Shown: piece by piece, positions 1 through 64,000 of the stretch
How positions within the stretch are numbered: position 1 is the stretch's first letter
Layout of the letters: the number at the start of each line of letters is the position of its first letter
Assembly: GCA_963729045.1 (NCBI GenBank)
Contig: CAVSMN010000012.1
Coordinates: 288,001-352,000, forward strand
Origin: an uncultured Nitrososphaeraceae archaeon
GTDB taxonomy: Archaea; Thermoproteota; Nitrososphaeria; Nitrososphaerales; Nitrososphaeraceae
Reading direction: 5' to 3'
Length of the DNA stretch: 64,000 bases
Position numbers and translations under genes: made by a program
Notes under the pieces: model-generated
Told to the model about the DNA's origin: nothing
The model's input: only the letters and a program-made list of their open reading frames with translations
Databases searched by the model: none

Positions 1-361
1 TACAAAGCATTCTATACCAAAGATCTCTATTAATATACCTCCCCTTCCTGTAGATTTGAAACAAAATCATGAAAAAATTGGCCTCCGAGATTTTTATGCA
101 GAGAAAAAACCTACGAATCACTACGAAAAAACTACTTTGTTCGTCTTTTATTTAACCAAATATAATAAACAACAGGAGATTAAATACGGAGAGATACTCT
201 CATGTTATGAAGAAATCAACGAAAAAAAACCAAGTATCATCGACATTGTGAAAAATTCTATAAGGTACAAAGGATGGCTTGAGCCTGGTATTGATAAATT
301 GTCAACTCGATTAACAATTTCTGGTGAGAACTTTATAAAATTTGATTTACCAAAAACATGA
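1..361 (+). CDS. Hypothetical protein, C-terminal part (frame is open from the window edge)
   Basis: The frame of ORF 56..361 has no stop back to base 2 (TKHSIPKISINIPPLPVDL...). The C-terminus (KGWLE...RLTISGENFI) looks winged-helix-like. Confidence 0.6.
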   Translation, partial: TKHSIPKISINIPPLPVDLKQNHEKIGLRDFYAEKKPTNHYEKTTLFVFYLTKYNKQQEIKYGEILSCYEEINEKKPSIIDIVKNSIRYKGWLEPGIDKLSTRLTISGENFIKFDLPKT

Positions 362-409
362 TAAGATTCTGAATTAATATCCGTATGACCATACTTTAAT
401 CGAAATATA

Positions 410-966
410 TTAAGCTCTCCACCAGTCAAAGCCTATGAATTTGATGGAATCGTCCGATAGATCAACAATTGCTAAAATGAATTGCTTTTTAACAGTGGTT
501 GCGAGCCTTCCTGCAAGTACTATATCTATGCTTGTAATATTGTCATTTTGTTTCAATACCTTTACGAGAAATGGTGCATGATCGATGCCAGGTCCATGAA
601 TATAAACAGCAAAGTCGCAACCAAATTTTATACCTGGGCTTACAATATAGCCTTTATCTCTCAAATTTTCAAATACCACATACTTGACCTCAAAGTTTAC
701 ATATTGTTTCTTACAAATTTTTAGGATTTCTTTTGGTTCAACATTTGTGGCCGAATCTTTGAAAATTTTGAGCCGATTTTTATTACAAAGATAGTATCCC
801 TCAATTGAGATCGAGTACTATCGGTGCATCAAATTCCGAATTTTTAGGTTTAGATATTCCCAATGGCTTACCAAAATATCCATCACCAAACAATGCTCGT
901 GATTCCAAAATATCATGAATGAATATTCTGTTTTCGACTAGTTGACCAGTAAAAGGTAGTTATCAA
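410..966 (-). CDS. endA: tRNA-intron (splicing) endonuclease, split by two apparent +1 indels
   Basis: The C-terminal ORF has LRDKGYIVSPGIKFGCDFAVY..GPGIDHAPF and GRLATTVKK. Upstream frames give FGDGYFGKPLGISKPK...LDL. Indels are near 803 and 952. Confidence 0.9.
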
Positions 967-1613
967 ATGCTTAAAGCTAGTATTGTAAAAGAGTTAGAAG
1001 CCTGTTGAGATTTGTCGACCATCCCTTCGATACCCTCTATAATATCCTTGAACAGAATTAAATCTTTTTGAGAAGTTATTTTATCTAGCGCTTTAATTGT
1101 CAATTCTCTGTACTTCTTATCTACATCCATCTCTATCCTTTGGACCTCGCTTGCCAATTCTATTGTATTTTCGGGTTTAATTGTAAGAGTTCTTGACATC
1201 TCATTAATTTTGAACAGAACGTCTATCATCATGTCGACCATCCCTTTCAACCCCAGTTCAAAATTTAGTTTAATGATTTTTGGCTCTATATTTGACAATC
1301 TAAAGGAGATCCCACTGATATAACCAGAAATTTCATCAATAAAATAAGCAGTTCTTAAAAGGTCTTCTCTATAGGTCATTAAACTGCCAATGGCTATTAC
1401 TTCTCTAATGATTTGTTTTCTCAGCACCATTATCTCGTTTTCAATGATAATCATCTTATTAGATGATTCTCTAATTCCATCCTCGTTATCTTGGATAATA
1501 GCATCAGTCATGATTGCTAATTCTCGAGAAAAATTCAGAATCTTATTTGTCTCTTCTTGTAGTATTGCAATTGTTTTCCTCTTTGCTTGGACCTCTAGCT
1601 CACCGCTATACAT
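963..1613 (-). CDS. DUF47/PhoU-like phosphate transport regulator family protein
   Basis: All-helical, with duplicated E..D motifs (IENE..LRK, REDLL, IEMDVDKKYR). Confidence 0.75.
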   Translation of the reverse strand: MYSGELEVQAKRKTIAILQEETNKILNFSRELAIMTDAIIQDNEDGIRESSNKMIIIENEIMVLRKQIIREVIAIGSLMTYREDLLRTAYFIDEISGYISGISFRLSNIEPKIIKLNFELGLKGMVDMMIDVLFKINEMSRTLTIKPENTIELASEVQRIEMDVDKKYRELTIKALDKITSQKDLILFKDIIEGIEGMVDKSQQASNSFTILALSI

Positions 1614-1691
1614 TTATTAGTTACAAAAGCTCGCCTGTTCATATAATTCTTTATTATAAACTATCTGAAAATTGACAGGCAGGTCAAAACT

Positions 1692-2708
1692 TTAATTGAG
1701 CTGATAATTGGTGAAGTTTTCTTTGATTTCTATGAGATCCCTTAAAATAGAACTAGCAGTTTCCATGCCTCCAGCTCCTTTTCCTATTATCGTTTGCGCT
1801 CCAGAATGTTCGGATCTAAAAGTAACAGCGTTCAAAGTCCCGTTAACACATATTGGATCATCTTTTGATATTGGAATGGGTCTAACGAAAAGACTATCCT
1901 TGTCACAATTGGCAATTAATTTTAATGATTTCCTTTCCTTCGCTGCCTTAATTATTTCTTCTTGAGTTACTTTAGTAATCCCTGTTTTGTCCACATCTTT
2001 TAACGTTACTTTGTATCCCATTATCCAGTTAGCCATTATGACTAATTTAGCTGCCGCGTCATCTCCATCAATATCCAAAGAAGGGTTAGCTTCAGCATAT
2101 CCTTTCTCCTTAGCATCTTCTAGTGCTTCACTAAAATGCAATCCATCACCCATTTTAGTTAAGATATAATTTGTTGTCCCATTCAATATTCCTGTAAAGG
2201 ATGTAATTCTATCCCCTTTTAGACAATGTTTTGCAAAATCCAGTACGGGTGTGCCCCCACCTACTGTTCCACTAAATCTTAACATAACGTTATTATATTC
2301 AGATAGTTCAACTAAAGAGGAAAAGGATAAAGCTAATGGTCCCTTATTTACAGTAATAACATTCTTTTTAGTTCTTAATCCTGAGATTACATGAGACAAC
2401 CCTGGTTCGGCTGTGGTTAAGTTGGTAGGGGTAAGTTCTAGCAAGACTTCTGCGTCAATATTTTCAATATAATTATCAGCATTAAATATTGATTCAGAAT
2501 ACTTGCTGACTTCCCCATATTTTTCCTTAACCATTAGAACTCTCTCCAAATCTAAGCCAGTTTGAGAATATGCAACTCCCTTGCTGTCTATGCATGCCAC
2601 AACCCTTGGTTTTATCCCGTAATTCTTATATAATAAGTTCGAACTAGAAATCAGTAATCTTAGAAAACTTTGGCCTACAACCCCCATTCCGCATACTATT
2701 ATTCTCAT
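1692..2708 (-). CDS. hom: Homoserine dehydrogenase
   Basis: GMGVVG Rossmann motif, VITVNKGP, TVGGGTP, GILNGTTNYIL, GYAEANPSLDIDG, GKGAGG. Confidence 0.95.
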   Translation of the reverse strand: MRIIVCGMGVVGQSFLRLLISSSNLLYKNYGIKPRVVACIDSKGVAYSQTGLDLERVLMVKEKYGEVSKYSESIFNADNYIENIDAEVLLELTPTNLTTAEPGLSHVISGLRTKKNVITVNKGPLALSFSSLVELSEYNNVMLRFSGTVGGGTPVLDFAKHCLKGDRITSFTGILNGTTNYILTKMGDGLHFSEALEDAKEKGYAEANPSLDIDGDDAAAKLVIMANWIMGYKVTLKDVDKTGITKVTQEEIIKAAKERKSLKLIANCDKDSLFVRPIPISKDDPICVNGTLNAVTFRSEHSGAQTIIGKGAGGMETASSILRDLIEIKENFTNYQLN

Positions 2709-2850
2709 TAAAATTATCCTTTTATCATTATAATTGGAGAATATAATAAAATTTGTATTAGAAAATTATCACATTAACTGGGCTAAAATCGGAATGGTAA
2801 TAAAATAAGGTCCTAATACATTAATAAATGAAATTCCAGGTCTATTAATT

Positions 2851-3855
2851 ATGACACTGTCTGTGGACGGATTTGAAAATGAAAAAGATAAAGGTAAAGA
2901 AAATCATACTCCAAGTAACTCCGAAGAGAATCACTTCGATGTTGTTATAATCGGCTCTGGACCAGCCGGATACACGGCATCTATCTATACATCCAGAGCA
3001 AAATTAAGGACCATTGTAATCTCGGGCAGTTTACCTGGTGGGCAATTGATGACCACTACAGAAGTTGAAAATTATCCAGGATTTCCAAATGGGATAAATG
3101 GACCAGATTTGATGACAAATATGCAACAACAATCAGAAAGGTTTGGAACTACTATGCTCATCGACGAAGTCACTGAGAGTGGATTTTAATTCTAGACCAT
3201 TTAAGATTTTTACCGGCTCATCCGCCTACACGTCTGATTCAGTTTTAATTAGTACCTGGTGCCACTCCTAGAAAATTGGGAATTAAAAGCGAACAAGAGT
3301 TTTCTGGAAAAGGCCTATCTTATTGTGCGACTTGTGATGGGCCATTTTTTAAGAATCAAGACATTGTAGTTGTGGGCGGCGGGGATACTGCTCTGGAAGA
3401 AGCAACGTTTTTGACCAAATTTGGTAAAACAGTTAAGAGTTGTTCATAGACGTGACAATTTACGTGCAAGTAAAATTTTGCAAGAACGTGCCTTTGAAAA
3501 CCCAAAAATCGAATTTATTTGGAATTCATCTATTATTGGTATCACAGGAGACAAGAAAGTCTCTTCCGTAGTCGTTAAGAACATGAATACCGCTGAAGAA
3601 AAAAATTTAGAGGCTGGTGGTGTTTTTGTTGCAATAGGTCATGAACCAAATACAGCTATCTTTAAGGGACAAGTGGACCTGGACGAAAAAGGGTATGTAA
3701 TAGTTCAGAATGGTACTAGGACAAACATCGATGGTGTTTTTGCAGCTGGCGATGTTCATGATTTTAAATACAGACAAGCGATAACTGCTGCTGGATTTGG
3801 CTGTATGGCTGCTCTAGACATTGAAAAATGGTTGTCTGAAAAAAATAATAAATAA
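2851..3855 (+). CDS. trxB: Thioredoxin-disulfide reductase, split by three apparent +1 indels
   Basis: [11 protein letters not shown] and [16 protein letters not shown]. An off-frame middle segment encodes YCATCDG and [12 protein letters not shown]. The C-terminus has [17 protein letters not shown]. Indels are near 3175, 3256 and 3435. Confidence 0.95.
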
Positions 3856-3920
3856 AAAATCCTCATATTTCATTTTTATACTATCGTAGCCAATAATTGT
3901 TAGATGTTATCCGATTGTTA

Positions 3921-4937
3921 CTACTGGTATGCTAGTTTTGGCAAAAATCCATTGTTATTCAAGTAATTTTCAAATTCCTCGTCTGTAAATACCGACTGTT
4001 CTTTGTACAAACTTTTGAACTTGCGACCGTCATCGGCGAATATACCCACAAAAACTTGGTCCTTGCCTGTGGTCTCTAGAGCCCGTTCCATCATGCTGGC
4101 TAAAACAGAGCCAGAAGATGGTCCAACTAACATATTTTCATTCAGCGCAATCTGCTTTACCATTCTAAATGATTTTTCGTTTGTTGCTGTATACCAATCA
4201 TCTACCACTTCTTCACGCCTCAAGAAAAGCTCTGGCTTCGCTGATTCTTCAAAGTTTCTTAACCCTTGAAGCAGATGATTTCTCTGTGCTTGAACAGCAA
4301 CTACTTGGATTTGATTGTTCTTTTCTTTTAAGAATTTTCCAGTTCCAGTAATTGTACCTCCTGTTCCAGCGCCGGTGAAAAAATGAGTTATTTTTCCATT
4401 GGTTTGTTCCCATATTTCGGGTCCGGTACTTTGAAAATGGGAAAGATAATTAGAATCATTTTCGTACTGATTTGGCATATAGTAAACATCTGGTCTTGGT
4501 TTGGAAATAGCGTATGCAAGGGCGATGCTCTGATCCGTACCAGCACCTACTCGGGGGCACAAATCATCTGAGGTCTCATGTAAAATAGCTCCTAATTTTC
4601 TAAGAATATCCTTAGTTTCTTTACTTACTTTTTCAGGAATTACAATCTCGACCTTATAACCCAAATAAGATGCGATTCCTGCTAAAGCAATGCCGGTGTT
4701 TCCTGATGTAGGTTCAATAATTATACTTTTATCTTTTCTAAGAATTTTTTTTTCTTCAGCATTTTTTATCATCCAATAGGCTGCTCTATCTTTTACTGAC
4801 CCAAAGGGATTATACCATTCAAGTTTTGCGTAGATTTTTACATTATCCGTTGAAAAGCTTTTCAATTGTACTAGTGGTGTATTTCCGATTCTATCAGTTA
4901 CATTATTAGATTCTGAATAGGTAGTCGAAGCCGTCAT
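3921..4937 (-). CDS. cysM: PLP-dependent cysteine synthase family protein (CysK/CysM or O-phosphoserine sulfhydrylase type)
   Basis: IGNTPLV, KLEWYNPFGSVKDR (PLP lysine), EPTSGNTG, NQYEN, GAGTGGT, GPSSG. Confidence 0.85.
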   Translation of the reverse strand: MTASTTYSESNNVTDRIGNTPLVQLKSFSTDNVKIYAKLEWYNPFGSVKDRAAYWMIKNAEEKKILRKDKSIIIEPTSGNTGIALAGIASYLGYKVEIVIPEKVSKETKDILRKLGAILHETSDDLCPRVGAGTDQSIALAYAISKPRPDVYYMPNQYENDSNYLSHFQSTGPEIWEQTNGKITHFFTGAGTGGTITGTGKFLKEKNNQIQVVAVQAQRNHLLQGLRNFEESAKPELFLRREEVVDDWYTATNEKSFRMVKQIALNENMLVGPSSGSVLASMMERALETTGKDQVFVGIFADDGRKFKSLYKEQSVFTDEEFENYLNNNGFLPKLAYQ

Positions 4938-4938
4938 C

Positions 4939-5196
4939 CTACTTTGCCTTTTTAATTGTAAATTCTAAATCTTTATTTGATTTGTTTAACGATAACAATT
5001 CATGACCGTTCCTGTTAACCCATCTAGAAATGTCATCCTCTGAATCTGGATCGTCAGAAACTACTTTTAATAAATCACCTTTGGTCATACGTTCAATTTC
5101 AATTTTAGTTCTAAAAACTGGTTCAGGGCAATAAAGGCCCCTTACGTCAATAGTTTTCATACTAGACTTTATGTTATCGTCAGGATTAGAAGACAT
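4939..5196 (-). CDS. tusA: TusA/SirA family sulfur carrier protein
   Basis: IDVRGLYCPEP and VVSDDP..DI motifs. It ends 1 nt before the cysM start. Confidence 0.9.
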   Translation of the reverse strand: MSSNPDDNIKSSMKTIDVRGLYCPEPVFRTKIEIERMTKGDLLKVVSDDPDSEDDISRWVNRNGHELLSLNKSNKDLEFTIKKAK

Positions 5197-5466
5197 AGTT
5201 AAATAAAGGCATTTTAACTTAATTAAATGTTTTTGCGAAATATACTAGGGATTATTTATTGATTTCAGTCTCTAATAGACCTAAAAATCTCTTAATTATA
5301 CTAAACGAGAAAGTGAATTTTTGATGACGGTTGTAAGTGAATATTTAATTCCCGTTAATTGACTAACCTCCTAAGTAAAATAGCAAACATAAAGTCATAA
5401 TAACGAAAGATCGAAATAAATAGACTATTCTCTTCAATATCTTAATATTATGTATGGACAAGGAGA

Positions 5467-6123
5467 ATGATTTGTGTTATGCTTGCTATATTTGACGTAG
5501 AGGGCGTATTGTTAAACGCAGAATATCTACCAGTTTTGGCAAATTTAATTGGTCCAGAAAAAGAAAAGGAAATTTGGGATATAACTAACAAAGGTATCCG
5601 CGGGGAAATTAATTGGGAGGAGGGATTAATAGAAAGGGTCCATGCATTAAGAGGCATAGGTTATGATCAAGCATCCAAGATAGCGCAGAATTTGGAGATA
5701 ATGCCAGGAGCAAGAGAATTGTGTTCTTTCTTAAAGGGGCTGGGTTGGAAGTTAGTGGCCGTTTCGGGAGGGTTTAACATCATAACTGATAGACTATACT
5801 CAGAACTAAATATCGATAAAATATTTTCTAACGACCTTATCTTTAAAGACAACAAACTTTTGGACGTTACCATAAGAGTTACCTCAGATAAATCTGCAGC
5901 AGTAAGATCATATGTTGAAGAGAATGGCTTTTCGAGGGACGAGATAGTAGTCGTCGTGGATGGCGCTAATGATTTGAAGTTGTTTGATTTATCTTCTTTT
6001 ACGGTAGGATTTTGTGCAGTGAAAGTAGTTCGTGACAAATCAGATATAGTTATTGACAAAAAGGATTTGTCTCTGTTAATCCCTATAATAAAAGAGAAAT
6101 TCAAAATTAAGATTAATTCATAA
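5467..6123 (+). CDS. serB: Phosphoserine phosphatase (HAD family)
   Basis: FDVEGVL, ITNKGIRGEINWEEGL..RV, MPGAREL, VSGGF, DGANDL. The start may be the ATG at 5479. Confidence 0.85.
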   Translation: MICVMLAIFDVEGVLLNAEYLPVLANLIGPEKEKEIWDITNKGIRGEINWEEGLIERVHALRGIGYDQASKIAQNLEIMPGARELCSFLKGLGWKLVAVSGGFNIITDRLYSELNIDKIFSNDLIFKDNKLLDVTIRVTSDKSAAVRSYVEENGFSRDEIVVVVDGANDLKLFDLSSFTVGFCAVKVVRDKSDIVIDKKDLSLLIPIIKEKFKIKINS

Positions 6124-6148
6124 CAGGAAAAGAATATGTGATTCTTTT

Positions 6149-6946
6149 TTGATTTCTATCATTCCAATACGGATTAATAAAAATATTGAACCCCACGATG
6201 ACGTGTCAAAGGTAATTCTTGAATCATTACAATTGGACAATGTGCAGATCTGTGATAATGACATAATCGTGGTGGCTCAAAAAATCGTATCAAAATCAGA
6301 GAATAGATTGCGAGATTTAAGGAACATTATTCCTTCTCCAAAATCAATTCGATTAGCTAATTTTCACTATAAAGATCCACGATTGATTGAATTGATTTTA
6401 AGTGAAACTACTAGGATTATACGCATCACAAAAAAACATTTGATAGTTGAGACCAAGCATGGATTTATTTGCGCTAATGCCGGAATAGATCAAAGTAATG
6501 TTTCTGAAGATTCTCAAAAAGCCCTTTTACTACCCGAGAATCCTGATATTTCTGCAAGAAACTTGAGGAAATCATTTTATAATATTTCTGGAAAAAAAGT
6601 ATCTGTAATTATAGCCGATACTTTTGGTAGACCTTTCAGAACGGGTCAAACCAATGTTGCGATCGGGATTGCTGGCATTATCCCTTTAAAAAGTTACATC
6701 GGAATGAAGGATGAATATGGAAAAAAATTATTGGTAACAGAAATTGCCATAGCGGACGAACTTGCGGCAGCCGCTGAACTTGTAATGGGTAAGACTTTAA
6801 AGATTCCTGTGGCAATTATACGTGGCTATAAATATGAAACACTTTCATTAGAGGAAGACCACGAATTTAGCATAAAGGCACTGTTGCGCAGTGAACATGA
6901 CGATTTATTTAGAAACCCTGATAATATGATACATTATTCTGATTGA
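6149..6946 (+). CDS. cofE: Coenzyme F420-0:L-glutamate ligase
   Basis: VVAQKIVSKSE, CANAGIDQSN, DTFGRPFR.GQ, ADELAAAAELVMGK. Confidence 0.93.
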   Translation: MISIIPIRINKNIEPHDDVSKVILESLQLDNVQICDNDIIVVAQKIVSKSENRLRDLRNIIPSPKSIRLANFHYKDPRLIELILSETTRIIRITKKHLIVETKHGFICANAGIDQSNVSEDSQKALLLPENPDISARNLRKSFYNISGKKVSVIIADTFGRPFRTGQTNVAIGIAGIIPLKSYIGMKDEYGKKLLVTEIAIADELAAAAELVMGKTLKIPVAIIRGYKYETLSLEEDHEFSIKALLRSEHDDLFRNPDNMIHYSD

Positions 6947-6998
6947 ATCAATCAAAGATTGCAAAATAATTTATTTCCAATACTTTTATCTCATCCCA

Positions 6999-7939
6999 AT
7001 GGATGATATTGTTGAAGGCATATTAAATAAAAATAAAAGAATTATTGCACAATCCATTTCAAAGATAGATGACGAGGACCCATTATCCCATGAAATATTA
7101 AGAAAAATTTATCCAAATACCGGAAAAGCTGTCACAATCGGATTTACAGGTCCTGCTGGTGCAGGGAAAGAGTACCTCTTATCGGAAAACTGATTTCTTA
7201 TTTCAAGAATTTTGGTTTCAAAATTTCTATATTGGCAGTAGACCCTACAAGTTCTATTTCGGGGGGTGCTATTCTTGGTGATAGAGTCCGAATGCCTACA
7301 ACCATGGACGATGACGATATTTTCATGAGGAGTTTGGGTTCAAGGGGAGCATCTGGTGGCATCTCTAAATCACTGAGAAATATAATCCGAATTTTAGATG
7401 CAGCTGGGTATGACCTAATAATAGTAGAAAGTGTTGGTGCTGGCCAGTTAGAAATCGAAATTTCAAAGGTTGTAAATTTAACGGTTGTAATTTTCAATCC
7501 CAACACCGGCGATAATGTCCAAGCGGTTAAAGCAGGATTAACTGAGATTGGAGACGTATACATCGTGAATAAATCTGATATAGAAGGCTCTAATACTCTG
7601 TATCTAACACTCCTAGATCTCATAGGCGAGTTACCTAGAAAACCATTAATTTTTAAAGTATCGGCTCATTCTGGGGAAGGACTAGATGTATTATCAAAAA
7701 AATTAAGAGATTTAATTATTACTGATGATTGGATTTCAAAAAAGAAGAAGAAGGAAAGAGAAGATTTGAAAACAGAGCTCAAATTGATGGTTTTAGATGA
7801 AGTGAGAGAAAAGTCTTTGCAAGTGTTGAACTCAAAAAACATGGAGATAAACAAGTTAGTCGACTCTATGTTAGACAAATCAAAGGATCCATATACAGCA
7901 GCAGAAGAATTATCTTTATTAGTATTTTCCAGTAAATGA
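6999..7939 (+). CDS. meaB: Methylmalonyl-CoA mutase-associated GTPase, frameshifted near 7170
   Basis: GFTGPAGAGK P-loop, AVDPTS..SGGAILGDRVRM, ESVGAGQ, NKSD. Confidence 0.93.
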
Positions 7940-7945
7940 TCTGGT

Positions 7946-9531
7946 ATGAGCGAAGACAAAAATTCGATCAAGACCGATTCTAATATTCCGGTAAAAAAGT
8001 ATTATACGCCGGCGATATCAAGAAAGAAAATGAATCTGACCCCGGTACTTATCCATATCTGAGAGGAATTTACCCTACCATGTATAGGGAACGTCATTGG
8101 ACAATGAGACAGTATAGTGGATTTGGTAGTGCAGAGGAGACAAATAACAGATTCAAGTTTCTTTTAGGTCATGGTCAGACAGGTTTGTCTCTGGCCTTTG
8201 ATTTACCTACTCAAACAGGGAGAGATTCGGATAATCCTCAATCGGAGGGCGAGGTAGGTAGAACAGGAGTAGCGATAAGTTCAATAGATGACATGTTAAC
8301 TTGTTTTAAAGATATTCCGCTTGATAAAGTAAGCACCTCTATGACCATTAATTCCACTGCCGCAACGCTGCTTTCATTGTACATTACAGTTGCAGAATCA
8401 CAAGGTGTATCGCCCTCCCAAATTAGAGGAACCACTCAGAACGATATCTTAAAAGAATATCATTCGAGAAATACATACATCTATCCCCCCCGACCATCAT
8501 TAAGACTTATTGGAGACATGATACAATATTGTTCAACTGAAGTATCTCAATTTTACCCAATAAGTATCTCTGGATATCATATCCGTGAAGCAGGTTCCAA
8601 TGCAATCCAAGAACTAGCCTTCACTTTTGCAGATGCTATTGAGTACATTAATACCTGCGTGGAAAGAGGACTGGATATAGATAATTTTGCACCTAGGCTT
8701 TCTTTTTTCTTTTGTTGTACTATGGAGTTTTTAGAGGAAGTTGCTAAATTCAGAGCAGCAAGAGTAATCTATTCTAGGATCATCAAAGAAAGATATCATG
8801 CAAAAGATCCAAAATCTTCACATTTAAGATTTCATGTTCAAACTAGTGGGGAAAGTCTAACTGCACAACAAGTTGATAATAATATCATCAGAGTTACAAC
8901 TGAAGCACTGGCTGCAGTTTTAGGCGGTTGCCAGTCTTTGCATACTAATTCCAGAGATGAGGCGTTGGCTTTACCTACTGAAGAGTCTGTTAAAATTGCT
9001 CTTCGAACCCAACAGGTGCTGGCCTACGAAACGGGAGTTACGAAAACAGTTGACCCATTAGCAGGTTCATATTATGTCGAGTATTTAACTGAACAAATTA
9101 TTGATGGGGTCAATTCTTACCTTGACAGAATTGACAAGATGGGTGGAGCATTGGCAGCAATTGAACGAAACTTTTTCCAGGAAGAAATTAGAAAAAATGC
9201 ATATTCCCTAAAAAAAGAAATCGACAGTAATGAAAGAACAATAGTAGGTGTAAACAAGTTTACAGACAAAAGAGACATCGAGCCAAAATTGGCTACCGTT
9301 GACCCTCAATTGGAAATAAAACAAGTAAATAGGCTAAAGGAATTTAAAAAGTCTCGCGATAATGTTAAGGTCCAAAACCAGATCTCTTCCTTGTTGTCTG
9401 CAGCCGAAAAACAAGATGTTAATTTGATGCCATATTTAATATCCTGTGTTAAAAACAAGGTGACCCTTGGCGAAATTAACGATACATTTAAAGAGATATT
9501 CGGGACCTATGTACCAAAAATCTCCTTTTGA
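7946..9531 (+). CDS. mcmA1: Methylmalonyl-CoA mutase, large (substrate-binding) subunit; N-terminus frameshifted near 8010
   Basis: The ATG at 7946 gives TDSNIPVKKYYTP, then PGTYPYLRGIY, WTMRQYSGF, GLSLAFDLPT, GTTQNDILKEY, ISGYHIREAG and QSLHTNS. There is no B12-binding domain. Confidence 0.95.
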
Positions 9532-9542
9532 GTATTCATCTT

Positions 9543-11405
9543 TTATTCGTCTTTACTCTCATATAGTTTCAGAGAGTCTTGATTGTTACTCATAATGGTG
9601 TTGAATACTTTTCTACCGACTTCGGACTTTTTATCTATCTTTAATTTGGCTTTCTTTCCAATTTGATTGCTTATTAGTAGCTCATCTCCTAAAAATAAAT
9701 TAACCTTTTTTCCTATGTGCATTTCATCAACTAGTAAGTAAATCCTTGATCCTGATTCGGTGATACTAAATGCTACTTCATTACCAATGAGCGGAACTTT
9801 CGCTTCTACATCAATCTTGACTCCTAAGATTTTTTCTATTTCTGATATAGTTGAACCTCCTCTACCGATTATTCTGGGAATTACTTCTTTACTAACTATT
9901 ATTCTTATCTTATCATTGGAAATAATCTTGATTTCAGCTTTGGGATCAAATTTGCCTATTACTTCTCTTATCTTGGATTCTGCTAACTTATTTATCTTGT
10001 TATTTCTTTCTTTATCGGTTTTTTTATCAATATTTTTCAAAGGGATAATTATGTTTTCTTCTCCATAGGAGTAAATTTCATATTCTGTTTCCTTTGAAAA
10101 AAAGTCTCTGATCTCAACCACAGGCCTAGCAAGATCTTGTTCAACCATTCCTGCAGGGACTTTAACTGTCAAATTTAATTCATATATTTTTTCAATCTTG
10201 CCTCCGTGAATAAATATTACTGTGTCTATTACATGAGGAATCATACCTAATTCTATCTTGCCAATAAAGCGTTGAATCGCATCCAATGCTTCATTAGCAT
10301 GTATTACCCCTATCATCCCGATACCTGTAAGTCTCAGGTCTGCAAATAATTCAAAATCCTTTATCCGCCTTACTTCATCAAAGATGGTAAAGTCTGGTCT
10401 TACAAGTAATAGAAGGTCTGCAACCCTTTCATACCCGTTTTTAAAAGAACCATATTGTACCACATTCTCTGGTACCTGCAAATCTCTTGGTGATTCAAGA
10501 GTCTTGACAAGTTTATTATTTTGGACATAATGTTCTGCGATACTACTTGCAAATGTACTCTTGCCTGAACCAGGTCTCCCAGCTATCAAAATTCCCTCTG
10601 CCTCTTTTGATAGTCTATTTATTAAACTTATATCTAATTGGTATTCTTGTAAGGATAATTTCTTAATCGGTCTAACTGCAGTAATTTCTATTTTATTTGA
10701 CACGGGTGGTTGAGTGATGACAATTCTCAAATTCTTGTACATTATCACATAACATCCATCAAACGAAATTTCTATATTTGATATTTTTTTATTGTTTTCA
10801 GTAGAAAATAGGAAATTCATGATTTCATTTAAAGTTTGTTTATCCAATTTAGTGTCAGATATTTTCTCTAAGGTAAATTCTCCTGGAGTACCTTTCTTTG
10901 CTAATGGTTCTACTCCTTCTATCAAATGAACGCTCATTGATTTATCGTCAAAGTAATTTTCGATATTAAAAGATGCCGAGACTGGAGAGCGTATATGAAT
11001 GCTTGATATTCCAGTTGCGTTAGCAGCTAAATGTTGTATGTAATCAGCAGTAAATAATGTCGCATTCTCTTTTTCAGCTATTTCGGTAATAATTGCATCT
11101 ATTCTCCCATTCTTGGCTAGTTTTATGTCTTCTAAATTGGGCTTTTCCCCATAAATTCGGAGTAAGATATTATTTTCACTAGATTTTTCTCTAATCTTTC
11201 TAAGTTCTGCAAGTCCCATGAACCCGTGTTCTCTCTGCTTACATGCCTGCGACTGCAGCTCATCAATTGCAGCTCGAGGAATTATAATTTCAAAATTATC
11301 ATCAATATCTTTGTTATCAATTTCATGACTTATATGGCCATCTATTATGATACTTGTATCTAAAACAATTTTTTTCTTCAAATTGACTATGATCAGATCA
11401 ATCAC
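9543..11405 (-). CDS. PIN-domain P-loop ATPase with KH domain (PINA family)
   Basis: N-terminal PIN (VLDTSIIIDG), GRPGSGKS, ESPRDL, DEVR, IHA, and KH motif IIGRGG. Confidence 0.9.
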   Translation of the reverse strand: MIDLIIVNLKKKIVLDTSIIIDGHISHEIDNKDIDDNFEIIIPRAAIDELQSQACKQREHGFMGLAELRKIREKSSENNILLRIYGEKPNLEDIKLAKNGRIDAIITEIAEKENATLFTADYIQHLAANATGISSIHIRSPVSASFNIENYFDDKSMSVHLIEGVEPLAKKGTPGEFTLEKISDTKLDKQTLNEIMNFLFSTENNKKISNIEISFDGCYVIMYKNLRIVITQPPVSNKIEITAVRPIKKLSLQEYQLDISLINRLSKEAEGILIAGRPGSGKSTFASSIAEHYVQNNKLVKTLESPRDLQVPENVVQYGSFKNGYERVADLLLLVRPDFTIFDEVRRIKDFELFADLRLTGIGMIGVIHANEALDAIQRFIGKIELGMIPHVIDTVIFIHGGKIEKIYELNLTVKVPAGMVEQDLARPVVEIRDFFSKETEYEIYSYGEENIIIPLKNIDKKTDKERNNKINKLAESKIREVIGKFDPKAEIKIISNDKIRIIVSKEVIPRIIGRGGSTISEIEKILGVKIDVEAKVPLIGNEVAFSITESGSRIYLLVDEMHIGKKVNLFLGDELLISNQIGKKAKLKIDKKSEVGRKVFNTIMSNNQDSLKLYESKDE

Positions 11406-11779
11406 CAGATTCTTAAAAAAGGTTACTAGGTGGAAGATATCGTAAATAACTTGGATTGTCTAAAATTGTTTATAACGAAGAATTAGACATTCTATAATCA
11501 AATACTTTTAATCACAGTTATTAAAATTAATTTAATGATTCCTGAGGCCTAAAATATTCTGTAAAATTATAATTACTTCAAAAAGAGAAATGATGATGAA
11601 ATTTCCCCGAAATTAATCTTTCAGGATAATTCGTTAATTATTCGTACATTTATTTCTCTTATGTTTCCATGAGATTTGTTCCTAACCCAAATTTCTTGAA
11701 ATCTTCCTTCTGATTTCAAGGTAAACAGACCGGCTTTTTTAAAATTTGTAGGGTTAGTGAGTCAAATGTCTGTTAAAAT

Positions 11780-12612
11780 TTAGTCCTCAATTATGACATT
11801 ATCAGCTATAAAATATGAAACCAGTTCATCATTGTTTTCATATATTATGATTAATTTCCATGAAGGAAATCCATCATCAATATTTGGCACTGTTAAGAAA
11901 TCAGTATTCATAAATACGAAATGATCCAGGATTATCTTCGCAAAATTATTCGAATCTACATTAATTATTTTGCCGGTTCCCATGTTCTGATCAACCAGAT
12001 AAACATCCAAATTGTCATAATCCTCACCACATTTCTGGAAAATACAAATATTTCTCCTGGTTGAAGAATCAAATTATTAGGTAGTTGTAGATAATTGTAG
12101 TACTCGTCAATACTATTGGTGTCGTCATTCTCTGTTACTTGATAATCAAAATCGATGATAATTTCTTTATTATTATTTGATAAGGATTCTATGCATGGAG
12201 TTTTTTCATTAATTCCACGTGAGTTTGAACTAGTACCATCAATGGTAGTACAAGGGCTTCGTGAGGGATTACTTGTAATGTTACCTGAGGTTGAATTGGA
12301 AGTCAATTTATCAAGGATTATAGGATCGACTTGTATTTCTATTTGATTTTGGTTTAATGGAAGAATGGAAATAATGTTTTTATCATAGGTCATAAGTGGA
12401 TTGTTCACAGAAAAATTTGATTTATCTTGAGGTATATTTATCATTGGTGCGTCATCATATGCACTTAGTATACTGTTTGATTTGGATAGATTTTGACTAA
12501 AGAACGATTGAGAGTTAGATCCGACGTTTGTGAAAGTTATTAGAATCAATGGGGCATAAATCCCGGCGCCAAATAGTAATATCTTGCACATTTTTACGTT
12601 TAATATATACAC
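11780..12612 (-). CDS. Putative secreted or membrane-anchored hypothetical protein, probably one gene frameshifted near 12000
   Basis: Hydrophobic N-terminus, S/N-rich linker and two overlapping ORFs (11965..12612 and 11780..12010). Confidence 0.55.
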
Positions 12613-13127
12613 TCTTCATCCCTATTTTTCATATAGTTATTGCCAATTATTGCAAATAGCGTTAAATGACATTAAAATGAGTGGATAAGAAAGAACTCTG
12701 ATTCGATTGATATGAAACCAATATGATGGTTTATCTAACAATTATGCCAAGGTGATCATTTTAGAAGTATCCATTTATCTACTTGAGATTAACATGTTAA
12801 AGACACCTGACTTATTTTTGCATTTTGTAGAATCCGATTCACTTCATTCATCTGAGCGACAGATCAAAACGTTATATTTACTAAAATATTCAAATTTCTA
12901 ATAAAATAAATGTTGTTAGTATATCTACTCTATTAACATAATTTCTGATTTTGGATTTTCAATATAGCCACTTAGACGACAGCTTCATTTATTTTAGTAC
13001 ATAAAGCGTAGTAGTAGGTTATTATGTATTTTTCCTAAGGTTATACCATACCCGTCTCAAAATATTAATTAGATGAAATCTAAGCTTTAAATTATATTAT
13101 TGAATAGTCCAAATTACAATAGTTTAA

Positions 13128-13913
13128 TTGAGTAAATTGGAATTGAAAAATATAACTAAATCCTTTTCAGTGAATTCATCATCAGGTGAAAGGAGAAGGG
13201 TTTTAGCTGTAGATAATATAAATTTATCAATTGAAGAGGGACAATTTGTGTGTTTTGTAGGTCCCTCAGGGTGTGGTAAATCTACCCTACTTAACATTAT
13301 TGCAGGTTTAGATAAGCCATCTGAAGGAGAATTGGTTCTTAACGGACAATCGGTGCTTGGAACCGGTCCCGATCGCATTATGGTCTTTCAAGAAAATGCT
13401 TTGTTCCCCTGGTTAAGCGTTATCGACAATGTTGAATTTGGATTAAAAATGGTTGGAGTTGAAAAAGAAAAACGTAACAAAATTGCATTACATTACCTTG
13501 AAATGATGGATTTGAGCAAATTCTCCAAATCCTATACTTATCAGCTCTCGGGCGGGATGAAACAGAGGGTTGCAATTGCACGTGCTTTAGTAATGGATCC
13601 TGACATACTGCTCATGGATGAACCTTTTGCTGCACTTGACTCGCAGACTCGTGATCTTCTATTAGTTGAACTTCAATTGATATGGGCTAAAACCAGAAAG
13701 ACAATAATATTTGTAACTCATAATATATCTGAATCAATATGCCTCGGTGACAGGGTTGTGGTCTTCACAAAGAGACCGGCTCGCGTTAAGAAGGAGATTC
13801 AGATTGATTATCGGAGACCAAGGTTATCTGAAGATTCTAATTTATTTGAATATAATAGACTAGTCCTCGATGAATTAAAAAGTGAAATAACCCAACACAA
13901 AAGAACAATCTGA
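13128..13913 (+). CDS. ABC transporter ATP-binding protein, NitT/TauT (SsuB/TauB) family, with no adjacent partners
   Basis: GPSGCGKS, FQENALFPW, LSGGMKQR, LLMDEPFAALD, FVTH. Confidence 0.92.
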   Translation: MSKLELKNITKSFSVNSSSGERRRVLAVDNINLSIEEGQFVCFVGPSGCGKSTLLNIIAGLDKPSEGELVLNGQSVLGTGPDRIMVFQENALFPWLSVIDNVEFGLKMVGVEKEKRNKIALHYLEMMDLSKFSKSYTYQLSGGMKQRVAIARALVMDPDILLMDEPFAALDSQTRDLLLVELQLIWAKTRKTIIFVTHNISESICLGDRVVVFTKRPARVKKEIQIDYRRPRLSEDSNLFEYNRLVLDELKSEITQHKRTI

Positions 13914-13928
13914 TAGACTTTTGCCATA

Positions 13929-14702
13929 CTAAACTGAGTTCTTCAAAACTTTGATCCCTTCATCAAAACTATTGGGCGAGGTAATCAGAATATGATCCGT
14001 TTCTTTATAAACTTCTTTTAAGAATCCTAGGAAATTATCTTGATATTCACTCCAATCCAAACCTATCATAGTAGCTGCCCCTTCATTCTTTACCGAAGGT
14101 ACCATGATGCAAGGGATAAGCTTGATATGGTTGGGTTTCATCAGATCTTTTAAATCTCTGATCTCTTGAATTGAATTAATCGATTGTGTGATAAACCTGT
14201 GGGGTTTTGAATTTACCTTCTTCTGGAATAGTTTATGATTTGAAACCTTGTTTGGTATAGACAAATCGAGATCTATCAATTTGTCAAATCCTATGGAAGT
14301 TAAAAGCTTGACTACCTCTGTTGGATTTGAAAGTGAGGGTGTTCGTTCTGAATTTTCAAACGCAGGTTTGTCACCTTGAATAAATAAAAGTCCGCTAATT
14401 TTCAAAATTATAGCGTCTGTTGTCATTTGTATAATAGAATTCATGTTCCTATCTCTTGTCCTCACACTACAACTCATATTCAAGCTTACATTGGTTAGAT
14501 TATTCATTATCATCTGTGCTGCATGAATACTTGAAAATCTGGGGATACCAAGTACAGAATCGGTAATATGGATGTAGTTTGTGAAATTTGAAATAATTTT
14601 TGCTCTGTTAAGGAATTTAATTAATTCTTGATTTAAAAGTGCAATATCTATTCTCTGACTATTTAAAATTTTTGGAGGGTTTAACTCATAAATTAGATTC
14701 AT
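13929..14702 (-). CDS. Methylenetetrahydrofolate reductase-like (MetF-type) protein
   Basis: YELNPPK, ITDS, RTRDRN, GDKP and FITQ are consistent with the MTHFR barrel. The protein is short and divergent. Confidence 0.65.
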   Translation of the reverse strand: MNLIYELNPPKILNSQRIDIALLNQELIKFLNRAKIISNFTNYIHITDSVLGIPRFSSIHAAQMIMNNLTNVSLNMSCSVRTRDRNMNSIIQMTTDAIILKISGLLFIQGDKPAFENSERTPSLSNPTEVVKLLTSIGFDKLIDLDLSIPNKVSNHKLFQKKVNSKPHRFITQSINSIQEIRDLKDLMKPNHIKLIPCIMVPSVKNEGAATMIGLDWSEYQDNFLGFLKEVYKETDHILITSPNSFDEGIKVLKNSV

Positions 14703-14779
14703 TTTTTAGTTTAGTTAAATGAGTATGACTACAGTAAAAAAAGGTTTTTTAGATAATATTATTATCATAGCTCCTAGTT

Positions 14780-15370
14780 TTGATTTCTGAAAAAGAATTC
14801 ATCGAACTTGTCACGGAGAAAAGCGACTCCTTAGAAAATTTTAAAAATATTGATTTGAGAGCAGGAGGTGAATTCAACACGGAACAATCTAGCGTGCTTG
14901 TTATAATTCATTTTAATCATGAATTTACTCCAACCATCATATTCACAAAACGAAGTTCAAATCTAAGGAATCACGCAGGGGAAATTTCCTTCCCAGGAGG
15001 TAGAGTTTCTGACCAAGATCGTTCTATTATGGAGACGGCAATAAGAGAGACCTATGAAGAAATAGGCCTCTCAATTCAAAAAGAAAAAATCATTGGATCT
15101 CTCGCTCCCACAAATACCTATACAACTAAAATACTTATCTACCCCTTTATTGTGATACTTGGAAAAATATCATTTCCCTTTGAGCCTAATGAAGAAGTAG
15201 AACAAGTGATTGAAATACCCCTTGAAATTTTGCGCGATCGCATATCTATCGATGAGGACCACTCAAGCAGCGATAATAAGATGTTTAAATTTAATGTGGA
15301 TGGCTATTTAATCTGGGGGGCTACCGCTAGAATATTAAAAAATTTATTAGACTTGATATATCCTATATAG
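14780..15370 (+). CDS. CoA pyrophosphatase (Nudix, NudL/PCD1-like)
   Basis: TKRS..LRNHAGEISFPGG, Nudix box AIRETYEEIG, IWGATA. Confidence 0.9.
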   Translation: MISEKEFIELVTEKSDSLENFKNIDLRAGGEFNTEQSSVLVIIHFNHEFTPTIIFTKRSSNLRNHAGEISFPGGRVSDQDRSIMETAIRETYEEIGLSIQKEKIIGSLAPTNTYTTKILIYPFIVILGKISFPFEPNEEVEQVIEIPLEILRDRISIDEDHSSSDNKMFKFNVDGYLIWGATARILKNLLDLIYPI

Positions 15371-15393
15371 GAAATTTTTATAGGTTCTTGGTC

Positions 15394-16434
15394 TTAGTCA
15401 TATCCAATGTCCGTTAATAGACTAATGAACTTATTACTAAATTCTTTTGTTGACAACTTGCCGCCTATATCTATTGTTTTGATATTCTTGATGAACAAAT
15501 CATCAACTGCTTTCTCTATTTTGATTGACTGAACTATCAAATTACTATCTTGGTATTTCTCACCTAACCAGTCAAACATCATCTTGAGTGCAAGAATAAA
15601 TGATGTAGGGTTAGCCACATTCTTGCCTGCGATATCAAAAGCAGCACCATGCACCGGTTCAAACATTCCAAAGTCTTTTCCAATATTTGCAGCAGGAGCT
15701 AATCCAATGCTTCCTGTAATTTGCGCAGCTTCATCTGATATAATATCGCCAAATAAATTGGTGGTTAAAATAGTGTCAAATCGATTTGGATTCCTTATTA
15801 ATTCCATGGCACACGCATCAACGTACATTTGTTCAAATTCAATATTGGGATATCCTTTGGCCACCTCTTTTGAAGTATCTATAAAAAGTCTATCACTTAG
15901 TCTTAGCACATTTGATTTGTGAACAATCGTTACCTTCTTTCCTTCCCTTGAATTTGCTATTTTGAACGCATGCTCCGCAATAAGTCTGGATGCTTCCCTA
16001 CTAATCTTCCTTAGGGATATGACCGTATCGTCGTCCGAATAAAATTCCCAACCCAGGTATAAATCCTCCGTGTTCTCCCTGACGGTAATTAGGTCAACAT
16101 TGCTTGAGATAGATGGGATATTTGGGTAGTTTTTGGATGGTCTTACATTAGCATATAATTCAAAATATCTCCTCAATACTAGGACAACGTCCGCAGCCGA
16201 TTCTCCAACTGGAGATTTTAGACAAGCTTGAGAGTTTTTAATCTTTTCAAAGGTTTCATCTGGAAGGGGTTTGTTATACTTTAATTTGGCATTATCGCCA
16301 GCTTCTACTCTTGAAATATTGAACTTTAGGGTTGATGATTTGTCATGTATATTCATTAAAATGCTGTATACACATTCTGACAATTCAGGACCAATACCGT
16401 CACCCTCAAGAAGGGATATATCATATGTAGTCAT
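15394..16434 (-). CDS. leuB: 3-isopropylmalate dehydrogenase (isocitrate/isopropylmalate dehydrogenase family)
   Basis: EGDGIGPE, YANVRP, RENTEDLY, HKSNV, NLFGDIISD, EPVHGAAFDIAG. It lies downstream of leuA in an ilv/leu cluster. Confidence 0.85.
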   Translation of the reverse strand: MTTYDISLLEGDGIGPELSECVYSILMNIHDKSSTLKFNISRVEAGDNAKLKYNKPLPDETFEKIKNSQACLKSPVGESAADVVLVLRRYFELYANVRPSKNYPNIPSISSNVDLITVRENTEDLYLGWEFYSDDDTVISLRKISREASRLIAEHAFKIANSREGKKVTIVHKSNVLRLSDRLFIDTSKEVAKGYPNIEFEQMYVDACAMELIRNPNRFDTILTTNLFGDIISDEAAQITGSIGLAPAANIGKDFGMFEPVHGAAFDIAGKNVANPTSFILALKMMFDWLGEKYQDSNLIVQSIKIEKAVDDLFIKNIKTIDIGGKLSTKEFSNKFISLLTDIGYD

Positions 16435-16463
16435 TCATAAGTCTCTCATGATCAAGGATGTAG

Positions 16464-17994
16464 TTACTTGGTAGGCTCTCCACTTTGAATCATCTTTTTT
16501 AACATTGTTTTATTTATGGCATCAATCATCGCCTGAACAGAAGCCACGACAATATCTTCTCCAGATTTCCTAGCAGAAATAATGTTACCTTCTTTATCTT
16601 CTACTTTTACGGATACTTCAGCCAATGCATCCGAGCCTCCCGTAATTGAATCAAGCTTATATTCTCTTATTTTGATATTTGCAATACCATGAGCAATAGT
16701 TTGTATAGCCTTTAATGCTGAATCTACTGGTCCGACACCAGTCTCTGAGGCGATAAAATCTTTGCCATGAATATTAAGTTTAACCACTGCGGTTGGAATG
16801 ATATGCAGTCCAGTGACTATATGAAAATCATTAAGTTTAAAATTTTCATCGAATTTCTTGTTCTTTAAGTACTTCAGATGCTATAGATAACAAATCAGAA
16901 GTAGTTATAGATTTTCCACCATCTGCTATCGATTTCTGTTTTTCTACAATTTCTTTGAGCTGCAAATCCGAAGCCGTAATTCCAAACTCATCGAGGATTG
17001 CTTTGATACCATGTGCACCAGCATGTTTACCGGCTTGCATCCACCTTTTTCTACCGACTAATTCAGGGCTAATGGGTTCGTATGTCAATGGATTATTGAT
17101 AATTCCATGTGTATGTATGCCTGATTCATGTCCAAACGCATTCTCCCCTATTATGGCCTTATTCGGTTGTACAATAATTCCCATTGCACTAGAAACAAAC
17201 TTTGAAACATCATACAATTGTTCGGTTTTGATATTATGAGGTATTTGATAGAGACACTGACATGCCATGACTAATTCTTCTAATGCCGCATTCCCTGCTC
17301 TCTCGCCTAGTCCGTTTATGGTTACATGCGCACAGGCCGCACCTGCTTGAAATCCGGCTATTGAATTTGCAACAGCCAATCCAAAATCATTATGACAATG
17401 GACACTTACAGGTAATCCGGTTACCTCTGCAACTCCTGATACCAATTTTGATATGTACTGTGGTGTTGAATAGCCTACGGTGTCAGGAATGTCGATCCTA
17501 TCGGCGCCAGCTTCTGCAACTGATTTAAATATCTTATTTAAAAATTGAATCTCAGATCTAGTAGCATCTTCGGCGGAAAATTCTACAACTAATCCATGTT
17601 TTTTTGCATATTCTACTGCGTAAATAGCCTTTTCCAACACTTGTTCCCTTGTCATCTTTAGTTTATACTGTAAATGTATATCAGATGTTGCAATGAATGT
17701 GTGAATATATTTTAAATCACTTTTGAGTGCGACATCAATATCATTTTGAGTGGTACGCGCCAAGCCACAGACCTCTGCGTTCAATCCTTGCTTAATTATT
17801 TTTTTTATGGCTTCCACTTCTCCTGGTGAGACTACTGGAAATCCCGCTTCAATTGTGTCTACACCCAACTCATCCAACTTCATTGCTATTTCTAATTTTT
17901 GATCCGGAGAAACTGTTACTCCTGGGGTCTGCTCACCGTCCCTTAAGGTAGTATCAAAAATTCTGATTTTCTTTTTGTTCTCAGAGGTGGTCAT
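16464..17994 (-). CDS. leuA: 2-isopropylmalate synthase (LeuA/CimA family), frameshifted near 16865
   Basis: DTTLRDGEQ, HCHNDFG, NGLGERAGN, HESGIH. The regulatory domain (GVGPVDS, GGSDA) is in the second ORF. Confidence 0.88.
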
Positions 17995-18520
17995 TTACAG
18001 CTCCCCTAGGCAAAGCAGAAACACCTGTTCTGGCTACTTGGATTATACCATAACTTGAAACAAGATTTTTAAATGCATCAATCTTGTCTGGAGTCCCGAT
18101 TATTTCCACAGTAATAGTTTCGTTACTAATGTCCATTATGTTACCCCTATATATGGAAGCAAAATTTGCAATTTCTATCCTGGTGGTGGGATCTTTGGCG
18201 TTCATCTTGATCAGTGCCAATTCTCTGTATACGGCGTTCTCCTTGTTTAGTACATTGATTTGGATTACATCAATCAATTTTTGTAATTGCTTTACTAATT
18301 GCTCTAGTGTTTTAACATCCGATACCGTGGTAATAGTCATCCTTGATAAGTCAGGTTTTTCAGTTATTCCTACAGTAATACTTTCGATATTGAAGTTCCT
18401 GGACCTAAATAGATTGGTAATTCTAAAAAGGACTCCCGGTTTATTTTCGACAATGACTGACAGAATATACATCTTGTTTTCATTATCATCATCAAAAATT
18501 GTGTTCTTATTTTTTTGCAT
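17981..18520 (-). CDS. ilvN: Acetolactate synthase small (regulatory) subunit
   Basis: VENKPGVLFRITNLFRSRNFNIESI ACT domain, RELALIK, RTG. Confidence 0.95.
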   Translation of the reverse strand: MQKNKNTIFDDDNENKMYILSVIVENKPGVLFRITNLFRSRNFNIESITVGITEKPDLSRMTITTVSDVKTLEQLVKQLQKLIDVIQINVLNKENAVYRELALIKMNAKDPTTRIEIANFASIYRGNIMDISNETITVEIIGTPDKIDAFKNLVSSYGIIQVARTGVSALPRGAVNDHL

Positions 18521-18526
18521 ACCTTA

Positions 18527-20218
18527 TCATGCTCCAATAATCATATCTTTAAGCCCAGTTCCTGGAGCCACAAACGGGTATACATCCTCATCCGGATCTA
18601 TTGGAATATCGATCACAGTTGCAATGTCCGATTTAACGGCAACTTTGAGTGCCTTATCTAATTCATCCATTGAACCCACCTTATATGCTTGCGCACCATA
18701 TGATTCTGCCAATTTGCAATAGTCAGGACAATTCTTTTGATGCACTCCACTATATCTCCTATTATAAAAAGTTCTCTGCCACTGTGCAACCATGCCTAAC
18801 ATTTGATTATTAAGTAAGAATACAATGACTGGCAATTCTTCTAAGACTGAAACTGCAAGTGAATTTTCAGTCATACTAAATGATCCATCCCCTGCAATAT
18901 CCACTACGGGTACATCGTTTCTCGCTGCCTTCGCCCCGATAGAGGCGGGAAATCCAAATCCCATTGTCCCCAATCCTGTCGAGCTGAAAAATGTCCCAGG
19001 AGAGATGACGTCAAAGTGCAATGATGCCCACATTTGGCATTGTCCAACCTCAGTGGTTACGATTCCATCTGCAGGCAAGATATCGCGTAACTTCTTTAAT
19101 GCTTTCTTGGCTGTAATATCTCGAGGATAATCTTTGATACTATCCTCATAATAATTAACTAATTCCCTTTTCCTCCCCAACCATAATTTGGAAATTTCTT
19201 CGTTAGTCCTGAAATTCTTTGGGATTAGCTTTATGAGACTCCTTAATGATGATTTAACATCTCCAATTACCGCAGCATTCACTGATTTGTTCTTACCAAT
19301 TTCAGCCGGATCTACATCAAAATGAATAACGTTGATATCTTTGCCAAATTCATCAAATCTCCCCACAGTCCTGTCAGAAAATCTAGCCCCTATCGCAAGT
19401 ATGCAATCTGCTTCTTGTACCATCTTATTAGCTTCGGCATGTCCATGCATACCTATAGGACCAAGTGCCAAAGGGTGATTCTCGGGAAATGCTCCCTTCC
19501 CCTTGAAAGTAGTTACCACGGGTATTGAGAGTAACTCTGCTAATGTCTGCAATTCAGAGAACGCTCCAGAAAGAATTACTCCTCCGCCAGCCATTATCAT
19601 TGGCTTTTCAGCCTTAAGTATCATTTCACAGGCCTTGTTTATCTCTGATAAATCTGCATCAACTATGGGATTATACCCTCTAACTTTGATATATTCAGGA
19701 AAGTCCATCTTCGTTACCTGTTGCTGTACATCTTTTGGTATGTCTATTAATACTGGACCCGGTCTACCACTCTCTGCTATATAAAATGATTTTTTAACCA
19801 TTTCAGGTATCTCATTTGCAACTCTTGGCTGAAATGCGTATTTAGTTACTGGGTTAGTAACGCCTATAATGTCTGTCTCCTGGAACGCATCTTTGCCGAT
19901 CATAGGTAAAGCAACTTGACCAGTCACTGCTATAATCGGCGATGAATCCGCATATGCCGTAGCTATACCAGTAACAAGATTAGTGGCACCGGGACCTGAA
20001 GTTGCGAAACACACACCCGCTTTCCTCTTAATCCGAGCATAACCATCAGCCATATGTGCAGCAGATTGCTCATGTCGGACCAAAATATGTCTTATTTTAG
20101 AATCTACCAAAGCATCGTATATTGGCAGATTTGCTCCACCAGGAAGGCCAAATATATAATCTACCTTTTCTTTTTCTAACGCTGCCATTAAGGCTGCGGC
20201 ACCAGACATTTCACTCAC
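18527..20218 (-). CDS. ilvB: Acetolactate synthase large subunit
   Basis: FGLPGGA, RHEQ, TSGPGATN, FQE, GRPGPV, and the ThDP motif GDGSF...NN. Confidence 0.96.
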   Translation of the reverse strand: MSEMSGAAALMAALEKEKVDYIFGLPGGANLPIYDALVDSKIRHILVRHEQSAAHMADGYARIKRKAGVCFATSGPGATNLVTGIATAYADSSPIIAVTGQVALPMIGKDAFQETDIIGVTNPVTKYAFQPRVANEIPEMVKKSFYIAESGRPGPVLIDIPKDVQQQVTKMDFPEYIKVRGYNPIVDADLSEINKACEMILKAEKPMIMAGGGVILSGAFSELQTLAELLSIPVVTTFKGKGAFPENHPLALGPIGMHGHAEANKMVQEADCILAIGARFSDRTVGRFDEFGKDINVIHFDVDPAEIGKNKSVNAAVIGDVKSSLRSLIKLIPKNFRTNEEISKLWLGRKRELVNYYEDSIKDYPRDITAKKALKKLRDILPADGIVTTEVGQCQMWASLHFDVISPGTFFSSTGLGTMGFGFPASIGAKAARNDVPVVDIAGDGSFSMTENSLAVSVLEELPVIVFLLNNQMLGMVAQWQRTFYNRRYSGVHQKNCPDYCKLAESYGAQAYKVGSMDELDKALKVAVKSDIATVIDIPIDPDEDVYPFVAPGTGLKDMIIGA

Positions 20219-20414
20219 GATTGATACAACTCCTATTAATCAAATCTAAAATTATAATAGTAAAAAACCTTTAACATGCAATATTTTTCTATTTGCTATA
20301 TCACAATTCATTGTTTTAATTAATCCCATTCATTATTTATAAACAAAGTTAATTTATAAATTTTGTTAGGTATCAAAGGACCTATACTTGATTAATACCC
20401 GTGGATTTAATAGA

Positions 20415-21246
20415 CTAAATCGACACTGTTTTATTCCTTGATTTTTTTCTAATTTCTTCTGTCATGGGGGATATGTTGCTATACTGATCATATGCTTCTT
20501 TTACTGTAGAATTTTCATGCACAATAGCTCTAACTGCCTTTATCATTGCAACCGGATTATCCGATTGCCAAATGTTTCTACCCATATCAACCCCAGAAGC
20601 TCCATCTCTGAGTGCATCAAAGGTCAATTGGAGTGCCTCCCTTTCTGCCAACTTTTTGCCTCCTGCAATAATTACTGGGACAGGACACCCCTCAACCACT
20701 TTATCAAAATCGGGACAATGATAAGTTTTTACAATATGAGCACCAAGTTCAGCTGCGATCCGACATGCCAAAGCCTAAATAACGGGAATCTCTTGCCATT
20801 TCTTTACCTACTGCAGTGACTGCCAAAACCGGTATACCATATTTTTCACCCTCATTAACCAATTTTGAAAGATTTTTTAAAGTTTGAAATTCATATTTAC
20901 TCCCTACAAATATAGATAATGCAAGACATGATGCATTTAGTTTAATAGCCTCTTCTATAGAGGTAACTATAGTTTCTTTTGACAGATCCTCTCCAATTAT
21001 ACTGGAACCACCTGATACCCTCAATACAATCGGAGTGTTACTTTCAGGAATTACAGATGTTCTCAAAACACCACGAGTAAGCATTAAAGAATCTGCATAA
21101 TTTAATAATGGACCAACGGTTTCTCTAGGATTTTCTAGTCTCTCGGTGGGACCTAAAAAATAGCCATGATCTACTGCCAACATCACACAACGACTGTTGT
21201 CGGGCTTTATTATTTTAGAAAGTCTGTTTTTCATTCCCCAATCCAT
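20415..21246 (-). CDS. lsrF: LsrF/DhnA-family class I aldolase-thiolase, frameshifted near 20770
   Basis: [52 protein letters not shown]. Confidence 0.85.
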
Positions 21247-21297
21247 TTTGAATACTGGTTGTAGTTTATTGAAATGCTATAAAAATATTGATAAAGA

Positions 21298-22337
21298 TTA
21301 TTCCATGGTAATTATGATCTTCATCGAGTCTATAGCTTGGTGAGCATGCACTAATGCTTTGTGAGAATCCTGTAATGGAAATCTGTGAGTAATCAATGGT
21401 TCAAAATTCATAATCTTGGCTTCCATTAGAGCGATGGTTTGATGAATTTCCCTTTCAGATGCAGCATAGCTTGGTAATATTTTTAATTCCTTGGAATAAA
21501 TCATATTCAGGTCTATATTAACTTCCGTGTCTTTCGGCGGTACACCAAAAAGAGAAATTGTTCCCCCTTTACGTGTTATGCTTAAGGATTGAATGAATGC
21601 GCTAACATTGCTTGTGGAAATAATTGAAACATCTGACCCATTTTTACCAAGAAATTTTAATGATTTCTTTTTGAATTCAGCTTCATGCATATTAGCCATA
21701 TTTATGACTTCAACCTGTTGGTCAATTTTCTTAGCAAATTCTAGCCGAAAACTATTAACATCGACAAGTAATATCTTCGAAGCACCAAAAAACCTTGCCA
21801 AAATCATATGCATCAAACCAGTTGGTCCGGCTCCAAATATTACAATAGTATCGGCTTTCTGTAAGTTTACTTTATTTAAAGATCGCAAACAGCATGCAAT
21901 TGGTTCAATCAACGCAGCCTCAGAAAAATTAATGTTGTCAGGAAGTCTAATAGTCCACCTTTAGAGAGATTCCAATGTGGTACAAGAATGAACTCAGAGA
22001 GCCCACATGGATCAATATTACTTTTTTGGTATTTTTCACACATTGTGAAATCATCGTTATAGCAAAAATGGCATGAATAACATGGTACATGATGGTGAAC
22101 AAAAACCCTGTCGCCTTTTTTAAAATCTTTAATATTCGCTCCTAATTTAACAATTTCACCTGCAGGTTCGTGTCCAATTCTTGAAGATTTCATCCCATAT
22201 TTTCCAAAAACCTTTTCCAAGTCAGATCCACAGATTCCACAAGCCTTCATACGCACCAGAACTTCATTATTACCAACCTTAGGTAAATCAAAATCTTTCA
22301 CTTCTACCTTGTTTTTAACAAGCACTGCCGCCTTCAT
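21298..22337 (-). CDS. Zinc-dependent alcohol/polyol dehydrogenase (MDR family), frameshifted near 21945
   Basis: CGICGSD, GHE, structural Zn C..C..C.......C, EPIACC, GAGPTG. The start MKAAV is at 22337. Confidence 0.9.
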
Positions 22338-22643
22338 ACAATATTCATGACTGGGAATGTTCAATAAAATTTTATTATTTTGAATATTTTTTTGGCTTCT
22401 TTTGAAATATTTTTTTACACCCTTCACAGCAAAAATATATTTTTTTATCGTTATAATCAAGGATCGTTGCTAAATCTTCACTTAGTTCAATTCCGCATAC
22501 AGGGTCTACTTGCACAGTTAAAAAAAAAATACCTAGGTATTTATTATTTCCTAACCGATCATCTCTATATCCATATTTCTCATTTATTTTATCATTAAGT
22601 CAACGTTAGTTAACCACATCTAAATTTATAAGCTCAAAATTTA

Positions 22644-22823
22644 ATGAAATTGATGTCTTGTCCGATTATTGAGATATTTTGCTATCAGTGTGGAAGCAAA
22701 ATAAAGCATATGATAAACGTAAAACCCATCAAGGATATTTTAAGAAATACAATGAATAGATGCTCAACTTGTGGAATAGAACTTAACCCAACAGATTTCA
22801 CAATCGAATTAGAAAAACAATAA
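22644..22823 (+). CDS. Small zinc-ribbon protein (56-59 aa), absent from the ORF track
   Basis: Hand translation: (MKL)MSCPIIEIFCYQCGSKIKHMINVKPIKDILRNTMNRCSTCGIELNPTDFTIELEKQ*, with two CxxCG knuckles. Confidence 0.75.
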   Translation: MKLMSCPIIEIFCYQCGSKIKHMINVKPIKDILRNTMNRCSTCGIELNPTDFTIELEKQ

Positions 22824-22903
22824 ATTAATCTGTCTGTTACTTAGAATTAATTATTGATAAAATATAGATAATTTTAAATTCGTAGCTAAATTCTACCTAG
22901 GAT

Positions 22904-24055
22904 GTGTCATTTCAAAGGAAATTTTACTCGGGTTTTGCAACACCCAAGGGCACATCAAAGTATATGGATAACGCTTTAAAAAGGGGTGTAAGTAGATCTC
23001 ATTTCAAAAACATAGAAAATATGAAACTTTCATCCGTGGGAATGGGTACCTATCTCGGAAACCTCTCTGCACAAGACGATGCTGACCTTGAAAAGTCTCT
23101 TTATTATAGCATAAAAGAAGGTGGGATAAACTTGATTGATACGTCGATAAATTATCGTTCAATGCTATCTGAGAAATGTATAGGCCGAGCTATAAACAAC
23201 TTGATTGAAGAAGAAGTAATTGATAGGGAAAGTGTATTTATTTGTACTAAAAATGGATATGTAACTAATGATGGGGATTTGAGTAAGGTAGATATCGATA
23301 CATATTTACAACTAATGTTTCTAAATAATAATATTATATCTCGTTCCGACCTAAGTCCTTCGTACCATATCATGAATCCAAATTATATTTCTAGGTGCCT
23401 AGACAAGTCGTTATGTAATATGGGAATTAATACGATTGATTTGATTTACATTCATAATTCATTCGAAAGTTGGTATAACATAGTAGATAGGTCCACATAC
23501 CATGAAATGTTGTCTCGGGTTTTCCAGTTATATGAGGATTTCAGGCAAAAAGGCAAAATTAATTTTTATGGGATGGCTACTTGGAATTGCTTTACCTCAA
23601 AAGAAAACAGTAAGGGTTACCTATCTTTAAAAGAGGTTGTCAATATAGCCAAAGATGTTGGTGGGACTAACAACGGTTTCAAATTTATTCAATTACCCTT
23701 TAATATGTATCTTAACGAACCATACACATTTAGAAATCAACCTACAGAAACATCCAGCAAAGCAACTCTACTAGAATCTGCCCAAAAATATGGAATCCAT
23801 GTTTTTACTAGTGTACCACTCTACCAGGGAAAATTACTTCATTCAGAACTAAACAAATCGCCGTTAGACAATCTTCCTGCGATGTCTCTTAAATTATTAC
23901 AATTTGTCCGATCGACACCGGGAATTACCGCCCCTTTAATTGGACAAAAAAAACCTGAGCATACAAAAGAGAACACCTTGATTTCTAAATACCCCCCTTT
24001 AAATGAAGTCGAATTTAATACAGTGATGAGCATGTTGAAAAAATCTGATAAATAA
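22904..24055 (+). CDS. Aldo/keto reductase
   Basis: GMGTY, IDTSINY, ICTKNG, DLIYIHN, IQLPFN. Confidence 0.88.
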   Translation: MSFQRKFYSGFATPKGTSKYMDNALKRGVSRSHFKNIENMKLSSVGMGTYLGNLSAQDDADLEKSLYYSIKEGGINLIDTSINYRSMLSEKCIGRAINNLIEEEVIDRESVFICTKNGYVTNDGDLSKVDIDTYLQLMFLNNNIISRSDLSPSYHIMNPNYISRCLDKSLCNMGINTIDLIYIHNSFESWYNIVDRSTYHEMLSRVFQLYEDFRQKGKINFYGMATWNCFTSKENSKGYLSLKEVVNIAKDVGGTNNGFKFIQLPFNMYLNEPYTFRNQPTETSSKATLLESAQKYGIHVFTSVPLYQGKLLHSELNKSPLDNLPAMSLKLLQFVRSTPGITAPLIGQKKPEHTKENTLISKYPPLNEVEFNTVMSMLKKSDK

Positions 24056-24084
24056 ATTGACCAACCTTCAAATCGCATCACAGG

Positions 24085-25020
24085 ATGATTTTTAAATTAG
24101 ATATCTGGTTAAGGGCGATAAGGTTCAGATTTCTTGCTGCCTCAGCCATCGCCGTTACTTGTGGGCTAGCATTGACAATATGGTATCAACCCCAGAATCT
24201 TAGTCTATTTTATGCGATTCTAACATATATTGGCATTTTCTGCCTTCATTCTAGCGTTGATTTGCTAAATGACTATTGGGATTTTAAGAGAGGTATAGAC
24301 TTGAGAACAAAAAAAACAAAATTTAGCGGCGGGACGGGGGTTTTACCACAGGGTCTTCTAAAACCACGCCAGGTTTATCTCGCAGGCATATCCTTCCTAA
24401 TTTTAGGATTGATGATAGGTGGTATTTTTGTTTATTTTAAAGGATTTGTTATTGCCATCATACTATTATTCGCTGCTTTGTCGATAGTTCTCTATTCGAG
24501 TAAATTAGTAAATTGGGGGTTGGGGGAATTATTTGTAGGGGCTAAGGGAGCATTAATAGTGGTTGGGACCTTTTATGTTCAAAACTCAAGTATTACTTTA
24601 GAATCAGTTGTACTCGGGATCATAATTGGTATGTTATCATCATTGGTTCTATTCATAAATTCAATACCTGACATTGTTCCTGACAGGCAAATGGGACGGA
24701 AGACTCTGGCCATAATGATAGATAAAAGGAGCAATCGTTTCATTTTCATATTTGTCGTTGGAATAAATGTTGGAATATACCTCTTGACCATCGGGTTCTT
24801 TTCAACTTTGATAAATAGTTATTTTTCAATTATTCCTTGTATTTTGCTTATACCATACATAGGATTAATGCTGTACAGATTCAAAAATTTTCTCTACAAT
24901 TTTAAACGTCTTAATAATGACTATTACATAAGAATAATGGCGAATACCGTGTTCTTTTCCCGGTTTTTTGGGATTTCGCTAATTGTAGGCATTACCTTTG
25001 CGTTTTTATATCAGACATAG
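24085..25020 (+). CDS. menA: UbiA/MenA-family prenyltransferase (DHNA polyprenyltransferase-like)
   Basis: NDYWDFKRGID, NSIPDIVPD...GRKTL, and multiple TM helices. Confidence 0.75.
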   Translation: MIFKLDIWLRAIRFRFLAASAIAVTCGLALTIWYQPQNLSLFYAILTYIGIFCLHSSVDLLNDYWDFKRGIDLRTKKTKFSGGTGVLPQGLLKPRQVYLAGISFLILGLMIGGIFVYFKGFVIAIILLFAALSIVLYSSKLVNWGLGELFVGAKGALIVVGTFYVQNSSITLESVVLGIIIGMLSSLVLFINSIPDIVPDRQMGRKTLAIMIDKRSNRFIFIFVVGINVGIYLLTIGFFSTLINSYFSIIPCILLIPYIGLMLYRFKNFLYNFKRLNNDYYIRIMANTVFFSRFFGISLIVGITFAFLYQT

Positions 25021-25036
25021 GACAGACCAGAGTAAA

Positions 25037-25904
25037 TTGATAAAGATTTCGTGTTCTGACAGGGATAAATTCAAGTTCATATCCAATCTCATCAATTCGC
25101 TGGACGAATCTACAATTTTTAAGCAATTCTTTTATTTTGATAGTGTCAAATCAACTCAAGATTTCGCATGATGAATTACAAAGAGATGGTGGTGATTTTT
25201 ATCCATCAGTAATAATTAGCGATTTTCAGATTGGTGGTAAAGGGAGAAAGGGTCCGAATTGGGCGTCTCCCAAGGGTGGAATTTGGATGTCATTGGTACT
25301 AGAGACTGATTTAAAGACTCATGAGTTATTTCGTATACTAATGTTGGTTACCAGATCGCTTTGTCAGACTTTGGAAAATAATACCAAATTAATATCGATG
25401 GTAAAATGGCCCAATGACATTTTAATCAATGGTAAGAAGGTTGCAGGCATTTTGTTAGATGCGGAAGTCGAGAGTGAGAGTATAAGACAGGTAATCATTG
25501 GAATAGGCGTGAATTCCAACAATGATTTGGATTTTACCAAGCTTATGATCAAAGACAAGAATAGCGGAATTTATGATTATGACATTACAACCATTAAATA
25601 TGAGAATCAAAATATTGAAATTTCAAACCATGATTTTATCCAGTATTTCTTAAAAAGCATTGATGATGCATTTCAAGACTTAAAGTCAAGTGAATTCGTG
25701 GAGGAATTAACAACCTTTTACAAGCATAAAATAATGGAATCACAGAAGCATTTGAAATACAGGTTTTCGATTGGAGGTAACAAATTTAATGGAGAAATAA
25801 GAAAAATATACAATGATGGATCATTGCTTGTAAAGAACTTAGATTCCGACCACAACAATGATTTGATTAGAATTAATTCAGTTTATGATTTGAGTCAGCC
25901 GTGA
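25037..25904 (+). CDS. birA: Biotin-protein ligase, N-terminus frameshifted near 25170
   Basis: The upstream frame from TTG 25037 encodes FYFDSVKSTQDFA. Then Q.GGKGRKG..W.SP.GG, KWPND, KKVAGIL, GIGVN. Confidence 0.9.
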
Positions 25905-25949
25905 TCTGAGAATTTTGTAATGGATTTTGACTCTTTTGACTTTAACCTC

Positions 25950-26342
25950 TTATGATCCTATCATACCTGGCATCTTGATGGGGGATCTAAACGCTTTATC
26001 GATACTTATCCCTTCTCCTGTAAATACCGAAACAGTCTTTAGAAGAGCGCCCTGCGGAGGAGATAAAATAATGGTCTGACCTGGCTCAATCTTTAACAAA
26101 TTTTCAGTCAAATTCTTATTGTTATCATATACTATGTAAATGTCATTTAGAGCAAGCTTACCAGTATTTTTTAACACTACTCGAGAATTGACCAACAGAG
26201 ACTCTGGGTCCTTTAACGCATCTACGTCTAGAGAATAATCTTTAAACGGTATAGAAATCAAAACATTGTAAATAACGACTACTAAAACTACGACAATTAA
26301 TACAATCAGTATTAGTTCAACTTTATTGATTTTCAATACCAT
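25950..26342 (-). CDS. Membrane-anchored hypothetical protein (Ig/CARDB-like beta domain)
   Basis: N-terminal TM helix and LKNTG...I.PGQT pattern. Confidence 0.65.
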   Translation of the reverse strand: MVLKINKVELILIVLIVVVLVVVIYNVLISIPFKDYSLDVDALKDPESLLVNSRVVLKNTGKLALNDIYIVYDNNKNLTENLLKIEPGQTIILSPPQGALLKTVSVFTGEGISIDKAFRSPIKMPGMIGS

Positions 26343-26861
26343 AATTCTACCTGATATATTTTATAAAAAAGTATTCCTTTTTGGTTATTTATTATTCCTG
26401 CTAATAAAAGATCAATTTTTTCTGTGTTAAATTACCCATATATGTGCAAATTTGATATAACATGACAAATCGAAATTTATCGCATTAATCAATAGACTGG
26501 GCGTGCAAATTACTTACACATTCCAATTATGAAATTATAAAAAAATTTATCAAATTTTTTTACCATCATGATAGATTCTGAAAAAAGACTTTTCTTAATA
26601 TATCTCATGTGAGGTCCCCAATATTTTAAAGTTCTGTAGCCAATCCATATGAATGATTTATGAGCGGTAGGTCCCAGAGGACTAGATAAGATCGAATTGG
26701 GATCTACATATACATCCGGTACTTTTCACCTTCCTAAATTCCATAAGTTCCAAAGTCAAATGGAATTTTATCTGGGTGACTAAATAGTGTAAAATTGATA
26801 ACTTTAAATATGATTTACTTTTATTAGATAGTTACATCGACCAAACCGAAGGGGAACATGT

Positions 26862-26890
26862 TTAGTGCACCGATAATATCGGTGCACTAA
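26862..26890. repeat. Perfect 14-bp inverted repeat (possible terminator or operator)
   Basis: TTAGTGCACCGATA-A-TATCGGTGCACTAA, 15 nt past the stop of the minus-strand gene at 26906. Confidence 0.85.
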
Positions 26891-26905
26891 GCAATTATTT
26901 ACTTA

Positions 26906-27512
26906 TTATTTAGGTAGGAATTTAAATGAATGAATCATATCATTTGCCGTATTTTCAAAGGTATTATATTTATCCAAAGAAGCTTTGTAGGTGATAATAT
27001 AGATATTCTCATAATTGGAAACTACAATTTGCATTGCCTTGCGATTTTGTAATTTACTGTCCGTTGCTGTAAAAACTACTTTCACAGCCTTCTTTCCGTC
27101 CACAGTTAAGGTATCAGATGCTTCCAATTTGAAATCTTTATGTTCTTTTTGAATTTGAGATATAATCTCTTTTGATGCAGAATCGGCAGATATGTTCTTT
27201 CCTGGCGTGGGAACTACTTTAACCACAAGGCCAGCCGGACTACTAACTGAATCTTTATCCTTAGGGGCAATCAGAATTATTTCATTGTTTATCTTAACAG
27301 ACTTTTCCCAGTTAATGGGATAGTCAATTGTGAAATGAAATTTATTATCCGTATATGTTAGCATTGACTGACCTTGAGCTTCGTGAAAGAAACCCAAAAT
27401 TAAGAGATCCTTACCCGCTAACTGATTTATATGAAACAAGAAACACAAGAATAACCACAGAAATCAAAATATTTCCGATGGATTTTTGTAAATATCTGTG
27501 CGGTATCGTCAT
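26906..27512 (-). CDS. PsbP-related secreted protein; true start probably ATG 27512, with an indel in the signal region
   Basis: YTD..FHFTIDYP.NW, TVDGKKA and YIITY.A...Y......MIHSFKF are typical of PsbP/Mog1-like folds. Confidence 0.7.
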
Positions 27513-27589
27513 AATATCATACTTTTCAGGTAATTATTAAATATTCGAAAAATTATACGATTAGACTTTGCTGAAAAAGTGGCAAAAAT

Positions 27590-27898
27590 TTACTTTGATC
27601 TTGAAATCGATACCTCTATTGTAGAGACATTTCTAGGTTTATCATCTTCAGTGCCAGTTAGAACATCTGAACCTAACTTTACTTTTTCTACTCTATAACC
27701 CAACGTATTCATTCTTTTTACTATTATTTGAGCCACATCTACTGCCCTTGTGATGCTTTTCCCTCTTGCTTTTATGACGACAGTTGGCTCATTAGCTAGT
27801 TGGACCAGAGTTGCAGTTACATACGTCATTAGTGGTTTTTTCCCAATAAAAATTTCATTGCTTTTTCTATTTCCCGATTCGTATTTGCTATGAGACAT
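27590..27898 (-). CDS. albA: DNA/RNA-binding protein Alba
   Basis: IFIGKKPLMTYV, IKARGKSITRAVDVA, RNVSTIEV. Confidence 0.95.
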   Translation of the reverse strand: MSHSKYESGNRKSNEIFIGKKPLMTYVTATLVQLANEPTVVIKARGKSITRAVDVAQIIVKRMNTLGYRVEKVKLGSDVLTGTEDDKPRNVSTIEVSISRSK

Positions 27899-27934
27899 TA
27901 AATATCATGCAAAATTCAATAATATAATAGTATA

Positions 27935-28165
27935 TCACTTATCTAACTCTTCTAAAATTTCAATTATTTTATCAGGATTTAACATTGCCTTTTCTACTGT
28001 GCTCTTATCTGTAATTTCATAACAATTGATTAGTTCACTTTCGTCCTTATAGAATAGAAAAATTGAATTGTCATAAATAATCGGGTATAGCTTTTCTATG
28101 ATCATAGATTCAGGATTTATCTTTATCTTATTTTCAATATCAATTTCTACAGGATTTTTACTCAT
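27935..28165 (-). CDS. Hypothetical protein
   Basis: 76-aa ORF co-oriented between secE and albA. Confidence 0.65.
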   Translation of the reverse strand: MSKNPVEIDIENKIKINPESMIIEKLYPIIYDNSIFLFYKDESELINCYEITDKSTVEKAMLNPDKIIEILEELDK

Positions 28166-28246
28166 CTTCGTTCACAAAACAAACCATAACGATAAATCTA
28201 TTCTTCCAGCTTGCTATGGTATAAATTGATGTGAAAAATTCATGTA

Positions 28247-28423
28247 CTACTTATTTACGAATAGTAGTTCGCCGACTAACTTTATCATAAAACCAATTCC
28301 GCCTACAGCACCTATAGCCAATAATACCAATCTTAGATGGGTGAAATAATCGTCCTTGCTTGTTTTTTTTGCTAATTTAAGAGTTTGAAAAATCTCACCT
28401 ATTCTTTTTTGAACTTTATCCAG
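28247..28423 (-). CDS. secE: Protein translocase subunit SecE/Sec61-gamma (absent from ORF track; start uncertain, possibly CTG)
   Basis: Hand translation: ...KRIGEIFQTLKLAKKTSKDDYFTHLRLVLLAIGAVGGIGFMIKLVGELLFVNK*. This matches the archaeal SecE pattern (L.LAKKP...EY, then one TM ending G.IGF.I). Confidence 0.85.
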   Translation of the reverse strand: MDKVQKRIGEIFQTLKLAKKTSKDDYFTHLRLVLLAIGAVGGIGFMIKLVGELLFVNK

Positions 28424-28523
28424 TATTTTTTGTAAATGAGAACAATTGATTTCTAAGATTCTAGATATTTCATTATAATTTTAATATTTCTAATTTCAAA
28501 ACCCAATTTACCATAACTACTAC

Positions 28524-29000
28524 TCAACCAAAATTTTGATTGCTAGTCTGTATCGAATAAACCGGTTCCTTATCTGTTCGTTGCATCTCCACAAATGTCT
28601 CTGTAGCCTGAATACCTTCTATTTTCCCGATTCTCTCTATTACTACTTTGTGTAGCTCCTCCAAAGTTCTTGTATTTACCGATAATATTATGTCGAAACG
28701 ACCAGTAACTTCTATTAGTGACCTTATTTCTGGGATCTTAATAAGTTCATTATGGATAGGTTCTTTTAATTTTGGGTCACGATTTATGCCGACTGTTGCC
28801 TTAATATTGATACCCAACTGTGATTCATTTATTATAACCGTAAATTTTCTAATGAGTTCTCGTTTGGTAAGCCTTTTTATTCTGCTATATAAAACTGAGG
28901 AATTAATGTTTAATTTCTTACTCAGCTGGGGGATTGAAATACTTGCATCTTTTGTCAATTCTGACAAAATTTTCATATCTAAATCATCGAATCTTTGCAA
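28524..29000 (-). CDS. Lrp/AsnC family transcriptional regulator
   Basis: DDLDMKILSELTKDA HTH, RIKRL, and RAM domain VTGRFD. Confidence 0.93.
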   Translation of the reverse strand: MQRFDDLDMKILSELTKDASISIPQLSKKLNINSSVLYSRIKRLTKRELIRKFTVIINESQLGINIKATVGINRDPKLKEPIHNELIKIPEIRSLIEVTGRFDIILSVNTRTLEELHKVVIERIGKIEGIQATETFVEMQRTDKEPVYSIQTSNQNFG

Positions 29001-29147
29001 GATTGACTCTATCTTATAATTATTGGTTACATTAATAAATGTAATTAAATAATTTGCTTAAAATCATAAATATATTTAAAAAATCTAGTATTTTTTTTTA
29101 ATAGATTATTAGTAAATATTATATTATTAAATCTACAACTTTTCAAT

Positions 29148-29651
29148 ATGTTTGGAATGTCTAAACTACGCCCCGGTAATTTTGTTTTTGTAGTAAAAAG
29201 AGATGAAAATTCAAATTATGTGATAATAGGCAAGATTATTTCTGATAATGATAAAGTTTTCAAAGTTAGGGGTACCTTCTTAAAACCAGTTGGCCTGCTT
29301 GAAAGAATTAGGTCAGGGAGGGCTCAGGGAAAACCTATTGAAGCAATAAACAACCCAGAGCCTAACAATTGTATTTTCTTTATAATTGATAGGTTGGATA
29401 CTGGCGATTTCGAAGACATTATCGACCCAAAAATCGATAAGGTAATTCCAATAAATGAGAATAGATATTTTGTACTAGATGGTTGGATTAAAGAAAGCTT
29501 TTCGGAATTATTTAGTAATTACTTTAGTTCGACCTCAGATGAAGAGAAATCGGAGGCAAGGGCAATGTTGATAAAAAAAATGAATTCCTTAATGTCTCAG
29601 GAATTAAAGGAGCATGTTTATGCAGTGGCACGGAGTTCACGAATTTTATAA
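29148..29651 (+). CDS. Hypothetical protein
   Basis: 167-aa intact ORF upstream of rpl12. No motif recognised. Confidence 0.7.
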   Translation: MFGMSKLRPGNFVFVVKRDENSNYVIIGKIISDNDKVFKVRGTFLKPVGLLERIRSGRAQGKPIEAINNPEPNNCIFFIIDRLDTGDFEDIIDPKIDKVIPINENRYFVLDGWIKESFSELFSNYFSSTSDEEKSEARAMLIKKMNSLMSQELKEHVYAVARSSRIL

Positions 29652-29688
29652 AGTTTTATATTATGGACTTGTCAAATTTTCTTTTATC

Positions 29689-30000
29689 ATGGAATATGTA
29701 TATGCTGCTTTATTATTACATAAATTAAAGCAAGATGTCAATGAAGATAATGTAAAAAATGTAATTAAATCAACTGGTGTTGAACCCGATGATGTTAGAG
29801 TTAAATCATTGGTTGCTGCTTTAAGTGAAGTTAACATTGAGGATGCATTAAAGGCTGCTCCAATAGCCGCCGCTGCTCCAGCAAGTGCACAAGCTACCCC
29901 GGCCGCTTCAGGCTCAGGAGCCGCAGCAAAAGAGGACGAGAAGAAGGAAGAGAAGAAAGAAGAAGAAGCATTAGAAGGCTTATCTTCTCTTTTCGGCTAA
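29689..30000 (+). CDS. rpl12: 50S ribosomal protein L12 (P1)
   Basis: MEYVYAALLLH, Ala-rich hinge, EEEALEGLSSLFG. Confidence 0.97.
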   Translation: MEYVYAALLLHKLKQDVNEDNVKNVIKSTGVEPDDVRVKSLVAALSEVNIEDALKAAPIAAAAPASAQATPAASGSGAAAKEDEKKEEKKEEEALEGLSSLFG

Positions 30001-30225
30001 TCTTTATCCATTTTTTTATATTAGAATTATTATATTTATCAGATCATTTTACCAATTCTAGTTCGATATTTTAATCGTTAAAAGTTCCAGAGCAATATAG
30101 AGCCATATAGATCACTGATATCCTGATGGTAGCATACTAGGAAAATAACAGAAAACAGAGCGTAGATACAAAAATAGAATAGTAATTTTGAATTCGAATA
30201 AGGATTACTATTTAAAAAATAAGGA

Positions 30226-31128
30226 TCAATTATTGGAAGAAAACCCTTTGGAATCCAACTGGTGAGCCAGATTTGCAGCAATTGCGTTGGCCTTTAGAAT
30301 CACCAGTTCAATCGTGTCAGGCGAAGTATATCCAGATTCTGAAGCTAAGGACAATGCATGTTGTTTTGCTTTTAAGAGGATTAATGGCATTGATTCCTTT
30401 GTAAAGTAAACTGCCTCTACTGAAAGGGATAAAGCCTCTTGGAAGGATTTTATTAACTCCTGCACGTAATCTGAAACTACTATCTTTAGGTCCTTTTCCT
30501 TAAATTCGAGCCCTTCAGAAATTGCAAAATTAACTGAAACTCCTGCTTCGATTGGTTTTACATCCAACTTACTTAATAAAGCTGCTAACTTTTGCGGGAT
30601 AACATCACCTGCTTTAGCGACAATCGTGTCTTTAGAAACCCATATTGTCCCTTGATCTATCTTGGTAGGGACATTAGATTCTTTGAACTCTGACAAAACT
30701 GGACCTGGATTTATCCCTGTATTGCCAGCGGGAATGACAAGTTCATTAGGGGCAATATCGCCGCCTTTAGCTGCCATGAATATTTTGTTTTTATCAAAAG
30801 TTAAATTCATTTTAAATGGACTAAGGTTGGTAAACATCAATGCGCATTGGCCTTCTAGCTCCTTGTTGAGAAATTCCAACCCTTTAACATCCTTAAAAAT
30901 TTCTTCAAAAGCTCTTTGAGCAACCTTGTTTTTTATAGTTATTATCTTGATCTCGTTTCTGAATTTTTTCCTTATTGCCATGAGTTGAGCTGACCTTACT
31001 TTTGTCATCCTAGAGAGTGCAATTACATTATAAGATTTTGCTAGGTTTTGCAAATTTTGATATAAATTAACTTTCCTTTCTGGATAAGATGTTCTTCCTA
31101 ACTTATTGATGATAGCTGTTTGACTCAT
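30226..31128 (-). CDS. rpl10: 50S ribosomal protein L10 (P0)
   Basis: YPERKV, KNKVA, AKGGDIAP, IPAGNTGINPGP, LLSKLDVKP. Confidence 0.95.
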   Translation of the reverse strand: MSQTAIINKLGRTSYPERKVNLYQNLQNLAKSYNVIALSRMTKVRSAQLMAIRKKFRNEIKIITIKNKVAQRAFEEIFKDVKGLEFLNKELEGQCALMFTNLSPFKMNLTFDKNKIFMAAKGGDIAPNELVIPAGNTGINPGPVLSEFKESNVPTKIDQGTIWVSKDTIVAKAGDVIPQKLAALLSKLDVKPIEAGVSVNFAISEGLEFKEKDLKIVVSDYVQELIKSFQEALSLSVEAVYFTKESMPLILLKAKQHALSLASESGYTSPDTIELVILKANAIAANLAHQLDSKGFSSNN

Positions 31129-31146
31129 TACGATTATCCCTATCGC

Positions 31147-31800
31147 TTATTTTCCAAGGGTACTTGCTTTTAATGCTTTACCCATGGTAAATTTTATTAT
31201 AGCATTTCTAAAGTTCTTTTCTCCTTGAGGGAGTTTTTTTTCAACGGAAGCGATGACCGCACTGGCATTTGCTACCAGCTGCTCATCGGTCATTGACTCG
31301 TCTCCTATTTTTGTTGACATATTTAATTGATTTTTGGATCGTATTCGTGTTGATGATCTTAACCTTGATGCTATGTTTTCTATGGGTGCGCCGTAGGGAA
31401 CAGGAGTAGGCATTTTACCTTTTGGACCCAAAAACTGACCTAATGATCGACCAACAGATGACATCAAAGTTGCATCTGCAAGGAAAAAGTCATAAGAGCG
31501 AACAATTTTTCTGGCTTCCCTTCGATTTGTTCCAATCCTATCTAGAGTATCAGGTTCCATCACCTGATCGACACCTGCTTTCTTTGCTCTTAACCCCATG
31601 TCTCCTGTTGCGAGCATACAAAGTGAAGATCCCTTCTTAGTTGGATTAGGTAATACTACTATTTCGTTGACACTAAATCCTTTTTTGACATCAATGTCTT
31701 TTAATACTAAAGTTATTTCAGCCGATTGAGCAAAATTTCTTTTTGGAGTGGCCTCTCTTGCCTTTTTTACAAGCTCCTTTAATTGATCATTGTTAAACAT
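31147..31800 (-). CDS. rpl1: 50S ribosomal protein L1
   Basis: KRNFAQSAEI, LGQFLGPKGKMPTP, IGDE.M, KFTMGK. Likely start is ATG 31800. Confidence 0.95.
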   Translation of the reverse strand: MFNNDQLKELVKKAREATPKRNFAQSAEITLVLKDIDVKKGFSVNEIVVLPNPTKKGSSLCMLATGDMGLRAKKAGVDQVMEPDTLDRIGTNRREARKIVRSYDFFLADATLMSSVGRSLGQFLGPKGKMPTPVPYGAPIENIASRLRSSTRIRSKNQLNMSTKIGDESMTDEQLVANASAVIASVEKKLPQGEKNFRNAIIKFTMGKALKASTLGK

Positions 31801-32361
31801 GAATATATAATGTAGACGCGCAAAGGCCATTTAAAATCGTTTTTACGACAATTCAAATGTACGGTGACAGTCACTCGCCATCCTAACTGGATCCAGTATT
31901 TTTTCCCATTTTCTGGTCAGCCTCGTATTCCATAATCCCTATTGACTGCATCCCTTCATGCCAATTTTGCCAGATCATAATTCAGAGTCTTGTCATTAAT
32001 GAAATAGCAATCTACCAACCCGAGCTAATGACCATTCTATTATTTGCATCCATGTCTCATAAAACTGGGACTTTTATTCCTTAAAGTCAATTAAAAATAA
32101 CTTTTGTAGGATTCATAAAGGACTACAAAAATCCTTCGTGATAATCACATCCGAATGACATTGTATTCAGCAAATACGTCTATAATTTTTCCTTTTTTCA
32201 TTAAATTATTTGCCATAGGATGAATACCATTTCTCAATTCTAATTCTAAAGCGCCAAACATTCTCCATTCTATACTATCCGACCAGCATAGAGTCGTATC
32301 TTTGGATGTAATTACATGTAAACATAAAACAGAGAAGGACATCTTCAAATGATGTCAATTA

Positions 32362-34023
32362 TCATAAATTACTGATTTTATTTATATAATTGATTAATCT
32401 TTTATCAAGAAAATCAAATTGAAAATCAGTAAGCGAGCCCCTTCTATACGTATTAAATATATCTCTCCTAAGGTTTTCCAATTTGATAATGCTTTCAGTT
32501 TTGTCACCTACGTCAGCATCCTGTATGGCTTTATTAGTTATCTGAATTAGCTTGTTAAACTTTCTTCTCTGTCCACCCTTAAAAAACCATCCAAGTAAAA
32601 CAGAAGCCATACCAGTTATACCTCCTATTAGGAAAATATATTGTTCAGTCGAAAGTGTTGGTCTAAAATTAGCAACAATGTTACCGTATTCGCTTGACTT
32701 AAATTTTAGAGGGTTTTCAGTGCTGAATGCAAGTCCTGACCACGAGTCAAATGTGTATCCTCTTTCAGGCACTGCCGTGCAAGTTGCTTCATTGTCAGTT
32801 GTGATAATAGTACTATTTTGATTTAGATTTTTTATACCATTGCACTCTATGAATCCAGAATTTTCCGGACTAGTCTCAAACCCTATTCTTACTATACTTT
32901 CATCCTCTTTTCCGTCGATTATTGAAAGAGTATTGGAAGCAGTATTCGTAATGTAAACTAGGTTAGTAATGGGGTCTATTGCCACAAAACTTGCAATCAA
33001 TGGGAATTTTATATTTGTGGGAATTGTAGAAGGATATCCTTCTCTTTCGGTAATTGAGGAGGGATTTACTGGGATATCTTTTATTTTCTCCAAGGATGTT
33101 TCGTTTATTACACTTACAGTATTGGATCCTATGTTACTTACATATACCTTACCTGTGAGCGGATTAATTTTCACACCTACGGGAAACTGACCAGTCTGAA
33201 TGGTCTTTAACACAGTGCCGTCAGTTCCATTTATCAAAGAAAGTGAGTTTGAAGCGTAATTTGTCACATAGACAAGGTTTCTTTTCTCATTAATTTCAAT
33301 TCCTACTGGAGAATTGCCAGCAGGGATGCTTTTTATGAAATTGTAATTATCTTCATCTATGACTGTGATAGTTGAATTAGCAATGTTTGAAACGTACAAT
33401 TTATTTGATTGGGGATCAATGCCGATACCATAAGGGGTACTTATGCCGCTTATCGTCCTGATAACCTTATTAGTTATTCCGTCAATCACAGAAATTGAAC
33501 TTGAATCAATATTTGTAACATATACCCAATTACTTGATTGATCCACAGCAACTTGAACCGGGGATTTACCGACTGTAATATTGTCGATTACTGAATCCGT
33601 CGAACCATCAATTACCGTAACGTCGTTTGATCCTCTGTTTGTCACATAAATTCTATTATTAAATTGATTCGCGTCTATACTATATGGAAATATCCCAGTC
33701 TGAATGGTACTTATTAATTTGTCCGTTTTTGCATCAAATACCGAAACTGTATTGGAATACTGATTTGCGACATAGATTTTATTAGTGAATGGATTCAAGG
33801 TTATTCCTACCGGATAGCTTCCTGTATTGAATCCCGAAATGAACTTCTTTTCATCTTCTTGAGCTATTGCCATATTATTTGCTATTGTATTATTGCCTTG
33901 GTCAATGTTCATCCGTCCAGACGAAATTAGTCTGTCTGTAGCAGGCGGAGGATCAAAGTAAATTTGTAGATTCACCAAGGTTAAAAAAATAAATGATATG
34001 AAAATCAGCAACCAAGACTTCAT
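32362..34023 (-). CDS. YVTN/YncE beta-propeller surface protein with InlB-B-repeat-like domain and C-terminal TM
   Basis: Signal peptide, about 7 YV(T/A/S)N..SNTVSVID repeats, P..GYTFDSW, a TM helix and a cytoplasmic tail. Confidence 0.85.
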   Translation of the reverse strand: MKSWLLIFISFIFLTLVNLQIYFDPPPATDRLISSGRMNIDQGNNTIANNMAIAQEDEKKFISGFNTGSYPVGITLNPFTNKIYVANQYSNTVSVFDAKTDKLISTIQTGIFPYSIDANQFNNRIYVTNRGSNDVTVIDGSTDSVIDNITVGKSPVQVAVDQSSNWVYVTNIDSSSISVIDGITNKVIRTISGISTPYGIGIDPQSNKLYVSNIANSTITVIDEDNYNFIKSIPAGNSPVGIEINEKRNLVYVTNYASNSLSLINGTDGTVLKTIQTGQFPVGVKINPLTGKVYVSNIGSNTVSVINETSLEKIKDIPVNPSSITEREGYPSTIPTNIKFPLIASFVAIDPITNLVYITNTASNTLSIIDGKEDESIVRIGFETSPENSGFIECNGIKNLNQNSTIITTDNEATCTAVPERGYTFDSWSGLAFSTENPLKFKSSEYGNIVANFRPTLSTEQYIFLIGGITGMASVLLGWFFKGGQRRKFNKLIQITNKAIQDADVGDKTESIIKLENLRRDIFNTYRRGSLTDFQFDFLDKRLINYINKISNL

Positions 34024-34170
34024 ATACTGACTCTGACTTTATCAATTATAATTTTTTGTATCGCACCTCATAATATCGAAAAGAAGTGATTAGGAATATT
34101 GTTCTCGATAAATCATACTTAACAATTATATCTGCAATAATCTTATTAAATTAAAAGGGATTTAAAAGGC

Positions 34171-34608
34171 GTGGTACAAGTAAAAACCCAGAGCTTATCA
34201 CTAGCTGTACTATTATGTTTTTATGTCATTTTTGTTTTTTCAATTACTCCGTTTATGACCAATTTTCCTGGGATGTCTTTTGAGGTAACTGATCAAAACA
34301 ATGAAGGTGTGTTTAGTTCTTTAAGTAGAAATTTTGAACAAACCGTTGAGGAAATAAACAATGCTGATGAAAAGAGCACTACCTCAACCTCCCCCTCCTC
34401 CTCAACCGACTCCTCTAACAATGCTGATGAAAAGAGCACTACCTCAACCTCCCCCTCCTCCTCAACCGACTCCTCTAACAATGCTGATGAAAAGAGCACT
34501 GCTTCTAATGTCCCAATTGCAGCTTTCGAATCTTCTAATCTCATTAGCAGCAATTCGACCACAACTGACGATTTGGAGAAAAATAATGAAACCGGTTTCA
34601 TCAAGTAA
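34171..34608 (+). CDS. Secreted or membrane-anchored Ser/Thr-rich protein with 20-aa tandem repeats
   Basis: N-terminal hydrophobic helix and NNADEKSTTSTSPSSSTDSS repeats. Confidence 0.65.
   Translation: MVQVKTQSLSLAVLLCFYVIFVFSITPFMTNFPGMSFEVTDQNNEGVFSSLSRNFEQTVEEINNADEKSTTSTSPSSSTDSSNNADEKSTTSTSPSSSTDSSNNADEKSTASNVPIAAFESSNLISSNSTTTDDLEKNNETGFIK
34357..34500 (+). repeat. Perfect 60-bp tandem repeat, 2.4 copies
   Basis: Unit AACAATGCTGATGAAAAGAGCACTACCTCAACCTCCCCCTCCTCCTCAACCGACTCCTCT at 34357 and 34417, with a partial copy at 34477. Confidence 0.95.
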
Positions 34609-34983
34609 AATTAGTAACCATGCCTCTCATGCTGAATCGGGAATTTTTAGTAGACCAAGTAATTCAAAGTAACCCTTAACTACTGAAATTTGAATTAATG
34701 ATTAGAATTTAGCTTGTTCAATACCGAAGTTACTTTAATTTTCCATTGAAAAACTCTTCGTAATCAATTAATGCATTAACGAATTTCAATGGTGCCTTTT
34801 TTTCAGCCAATAAAGGACAATGAATTGATCTACAATTTGTAAATATCAAGATTAGAAGTTTAAATAACGTTAATTAAAATGGCAACACACGTGTTAATTA
34901 TTTAATTTTGAGTAGATTTACATGGTATTTAACAGAATTTACTAAAAAAAGTTAGGAATTCCAGATATAGAGAATGAACTGTC

Positions 34984-36165
34984 CTATGCTACTATATCTG
35001 CTATTGCCTCACCACTCGAAGTGCTGTTTGTGGCATTGTTTATTGCTCCTGTATCATCAATCGATTGTAGGCCCTTTTCGGCAAGTACTTCATTCAACAA
35101 GGTCGTATCATATATGCCTGAAAGATTCGGTCGATCTTTTCCCTTCTCTATAAATCCAAGGTCATATGCGTCATTTGCACTCTTAAAGAGGGTTAACTTC
35201 AATGGATCATATGTGAGTTCTAGATTACTGTAGGCCTTATCTAGTACACTTTCTGATATCTCTTGACCAGTAAGTTTCTTTAATTGAGTATTAAATTCCT
35301 TTGCTGCTGCTGCTGTATCGTTGTTTATCTTTAGTGTTTCATCTACGTGAGCTTCAAGTAATTTCTTTATGATTTCAGGATTCTTTTCAAGATAGTCTGT
35401 TCTGACAATTAAGTTGCCAGTTACAAACTTACCATCTGGCCATAAACTTTTCTCATCAACGAATACTTTACCGCCTGCTTCTTGTACTAATCTTGTTGCC
35501 CAAGGTTCAGGTACCCATGCTCCATCAATTTCACCTTTCAAGAATACTGTTAGTATATCCGCATTTGCAATAGGTAACACTGTTACGTTTCCACCATTTT
35601 CTACAGTATTGAAACCATTATCAATCAAGTATTTTCTCAAGGCCACATCTTGTGTGTTACCTAATTGAGGGGATGCAAATTTCTTTCCACCTAGGTCGTT
35701 GACTGTTTCTATCCCTGAATCATTTCTAACTATGAATGAGGCTCCACCACTAGATGCACCAGAAATTACTCTAAGATCTTTGCCTCCTGTAAGAAGATAT
35801 CCGTTTATAGCAGGGTTAGGACCAATGTAAGTAGCATCAATTCTATCTGCTAATAACGATTCAATTGCAGATGGGCCAGCATTAAATCTAAATGTTTCAA
35901 CAGTAACATTATCTCCTAACGTCTTCTGAAAATCTCCATTATTTAATCCAATTACGGCTTGTGAATGAGTGATATTTGGAAAGTACCCAATTCTCAAAGT
36001 CTTTTTCTCATCACCTAATGATTGTGCACTGGCAATCGATATGGGTGCTGATATCAATGCTATTGTGGTAATAATCATTGTAAAGACCAAGATAATTTGT
36101 CTTCCTCTATTATCAAAATTCTTTGGAATCTTGATACCTACTTTTTCTGACTTATTAATCATCAT
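34984..36165 (-). CDS. ABC transporter substrate-binding protein, SsuA/TauA (aliphatic sulfonate-type) family
   Basis: LRIGYFPNITHSQA, F.AGP..IE.L, YIGPNPA, ASPQLGNTQD, GAWVPEPW, and an N-terminal anchor. Confidence 0.88.
   Translation of the reverse strand: MMINKSEKVGIKIPKNFDNRGRQIILVFTMIITTIALISAPISIASAQSLGDEKKTLRIGYFPNITHSQAVIGLNNGDFQKTLGDNVTVETFRFNAGPSAIESLLADRIDATYIGPNPAINGYLLTGGKDLRVISGASSGGASFIVRNDSGIETVNDLGGKKFASPQLGNTQDVALRKYLIDNGFNTVENGGNVTVLPIANADILTVFLKGEIDGAWVPEPWATRLVQEAGGKVFVDEKSLWPDGKFVTGNLIVRTDYLEKNPEIIKKLLEAHVDETLKINNDTAAAAKEFNTQLKKLTGQEISESVLDKAYSNLELTYDPLKLTLFKSANDAYDLGFIEKGKDRPNLSGIYDTTLLNEVLAEKGLQSIDDTGAINNATNSTSSGEAIADIVA
35575..35769. repeat. 195-bp exact direct repeat, copy 1 (copy 2 at 37179..37373)
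   Basis: Base-by-base identity from TAACACTGTTACG to CACCAGAAATTAC. Confidence 0.95.
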
Positions 36166-36611
36166 GCGTATAACGTTTAACGTTACTTATTATTCATTTT
36201 CAATGTGCCATTTTTTTTAATATTGTGCAGTTTAAGCATATATTCTGCGCCGACCGAAAAGTTATAATATTATGCCATCTATACCCAGGGACACAATTGT
36301 GCTCTATCATTATGTTGATAATTTGGTACAAGTTGTTGATTGAAGGCAAGCGATATGATCTGCCTATAATTAAATTTGAAAGTATCGTGACTCAAAATCA
36401 AAAAATCTAAAGGAGCGCGATTTTGAAAAATGATGTTAGACTTTTTGCCTATCATAATATTAATGGGTAGAAAATACATACTTGATTTTACGAAATTGTG
36501 CTACCTGATCCTTTTCATCCCGGCATATTTGATAGAATCCACCTCCGTTTACTAACAAATGGTTTAATTTACTAATGATTAGTAAATTAAACAACAAACC
36601 ATCATTACTGA

Positions 36612-37769
36612 TTATGGAACGGGGCTCAGACCTTTGCTCTTCAGTACTTCGTTTAAGAGACCAAGATCATAAATACTTGATAAATCTATTTGACGACTGC
36701 TTCCTAGATTTATATATCCCAAGTCGTTAGCGTCCTCAGCTATCTTGTTAAGCGATGCTGAGAGGGGATCGTAGGTAAATTCTATCCTTGATAATGCATC
36801 TTTTATTTGGTCCTCTGGATAAGTCTTACCAGTAATGTTCTTTAGCCCTTCATTAAATGCAACCGTTAATTCTTGAATATTTTTTTCATCCGTTTCAGTA
36901 TTATTAGTTTTTGATAACTTTTGATTTATCCATAATGTTTCATTGATATGTGCTTCAAGCAGTTTCTTTATAATTTCGGGATTATCTTTAAGATAATCCG
37001 TTCTAGCTAAAATATTGGCTGTCACGAATTTACCTTCTGGAGGCCAGAGCTCCCTTTCGTCGACCAAGATAAATCCTTTTCCTTGTTCTTTTAGAATGGC
37101 ACCTAAAGGTTCAGGTACCCATGCCCCGTCAATCTCTTTATTTAGAAACAATTTGATTATGTCCGCGGGTTTTGCTGCTAACACTGTTACGTTTCCACCA
37201 TTTTCTACAGTATTGAAACCATTATCAATCAAGTATTTTCTCAAGGCCACATCTTGTGTGTTACCTAATTGAGGGGATGCAAATTTCTTTCCACCTAGGT
37301 CGTTGACTGTTTCTATCCCTGAATCATTTCTAACTATGAATGAGGCTCCACCACTAGATGCACCAGAAATTACCCGTAAACCCTCTCCTCCCGAAACAAT
37401 GTAACCATTAATAGTAGGGTTAGGACCAACATAAGCTACATCAATCTGTCCTGCATATAGAGCTTCAATTGCCGAGGGACCGGTTGTAAAAACAAACTCT
37501 TTTACTGAGATGTTACCTAAATTCTTTTCATTTTCTATTATTTGTCTAAAATCTCCATTGTTTAGGCCAATTATGGCTTGAGCATGATTCAAATTTGGAA
37601 AATACCCAATTTTTAAAGAATCAGCCTTCGCATTTACGGTTTGACTGGTAGATCCAGTTGTACTATTATCCTGACCCATCAATAAAGACCAATAGAAATT
37701 ATAATTAGAAGATATGATAACTACGATAATTATGGCAAATGAAATACCCAACTTTAATTTTGAATCCAT
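36612..37769 (-). CDS. ABC transporter substrate-binding protein, SsuA/TauA family (second paralog)
   Basis: LKIGYFPNLNHAQA, YVGPNP, ASPQLGNTQD, GAWVPEP. Confidence 0.88.
   Translation of the reverse strand: MDSKLKLGISFAIIIVVIISSNYNFYWSLLMGQDNSTTGSTSQTVNAKADSLKIGYFPNLNHAQAIIGLNNGDFRQIIENEKNLGNISVKEFVFTTGPSAIEALYAGQIDVAYVGPNPTINGYIVSGGEGLRVISGASSGGASFIVRNDSGIETVNDLGGKKFASPQLGNTQDVALRKYLIDNGFNTVENGGNVTVLAAKPADIIKLFLNKEIDGAWVPEPLGAILKEQGKGFILVDERELWPPEGKFVTANILARTDYLKDNPEIIKKLLEAHINETLWINQKLSKTNNTETDEKNIQELTVAFNEGLKNITGKTYPEDQIKDALSRIEFTYDPLSASLNKIAEDANDLGYINLGSSRQIDLSSIYDLGLLNEVLKSKGLSPVP
37179..37373. repeat. 195-bp exact direct repeat, copy 2
   Basis: Identical to 35575..35769. Confidence 0.95.
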
Positions 37770-37965
37770 GTTATTTTTTTTGTAAATGGGATGTATTAAT
37801 AATCAGAAATAGGCAAAAAATGTATATTACACGTGGTTTTAGCAATAATGTTGTAATACTGACTCACAAAGGGTTATTTTCAGTATTTCAACTCCTTTAT
37901 CCTAACTTATCACGGTTCAATAAAAGTATGTGTAGGAGAAAAAGTGATGTTAGGTCAAAATGAAA

Positions 37966-38904
37966 TCATTTATTTTCAATGTCCTGCTCTTGTCTTAATC
38001 CCCATTTCTCTCTTACCCTTTCTTCTAGTTTTGCAAAGATTACTTTATCAAATAACATTCCTAATGCGAAAATAGTAATCATAGATGCTATTATCTGATC
38101 CATCAGTTGGAATTCTCTACCTACTAGTAGTATGTGTCCTATCCCTACCGCAGCAGCCATAAGTATTTCCGCTCCAATCAAAGCGTGCCAAGCAAATGAC
38201 CACGCTTGTTTTATTCCTATTATTAATGCAGGAGTGGCTGCTGGTATCATTAAGTATCTAAATAATGAGAAACCTTTAGCTCCCATATTTCTTGCAGCCT
38301 TTAGATATATGGGAGGTATGTTTCTTATTCCACTGTAAGCAGACATCATGACTGAAAATACTGAACTCATTATGACTACAAATAATATTCCTATATCATT
38401 TAGACCGATAAGCAGGATAGCAAATGGAACCCAAGCAACACTCGGAAAAGACTGTAATCCTACCGCAAAAGAACTCATTGTTTTTCCAAAGCCACTAAAT
38501 CTTACCATTGCAAGTCCCACACAAACCCCGATTCCTATTGATGCAGCAAATCCAATCAAGAGCCTATAAAGAGTCATTCCTATGCTTATCGTCAAAGTGC
38601 TATCTAGAGTTAGGTCATAAAACGATTCTACTACCATTATAGGAGATGGTAGTGATACTTTTGGCCAAATGCCACTTAAATACGCGAGTTGCCATAGGCC
38701 AATAAAAACTGCAATAAATAAAATGGTATTTGAGAATTCATCCAACCTGATTTTCTTTTTCAAGGGAATCTTGCTTTTATTTGGGCTTTTTTCGTCTAAA
38801 GAAATGATTTCTGATTCTTCGATGGAGTGCGATTCATCTAAATCATTTTCAATATCTTCCTTATTTTTCCGTTTATTTTCGTCATCTTCAGGAGCCCTGT
38901 ACAA
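37966..38904 (-). CDS. ABC transporter permease, SsuC/TauC family
   Basis: LPSP..V, GLQSFPSVAWVP, EAA-like AARNMGA, AW..LIGAE. Confidence 0.92.
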   Translation of the reverse strand: MYRAPEDDENKRKNKEDIENDLDESHSIEESEIISLDEKSPNKSKIPLKKKIRLDEFSNTILFIAVFIGLWQLAYLSGIWPKVSLPSPIMVVESFYDLTLDSTLTISIGMTLYRLLIGFAASIGIGVCVGLAMVRFSGFGKTMSSFAVGLQSFPSVAWVPFAILLIGLNDIGILFVVIMSSVFSVMMSAYSGIRNIPPIYLKAARNMGAKGFSLFRYLMIPAATPALIIGIKQAWSFAWHALIGAEILMAAAVGIGHILLVGREFQLMDQIIASMITIFALGMLFDKVIFAKLEERVREKWGLRQEQDIENK

Positions 38905-39250
38905 AGAAATCCTGTTTATTATTAGGCCTCCCGTATATCAATTTTCTTAGGCTTTTTACAAATTTAACTTCTTCAATGCATAATCACTATCACAACTTAC
39001 CTAACTTGAAATCGACCACTCAATTAGATTAGTTATCAGTGGACCATCAAATAAGTTATCAACTTTTTTCGTTTCTTGCCATTATTTGAAAATTATTTTA
39101 AGAAAAATCGATTCTGATATTGGACATTCGTTCAAAATTTTATAAAACTGTAATAAAGAAAACAAAATCAAAATAATATCCTGAAGGAATATTGTAAGAA
39201 CAATGATACAATAATGATTTCGTTATGTGTCTTAAGTTAGCCTGTAATTA

Positions 39251-40237
39251 TTATATCCATTCTGCCTTGACCAAATTGTAGACTTTTTTTCTTGTGTCGT
39301 CTAAGCTATTCTTTTCAATTATCAAACCTTGTTCTTTGAGTTCTTCGACTGAAGCTTGAACTGTTCTTCGTGGTAGATTGGTAACATAGATCAATTCGCT
39401 TTGATCAATAGGGTGCTTACTCCTAATTATGTAGTGAATAAATTTTGTGGCAGGACTACCTTCAGGACCTTTCTTTACTGGAGTAATGCTGAAGCTTGCC
39501 TTAGATAGGAAACCTCTCCTTTGGGACTCTATAGATAATACATTATTGAGTTTTATCTCACCCATATTTACTCGCTGTCCAAATTCTGCTACTAATACTG
39601 CTTGCTGAATCTCTAACGGAGCCTCAAAAATTATGCTGTTAGGATTAATTTTTGAAGTAATAGCGGAAAGTAAATTCCATTTGATATCTCCTTTTTCATC
39701 ATAGATACCCACGTTGTACCCCAAATTTGCTTCCAGGACTATTTTTTCTTGGCTAATCTCTAGAATTTCATTCATCTTCTTTATTGTTTCATCAACCGAT
39801 AGTTGCCTTCTGGGATCTTTGTGCCCGATTTTCCATTGAACCCTCATATCATACGAATCAACTATTTTTAGGATCTTCTTTTTTTCCTCAAAGGCAAGAT
39901 GAATACTATTTTCACTTATTTCAATTATATCAAACCCAATTGTTTTTGCACTCTCCATAAATTTTTCAAACACTTTTTCACGTATCGCGTATTCGGTCAA
40001 CGTACTCCCTGTAGAAACTAGAACATTTGATTGATGGTAAAAATCAATTCTATTAATGAGACTTTGTTGTTTTAGAAGAAGAGGAAATGCTCCATATATC
40101 TTGACCATGTCAATATAAGGAGATATAGTTTCAAAATTCTCTTTGTCAAGACCTTGAAATTTGTCTATAATGTATGTAATACCATCATGACGGGGTTTTT
40201 TATGATCTATTCTGTCCTCAATCAGGGTTTCTAGCAT
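39251..40237 (-). CDS. Phosphosulfolactate synthase (ComA)-like TIM barrel fused to a C-terminal winged-helix DNA-binding domain
   Basis: KPR..GITYIIDK, YIDMVK, EISE, GIYD.KG, IIFEAP..QQ, FG..VN, E.QRRG. The tail is PATKFIHYII...DQSELI..TNLPRRTVQ..VEELKEQGLI...DTRKKVY. Likely start is ATG 40237. Confidence 0.85.
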   Translation of the reverse strand: MLETLIEDRIDHKKPRHDGITYIIDKFQGLDKENFETISPYIDMVKIYGAFPLLLKQQSLINRIDFYHQSNVLVSTGSTLTEYAIREKVFEKFMESAKTIGFDIIEISENSIHLAFEEKKKILKIVDSYDMRVQWKIGHKDPRRQLSVDETIKKMNEILEISQEKIVLEANLGYNVGIYDEKGDIKWNLLSAITSKINPNSIIFEAPLEIQQAVLVAEFGQRVNMGEIKLNNVLSIESQRRGFLSKASFSITPVKKGPEGSPATKFIHYIIRSKHPIDQSELIYVTNLPRRTVQASVEELKEQGLIIEKNSLDDTRKKVYNLVKAEWI

Positions 40238-40611
40238 GAATGGATGTATGCAGAATTTACATATAATTAAATTGATATATGCATTTTTGAAAGTATACAC
40301 TAGACAAGAAGCATTAATTTTCGCATAAGATGTCAAATTGACACATTATCAAAGTTACTTCTTTTATCACTTCATTTCACTTCAATTTAGTCTATTATTA
40401 TTTAATGCAGCTAATTCTAGGTTCCATGACTCATCCTATCAAGTGGGTTAATTCTGACTATGTATGTTTTATTATGTTTTAACAGATTATTTGGGCTTAT
40501 GTCTAGTAGTAACATACCGACTGTAACTAATATTCCATTACAAGAACTAAACCGGGTTTCTAATTGATACCGTAGTTGACTCCTTTTTTTTTAAATGGGC
40601 TGACAATAATA

Positions 40612-40636
40612 CCTTGAAAAGCATCCATTTTCAAGG
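40612..40636. promoter_or_regulatory. Inverted repeat CCTTGAAAA-N7-TTTTCAAGG (candidate operator or terminator)
   Basis: Perfect 9-bp arms between the ABC ATPase stop and the ComA-HTH start. Confidence 0.4.
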
Positions 40637-40798
40637 ATTGTTATTAATCAGTAAAAATTATGCGAAATATTGTATTAAAATAAAAACAAAATAAACGGGG
40701 GAAAAATAGTATTGAGACAAATAGATATTTTGCTGCCTTTGATAATGACTTCTGTTTTACCACATTACCCTGATTTTGTAGTATTAGAATCCTTAACA

Positions 40799-41671
40799 TT
40801 AATTTACTTTGGAAATAATTGTGCGGTCTAGATTTTGATTAATGGTTTCAAACTCTGTGATAGGACCATTTACAAATAAGTCATTTGATTCAGAAATAAT
40901 TTCTCGGGTAATTGATTCCACAAGAGGATGATCAATACTGCGTGGTCTCGGTATATTCACCACAACTTGCTTTTTTATATTCGCCAATTTGGGAGACATA
41001 ACAATAACTCTGTCACCCAATGCCACTGCCTCATGAATGTTATGAGTTACAAACAAAATAGTCTTTTTGGTTTCCTGGTGAATCCTCAATAGATGTGAAT
41101 AAAGCATTTTTCTAGTTTGAACATCTAAAGCAGCGAAAGGTTCATCCATTAGCAAAATCTTAGGATCCAACGCCAATGCTCTGGCGATCGCAACTCTTTG
41201 TTTCATTCCTCCAGATAGCTGGTGAATATAGGCATGGGTAAAATTGGTCAATTGAATCATATCAATTAATTTCATGACTTTTTCTTCCCTCTTATCTTTT
41301 GGAATTTTTGCAATTTTTAAACCAAATTCTATATTTTCATATACTGTTAACCAGGGAAATAAAGCTCCTTCCTGAAAAACTACCACCCGATCCGTGCTTG
41401 GAGATAGAGCAATAGGTTTATCATCAACAAGTATCTCACCATCAAATTTATTATCTAGACCAGCAACCAAATTAAGTAACGTACTTTTTCCACACCCAGA
41501 AGGACCTACAATAGTAACAAACTCTCCATTTTTGATGTTTAAACTAAGTTTATTGATAACCGTATGTTTGGAATGAATCTTGTTCTTTTTTTCAGTATAT
41601 CCTTTAGAAATGTTTTCGAGTTTTAAAATTGAACTATCAATAGATTGAATAGGATTTGCTAAACTAGACAT
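40799..41671 (-). CDS. ABC transporter ATP-binding protein, SsuB/TauB family
   Basis: GPSGCGKS, FQEGALFPW, LSGGMKQR, DEPFAALD, FVTH. Confidence 0.93.
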   Translation of the reverse strand: MSSLANPIQSIDSSILKLENISKGYTEKKNKIHSKHTVINKLSLNIKNGEFVTIVGPSGCGKSTLLNLVAGLDNKFDGEILVDDKPIALSPSTDRVVVFQEGALFPWLTVYENIEFGLKIAKIPKDKREEKVMKLIDMIQLTNFTHAYIHQLSGGMKQRVAIARALALDPKILLMDEPFAALDVQTRKMLYSHLLRIHQETKKTILFVTHNIHEAVALGDRVIVMSPKLANIKKQVVVNIPRPRSIDHPLVESITREIISESNDLFVNGPITEFETINQNLDRTIISKVN

Positions 41672-42923
41672 AATTATTACATAAACAGAAAATTATATAA
41701 TTAAATCCCTATACGCAACATTCGCCGATATGTGCCAGACTTGCACACTTAATGATGATTATGCGTCTTTTAGGAAAAAAATAAAAAAATTGTATAGTCA
41801 ATATTTGGTATATATCTTGGTTTATGCCATACATACAATAGATTATTCCTAAATCGATGCCATATTTATTTATCTTACAAAAAGGTAGTGATAGCGAAGG
41901 AATTTAAAATCGGTTATTTGAGATTATTTTAGAGTCAAGTCTAAATTTACGATTTGGGATATTTTTGTCGTTAATGTGGTTTACAAAATTGTTTGTTAAT
42001 CATCAATAATTTAAAGATCGATAGGTAATTCACTTGTCAATATTTACCCCCTTTATTAAATCAAATCAAATGATGACAAGGATTCAGACTTCAGACCCTG
42101 TTGTATATTGGAATTTGGTATAAACAATTTCTAAATAAGTTCCTATATGCAAGATCTGCATCTATTAGCTAAATCTGGCATATTATTAAACGGATCCAAA
42201 TATACTAATAACATTATATTTTATTAGGAATGATACTTTTTATGGATATATTCATATAAACCCGTTACTTTTTTGTATTTTTTTTATAAAGAGAGTTTAA
42301 TAACTATGAAATACCAAGTATTGATGATTGGCAGTCCCATCCAATCACAAAGATACTCCACGAAGAAACACAAAAGCAGTACGTATTCATTATAGTAGTG
42401 ATTCAGGTAATACCTAAATCGATGCCAGCACATCGTTAAGGTTATCAACCTGAATCACAATATCATTAGTATAAAAAGTAGGATACCCAACAAGGTTTAT
42501 GGACAGTCTATCATATTAAGAAATTGAAGTATTCTCTAAAAGTGACTAAATGATGCCATCTCTCTCTGTAGCTTAATAAAAAACCATAGCAAATACTAAA
42601 AAAGAGTGATTTTGACTATTTGGAATAAAAACCATCAAGAGCTTCGGTTATATTTTACATACATCTGTCTGTTTAGCTTTTCTACATATTACGGACGAAA
42701 CTGACTTTTAACACAAATCTACATGCGAATTGTGGATACCAGATTTAATAACCCTTTTGAGACCGGGCAACTGTCACAATAAGGGTCTCTGATCTTCAGT
42801 AAACTGCTACGTGAGAATCATATGTATCTATTCAAAAACCAATGCTTCAATAAATAAATTTAACAGGATAACAAAATTTTCTTTGCTTCTAATTGTAATT
42901 TCAATAGGGACATTTCTTCTCTA

Positions 42924-43853
42924 TCAGTTCTCACATTTTTTTATAGATTTTGCTGGTACGCCTGCAACAATGTCTTCATCTACAATATCATAAATAACAG
43001 AACTGCCTGAACCCACAATAACTTGATCGCCTATTTTTATCTTATTTTTTATCGTACTATTTAGCCCTAACCAACAATTATTGCCAATGATAGTACTACC
43101 ACCTACTATAGTTCCAGCTGTTAGCTCGGTATTTTTTCCAATATTGACATTATGGGCTATATGGCATAAAGCATCAATTTTGGTTCCTTGTCCTATAATC
43201 GTGTCAGAGAGAGATCCTCGTGCGATAGAGCAATTTGCAAATATTTCTACATCGTTTTCTATCACCACTTTACCATAATGAGGGAATTTTTCTAGATCTA
43301 AAGTATCACATGCTCTTTCAAATGCAAATCCATCAGAACCAATGGTTGTATTTGGTTGAATAGAACAATTATCTCCTACTTTACAATTTTGCAAATTTGC
43401 TTTTGATTCTATTATAGTATTATTACCAATAGAACAATTATCACCGATAACTACGTAGTCACCAATATAACAATCCCTTCCTATCTTTGCTGAATCGGCT
43501 ATAACAGAACTTTTGGAAATACCAACCTTAGGCAGAGCATGGGTAATACGCTTTGCAAGTCTTGTAAATTCAAGTCTAGGATTATCAACAAATATCAATA
43601 GTTGTCCGTCCTTGTGATTTGGATATACCAGCCCCTCCATACTTTTTTTACAAAGTATCACACCAGCGTTTGATTGTGAAATAGAGAGCATGCCTCTGTA
43701 TTCCTCAGATGAACAAAATGAAACATACCAATAATTTCCATTGTATAAAGAGGGCAAACTTTTTGTCAATTTTGACTTTATTGGTGAATCCTGGCCTTCT
43801 AACGTATAACCTGAATCAGTAAGGTGCTGCAATAATGATTCAACGGTCCACAA
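42924..43853 (-). CDS. LpxD-like hexapeptide-repeat acyltransferase
   Basis: VDNPRLEF, IGSDGFAF, G.V.IENDVEI.AN.SI.RG.L.DT.IG.GTKID..CHIAHN, GVPAK. Confidence 0.85.
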   Translation of the reverse strand: MWTVESLLQHLTDSGYTLEGQDSPIKSKLTKSLPSLYNGNYWYVSFCSSEEYRGMLSISQSNAGVILCKKSMEGLVYPNHKDGQLLIFVDNPRLEFTRLAKRITHALPKVGISKSSVIADSAKIGRDCYIGDYVVIGDNCSIGNNTIIESKANLQNCKVGDNCSIQPNTTIGSDGFAFERACDTLDLEKFPHYGKVVIENDVEIFANCSIARGSLSDTIIGQGTKIDALCHIAHNVNIGKNTELTAGTIVGGSTIIGNNCWLGLNSTIKNKIKIGDQVIVGSGSSVIYDIVDEDIVAGVPAKSIKKCEN

Positions 43854-43919
43854 TTGTACAATTCATCCTCATCTTTGTTCCCTATTTTTGCTTCGAATAA
43901 AACTTGTAATTTGAGTAAA

Positions 43920-44141
43920 CTAAAAAGAAAATCTTATCCATCTAATTTCTTTTAGTTTGCAAAAGGGACAAAGCATTTTGTGACTGTCTAAATAAATACT
44001 TCCCGTTGTTTCAGAAAAAGAGGCATTCCAAGAACATTGGTTGCATCTCAAAGTATATTTGAAAGTCGAAGGCTTCAAATACATGTCCAGATTATCCTTT
44101 TCAATTCTTAATCCAACGGAATGATTTAGTTGCAAACTCAT
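43920..44141 (-). CDS. Small zinc-finger protein
   Basis: CNQC and CPFC pairs in 73 aa. Confidence 0.6.
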   Translation of the reverse strand: MSLQLNHSVGLRIEKDNLDMYLKPSTFKYTLRCNQCSWNASFSETTGSIYLDSHKMLCPFCKLKEIRWIRFSF

Positions 44142-44413
44142 GAGTAGTTATTACAATAATTGTAATAAAAGGAATGTTGTATATGATATATTGGAATAGT
44201 ATACGCAAATAATTCACATTCTATAAGCTTTAGTTTTGGAATTTATACAAAGCGTATAATAATACAAACACAAGTGACCCAGTGCATCTGTTACTATTAA
44301 TTAAGGAGATCCTTTCAGAATTCTTATAAATAATATGCTGTTTGTGGTTAATTAATCCATGTAAATAAGAAAATAGAAAAATTTGAAAGAGTATAAAAAT
44401 AATCGGTCTTTAC

Positions 44414-44764
44414 TTACCTCATCATGTTTCTACATTCTTGGGCACATTTCTTACACATTTCAGCACATTCTTTACATGCTTCCATTTTGTTACCCATTTT
44501 TTCACATTCCATTGCACATGCGTCACATATGGTAGCACACATTTCACACATTTGCTTTGAGTATTCGCTTCCACGAGCCATCATCATTGCTGCCATTGTA
44601 CACATCGAAGCACAGTCTCTGCACATCATCATACATCGGCCCATCATACCGGCCATTTCAGTGTTGGACATACATGCAGTACAACAGGCTTCGCACATCA
44701 TTGCGCATTCATTGCAAGTGTCAATACAAGTTTGGTTTTTTTGATTAATAAGAGTAGTGTTCAT
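44414..44764 (-). CDS. Four-helix-bundle copper storage protein (Csp3/DUF326-like)
   Basis: 21 Cys in CxxxC/CxxC periodicity over 116 aa, with no export signal. Confidence 0.9.
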   Translation of the reverse strand: MNTTLINQKNQTCIDTCNECAMMCEACCTACMSNTEMAGMMGRCMMMCRDCASMCTMAAMMMARGSEYSKQMCEMCATICDACAMECEKMGNKMEACKECAEMCKKCAQECRNMMR

Positions 44765-45222
44765 ACCATTAATAAGTTAAAAATATTATATAAACTTATC
44801 TAAAAAATATGAGAAAAACGTAAAATATATGCAAATATTGCGTATAAATTATGAAAATATAAAAGAATTATAAAATAAATATGTGATTTAAACATATAGC
44901 GATATACATAATAGCGTCGATTTAATTTTATCGTACCTGTTTATTAACTATTGAATTAATATCAAACCAACTATGAAATGAAAAAGTCGAAATAATATTG
45001 TATGATTTGTGTACCGGATTTTTAAATGCTAATTACATTTGAACTGATCAGGTTTATTAAAAATGATATCAAGATGTAAGATCTCAACACATTAGATGTT
45101 CAGATTCAAAAATGTTCTTTTATAAAATAAAGGGACTAGATCGATTAATACTTTATACTGATCATCTCTCTTTTATCTTTTTTTGGAAAACATGAGTATC
45201 AGAAATTCAATGAATAAATTCT

Positions 45223-45718
45223 CTATTTTATTTCTTTGATTCTGCCAGTTCTTACATCATATACAAACCCAGTTACTGAAGCAGCGTCAAGTAGGAATGG
45301 AGTGTTCCGAATTTTGTCGACTTGTTTTTTTACATTTTCTTCTAAATCGTCAAATGAATGAAATACTATGCCTGAAGCATTCGAATTGTATTTTTCCGAG
45401 ATTTTCTTTTGCAGGTCTTGGTCACTAAAGGTCAACATGCCACAGTCTGTATGATTTATTACAAAGAATTCTTCTGTTCCTAATAATTCGTGTGAGATTA
45501 TTAATGAGCGTATGGCATCTTCGGTAGCAATTCCGCCAGCATTCCTAATAATATGGGCTTCGCCGATCCCGAGTCCTAATAAATCATTTACATTCAATCT
45601 TGCATCCATGCATGCGAGGACGGCAATTTTTTTTGAGGGAGGCAATGGACAAATCTCCATCCTTGAAACTTTTAGCGTATTCCTCATTCTGAGATTTTAT
45701 CGACTCCAATTGTGTCAT
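45223..45718 (-). CDS. Beta-class carbonic anhydrase; N-terminus frameshifted near 45645
   Basis: ACMDAR, IRNAGG, HTDCG (Zn ligands C, H, C), GFVYDV.TG. True start is probably ATG 45718 (MTQLESIKSQNEEYA). Confidence 0.92.
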
Positions 45719-46290
45719 AAAATTATATGGTTAATAAATATAGAATTACCTTCCGAAATAGGTTATTTAGGTCTTTTTCATGTGAAAATTTCATCTTGCT
45801 CTATAAATTGGCGTATATCTTGACTGCTTTATGTTGTCTTTTTTAGACAGAGCATATGTCGAAGCCAAATAATTTAGGATTAAAGTTTATAGTAAAATAA
45901 ACTGGTAAACAAGCCAAACACTAGATAAAACAATTTATCCTTGTAAATACAATTAAGGATAGACCTGGAAAAAGGCTTGTAGGTTTACCTTTAAAGTGAC
46001 TGGTAAATAAAACCTCTTACATGCCCAACAATGTTCCAAATTTTCTGTAATTGGGTGCTCGAACCTACTAATGAAATTGATTCTTATAAATCAATAAAAA
46101 ATTCTGCTGTCATCATTCCAAAATTATATTAAAGTTAACAAATTCTCAATTCATTACAAATTAAATCGTAAATCTTAATTGTTTGGATATGATCCCGTCC
46201 CTATCAAAAAAAATTCTAGTTATTTCCAATTCATGATTTCAATGCTTGATGGGTTATTGTCTAGGACTCCAATTTAGACCGCTTGAAAGT

Positions 46291-46542
46291 TTACGGTGAT
46301 TCAAGATTTAGCGTTAATTGTAACTGAGAAATCTCGTTGTCTATGATTTGTGTATCTTCACTTGATCTAATTTGCTTGGTAAGTTTCCTACAAGCTTGGA
46401 TTTGAGCCCGATAGATTTCTGTCTTTTCCAGATAGAGACTATTAAGAGGCTCTATGAACGAATATAGGATTTCTCTCCTTTTCGAATTACCGCCAATTTT
46501 TGCATCTATTTGGACTAGTGCTTCCCCTTCAAGTTCCCTCAT
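46291..46542 (-). CDS. Hypothetical helical protein
   Basis: 83-aa ORF with an amphipathic pattern. Confidence 0.5.
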   Translation of the reverse strand: MRELEGEALVQIDAKIGGNSKRREILYSFIEPLNSLYLEKTEIYRAQIQACRKLTKQIRSSEDTQIIDNEISQLQLTLNLESP

Positions 46543-47270
46543 CTATTTTGCCCCCTTTGTATCTCGTATTTTATTGATTTGTGAACTGGTTTGCCAGTTT
46601 TACTTTCTAAACAGCAAGTCATTAAAGAATAAAGAAGACTATTTTTTTTCTTGGTTAAGGTTATTTTATGCATGTGTATTAAGATAAAAAACGTACACAT
46701 AAAAAGGATTTTAAATATGCAAAAAAAGACAAATCTAAGCAGACAACAAGCTTATTTACATTAATTTCCATTTTGAAGTTTGGAATTTCACTCGGATTTG
46801 GATTTAAGAATATGAAATGGTGATAAACAAAATTCATCCGAGTCAGAAAAATTTGTTCCCTAATTTGTATGGAGGCATATTAAAATAATATTCTGAAGGG
46901 GTTCAAATTAATATAGATTACTTAAAAGAAGTTGATCCTAATCAAAATATATTGTGCTAATGAGTGAAATGATCTCATAAATGGATAAATAAGATAGAAA
47001 ATAAGATAGAAAAATGTTTTAGAGTCGACTTATATTTGCTCTATCAAAATAACTCAACAAATGTTTTTAGTAATTTAAAAAATCCACTATGTTATTTATC
47101 ACTATCGAGTTAGCTCAGTGACATTTATATTTCAAATAATTTGATAACAAAACATACTCAGATAAAATCTAATGATATAGTGACTTACATAATTTGCATA
47201 TAATTACAGAATTTTTCACATAACAGAATGATATTAAGTATCAATAGGACTATTATTATTGTAATAATTA

Positions 47271-47918
47271 ATGTCATTCGGAATTTTCAAAGAAATTGAA
47301 AGACTAGTTGAGTATATTCCCATTGAGACGGATATGGACGGAATAGGCAAATTATCAAGTGATGCTGATATCGACTCTCAATTTTATTTTGAAGATCTTG
47401 ATAGAATAGCTGTAAGACTAGGAATCTTGGAAATTGGGAAAAGCACCATAAGTCTGCGAGACATAATTAAACTGTTAAACAAATTTTTAAAGGATGCAAG
47501 AGTTGAGGAGTTTGTAGAAAGCCCACGAAAATATGAACAATTGTTGACCAGTGGGTCTGGTTTGCCATTGAAAAATTTGTTATTTGAATTTAGTCTATCG
47601 GCCTTGGCTGGGGACAAATTAGATGCAAAAATATATTTAACTCATACATATCATATCCTGGGTCTGAGAAGAAGTTTAGTCCTACTCCTTTCGATTATTG
47701 TGAATGAAATTGAGAACATAAAATACGATGCTGACGTAAGAGAACTATTCACACTTTTAGCGCTGATGTCGGAGCCAAATAATGTTGATATTCATTTTAG
47801 TATAGATGAAAATGGGTTTAGCAAAAGATATAGCGGATACTTACAGGAACTTCAAAAATTAACATTACCTAAGAGAGGTAAAGATCCAATTGATCTTCAT
47901 TCCATAAAATTCTATTAG
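47271..47918 (+). CDS. Hypothetical protein
   Basis: 215-aa intact ORF. No motif recognised. Confidence 0.65.
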   Translation: MSFGIFKEIERLVEYIPIETDMDGIGKLSSDADIDSQFYFEDLDRIAVRLGILEIGKSTISLRDIIKLLNKFLKDARVEEFVESPRKYEQLLTSGSGLPLKNLLFEFSLSALAGDKLDAKIYLTHTYHILGLRRSLVLLLSIIVNEIENIKYDADVRELFTLLALMSEPNNVDIHFSIDENGFSKRYSGYLQELQKLTLPKRGKDPIDLHSIKFY

Positions 47919-48128
47919 AACGATAATAATTTTTTGATCTTACATTAATAAATTTTTACCTCATTTTATTCCAGTTAAATTCGTATAAATTGTAACCATA
48001 AATGATAGAATACACGAAATAGGTACAGATCTTACGGAGTTATCTAATGAATATGAAAATTTCACACCATTCTAAATTATTTTGCATATTTGAGAGTAGT
48101 AATATACAGGTTAAATCAATTAATCATA

Positions 48129-48354
48129 ATGGAAAATAAAGAAATTTCATATAAAAAATATTTAGGACTGGCAGCCGTTATTTTTGCAGTCGGTACTAGT
48201 AACTAGTAACTTCGGTGCTGCTTTCTCACAAAACAATACTGATGAGCTCGTAAATCTAAATTTGACGGGTGGTGACGTCCTCACAAGCCCTAATTCAACT
48301 GGGACAGATGCTAGCTCTAACGGGACCGATTCTAATTCAACATATACCCCTTAA
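48129..48354 (+). CDS. Small secreted peptide (about 74 aa after correcting one indel near 48192)
   Basis: MENKEISYKKYLGLAAVIFAV[V]LVTSNFGAAFSQ signal peptide, then an N/S/T-rich tail ending STYTP*. Confidence 0.5.
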
Positions 48355-48629
48355 TAGACAATTGTTCTAAACCATCACCTTTTTTTTAAATACTAATAAT
48401 TTTTGCGTTATTAATCCCTGTACTTGAGAAAGCGGTAACAAATAATACTGACTATTATGTTCACAATACATAAAACCTGCAATCTACGAAGACCAATTTA
48501 TTTGCTAGATATGAGATCAATTTACCCATAAACAGATAAACCTTCACATATCACAAGTATATTATTACCAAATTACTATTATTACTTTATCGCATTCTAG
48601 CAGATGCGGTACAAGAACTTAAATCATGC

Positions 48630-48734
48630 ATATTGCAGGCAAGGTAGGAGCAAAGAAGATGAAAAATAAAAATCTCTCATGGTAGTATCATCGTAGTGAA
48701 GTGCTGTAAGCTTGCCTCTACTTTCCTGCAATAT
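48630..48734. mobile_element. Candidate MITE-like element (105 bp, imperfect terminal inverted repeats)
   Basis: ATATTGCAGG and CCTGCAATAT are perfect 10-bp ends that extend imperfectly to about 23 bp. Confidence 0.35.
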
Positions 48735-49794
48735 TTTGTTCTTTAAAAGTTGTTAACATTCTTTAGTATGGATAATTAAATAATTGAAAACCTAAGCAGT
48801 GATTAAATATGACATTCGGATTTTTCTCAAAAATAGATTGTAGTAACTTAGTACACTTAAGCAAAACAGTACAATTAGCCGTCTATCTCATAACCGTATT
48901 TGTTACTTCTACGACAAAAGTTAATAAATATACACTTTTGATTCGAAAGCAATCTAGAAAGATATCGTACACAAGACAATAAACTTGAACTGGTTTATTT
49001 CATTCGAGTTGTATGACTATAGTGAATCTAGATTGGGTCCATCCAAGTCAGATTCAGAGCGTGGTCTTGCATTAACCATGATTTATTATACAGGTTAACT
49101 CCTAAAATTGAACCTGACTATGTGAGAATTTTTGTTTCTTCCCAGGGTTTATTTTAATCGTTTAGAAACTGACCAAGTAGTTACTTCAAATTAGCGATTT
49201 TCAAAAAGACTAATCAATAGACATAATCAAAAGTTGGTTAGTATCGTATGAAATAGTAAAGGCGTCAATTGGAAGTTCACGTTGGGAACTTTCTCATGCT
49301 TTTGTATCTTTCTTATGGTAGCAGCTGTTTTATCGATCAAAAAAAGCCTTCGTTAGGACAACCCTCACGTGAGTCATTTGATTGGAATATGTGAGCAACA
49401 CGATTTAATTTTCCTTTAATAGACACTTATTACACGATTGTAGCCTTTACCACTTCATTACAGTATCAGGCCTTTGAGACCTGATGATTTTCGCCTATTT
49501 CTAGGAGTCTGAGTCTGAGTGCAAGTATAGTAAGCACATTGGTTATTTATTTTTGATCTAAATTATCATTTTGTATTCTCAGGATTGAAACTAACAATTG
49601 ATTTGCTCTGGTGGTTCCTCAACGTAGAATTTGTCTACCAGCTATTCTTATCCTTCATACCTAAAAACCTGTAAGATAGTAGCATTATTTAGGAAATGAG
49701 TTACCGTTTTTTAAAATATAAAATTGACTATTTATAACCACGTTGACGGATTTCTGTACTAGGCATTTAAAGTATGTTGCACTTATATCATTAC

Positions 49795-49965
49795 ATGACA
49801 TCTGACGAATTTGAAAATAAAAAAAGAGACACTAAGAATGCTCTAGATGAAGCAGGAGATAAACTAGAAGCAGGTGCAAAAGCAGTAGCAAATAAGCTCG
49901 GTGATACTGACAAAGACATCGGAACAGAGTATAAAAAAGAAAAGTTAAAAGAAGATTTGAAATAA
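49795..49965 (+). CDS. Small hydrophilic LEA/CsbD-like protein
   Basis: NALDEAGDKLEAGAKAVANKLGD, charged and Ala-rich. Confidence 0.6.
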   Translation: MTSDEFENKKRDTKNALDEAGDKLEAGAKAVANKLGDTDKDIGTEYKKEKLKEDLK

Positions 49966-50107
49966 GAAATTTATTTCAAATTTATAGTTCATAGTCTCTT
50001 TCAATCAGAGATAAGCCACTTATTAAAATCATTTTTGATAGTTATAGTATTGAATACTAGAATATTTCCATATTAACTGTCAAAAATAAAGAATTACAAA
50101 AATGGTA

Positions 50108-50422
50108 TTAGTTAATGTTGTTTAATATATATTCCATTAATCTGTTACTAGATGCCGAATAGTAATCAAGGTTTTCGCTCATACACTCGGGACATTTGTT
50201 GGATAGAATCAATCTACTATGGTTAATCACCCCAACTGAAGAATGATAATAGCAGGTTTTACAGCGAATAATTTGTGTCTGTCCTTGTCCAGTTATGATC
50301 TTTTCATATGGTAACTGATTGTGGGACAGTGTTCCTCGTTCACCTCTTACAACTTTTTTTTGTATTTTTTGTAATCTCTTATTCCTGTCTGACTTTGTCA
50401 GTACAGATTTTGTCAAAGACAT
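50108..50422 (-). CDS. Hypothetical zinc-ribbon protein
   Basis: CKTC and CPEC pairs. Confidence 0.55.
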   Translation of the reverse strand: MSLTKSVLTKSDRNKRLQKIQKKVVRGERGTLSHNQLPYEKIITGQGQTQIIRCKTCYYHSSVGVINHSRLILSNKCPECMSENLDYYSASSNRLMEYILNNIN

Positions 50423-50629
50423 AGGTAATATAACAGAGAATTATGATTTAATTAGATCTCTACGAGCAATGAAAACCATATATATGAAATTTATGCCAAT
50501 AATTATTCGATTTACTTTTAGTTATGCATCATCCAAAGAACGAATCCAAAACCGATGCATAATTCACACATTTCTGTAAAAAAATACACCAACCAAAGCA
50601 AAGATATGAAATGAATACTTAATTTAGGT

Positions 50630-50870
50630 ATGGCACAAACAACTAAAATTAAATATTCCCATCCGGAAGTACAGGATAATACACAATGAGTTGAAGTAAC
50701 ACTTAGACGATCCTAATATAAGAATAGTAGAAGTTGACTATGATTCTCAAGCTAATTGCCATCTTGGTCATATCCCAGGAGCAATTCTGCTTGAATAGAA
50801 AAATGACATAACTCATCCTATCTCAAGGGAAATTCTATCTGCGGAAAGTTACAAAAAAATCATATTCTCA
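50630..50870 (+). pseudogene. Thiosulfate sulfurtransferase (rhodanese, CysA/SseA type), 5' remnant
   Basis: YSHPEV..NTQ*VE..HLDDPNIRIVEVDYD....LGHIPGAILLE*KNDI.HP.SREILS. Two Trp codons have become stops, there is a frameshift, and the gene is truncated. Confidence 0.85.
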
Positions 50871-51146
50871 AGTTTAGAAAGGCATACTTCGATCTTCATG
50901 TAATCAGACTATATCAAAATAATTCTTGGTGAAACTAGTTCGAGTCAGGGTTTTCTAATATCTTAGGTATATTTATTCAATATTGTATTTAAGAGTAGAC
51001 TAAAACTTAAAATATATTTATTCCACCCAGTTTAACCGATGAAGTTAGCGATTCTCACGTATTGAAGAATACGCTAGTCATAATCATGTAAGTAGATTTA
51101 TTAATTTCGAAAAGGCTCTAGTCCCTAAATTAGTAGGTTAACAGGA

Positions 51147-51625
51147 TTGCGAATTGGAAAATTATATAATAAATACAAGGATTATGTCTTATTTAATAAA
51201 AACATACTAATTTCAGGTATTTTTGCTTTCTTTGCTGGGGCTATCTTTACACAGTTTTTTTCTGAATTCAATTCCGACAGCCTATCAAACTCGATCGTTA
51301 CTCTAATCATGGAGTATTGTGTTTACATTCCTATTTTTTCATATTTGTTCTATCTGGACAATAAATCTCGCTATATTAAAAAGGAGACTGGTAAAAAAAA
51401 TTATAGTAAGATTAAGACAGATATCAAGAAGCTGATTGCAGCATTTGCAATTTCTGAGACTATCTATTCAGATTTCGAAAGTACATGATTCATTACCAAT
51501 TGTTAACCCTTGGTTTCATTGAACCATATCAGACCTCCATGATAGCTTCCATAATTGCTTGGATAATTTTCCTGTTGGTTATTAATCTAAGTATAAAAGC
51601 AGTTCACCTCTTTAAGTCAAAATAA
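51147..51625 (+). CDS. Small integral membrane protein (about 4 TM), frameshifted near 51470
   Basis: Hydrophobic segments. The reading continues off-frame as IHYQLLTLGFIEPYQTSMIASIIAWIIFLLVINL to the stop at 51625. Confidence 0.6.
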
Positions 51626-51791
51626 GTCATTGAATTTGGAGCAATACTTCCTATGTCCCTTATTTTAGGAGTATCTATCCAATTTAGTCAAATTTTGAGT
51701 ATCATCATTGTAAATTTAACTATCCGTGCATGATCTATGATTAGAATTATTTAGTAGTTATTAATATTACCCATCGATATTAAATAAAGGC

Positions 51792-52502
51792 ATGAGAATC
51801 GGTGCGGGGATTGTATTTTTTGATGACGCTAAAGGCTTGAAGAGATGCCTACACTCAATTGCATCCAACGTTGATTTAGTTATAACCATTGATGGAAAGT
51901 TTAAGGAATTTGATGAGGACTATGATATTAGCATTGATGGTTCTAGGGAGGTTGTAGAGTCATTTCCTAATACGAGATATTATTGTTATCCAAATATTAC
52001 TGAGATAGAAAAAAGAAACAAATATCTAGAGATCGCTGCAAAATTGGGAATTGATTTTTTGATCGTAATAGATTCAGATGAGTATGCTGTAATCGATAAA
52101 GAGGAACTGAGGAGAAATTTGCATTTCATAAAGGCTGGGAAGGAACTGTCGGAAACTTGCAATGAATTTATTCCTGAAGTCTATGGAATAAAGATGTTTG
52201 ATGAACAATATGAAAAACAGAACATGATTATAGAAAGATATAACGAAAGGTTGCTTTACAAACCCGGATACCTTCGATATTCTGCAATCCATAGCAATTT
52301 AATAGATATCAATAACAGGAATAGGAATTTTACTACGTCAAAATACACTAGTGAAATCGACGGCATCACATTATATAATGATGATCGTCTTAGAAGTTCA
52401 AGTTATATTAGTAAAAGTTTAAAATATCAAACCTATCTGTTTAATTCCGAGAGGATGGAACGAAAAAGAATAGTAGGATATGAGACATTAAGATATAAAT
52501 AA
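51792..52502 (+). CDS. Glycosyltransferase family 2-like protein
   Basis: LKRCLHSI, IDG..S.DGS, RN.YL, and DxD motif IDSDE. Confidence 0.75.
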   Translation: MRIGAGIVFFDDAKGLKRCLHSIASNVDLVITIDGKFKEFDEDYDISIDGSREVVESFPNTRYYCYPNITEIEKRNKYLEIAAKLGIDFLIVIDSDEYAVIDKEELRRNLHFIKAGKELSETCNEFIPEVYGIKMFDEQYEKQNMIIERYNERLLYKPGYLRYSAIHSNLIDINNRNRNFTTSKYTSEIDGITLYNDDRLRSSSYISKSLKYQTYLFNSERMERKRIVGYETLRYK

Positions 52503-52543
52503 TCCTAGTGTATTATCCACAAGAAAATTTCTTTCGCTAACCC

Positions 52544-53448
52544 CTAATTTGAAGCCAAATTTGATAATTGGTCAAGGATTTGTCGAGCCTTAGTAGCGCT
52601 TTTTTCCTTGTCTTTTATTTCAAGCATAAGGTCGTAACTATAATCAATTGTAGAAGATAAAAAGTTCTTGAACTTCATTACATCCAAAGTATTAGCATGT
52701 TTTCCTTTCCTGAAATTTGGTTCTTGATTACTATAGTCAATCATCAGTACCCCATCTCTGTTTTTCTCCCACGTATTGTCTGCAGAACTTATGGCATCTT
52801 GTACCGATACGGCCATCATTCTTACATTCGTGGTGAAATACATCCAACAAGACGGGAACATTCGTTTTGTCGTGTATTTTTAAGCAATCATTTAAACTAA
52901 AACGATAATCATCATTTTCGATTGCCATTCTCGACCTAACCTCATCAGACAAGAGTGTATTATAGTTTTTGATGAACCTATCCAATGAGGAGATTTTGTC
53001 ATCATAAGTTCCTCCAACGTGGATCTGAATTTTTGCAGTGTTATCTAGCTTCATTGCGTTGAGGAGGGCAGTTTGGTAATTGATTTCTCTTATTCCGTTT
53101 TTCTACAACTTCATTATTTGGTGAATTCAATATGACAAATTGGTCTGGGTGCATGGAAATTCTGATTTTCTTTTCTTTAGCAATTTGACCGATATAAAAC
53201 AAATCTTTCTTGAAATAATTTTCCCAATCAAATTTGCATATTGGGTGTGAAGCGAATGGAATTATGTCAGAACTGATTCTAAAAAACAGGAAATCATGTT
53301 GAATATTATAGTCCAAGATATCTTTGAGTACCTCAAGATTATAACTGACCGCCTTGATTAATTTTTCTTCAGAGTACGAAGATATTCTAAACGTGGAAAT
53401 AGTTTTTTTTCCTAACGATTGGTTAATGCACGGATATCCTATTTTCAT
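52544..53448 (-). CDS. uvsE: UV DNA damage endonuclease (UVDE), split into three ORFs by indels
   Basis: MKIGYPCIN, FFRISSD, ISMHPDQF, IHVGG, IENDD, LDVFHH, GKHA, MLEIKDKE. Confidence 0.92.
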
Positions 53449-53833
53449 TACTCAGACTTTTTCTTCCAAAAATTGTTGGAGGTTTGATTCTAGTAATGAA
53501 AGATTCGCCTCTAGTATCAGATTCCAAAATCGTTTTGGCTATTATTACTAAGGACCTCTTGATATTTGATGTTTTGTATTTTGGGTCAGTTGTAGGGTAT
53601 AGTCTCACAGTTATCTTATCAGACTTTTTGATCAATTGAATAAAATAGTTTTGGGTAAATCTGGGTTCGATTGTTATTGTGTTTATTAGAATAGTATCTT
53701 TGGAAACACTTTGAAATGATTCCTTAAAATTATAAATGCATCCTCCATCGAGGGTGCTTCTAATAATCCTACCTTTAAAGTCGCTATGAATCAGGTCAAA
53801 GTTGACTAGACTATTTATGATAATGTGAGGCAT
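53423..53833 (-). CDS. Hypothetical protein upstream of uvsE
   Basis: 136-aa ORF overlapping the uvsE start. Its 3' end may be frameshifted. Confidence 0.6.
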   Translation of the reverse strand: MPHIIINSLVNFDLIHSDFKGRIIRSTLDGGCIYNFKESFQSVSKDTILINTITIEPRFTQNYFIQLIKKSDKITVRLYPTTDPKYKTSNIKRSLVIIAKTILESDTRGESFITRIKPPTIFGRKSLSNENRISVH

Positions 53834-54004
53834 TATTCAAAAAGAGTTTTTTTATAGTTTACCTGGGAACAATAACTAAAATCAGACCTATGAAAATTCT
53901 TTTGACTTCATTCTCGATTCTTGATTTCTTTATTGAAAAGGGTGGGAAAAAGATGATTCAATACCAGTAAAAACCTCCAAGAACAAATCGATTCCAAATA
54001 TATA

Positions 54005-54604
54005 CTATGATTTTGAGGACAAATTTTCTAAAGTCAATAATTCATTCGCACTCCTTGATAAGGTTTTGAGTTCCATCAATCTACCCGAAATGTATCCCAA
54101 AAGTACGCCGTAAATGATATGAAAAGCTAGGGAACCCAGTATGATTATAGGGTAAAGACCTTCAAAATTTGTGACTATCGAATATACATACTGATTGGGG
54201 GTTATTGAATTTCTAAATGAATCAATCATCGGTTGAATAGCGAATGTTGCTACTGGTACAAATAACAATGTCCATAAAACTACTCCCACAATAATCCCAG
54301 TTACCATGCCATGCCTTGCATTATAAGGAGAGATGCGACGCCAAAATATTGATACTTGCCCAAAAATATTACCAGCAATGGTACCTGTTAATAAATGTAA
54401 AGCAAAACCAATTAAAGGAGCAGCAGCGGGATCATAGAAACCCAGTGATACTCCTATTATTCCAAAAAATGAACCAGGTGGCGTTTGGGAAATAACATCT
54501 ATTGAAACTAACAATCCTGATATTCCCCAAGATGCAATGAAACCTGCTAGGGAACAATAAAGTATGAACAATTTTGGGGAATCTTCAATTTTGAATTTTA
54601 GCAT
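54005..54604 (-). CDS. Integral membrane protein with His in TM helices
   Basis: About 4 TM segments, with GFALHLLTG and LAFHIIYGVLLG. Confidence 0.75.
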   Translation of the reverse strand: MLKFKIEDSPKLFILYCSLAGFIASWGISGLLVSIDVISQTPPGSFFGIIGVSLGFYDPAAAPLIGFALHLLTGTIAGNIFGQVSIFWRRISPYNARHGMVTGIIVGVVLWTLLFVPVATFAIQPMIDSFRNSITPNQYVYSIVTNFEGLYPIIILGSLAFHIIYGVLLGYISGRLMELKTLSRSANELLTLENLSSKS

Positions 54605-54766
54605 AGCCTGATATGGATAATCTATTATTTAAGAAATAGTAAAAACGATACCATAATGCCTAACTCTTTATAACACCTGTTTCATTTCCCAGCATTCTTT
54701 AGAAAGGTGCTCAAGACTTATTCTAGCACCTAAGAGTATTTTTTAATTCTCAAAATTTGCTTGGAT

Positions 54767-56186
54767 TTATTGACGCTCGAGGAATCCCTGCTCCGTTTTA
54801 TTTTCAATCTGACGGCCCAAAAGAAGTCTTACAGCATCCTCTAAATTGGTATTCATGAAGGGATAACCAGAAGTCAATAGCTTTTGGGGTTTTACAACAC
54901 CATTGGAATCGCTAATGGTATCCGCGAAATCTCCAACCGCTAGTTTCATGAATCCATAGCCAATTCTCAAAAAAATCTGATTTTCTAATATTTTTGAAAT
55001 TAGTTTCAAAAAAATCTGAAGCCTTTACCGGGTTGGGAGACACTATGTTAATAGGTCCACGGATGTTAGTGTTTCCAATCACATACAAGATACATCCTAT
55101 GACATCCTCAATTGATACCCAATTAATAACGTTAGTTCCTTTACCAAATCCTATTCCTGTTTTTAGGTAAGAAGCAAGAGTAAGTGGTTTCAATATTCCT
55201 CCCCTTGGAGATAGTATTAGACCAAAACGGGCATTTATCACCCTGATACCTATAGCTTCAACAGATTTTGAATGCGATTCCCAGTCAACACACAAGTTGG
55301 CTAGAAACCCATCTCCTGCTGTAGTTTCTTCTGTGACAACCTCTTCGCCACGATTTCCGTAATAACCAATTGCTGAAGCACATAATAAAGTTGAAGGAGG
55401 TTTTTTAAGTTTCTTTAAGGTGTTGCATAATAGTTCGGTTGTTTTCACTCGGCTATCACGTATGCGCTTTTTCTTTGATTCTGACCATCTACCACCTATG
55501 TTTTCTCCGGACAAATGGATAATAATGTCAAATCCTTCTAGATCAATTGGGTCAATCATTCCAGTTTCAGGATCCCAAACTCTGAAATTTGAACTGTTAT
55601 CGCTCTCAGGGTATTTGGAAGTGGGCCTTACCAATCTTGAAATCTTGTGTTCTCCAGCGGTTTCTAGAAAAGGTATCAGAGCAGATCCAATTAGCCCAGT
55701 AGATCCGCTAATTAGAATTCTTTTTCCCCTATTCTCCTTTAGCAGGCCCCATAATTTCAAATCATTTTGCAATATTCGATGTCGATAACTGAACATTTGA
55801 ATTAGGGTTTTATTGATTCGATTCCTGAAAATATTAAATCTATTTAATCCGTACGGTAAAGAATACTTTATTTTGTCCTCCATTATACATCCGCTTATTT
55901 CATTAGGAGCAAACGAGTGGGTATGTATCCAAGTCTTTAACGGCCCTTTGATCATTTCATCTTGAAATATTTGATCTTGAATGTATCCAAAGTGCTTTGC
56001 AATCCATTTTAATTTTAGCGGTCCATATTGCAATACTAGGATACAAATTGCTCCATTTTCTAGTCCATTATTTCGTTTAATGATTTTTAGAAAACTCCAA
56101 GGCGGGATCATTCTATCTATTGCTCTATATCTTGCGTGATAATTGAAAGCATCATGTACCTCGTAAGGGATTTCAACCCGTTTCAT
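54767..56186 (-). CDS. SRPBCC + TIGR01777 (YfcH-like) NAD-dependent epimerase fusion, frameshifted near 55010
   Basis: KGP..W.HTH.F, ISGSTGLIG, HLSGENI..RW, ASAIGYYG, FLA.LC.DWE, P.KL...GY.F. Confidence 0.88.
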
Positions 56187-56920
56187 AAAAAATGCGGTTT
56201 TGTTTGATGTAATCGCTTGAATCTTTCAATAAAATGATCTAAATCTAGTATTCACCTTAATCTGTTTTTTGCAATAAAATTTAAGTGTTGGCAGCAGAGA
56301 AATACACATAGATAAATAAAATTATCTTTAAGTTTCGTATGTATAGTATATTTTTTGCTCATGCTGATCTTTTTTGTTTCAAAAATTGATAATTCTTTTC
56401 ATTCATTCCGCTTCTAGTCGATTTGATCTCTTCAAAGCAAATTAAATAGATATTAAAAGACTAACTAACAACTCATAAACCTAGAATAACATATTAAAAT
56501 TTAAAACTGTTATCTTTATTGTTTTCATCATATTGGCTGTAAAACGGATGTTGCAAGCTAGTTAATTGTTTTCGACACATTGTACAATCCATTTGAAAAC
56601 TATTTTTGTCAATCCAATGAATTTATTTAACCCTCTAGTAGTCAATGTATCTAAGAGGGATGAGGGAAATGTATTTTTAATACATTCAAGATGCAAATCC
56701 TCAATTTTTGAATTCATTTAATATTTATGGATCACTATTTTGTTTAATTAGAACCTGAGATATAGGAAAATATGAAAAATTATGCCAAACAACAGACGGA
56801 TGTTTTTTGCACTGGGCAGACCTTAATTCTATGCAGTGATAGTCATGATCTACTTCACAATGAGTCAGATCATTCTGAACTTATAGGGGCGCTCAATTTG
56901 GTACCAAAAACTAAGAGAAT

Positions 56921-57877
56921 TTGAATATCTTGAGATATCAATTCAGAGATTGGAGAATGAGATATAAATTGAAGAATGATGAAATGTGGCCAACACTTCC
57001 TGTTGCTACCTGGAAGGAAACATATGAAACGTTGCATATGTTAACACAAATCGTGGGCAAGATTCGGCTTGCAACTACCCCAATGGAAAATCATTGGTGG
57101 AACTCTACACTATATGTTACACCAAACGGGCTAACCACATCCGTGATGTACTATAATGATATCCCTTTTAAAATCGAATTTGATTTGAACAAACATTTCT
57201 TAATTATTGAGCAAGCTTTTGGTTACGTTAAGAAAATTCCCCTAGAGTCAAGACCCGTAGCAGATTATTATAAGGATATAATGTCAACACTGGAATCAAT
57301 TGGTATTTCATTAAGGATCTGGAGTACACCAGTTGAGGTGGAAAATGGAATTCCATTTGAGAAAGATTATACCCATTCAACCTACGACAGTGATTCGGCC
57401 AACAAATTTTGGCGGATACTTATACAGTCCTCACGATTATTTACAGAATTTAGATCAAGTTTTTTGGGCAAGGTCAGTCCAGTTCATTTTTTTTGGGGAG
57501 CTTTTGATTTGGCTGTAACTCGTTTTTCTGGACGAAGAGCTCCTGTTCATCCTGGCGTTCCTAACTGTCCGCAACATGTAATGGTCGAAGCATATTCTCA
57601 TGAAGTTAGCAGTTGTGGATTATGGCCAGGAGGTGGACCATTTGAAGGACCAGTATATTATTCGTATTCATACCCTGAGCCTCAAGGATTCAAAGATGCT
57701 AAAGTCGAGCCTGCAGGAGCGTATTACGAGGGCAGCATGGGTGAATTTATTTTGCCTTATGAGAATGTTCGGAAAAGCGAGTCACCAGATCAATCATTAC
57801 TTAGCTTCCTTCAGAGTACTTATGAAGCTGCGGCTGAGGCAGCAAAGTGGGAACGTACCATGTTGGAAAGACAATAA
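56921..57877 (+). CDS. DUF5996-like protein
   Basis: WP.L....W..T..TLH...QIVGK.RL, NHWW, SPVHFFWGAFDLAVTRFSG, EAYSHEVSS.G.WPG. Confidence 0.8.
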   Translation: MNILRYQFRDWRMRYKLKNDEMWPTLPVATWKETYETLHMLTQIVGKIRLATTPMENHWWNSTLYVTPNGLTTSVMYYNDIPFKIEFDLNKHFLIIEQAFGYVKKIPLESRPVADYYKDIMSTLESIGISLRIWSTPVEVENGIPFEKDYTHSTYDSDSANKFWRILIQSSRLFTEFRSSFLGKVSPVHFFWGAFDLAVTRFSGRRAPVHPGVPNCPQHVMVEAYSHEVSSCGLWPGGGPFEGPVYYSYSYPEPQGFKDAKVEPAGAYYEGSMGEFILPYENVRKSESPDQSLLSFLQSTYEAAAEAAKWERTMLERQ

Positions 57878-58503
57878 CAGTCTTAATTGGAGTCCTATAT
57901 CGAATTGTCAGTATGCCTTGGCTTGAGAGGCTACCGATCTATTCCATGCTAATTCAAATGATAAATTACAATATTAAGCACAATTTCGCTGTTGATACCA
58001 TCTCCCTAAGCCACATAATTCCAAAACCATATATCGGATCCATCATAAAATTTTAAAATAATTCTTCTTATGGATGTTTGAATTAAGTATGTTGCAGGAC
58101 AAAAAAATCCACTGTTTTCTATTATTTTAGAACTAAGTTTTATCGTCTCTTGAGAAGCAGCAATATTATTCCATGCAGTTACACCATTCTAGTTTAATCC
58201 CTAGGATATGATTTAGATCTCATACCCCGATTGACAACTACGCAAAACAACTAATAAGATATGAACGATGGTTCTTACTTTCTAATCAAAATAATTGAAC
58301 TCACCTAATCACACAACATTGACTTTAATTTCCGAATCTTCATTCCATTTTGGTGATGCAAATGACAATTCCCTGTTCTCTACTAATATCCTTTATTGTC
58401 CTAATGACGATTGCATACTCTGAGCTTCTGTAAATGACTTGAATTTAAATGTCTTTAAACAGGAAGATCCATGAGGTTCTTATTATTAACTATCTTACAT
58501 GTT

Positions 58504-59539
58504 TTAGTTAGTGGTATCCATATTAGGATAAATAATTTTAAAGTCATCCTTCATGCTGACGGTAATCCAGTTTCGGTTTTGTGCTTCTATTAGCGCATTT
58601 TTAGCATGTATGTCATAGGAATATTCTCTCATGGCATCGTCGTGATGGACTAGAATTTGAAGTGATCTGCCGGGATGTTATTATCTTCAGTATATGTAAG
58701 CATCTCCAAATCTCCATCTGAATTTCCGACTGCTAATACGGGCACTTTTCCTATATGGAGCTGAATATTTTCTGGTTTTACTTCGTTGTCATTATAAAAA
58801 GCTAATTTTGACTCTCTAAAAATGCTCGATTTACTTCTGTTGGTTCCTTTAATGTATCTGAATTTTATGCTACTGCCTATTATCTGATCTGAAGGTATTC
58901 CGTACACATCAGAAAGAGATTCTCTTACAAAGTCTACTCCACCAGCAGAAACAATGAATGTTTTAAAATAATTATGCTTAAGAAAATCGATAAGTTCGAT
59001 CATTGGCTGGTATACCATCTGCACAAATCTTTTTTCGCGTATGGGGATGTTGTGCTGTCTTAATCCACATGTTTACCATTTTATTGAATTCGAGTTGTGT
59101 AATATTTGAATGAGTTAACAAAACGAGTGACATGATATCCTTTTTACTTAAATGTAAATTTGCAAAATCCTTATTCAGAAGTTGTTTGATCAGTGGATCA
59201 CGTTTTAATTCTGGATTTGACTTTGACAATTCTTCAAGTCTATCGAGGACGAAAATGCCCTGGAAATAAGTTGGTTTTTCTGCCCATAAAGTTCCGTCAT
59301 TATCCATGACTTGCGATTCTGTCTTCTGGCGGAATGTAATTGGGATTTTCTAGATCGATTACACCTGTTATAAAATTTAATATTCTTTCTTTTACCATAC
59401 CTTGGTTCCAAGAAGGAAGTGGATCTATCGTGGTTGAATACTTTTTTTCTGAAATCGACAATGTTTGAATAGAAATCAATGATTGTTTATATCCTAATCT
59501 TCTTATCAGCTCCAGAAGTCTTGACAAGTGATTCGGCAC
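58504..59539 (-). CDS. HAD-superfamily phosphatase (NapD-like), multiply frameshifted; may be a pseudogene
   Basis: LPSWN.G..K, DNDGTLWAEKP, YQPM.EL, VSAGG, GNSDGD..ML, HDDA.REY.YD, W..VSMKDDF. Confidence 0.8.
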
Positions 59540-60051
59540 TGACAGACATACGGACTAATAATCATATCTTTTCAATGAGACTCACACAAAGAAATTAACC
59601 TTTTGAGTTGCAATCACCCTTTTTACCTCATAAATAAAAGAACTTTTTCCAATCTTTTTAGATACTCTTCCTTTGTAACGGGTAATTTCACAGTAAAGGA
59701 AAACAATGACCACAAATTCTGTCGAGTTTGTCACCTTAATTTGATTTTGATTTTGTCTACTACTTCCTTTATTTCACATTCTAAAATGTAAAATTGAACT
59801 TTGAGAGAAGTTAACAGCATAGGCACAAAGGGCTTTATACCGAAATCGATTCTTTAGCTTGTTTAAAAGCCTCTTATTTTAGGAAATTTTTTATGAGGTA
59901 CTCTATTATGAATTTAGTTGCCAAGTTAAAGGAATTATGAGCAGATTCATCTTCTCATGATAAGTCTAGATGGTTTGAATATTTGGTAGGATTTGTCAAG
60001 TTTCTGTCATATTGACGGTCAAGACAATGTAGTAAAAAAGCGACTGATGAA

Positions 60052-60288
60052 TTATTCTCGTTGTTGTCTTCCTTGTTCTTCCATTTGTTTAACATATTCT
60101 CTGGCCATATTAAGCATGGTGGGCTTGACTGAATCACAAAATAGCGTACATAAGAAGTCAAAGTTTGATTCAGTCATTTGCATGTACGTTTTATGATAAT
60201 TAACTGCAAAATTATACCATACATCCTGCATTATCTTAAAATAATCATTCGTTAGATAATACTTTTCTGATTTTGTTTTGTCACTCAT
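60052..60288 (-). CDS. Small hypothetical helical protein
   Basis: 78-aa ATG-started ORF with a TATA-like element upstream. Confidence 0.5.
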   Translation of the reverse strand: MSDKTKSEKYYLTNDYFKIMQDVWYNFAVNYHKTYMQMTESNFDFLCTLFCDSVKPTMLNMAREYVKQMEEQGRQQRE

Positions 60289-60991
60289 ACTACTGAAATT
60301 TTGTAACTTCTATAAAAAGTAATTACCTCCTAAAAGAATGAAATTTCGATTTATTGAATTATCTATAGTTTCTAGACTCTATGATAGGCTTGTTTGACAA
60401 GGACCATTTGCTAAATTTCTCTTATTCTTTTCCAGTAAAATGAGCATTCAGTTGTATTAATTCTTGTAATTTTTTATAAAATTCCATTGCAACCCTCTTA
60501 GATCTCCCCACTTGTTGATAAACTCTAATCTAAAAAACAAATGAATTTCTAATAAAATTAGGAATTGCAATCCGACAATTACCTATGAGAAGAGGTTTGG
60601 CTTAACTTCTCACAGGCTAGAGAGACATTGGCTGAGATACTTCAAATATAGAAGTGTTGATTTAGAATTTAAGCTTTAGGGGAATTAAGTTCTATACTAT
60701 TATAACATAAATAGCTAGTTAGGAGGAGAACGTATATTTCACCTATTATCATTGGGAGGATTTCCAAAAGAACCTAAGGGCGACGTAGAGGCTAAGACCA
60801 GCAGCAACAAAAAACAAAGCATTTTTGAATTAACCCGTTGGATAATATCTCTAGGGTTCGGTGTCTAAAGGAACTAACTTCGATATGATCTGCGATAGCA
60901 ACCGAAATGTAAGACGATTAGATCCGATAGAGTTTTCCCTTATCTTCTTCTTTCTCTAATTTGACGGCACATATTTAAACGTCCTCTAAAA

Positions 60992-61579
60992 GTGTTACTT
61001 ATGAGACGTGACCGGCTTTACAAAATCCTAGAATCATACCCTATTTTTGTACCTGCTATTGTAGCAATATTGATTGTAATTTTTGGGGGTATCGGGGTGT
61101 ATCTGGCCGAACACAATCATCCAGGCGCAAATATAACTAACTTAGGCAACGCCTTTTGGTGGGCCATAGTTACAATCACAACAGTAGGATATGGTGAATA
61201 TTTCCCACTCACTTTCGTTGGACGGGTGATTGGGGTATTAGTGATGCTCACAGGAATCGGTACTGCTGTAGTCATCGTAACTATCTTTGCGGACAGGAGA
61301 CTAAAGGATTTAGAGTCAAGGTTAAAGCCAAAGACTGATGTACATGCAAGATTATTCGGTGCTGAAACAAAGACTGATATAAAAGTCAAGATTGACGGGA
61401 TAGAGAATTTGACTGAAGAGGATTTTGATAATCTTATCATTATGATGAAAAGTCTGCGACGTACTTTACTTGAGGAGTCCAAGAACTTATCCAAGTGCTC
61501 GGTATGTGGTAACGCCTATTATAATAAACCTAAATTTTGCAGCAATTGTGGTTTTAAACTTACTTCAAATATCCATTAA
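60992..61579 (+). CDS. 2-TM potassium channel with C-terminal zinc ribbon
   Basis: AFWWAIVTITTVGYGE.FP.T..GR filter, and CSVCG......KFCSNCG tail. Confidence 0.92.
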   Translation: MLLMRRDRLYKILESYPIFVPAIVAILIVIFGGIGVYLAEHNHPGANITNLGNAFWWAIVTITTVGYGEYFPLTFVGRVIGVLVMLTGIGTAVVIVTIFADRRLKDLESRLKPKTDVHARLFGAETKTDIKVKIDGIENLTEEDFDNLIIMMKSLRRTLLEESKNLSKCSVCGNAYYNKPKFCSNCGFKLTSNIH

Positions 61580-61594
61580 ACTAGATTAAAGTGA

Positions 61595-62368
61595 AATCCT
61601 GATCTATTTTTACCATATGCGAGTATATACGAATCACTCAGAGAGTTCGGGTATCATTTACCAGAATTAAAAAAGACTTTAAATGAACTAGTCAAATGTA
61701 AATATGTCTTATCTGCAGAAAAAATCCCATTTAGAGAAATGGATTTGATTAGAACTCTTAATCAGTGTAATATTCGTCATAATCTTATAATAATTAATTC
61801 ATTTAAGAAAACTCTCCTGAATAATAATCCTGACGTATTTTCATTACAATGAATAGATGCATATAATATAACACATACAATTTTTTACCAAACTGATTTT
61901 GGATTTTCAAATAAGATTGAAGTTGACACAAGAAAAATGTCACAAATAAAATGGATATTGAATACTTTATTGGTTATCTATACGATTGATCAGGATTGGG
62001 ATGTTATCGCTGAATTATTAGTTTGTTGTGACTGCCTGTACTGGCATCCCCCATTTTACCAAACAGCATGGGAACAGCTGATAGCGGCTCAAAAACCTAA
62101 TGGTAGTGTTCCTCGATTTAGCAAATCAATGATTATAAATGATAAAGATCTTGGTTCTTCTAAACTAAAAATTTTTGAAAATCACTATCCTACAACTATA
62201 GTAACTGCGTTGGTATGTATATTACGACGTAATAGTAGCAATATGAATGATTTTGGCGTATTTGTTTATAGTCCTAAAGTATATGAGTGTTTTAAATGCG
62301 ATTCCTATAATATAGTCTATAAACTAAACCTCCTTATCTTCAATTATGTAAATATATTCTTCATTTGA
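61595..62368 (+). pseudogene. 5'-truncated gene resembling DUF6895, with an in-frame TGA at 61850
   Basis: Continuous frame ...EKIPFREMD...Q*IDAYNITHTIFYQTDFG...DVIAELL...AQKPNGSVP, with no start codon. Confidence 0.6.
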
Positions 62369-62708
62369 ATCTTGAGATGTGATTTGTGGGTGGCTTATTT
62401 TCCTTCCCTCAATATTGGTCATACGCGTTCACATCTATTGTATAAACACAATCCAGCCAGTTAAATGCTCCTTGAATCCCATTCTCCGAAAGTATTCTTC
62501 CTAAGTTTTCTTGCACTAATCTATCTGGTTCGATGAGATGCAATACACTTGTGTTTGCAACTTCAACCAGATAATTATGATGTGCTGATTCTAAACACAC
62601 TGTCAAAAGACGAATATTATTCGTAAAGACTTTTGGTTTGAGTAGACATTCGTATCTCGCAATAATAATAAATCTTTTTACGTTATAATTGACTATCTAT
62701 TTTGGTAA

Positions 62709-63905
62709 TTGTCTTCAGAAGGTAAACGGGTCTTAATTTTGGGTGCAGGATTCGGAGGGTTAACAACTGCTAATTTATTGCAGAAAAATCTTTCTTTATC
62801 CTCAGTAAAACATCAAATTAGTATTGTCGACTCCAAAGACTATTTCATAATGGGACTTGTAAATTTATGGATTTTAAGTGGAATAAGAACACTGGATGAT
62901 TCTAAAATAGCATTAAGCAGGCTAGAAAATAGAGGAATAAGATATTTAAATGCTGAAGTAACGGCAATTGATCCTGTCTCAAGGACTGTCACAATCAAAG
63001 GGAATTCGACTCCTAGATTAGAATATGACTATTTGGTGATAGCATTAGGATCAGAATTTGCACTTGAACATGTCAAGGGATTTTTAGAAAATGGTGGTTC
63101 TAATCTATATGATGCAGAGCAAATTCCAAAATTAAGAGAAAAGATACTTTCATTAAAAAAGGGGAGAATAGTAATATGCATAACCTCTGTTCCATACAAA
63201 TGCCCACCAGCACCATATGAGGCATCTCTCCTTATCAATGATATTTTAGTTAAGAATGGTACAAGGGATTCAATTAATATCGAAATTTATACACCCACTC
63301 CAATTGCTTTGCCTGTAGCTGGAGCAAAAGTGAGTCATGAAGTTATTAACCTTCTTAATGATAACCATGTCAATTTCCATCCGTTACATAAAATAAAGTC
63401 AGTCTCAGACACAAAAGAGATAGAGTTTGAAAATGGACATAGGGTAAAATATGATTTGTTGATAGGTATCCCTCCTCATAAAGTTCCTGAAGTAATAAGG
63501 AATTCTGATCTAGTAAAGCAAGGACAAAACTGGATTAATGTCGACAAGTTCAGTCTTAAGACAGATTATCAAAATGTTTTTGCGATAGGGGATGTAAATG
63601 AAATTAAAGTAACTGAAAATGTGGCTATTCCTAAAGCTGGAGTATTTGCAGAAGCTCAGGCGAAGGTAGTTAACCAACAAATTATTGATGATATTGAAAA
63701 CAACAAGGATAAACGATCATCATCAAAATTTGATGGAAAAGGTTTTTGTTTTATGGAAGTTGGAAATAAGAAGGCAGGGTATATTTCCGCAGATTTTTAT
63801 AATGAAAATGGTCCTGTCACTCTACTTGAGCCACCATCTAAGGAATCATACGAAAAGAAATTAAATTTTGAAAGAAGTAAGGTAAGGGAGTGGTTATTAT
63901 CGTAG
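62709..63905 (+). CDS. Sulfide:quinone oxidoreductase-like FAD-dependent oxidoreductase
   Basis: ILGAGFGG, YDYLVIALG, YKCPPAPYE, VFAIGD, PKAG.FA, and C-terminal GFCFME. Confidence 0.8.
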   Translation: MSSEGKRVLILGAGFGGLTTANLLQKNLSLSSVKHQISIVDSKDYFIMGLVNLWILSGIRTLDDSKIALSRLENRGIRYLNAEVTAIDPVSRTVTIKGNSTPRLEYDYLVIALGSEFALEHVKGFLENGGSNLYDAEQIPKLREKILSLKKGRIVICITSVPYKCPPAPYEASLLINDILVKNGTRDSINIEIYTPTPIALPVAGAKVSHEVINLLNDNHVNFHPLHKIKSVSDTKEIEFENGHRVKYDLLIGIPPHKVPEVIRNSDLVKQGQNWINVDKFSLKTDYQNVFAIGDVNEIKVTENVAIPKAGVFAEAQAKVVNQQIIDDIENNKDKRSSSKFDGKGFCFMEVGNKKAGYISADFYNENGPVTLLEPPSKESYEKKLNFERSKVREWLLS

Positions 63906-63936
63906 TCCGCTACCTGTATGTCTAATGTTCTTTTAC

Positions 63937-64000
63937 TTAAGCCACTAAGGGTTGCTCTTCTTCCTTCTCAATCTCTGGTTGCTGTTCTTCCTCCTCCTCA
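63937..64000 (-). CDS. Acidic C-terminus of a gene running off the window edge
   Basis: EEEEEQQPEIEKEEEQPLVA* on the minus strand. Confidence 0.5.
   Translation of the reverse strand, partial: EEEEEQQPEIEKEEEQPLVA

Follow-up and report, generated by a model that had tools for sequence, protein, structure and literature searches.

Locus and Protein Architecture

The gene under study lies at positions 39251..40237 on the minus strand (stop codon counted) of a 64,000-nucleotide stretch of DNA, referred to here as the window, from an uncultured Nitrososphaeraceae archaeon. It encodes a protein of 328 aa in which a ComA-type barrel is joined to a winged helix. This length, obtained with the ATG at 40237, is that of nearly all homologs; a longer TTG-started frame in the ORF listing reaches 40336. 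The gene is flanked by those of an ABC transporter, all on the minus strand. These encode an ATP-binding protein of 290 aa (40799..41671; PF00005, E 1.7e-34), whose best NCBIfam match is of the SaoA type and under its cut-off, a permease of 312 aa (37966..38904; PF00528) that is SaoP/SsuC-like but likewise under cut-offs, and two substrate-binding proteins. SBP1 (36612..37769, 385 aa) belongs to the NMT1_2 family (PF13379, E 1.3e-25) and scores 147.5 against the SsuA family model TIGR01728, under the cut-off of 163.5, whereas SBP2 (34984..36165, 393 aa; PF13379, E 3.5e-33) exceeds it with 198.2 and is assigned to the SsuA family. They are the only two NMT1_2/SsuA-type binding-protein genes of the genome. 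The sulfonate-type ABC setting that had been proposed from the sequence alone is confirmed. A search of Rfam over positions 30000-48000 gave no match.

Residues 12-244 (39506..40204, minus strand) form a ComA-type (beta/alpha)8 barrel. This assignment is supported by Pfam (ComA, PF02679, E 1.4e-63, 215 bits against a cut-off of 25.2), by a sequence match to the ComA structure 1QWG (E 5.9e-32, 30% identity), by column statistics and by an AlphaFold2 model of the whole protein (pLDDT 90.1). With Foldseek the model matched 1QWG, from Methanocaldococcus jannaschii, with E 2.6e-20, a target-normalised TM of 0.88 and an rmsd of 2.6 Å, and the phosphosulfolactate (PSL) synthase of Bacillus subtilis (1U83) with E 9e-14 and a target-normalised TM of 0.86. 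The barrel is followed by a linker of residues 245-259 (39461..39505, minus strand), modelled at low confidence (pLDDT 65-69), and by a MarR-like winged helix-turn-helix of residues 260-322 (39272..39460, minus strand), with a recognition helix starting from LPRRTVQ and a wing of DDTRKK. The modelled tail of about 65 residues consists of helices 262-274, 279-286 and 290-302 and a beta-wing at 306-322. Both halves of the architecture described in the sequence-only reading, a ComA pattern at the N-terminus and a winged helix in the last 65 or so residues, are therefore upheld. As modelled, a putative sensor and a DNA-binding domain would be arranged in one polypeptide, as in one-component regulators.

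A Remodelled Pocket on the Barrel

Phosphosulfolactate synthase forms phosphosulfolactate from PEP and sulfite (PMC9457059). Five motifs had been read as altered in the fusion protein, and all five changes proved real by residue-by-residue alignment with 1QWG or against the family consensus: KFGWGT is replaced by KIYGAF, PGGT by TGST, TEVGKK by WKIGHK, IEGRESG by LEAN-LGY with one residue deleted, and the GLRGDT tail by GFLSKA. The substitutions in the pocket are G78S, G110N, E136K, R171N, E172L with the one-residue deletion, and N227E, and those in the barrel tail are R244L, D247A and T248S; H139 was found in this protein alone. Relative to M. jannaschii ComA and the B. subtilis enzyme, with which it has the Pfam family and the barrel fold in common, the protein retains D25, K46, E82, E106, K140, E169 and E205, is without E136, R171, E172, N227, G78 and the GLRGDT tail, and alone possesses a C-terminal winged helix.

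Conservation was scored over 21 near-invariant columns (at least 90% conserved) from 76 unfused ComA representatives. The fusion protein retains 16 of the 21, the median among the unfused proteins being 21 and the minimum 13. The columns lost are those of K63R, G78S, E136K, G162S and N227E, with E136 and N227 each being present in 74 of the 76 representatives; R171N, E172L, R244L and T248S are changes at columns that are 81-87% conserved. The lost residues map in the model to the ends of strands b3, b5, b6 and b8, and it is at the C-terminal ends of the barrel strands, on the catalytic face, that the altered residues are found. The part played by each residue in ComA catalysis is presumed. The NCBIfam equivalog TIGR03849, which stands for function as archaeal ComA, is not reached (175.3 bits against a cut-off of 280).

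The changes are fixed among close homologs. S78, N110, K136 and E227 occur in all 113 of those from Nitrososphaeraceae, and W135 and N171 in 112; within the fused clade the changed residues represent the derived state. E136K is also present in the P0125/P0129 branch. All 113 also keep D25, D43, K46, E82, E106, K140, E169, E205, Q211, Q212 and R240, and with these eleven catalytic-face residues invariant the pocket could be a changed but still active site.

The Winged Helix

When the tail was modelled alone (pLDDT 88.3), the top Foldseek matches were DNA-binding domains of the MarR family (TMq 0.63-0.79), including MarR proteins in complex with DNA. A profile of the winged helix matched regulators of archaea and bacteria that bind DNA, with AF2008 in the PDB at 3e-6, followed by ST1889, PH1519 and MarR proteins, while the gathering scores of Pfam MarR and MarR_2 were not reached (21.1 for MarR_2 against a cut-off of 27). 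The fold is that of the MarR regulators ST1710, MepR and SlyA (rmsd 0.9-2.6 Å over 60-70 residues), whose basic wing resembles the one found here. In contrast to these, the model has only three helices and the wing, with the protein ending six residues later; the N- and C-terminal helices of the MarR dimer interface are missing, and any oligomerisation would consequently have to come from the barrel.

Alignment A2 shows no variation at R290, R291, T292, Q294, D314, R316 and Y320, and R291 and L300 are invariant in 21 diverse fused proteins. Among the 38 homologs with an overall identity under 66%, the winged helix is more conserved (68% identity) than the barrel (59%), and nowhere is the protein better conserved than in the residues of the recognition helix and the wing (RRT-Q and D-x-R-K-K).

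Transporter Setting and Genome Context

A survey of synteny showed that, in the Nitrososphaeraceae branch, an ABC gene lies within 2.5 kb of the fusion gene in 57 of 79 species-level loci, namely 15 of 16 of paralog A, 37 of 49 of the Nitrososphaera type (N) and 5 of 14 of paralog B; ABC neighbours were found at 3 of 80 distant fused loci. Three arrangements of this adjacency were seen across families, at 39-100% identity, and the fusion gene is divergent from an SBP-ATPase-permease operon in G027 (56% identity) and G038 (39% identity). Synteny with ABC genes holds for the Nitrososphaeraceae branch. It does not extend to paralog B of the same genome, which is 62% identical to the query and has no ABC neighbours; its own conserved neighbourhood comprises PNPOx, glyoxalase and SRPBCC genes, and 9 of the 14 B-type loci lack ABC neighbours.

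The absence of comB- and comC-like genes, which had been noted for the window, was found to hold for the 87%-complete genome, in which ComB (PF04029) and ComC (PF02615) have no match anywhere (these two families being what the search covered). Neither was a canonical ComA found in the genome, nor an SDR partner near the fusion gene. No gene for a desulfonating enzyme was found beside the transporter and TauD was not found in the genome; luciferase-like genes gave nine matches in the genome, none adjacent, the nearest lying some 8.5 kb ahead of the window. Elsewhere the genome carries genes for an ATP sulfurylase and for a protein of the sulfite/nitrite-reductase type, which makes sulfite a plausible internal signal.

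Candidate Operator Boxes

Three copies of a box with the pattern ATATG-N6-CTGCA occur within the 6-kb ABC cluster. Box 1 (ATATGTAAATTCTGCA, 40249..40264, minus strand) is an exact match lying 12-27 nt upstream of the start codon of the fusion gene, where it overlaps the presumed promoter, and both of its halves are conserved upstream of orthologs. Box 2 (ATATGCTTAAACTGCA, 36226..36241, minus strand) lies 61-76 nt upstream of the SBP2 start and is retained there in L034 and L043. Box 3 (ATATGCAAGATCTGCA, 42145..42160, plus strand), again exact, is found in opposite orientation in an ORF-poor gap of 1.2 kb upstream of the ATPase gene.

Matches with at most one mismatch number 12 in the window against 4.66 +/- 2.37 expected, a count reached in none of 100 shuffles, and the genome holds 15 exact copies against none for the reversed pattern, 3 of the 15 being those of the cluster; these counts are to be read with the pattern being partly post hoc, as it was defined in part from two of the three clustered copies. 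Among 47 Nitrososphaera loci, CTGCAY is present at -42 to -4 in 31, in the next upstream 39-nt bins in 2 (-82 to -44) and 0 (-122 to -84), and CTGCAT is enriched about 8-fold upstream of the fusion gene. Few upstream regions of SBP genes carry the box, 5 of 28 for the N type and 4 of 24 for the A type. The boxes upstream of the fusion gene and of SBP2 are a candidate shared operator.

The 12 copies outside the cluster yielded no sulfur regulon: nine of the eleven outside the window are inside ORFs of at least 70 aa and two are intergenic, and the twelfth, at window positions 61702-61717, is also intergenic. Other patterns were set aside. The palindrome TGTCAAATTGACA (40331-40343), at the position of a distal upstream element, was dropped as an operator since it is unique to its own genome among 142 loci, and TATGC-N7-GCATA, TATGC-N9-GCATA and TCTGCATA with mismatches were not above shuffles in the window. 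Comparison of the upstream regions of the fusion gene and of co-directional SBP genes for common 8-mers gave a single weak word, and alignment of the intergenic region between the fusion gene and the permease showed just a promoter-like block, AAAATTGATATAC.

The Fused ComA Family

The fusion is an archaeal family without a name of its own, every database name seen for its members being plain phosphosulfolactate synthase; the literature search returned nothing on fused ComA, nor on ComA of Nitrososphaera. On the tree the fused group requires 2 changes against a shuffled mean of 21.8, the trees being quick ones (IQ-TREE and FastTree) with weak support for the fused clade (SH-aLRT 60, FastTree 0.256).

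Sulfate-activation operons contain 63 of the 80 distant fused loci. These fused proteins (metagenome loci L147-L221, labelled Thermoplasmata and Nitrososphaerota) have the two-domain architecture, the clade and the clade signatures T51L and K63R in common with the query, but E136, R171, E172, N227 and R244, which the query has lost, are retained in all 63, and their genes sit between an ATP sulfurylase or phosphodiesterase gene and an SDR gene (in the order PDE-APS kinase-ATP sulfurylase-ComA-SDR), whereas the query adjoins an ABC importer. As they keep 18-21 of the 21 canonical residues in such operons, most of the distant fused members are probably working enzymes, and the ancestor was probably an enzyme that already carried the winged helix. 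Fusion as such is no sign of a dead enzyme. Other fused lineages have degraded further while retaining the winged helix (P0143 with 9 of 21 columns, P0130 with 10, P0152 and P0157 with 11), which shows that the family can do without catalysis.

NAD kinase, an enzyme needed by cells, bears a homologous winged helix in most of the Thermoproteota sampled, among them 55 of the 56 genomes taken from one family and many outside that family. These fusions (for example L126, 727-1737, and L139, 700-1713) carry it at the C-terminus with 27-31% identity over about 70 residues and share with the query the pattern P..K(F/L)V...L..RT(V/L)..AL..L..G.V...D.R..Y, but their N-terminal domain is NAD kinase and not a ComA barrel. 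The fusion alone is accordingly no proof of lost catalysis. The literature search returned nothing on NAD kinase with a helix-turn-helix.

Interpretation and Alternatives

We give about an even chance to the protein being a one-component transcription regulator derived from the ComA enzyme, for which we infer DNA binding, a ligand and a loss of catalysis, as well as the direction of regulation, be it as repressor or activator. The pocket would have been remodelled once in the ancestor of the Nitrososphaeraceae and left unchanged since, a history that fits a specific ligand-binding site, and the likeliest ligand would be a small sulfur-containing anion, for instance sulfite, a sulfolactate-like molecule or an imported sulfonate. 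The phosphosulfolactate-synthase site is no longer complete, and the barrel would serve in oligomerisation and ligand sensing, connected by its linker of about 15 residues to the MarR-like domain. The winged helices would bind the boxes over the gene's own promoter and that of the adjoining SsuA-type SBP gene, and the one sulfonate-type ABC importer that the organism has would in this way be expressed according to sulfur status. ComA is a trimer, and a trimer fits two-fold operators poorly. Of the regulator proposal made in the sequence-only reading, the motif changes, the ABC setting, the fixed pocket and the candidate shared box, taken with the fusion, speak in favour; the fusion by itself does not, and the retention of several catalytic-face residues counts against it. 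Also against it are the rarity of ABC neighbours at distant fused loci and their absence at paralog B, the many box copies inside ORFs and the few SBP upstream regions with a box, the looser palindromes that are not enriched, the low MarR_2 score and the lack of a desulfonating enzyme gene next to the transporter.

Enzyme-derived one-component regulators are known in NrtR, a Nudix domain with a winged helix, and in MocR/GabR, which combine an aminotransferase fold with one. The logic is the same as that suggested here, an enzyme fold acting as ligand sensor with a winged helix beside pathway genes, although their sensor folds are unlike the ComA-type barrel; we know of no described regulator with such a TIM barrel as its sensor. 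In Escherichia coli the ssu and tau genes are controlled by Cbl/CysB, whose role in placing sulfonate uptake under sulfur status is like that proposed for the query, but which are bacterial, of the LysR type and unrelated to it in sequence and fold.

One alternative is a protein of dual function. BirA, PutA and NadR are precedents for proteins that are both enzyme and regulator, and the fusion protein could likewise bind DNA through its winged helix and regulate the transporter genes along with its own gene while still being an enzyme, either a phosphosulfolactate synthase that handles its metal or substrate differently or the catalyst of a new reaction, a Michael-type addition or a lyase step, with an imported sulfonate as substrate. 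The eleven catalytic-face residues invariant in 113 of 113 homologs agree with this, as do the near-canonical fused relatives in PDE-APS kinase-ATP sulfurylase-ComA-SDR operons and the fact that the changes are fixed and not drifting, E136K with N227E resembling a charge rearrangement more than decay. We nevertheless find it unlikely, though it is the strongest of the rivals, given that 5 of the 21 near-invariant columns are lost, E136 and N227 among them, along with R171 and E172, that the equivalog score is 175 against 280, that ComB, ComC and an SDR partner are neither nearby nor found in the genome, and that P0143, P0130, P0152 and P0157 have lost far more of the site and still keep the winged helix. 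The protein may instead be simply an enzyme, its winged helix serving assembly or protein/RNA contact without specific DNA binding, as may be the case in the NAD kinase fusions, and the ABC genes being neighbours through a common pathway. DNA binding of the fusion protein is a prediction, and NAD kinase bears the same module in nearly every genome sampled from one family (55 of 56); however, the best-conserved stretches of the protein are RRT-Q and D-x-R-K-K, the closest structural matches are MarR proteins bound to DNA, divergence from an SBP operon is the arrangement usually seen with regulators, conserved boxes overlap the fusion gene's promoter and catalytic columns are lost, which together render this reading improbable. 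Least probable by far, to the point of being hard to credit, is a regulator of other genes that came to lie in the ABC cluster by a lineage-specific accident: the different conserved neighbourhood of paralog B (PNPOx, glyoxalase, SRPBCC) and the 12 box copies elsewhere in the genome can be cited for it, but fusion and ABC genes are found side by side in three different arrangements in families spanning 39-100% identity, the genome has no second ABC locus of this kind and SBP2 has one of the boxes upstream.

Returning to a ComA-derived regulator, we put forward tentatively, and with some doubt, that the family records a stepwise conversion, in which an enzyme of sulfonate biosynthesis, encoded in sulfate-activation operons and already equipped with a DNA-binding domain, became in ammonia-oxidising archaea the neighbour of a sulfonate importer and a pure TIM-barrel ligand sensor with a re-engineered and frozen pocket. 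If true, no regulator with a ComA-fold sensor would have been described before it, and the Nitrososphaerota would have their first candidate regulator of sulfur uptake; the NAD kinase module would then point to a wider undescribed habit of archaea, that of metabolic enzymes bearing a DNA-binding domain of their own. The family would offer a natural enzyme-to-sensor series on a TIM-barrel scaffold, of use for the origins of pseudoenzymes and for sulfite or sulfonate biosensors. The label of phosphosulfolactate synthase may wrongly imply synthesis of coenzyme M or sulfolactate in these archaea. Ammonia-oxidising archaea are major soil nitrifiers in which the transcriptional control of sulfur acquisition is uncharted, and the locus described here provides a concrete and testable triplet of putative regulator, candidate operator and transporter.

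Domain Structure and Distribution of the Fusion

The fused gene is an open frame at 39251–40237 on the minus strand. An ORF listing starts this frame further upstream, at a TTG at 40336; the ATG at 40237 gives a product of 328 residues, the same length as in almost all of the best 120 homologs. Residues 12–244 match ComA, the phosphosulfolactate synthase (PF02679, E 1.4e-63), and a PDB sequence search returned ComA of M. jannaschii (1QWG, E 5.9e-32) and the PSL synthase of B. subtilis (1U83, E 1.9e-19). An AlphaFold2 model of the fused protein, built with 102 sequences as input (mean pLDDT 90.1), was superposed on 1QWG with a target-normalised TM-score of 0.88 and an rmsd of 2.6 Å, confirming the ComA barrel for which the sequence-only reading had suggested such an alignment and model. 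The five motif changes which that reading listed are all present, either by alignment to 1QWG or against the family consensus. The linker (residues 241–260) has low model confidence and is followed by three helices and a two-stranded wing. Modeled separately (pLDDT 88.3), this C-terminal domain had MarR-family DNA-binding domains as its top structural matches (TMq 0.63–0.79), several of them DNA complexes, and a sequence profile of it matched winged-helix regulators from archaea and bacteria (AF2008 at 3e-6), bearing out the proposed winged helix.

Searched with HMMER, 1.84 billion representatives yielded 761 matches at E up to 0.001, and from the best 150 of these the 99 proteins with 235–345 residues were taken for comparison. 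The winged helix was found in 21 of them and was absent from 78, two of which group within the fused clade (one of these, P0123, is C-terminally cut). Trees of the barrel alone place the fused proteins together in a single group of 25 rows, weakly supported as a whole (FastTree 0.256, SH-aLRT 60), with T51L and K63R as group-specific signatures. The fused label requires two changes on the tree vs. a shuffled mean of 21.8, and none of 500 shuffles was as low. The ComA–winged-helix fusion is a family and not a one-off. Database entries from Thaumarchaeota/Nitrososphaerota and Thermoplasmata name its members "phosphosulfolactate synthase," and no paper on the fused form was found in the literature.

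Association with a Sulfonate-Type Importer

The sulfonate-type ABC setting first noticed from the sequence holds: the gene is adjoined by an ABC ATPase (40799–41671), a permease (37966–38904) and two NMT1_2-type binding proteins, SBP1 (36612–37769) and SBP2 (34984–36165), all on the minus strand, and SBP2 scores above the SsuA-family cut-off (198.2 vs. 163.5). These are the only two NMT1_2 binding-protein genes in this genome. The suggested synteny survey found an SsuA-type ABC gene at most 2.5 kb away in 57 of 79 species-level Nitrososphaeraceae loci, that is, in 15/16 loci of the query type (paralog A, at least 76% identity to the query), 37/49 Nitrososphaera-type loci (53–60%) and 5/14 loci of the type of a second copy, paralog B (61–67%). 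When the count is restricted to loci flanked by 2.5 kb or more on each side, the respective figures are 9/9, 17/19, and 3/5. The fused gene lies inside the ABC cluster and is co-directional in Nitrosocosmicus, is divergent from SBP-ATPase-permease in many Nitrososphaera as well as in genomes G027 and G038, and is terminal in an SBP-ATPase-permease operon in some other loci.

The 561 bp between the ATPase gene and the fused gene (40238–40798) hold no listed ORF. The window has one permease gene; in the related genomes G012 and G007 two flank the fused gene, one on either side. An ORF of 145 aa (34171–34608, plus strand) has a hydrophobic N-terminus followed by three tandem Ser/Thr-rich units (NNADEKSTTSTSPSSSTDSS) and adjoins a 553-aa beta-propeller protein (32362–34023). 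In another Nitrososphaerales group (loci L050, L051, L054, and L059) the gene immediately upstream of the fused one encodes a rhodanese, and a second ComA-like stretch occurs nearby in some of these loci.

The genome (2.85 Mb, 22 contigs, 87% complete) has two fused genes, the window copy and, on contig 14, a paralog with 62% identity to it, and a third ComA match on contig 7 falls below the Pfam cut-off. Searches of this 87%-complete genome found neither an unfused ComA nor ComB (PF04029) or ComC (PF02615), which extends the earlier remark that the window has no ComB/ComC-like gene. Paralog B (contig 14, 17768–18751; locus L016, 8001–8984) has the same remodeled pocket as the query and no ABC genes alongside. 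Its setting, conserved within the genus, consists of PNPOx upstream and, on the downstream side, glyoxalase, SRPBCC and two unknown ORFs.

Remodeling of the Barrel Pocket

As a reference, 21 columns conserved at 90% or more among 76 unfused representatives were used; in the model these map to the C-terminal ends of eight strands, the usual TIM-barrel catalytic face. Unfused proteins retain a median of 21/21 columns (minimum 13). The query retains 16/21, having lost K63R (clade-wide), G78S, E136K, G162S, and N227E. It is further changed at R171N, E172L (accompanied by loss of one residue), R244L, and T248S, in columns conserved in 64–68 of 78 unfused rows, and at D247A, in a less conserved column (D in 51/78). 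Across 113 homologs of 57–100% identity, S78, N110, K136, and E227 are invariant and W135 and N171 occur in 112, while D25, D43, K46, E82, E106, K140, E169, E205, Q211, Q212, and R240 are retained in all 113. H139 is unique to the query, the remaining homologs having K or R. Judged from these alignments, the pocket changes are not random decay; the (near-)invariance of both replaced and kept residues indicates a pocket rebuilt once and then kept fixed, with E136K common to the sister branch P0125/P0129 (SH-aLRT 87).

Other fused lineages keep fewer columns (9/21 in P0143, 10/21 in P0130, 11/21 in P0152 and P0157) and retain the winged helix. Only four columns are invariant in 21 diverse fused proteins, R291 and L300 in the winged helix and G220 and R240 in the barrel. 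Among 38 Nitrososphaeraceae homologs of less than 66% overall identity, the winged helix is 68% identical vs. 59% for the barrel.

More distant members were surveyed in 80 metagenome loci, a biased sample being the best 80 of 426 relatives of an alignment headed by P0137. In this sample ABC neighbors occur in 3/80 loci and a YeeE/YedE-type sulfur transporter in 2/80, while 63/80 have at least one of type I phosphodiesterase, APS kinase, ATP sulfurylase and a short-chain dehydrogenase (SDR), the last directly downstream; 12/80 have none of these neighbor types. Per locus, the counts were SDR 51, phosphodiesterase 35, ATP sulfurylase 28, ROK 28, and APS kinase 16. E136, R171, E172, N227, and R244 are retained in 63/63 sulfate-activation-type loci. 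A conserved operon, present in loci such as L158 (2538–8990), L164, L192, L203, and L217, runs in the order type I phosphodiesterase, APS kinase, ATP sulfurylase, ComA–winged helix and SDR, and a divergent ROK gene follows it. This operon appears to encode an undescribed sulfate-to-sulfonate biosynthetic route, the later steps of which would fall to enzymes other than ComB and ComC. The fused protein of G038 and its kin keeps 20/21 columns with the ABC operon already adjoining, from which the move to the transporter probably preceded the pocket change.

Candidate Operator Boxes

Upstream regions of the fused genes are mostly diverged, with a block kept directly before the start codon. In 31 of the 47 Nitrososphaera-type loci CTGCAY occurs between −42 and −4, vs. 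2/47 and 0/47 for the next two 39-nt bins further out (−82 to −44 and −122 to −84), and an ATATGC-N9-GCATAT inverted repeat is found in 12–14 of the 47. The density of CTGCAT is ~8-fold higher upstream of the fused gene than across whole loci. Part of this block may simply be promoter.

In the window, ATATG-N6-CTGCA has four exact matches: ATATGTAAATTCTGCA before the start codon of the fused gene (40249–40264), ATATGCTTAAACTGCA at −61 to −76 of SBP2, a third at 42145–42160, and a fourth at 61702–61717, 220 nt ahead of an ORF with DUF6895 (61937–62368). With up to one mismatch there are 12 matches vs. 4.66 ± 2.37 expected, and 0/100 shuffles reach 12. Fifteen exact copies occur genome-wide vs. 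none for a reversed control, three of them in this cluster of 6 kb, the pattern having been partly defined from two of these three. The other 12 copies lie outside the cluster, and 9 of the 11 examined sit within ORFs. The box, with spacing of 5–8, was present in only 5/28 Nitrososphaera-type and 4/24 A-type SBP upstream regions. ATATG-N6-CTGCA is a good operator candidate, not a finding.

The 1.25-kb stretch that holds the third box (41672–42923) has no ORF of at least 60 aa wholly inside it and no Rfam match. About 1 kb beyond the fourth box region is a sulfide dehydrogenase/pyridine nucleotide-disulfide oxidoreductase-type flavoprotein (62709–63905). A perfect palindrome, TGTCAAATTGACA (40331–40343), lies ~95–105 nt upstream of the fused gene; among the 142 loci compared it was found in this genome only. 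A near-palindrome, TATGCAAATATTGCGTA (44828–44844), lies 64–80 nt upstream of the start of a gene for a Cys/Met-rich DUF326 protein (44414–44764, minus strand, 116 aa).

Regulator or Enzyme

The best-supported reading is that the fused protein is a one-component regulator, in which the ComA-derived barrel would bind a small sulfur anion and the winged helix would control its own gene and the adjoining importer, the only one of its sulfonate type in the genome. Sulfite is plausible as an internal signal, since genes for an ATP sulfurylase and a protein of the sulfite/nitrite-reductase type lie elsewhere in the genome. The main rival is a dual enzyme-regulator, since many catalytic-face residues are still present and the ancestral protein probably already was an enzyme carrying the same winged-helix tail. 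ComA is a trimer, which would fit poorly with a two-fold operator.

A protein that is purely an enzyme is less likely, as is a regulator unrelated to the transporter. The winged helix alone is no proof of a dead enzyme part because the same module is also found on NAD kinase. At E values up to 1e-10 the fused-family profile has matches in 149 of 401 Thermoproteota genomes, nearly always over profile positions 252–323 only, in frames mostly of ~330–380 residues; two frames examined (L126, 727–1737, and L139, 700–1713, both plus strand) are NAD kinase with a C-terminal MarR_2-type helix, 27–31% identical to that of the ComA fusion. Free-standing winged-helix frames of 74–107 residues are among the matches, and in one Nitrososphaerales family (f13) 55 of the 56 genomes sampled have a match. 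The module is thus an old archaeal extension carried by metabolic enzymes; a literature search found no description of NAD kinase with a C-terminal winged helix.

ComA and SsuABC are known families, and enzyme-derived sensors with a winged helix are a known kind (e.g., NrtR and MocR). What seems to be undescribed is a ComA-fold sensor, a fused family with two contrasting gene contexts and a candidate regulator of sulfur uptake in ammonia-oxidising archaea.
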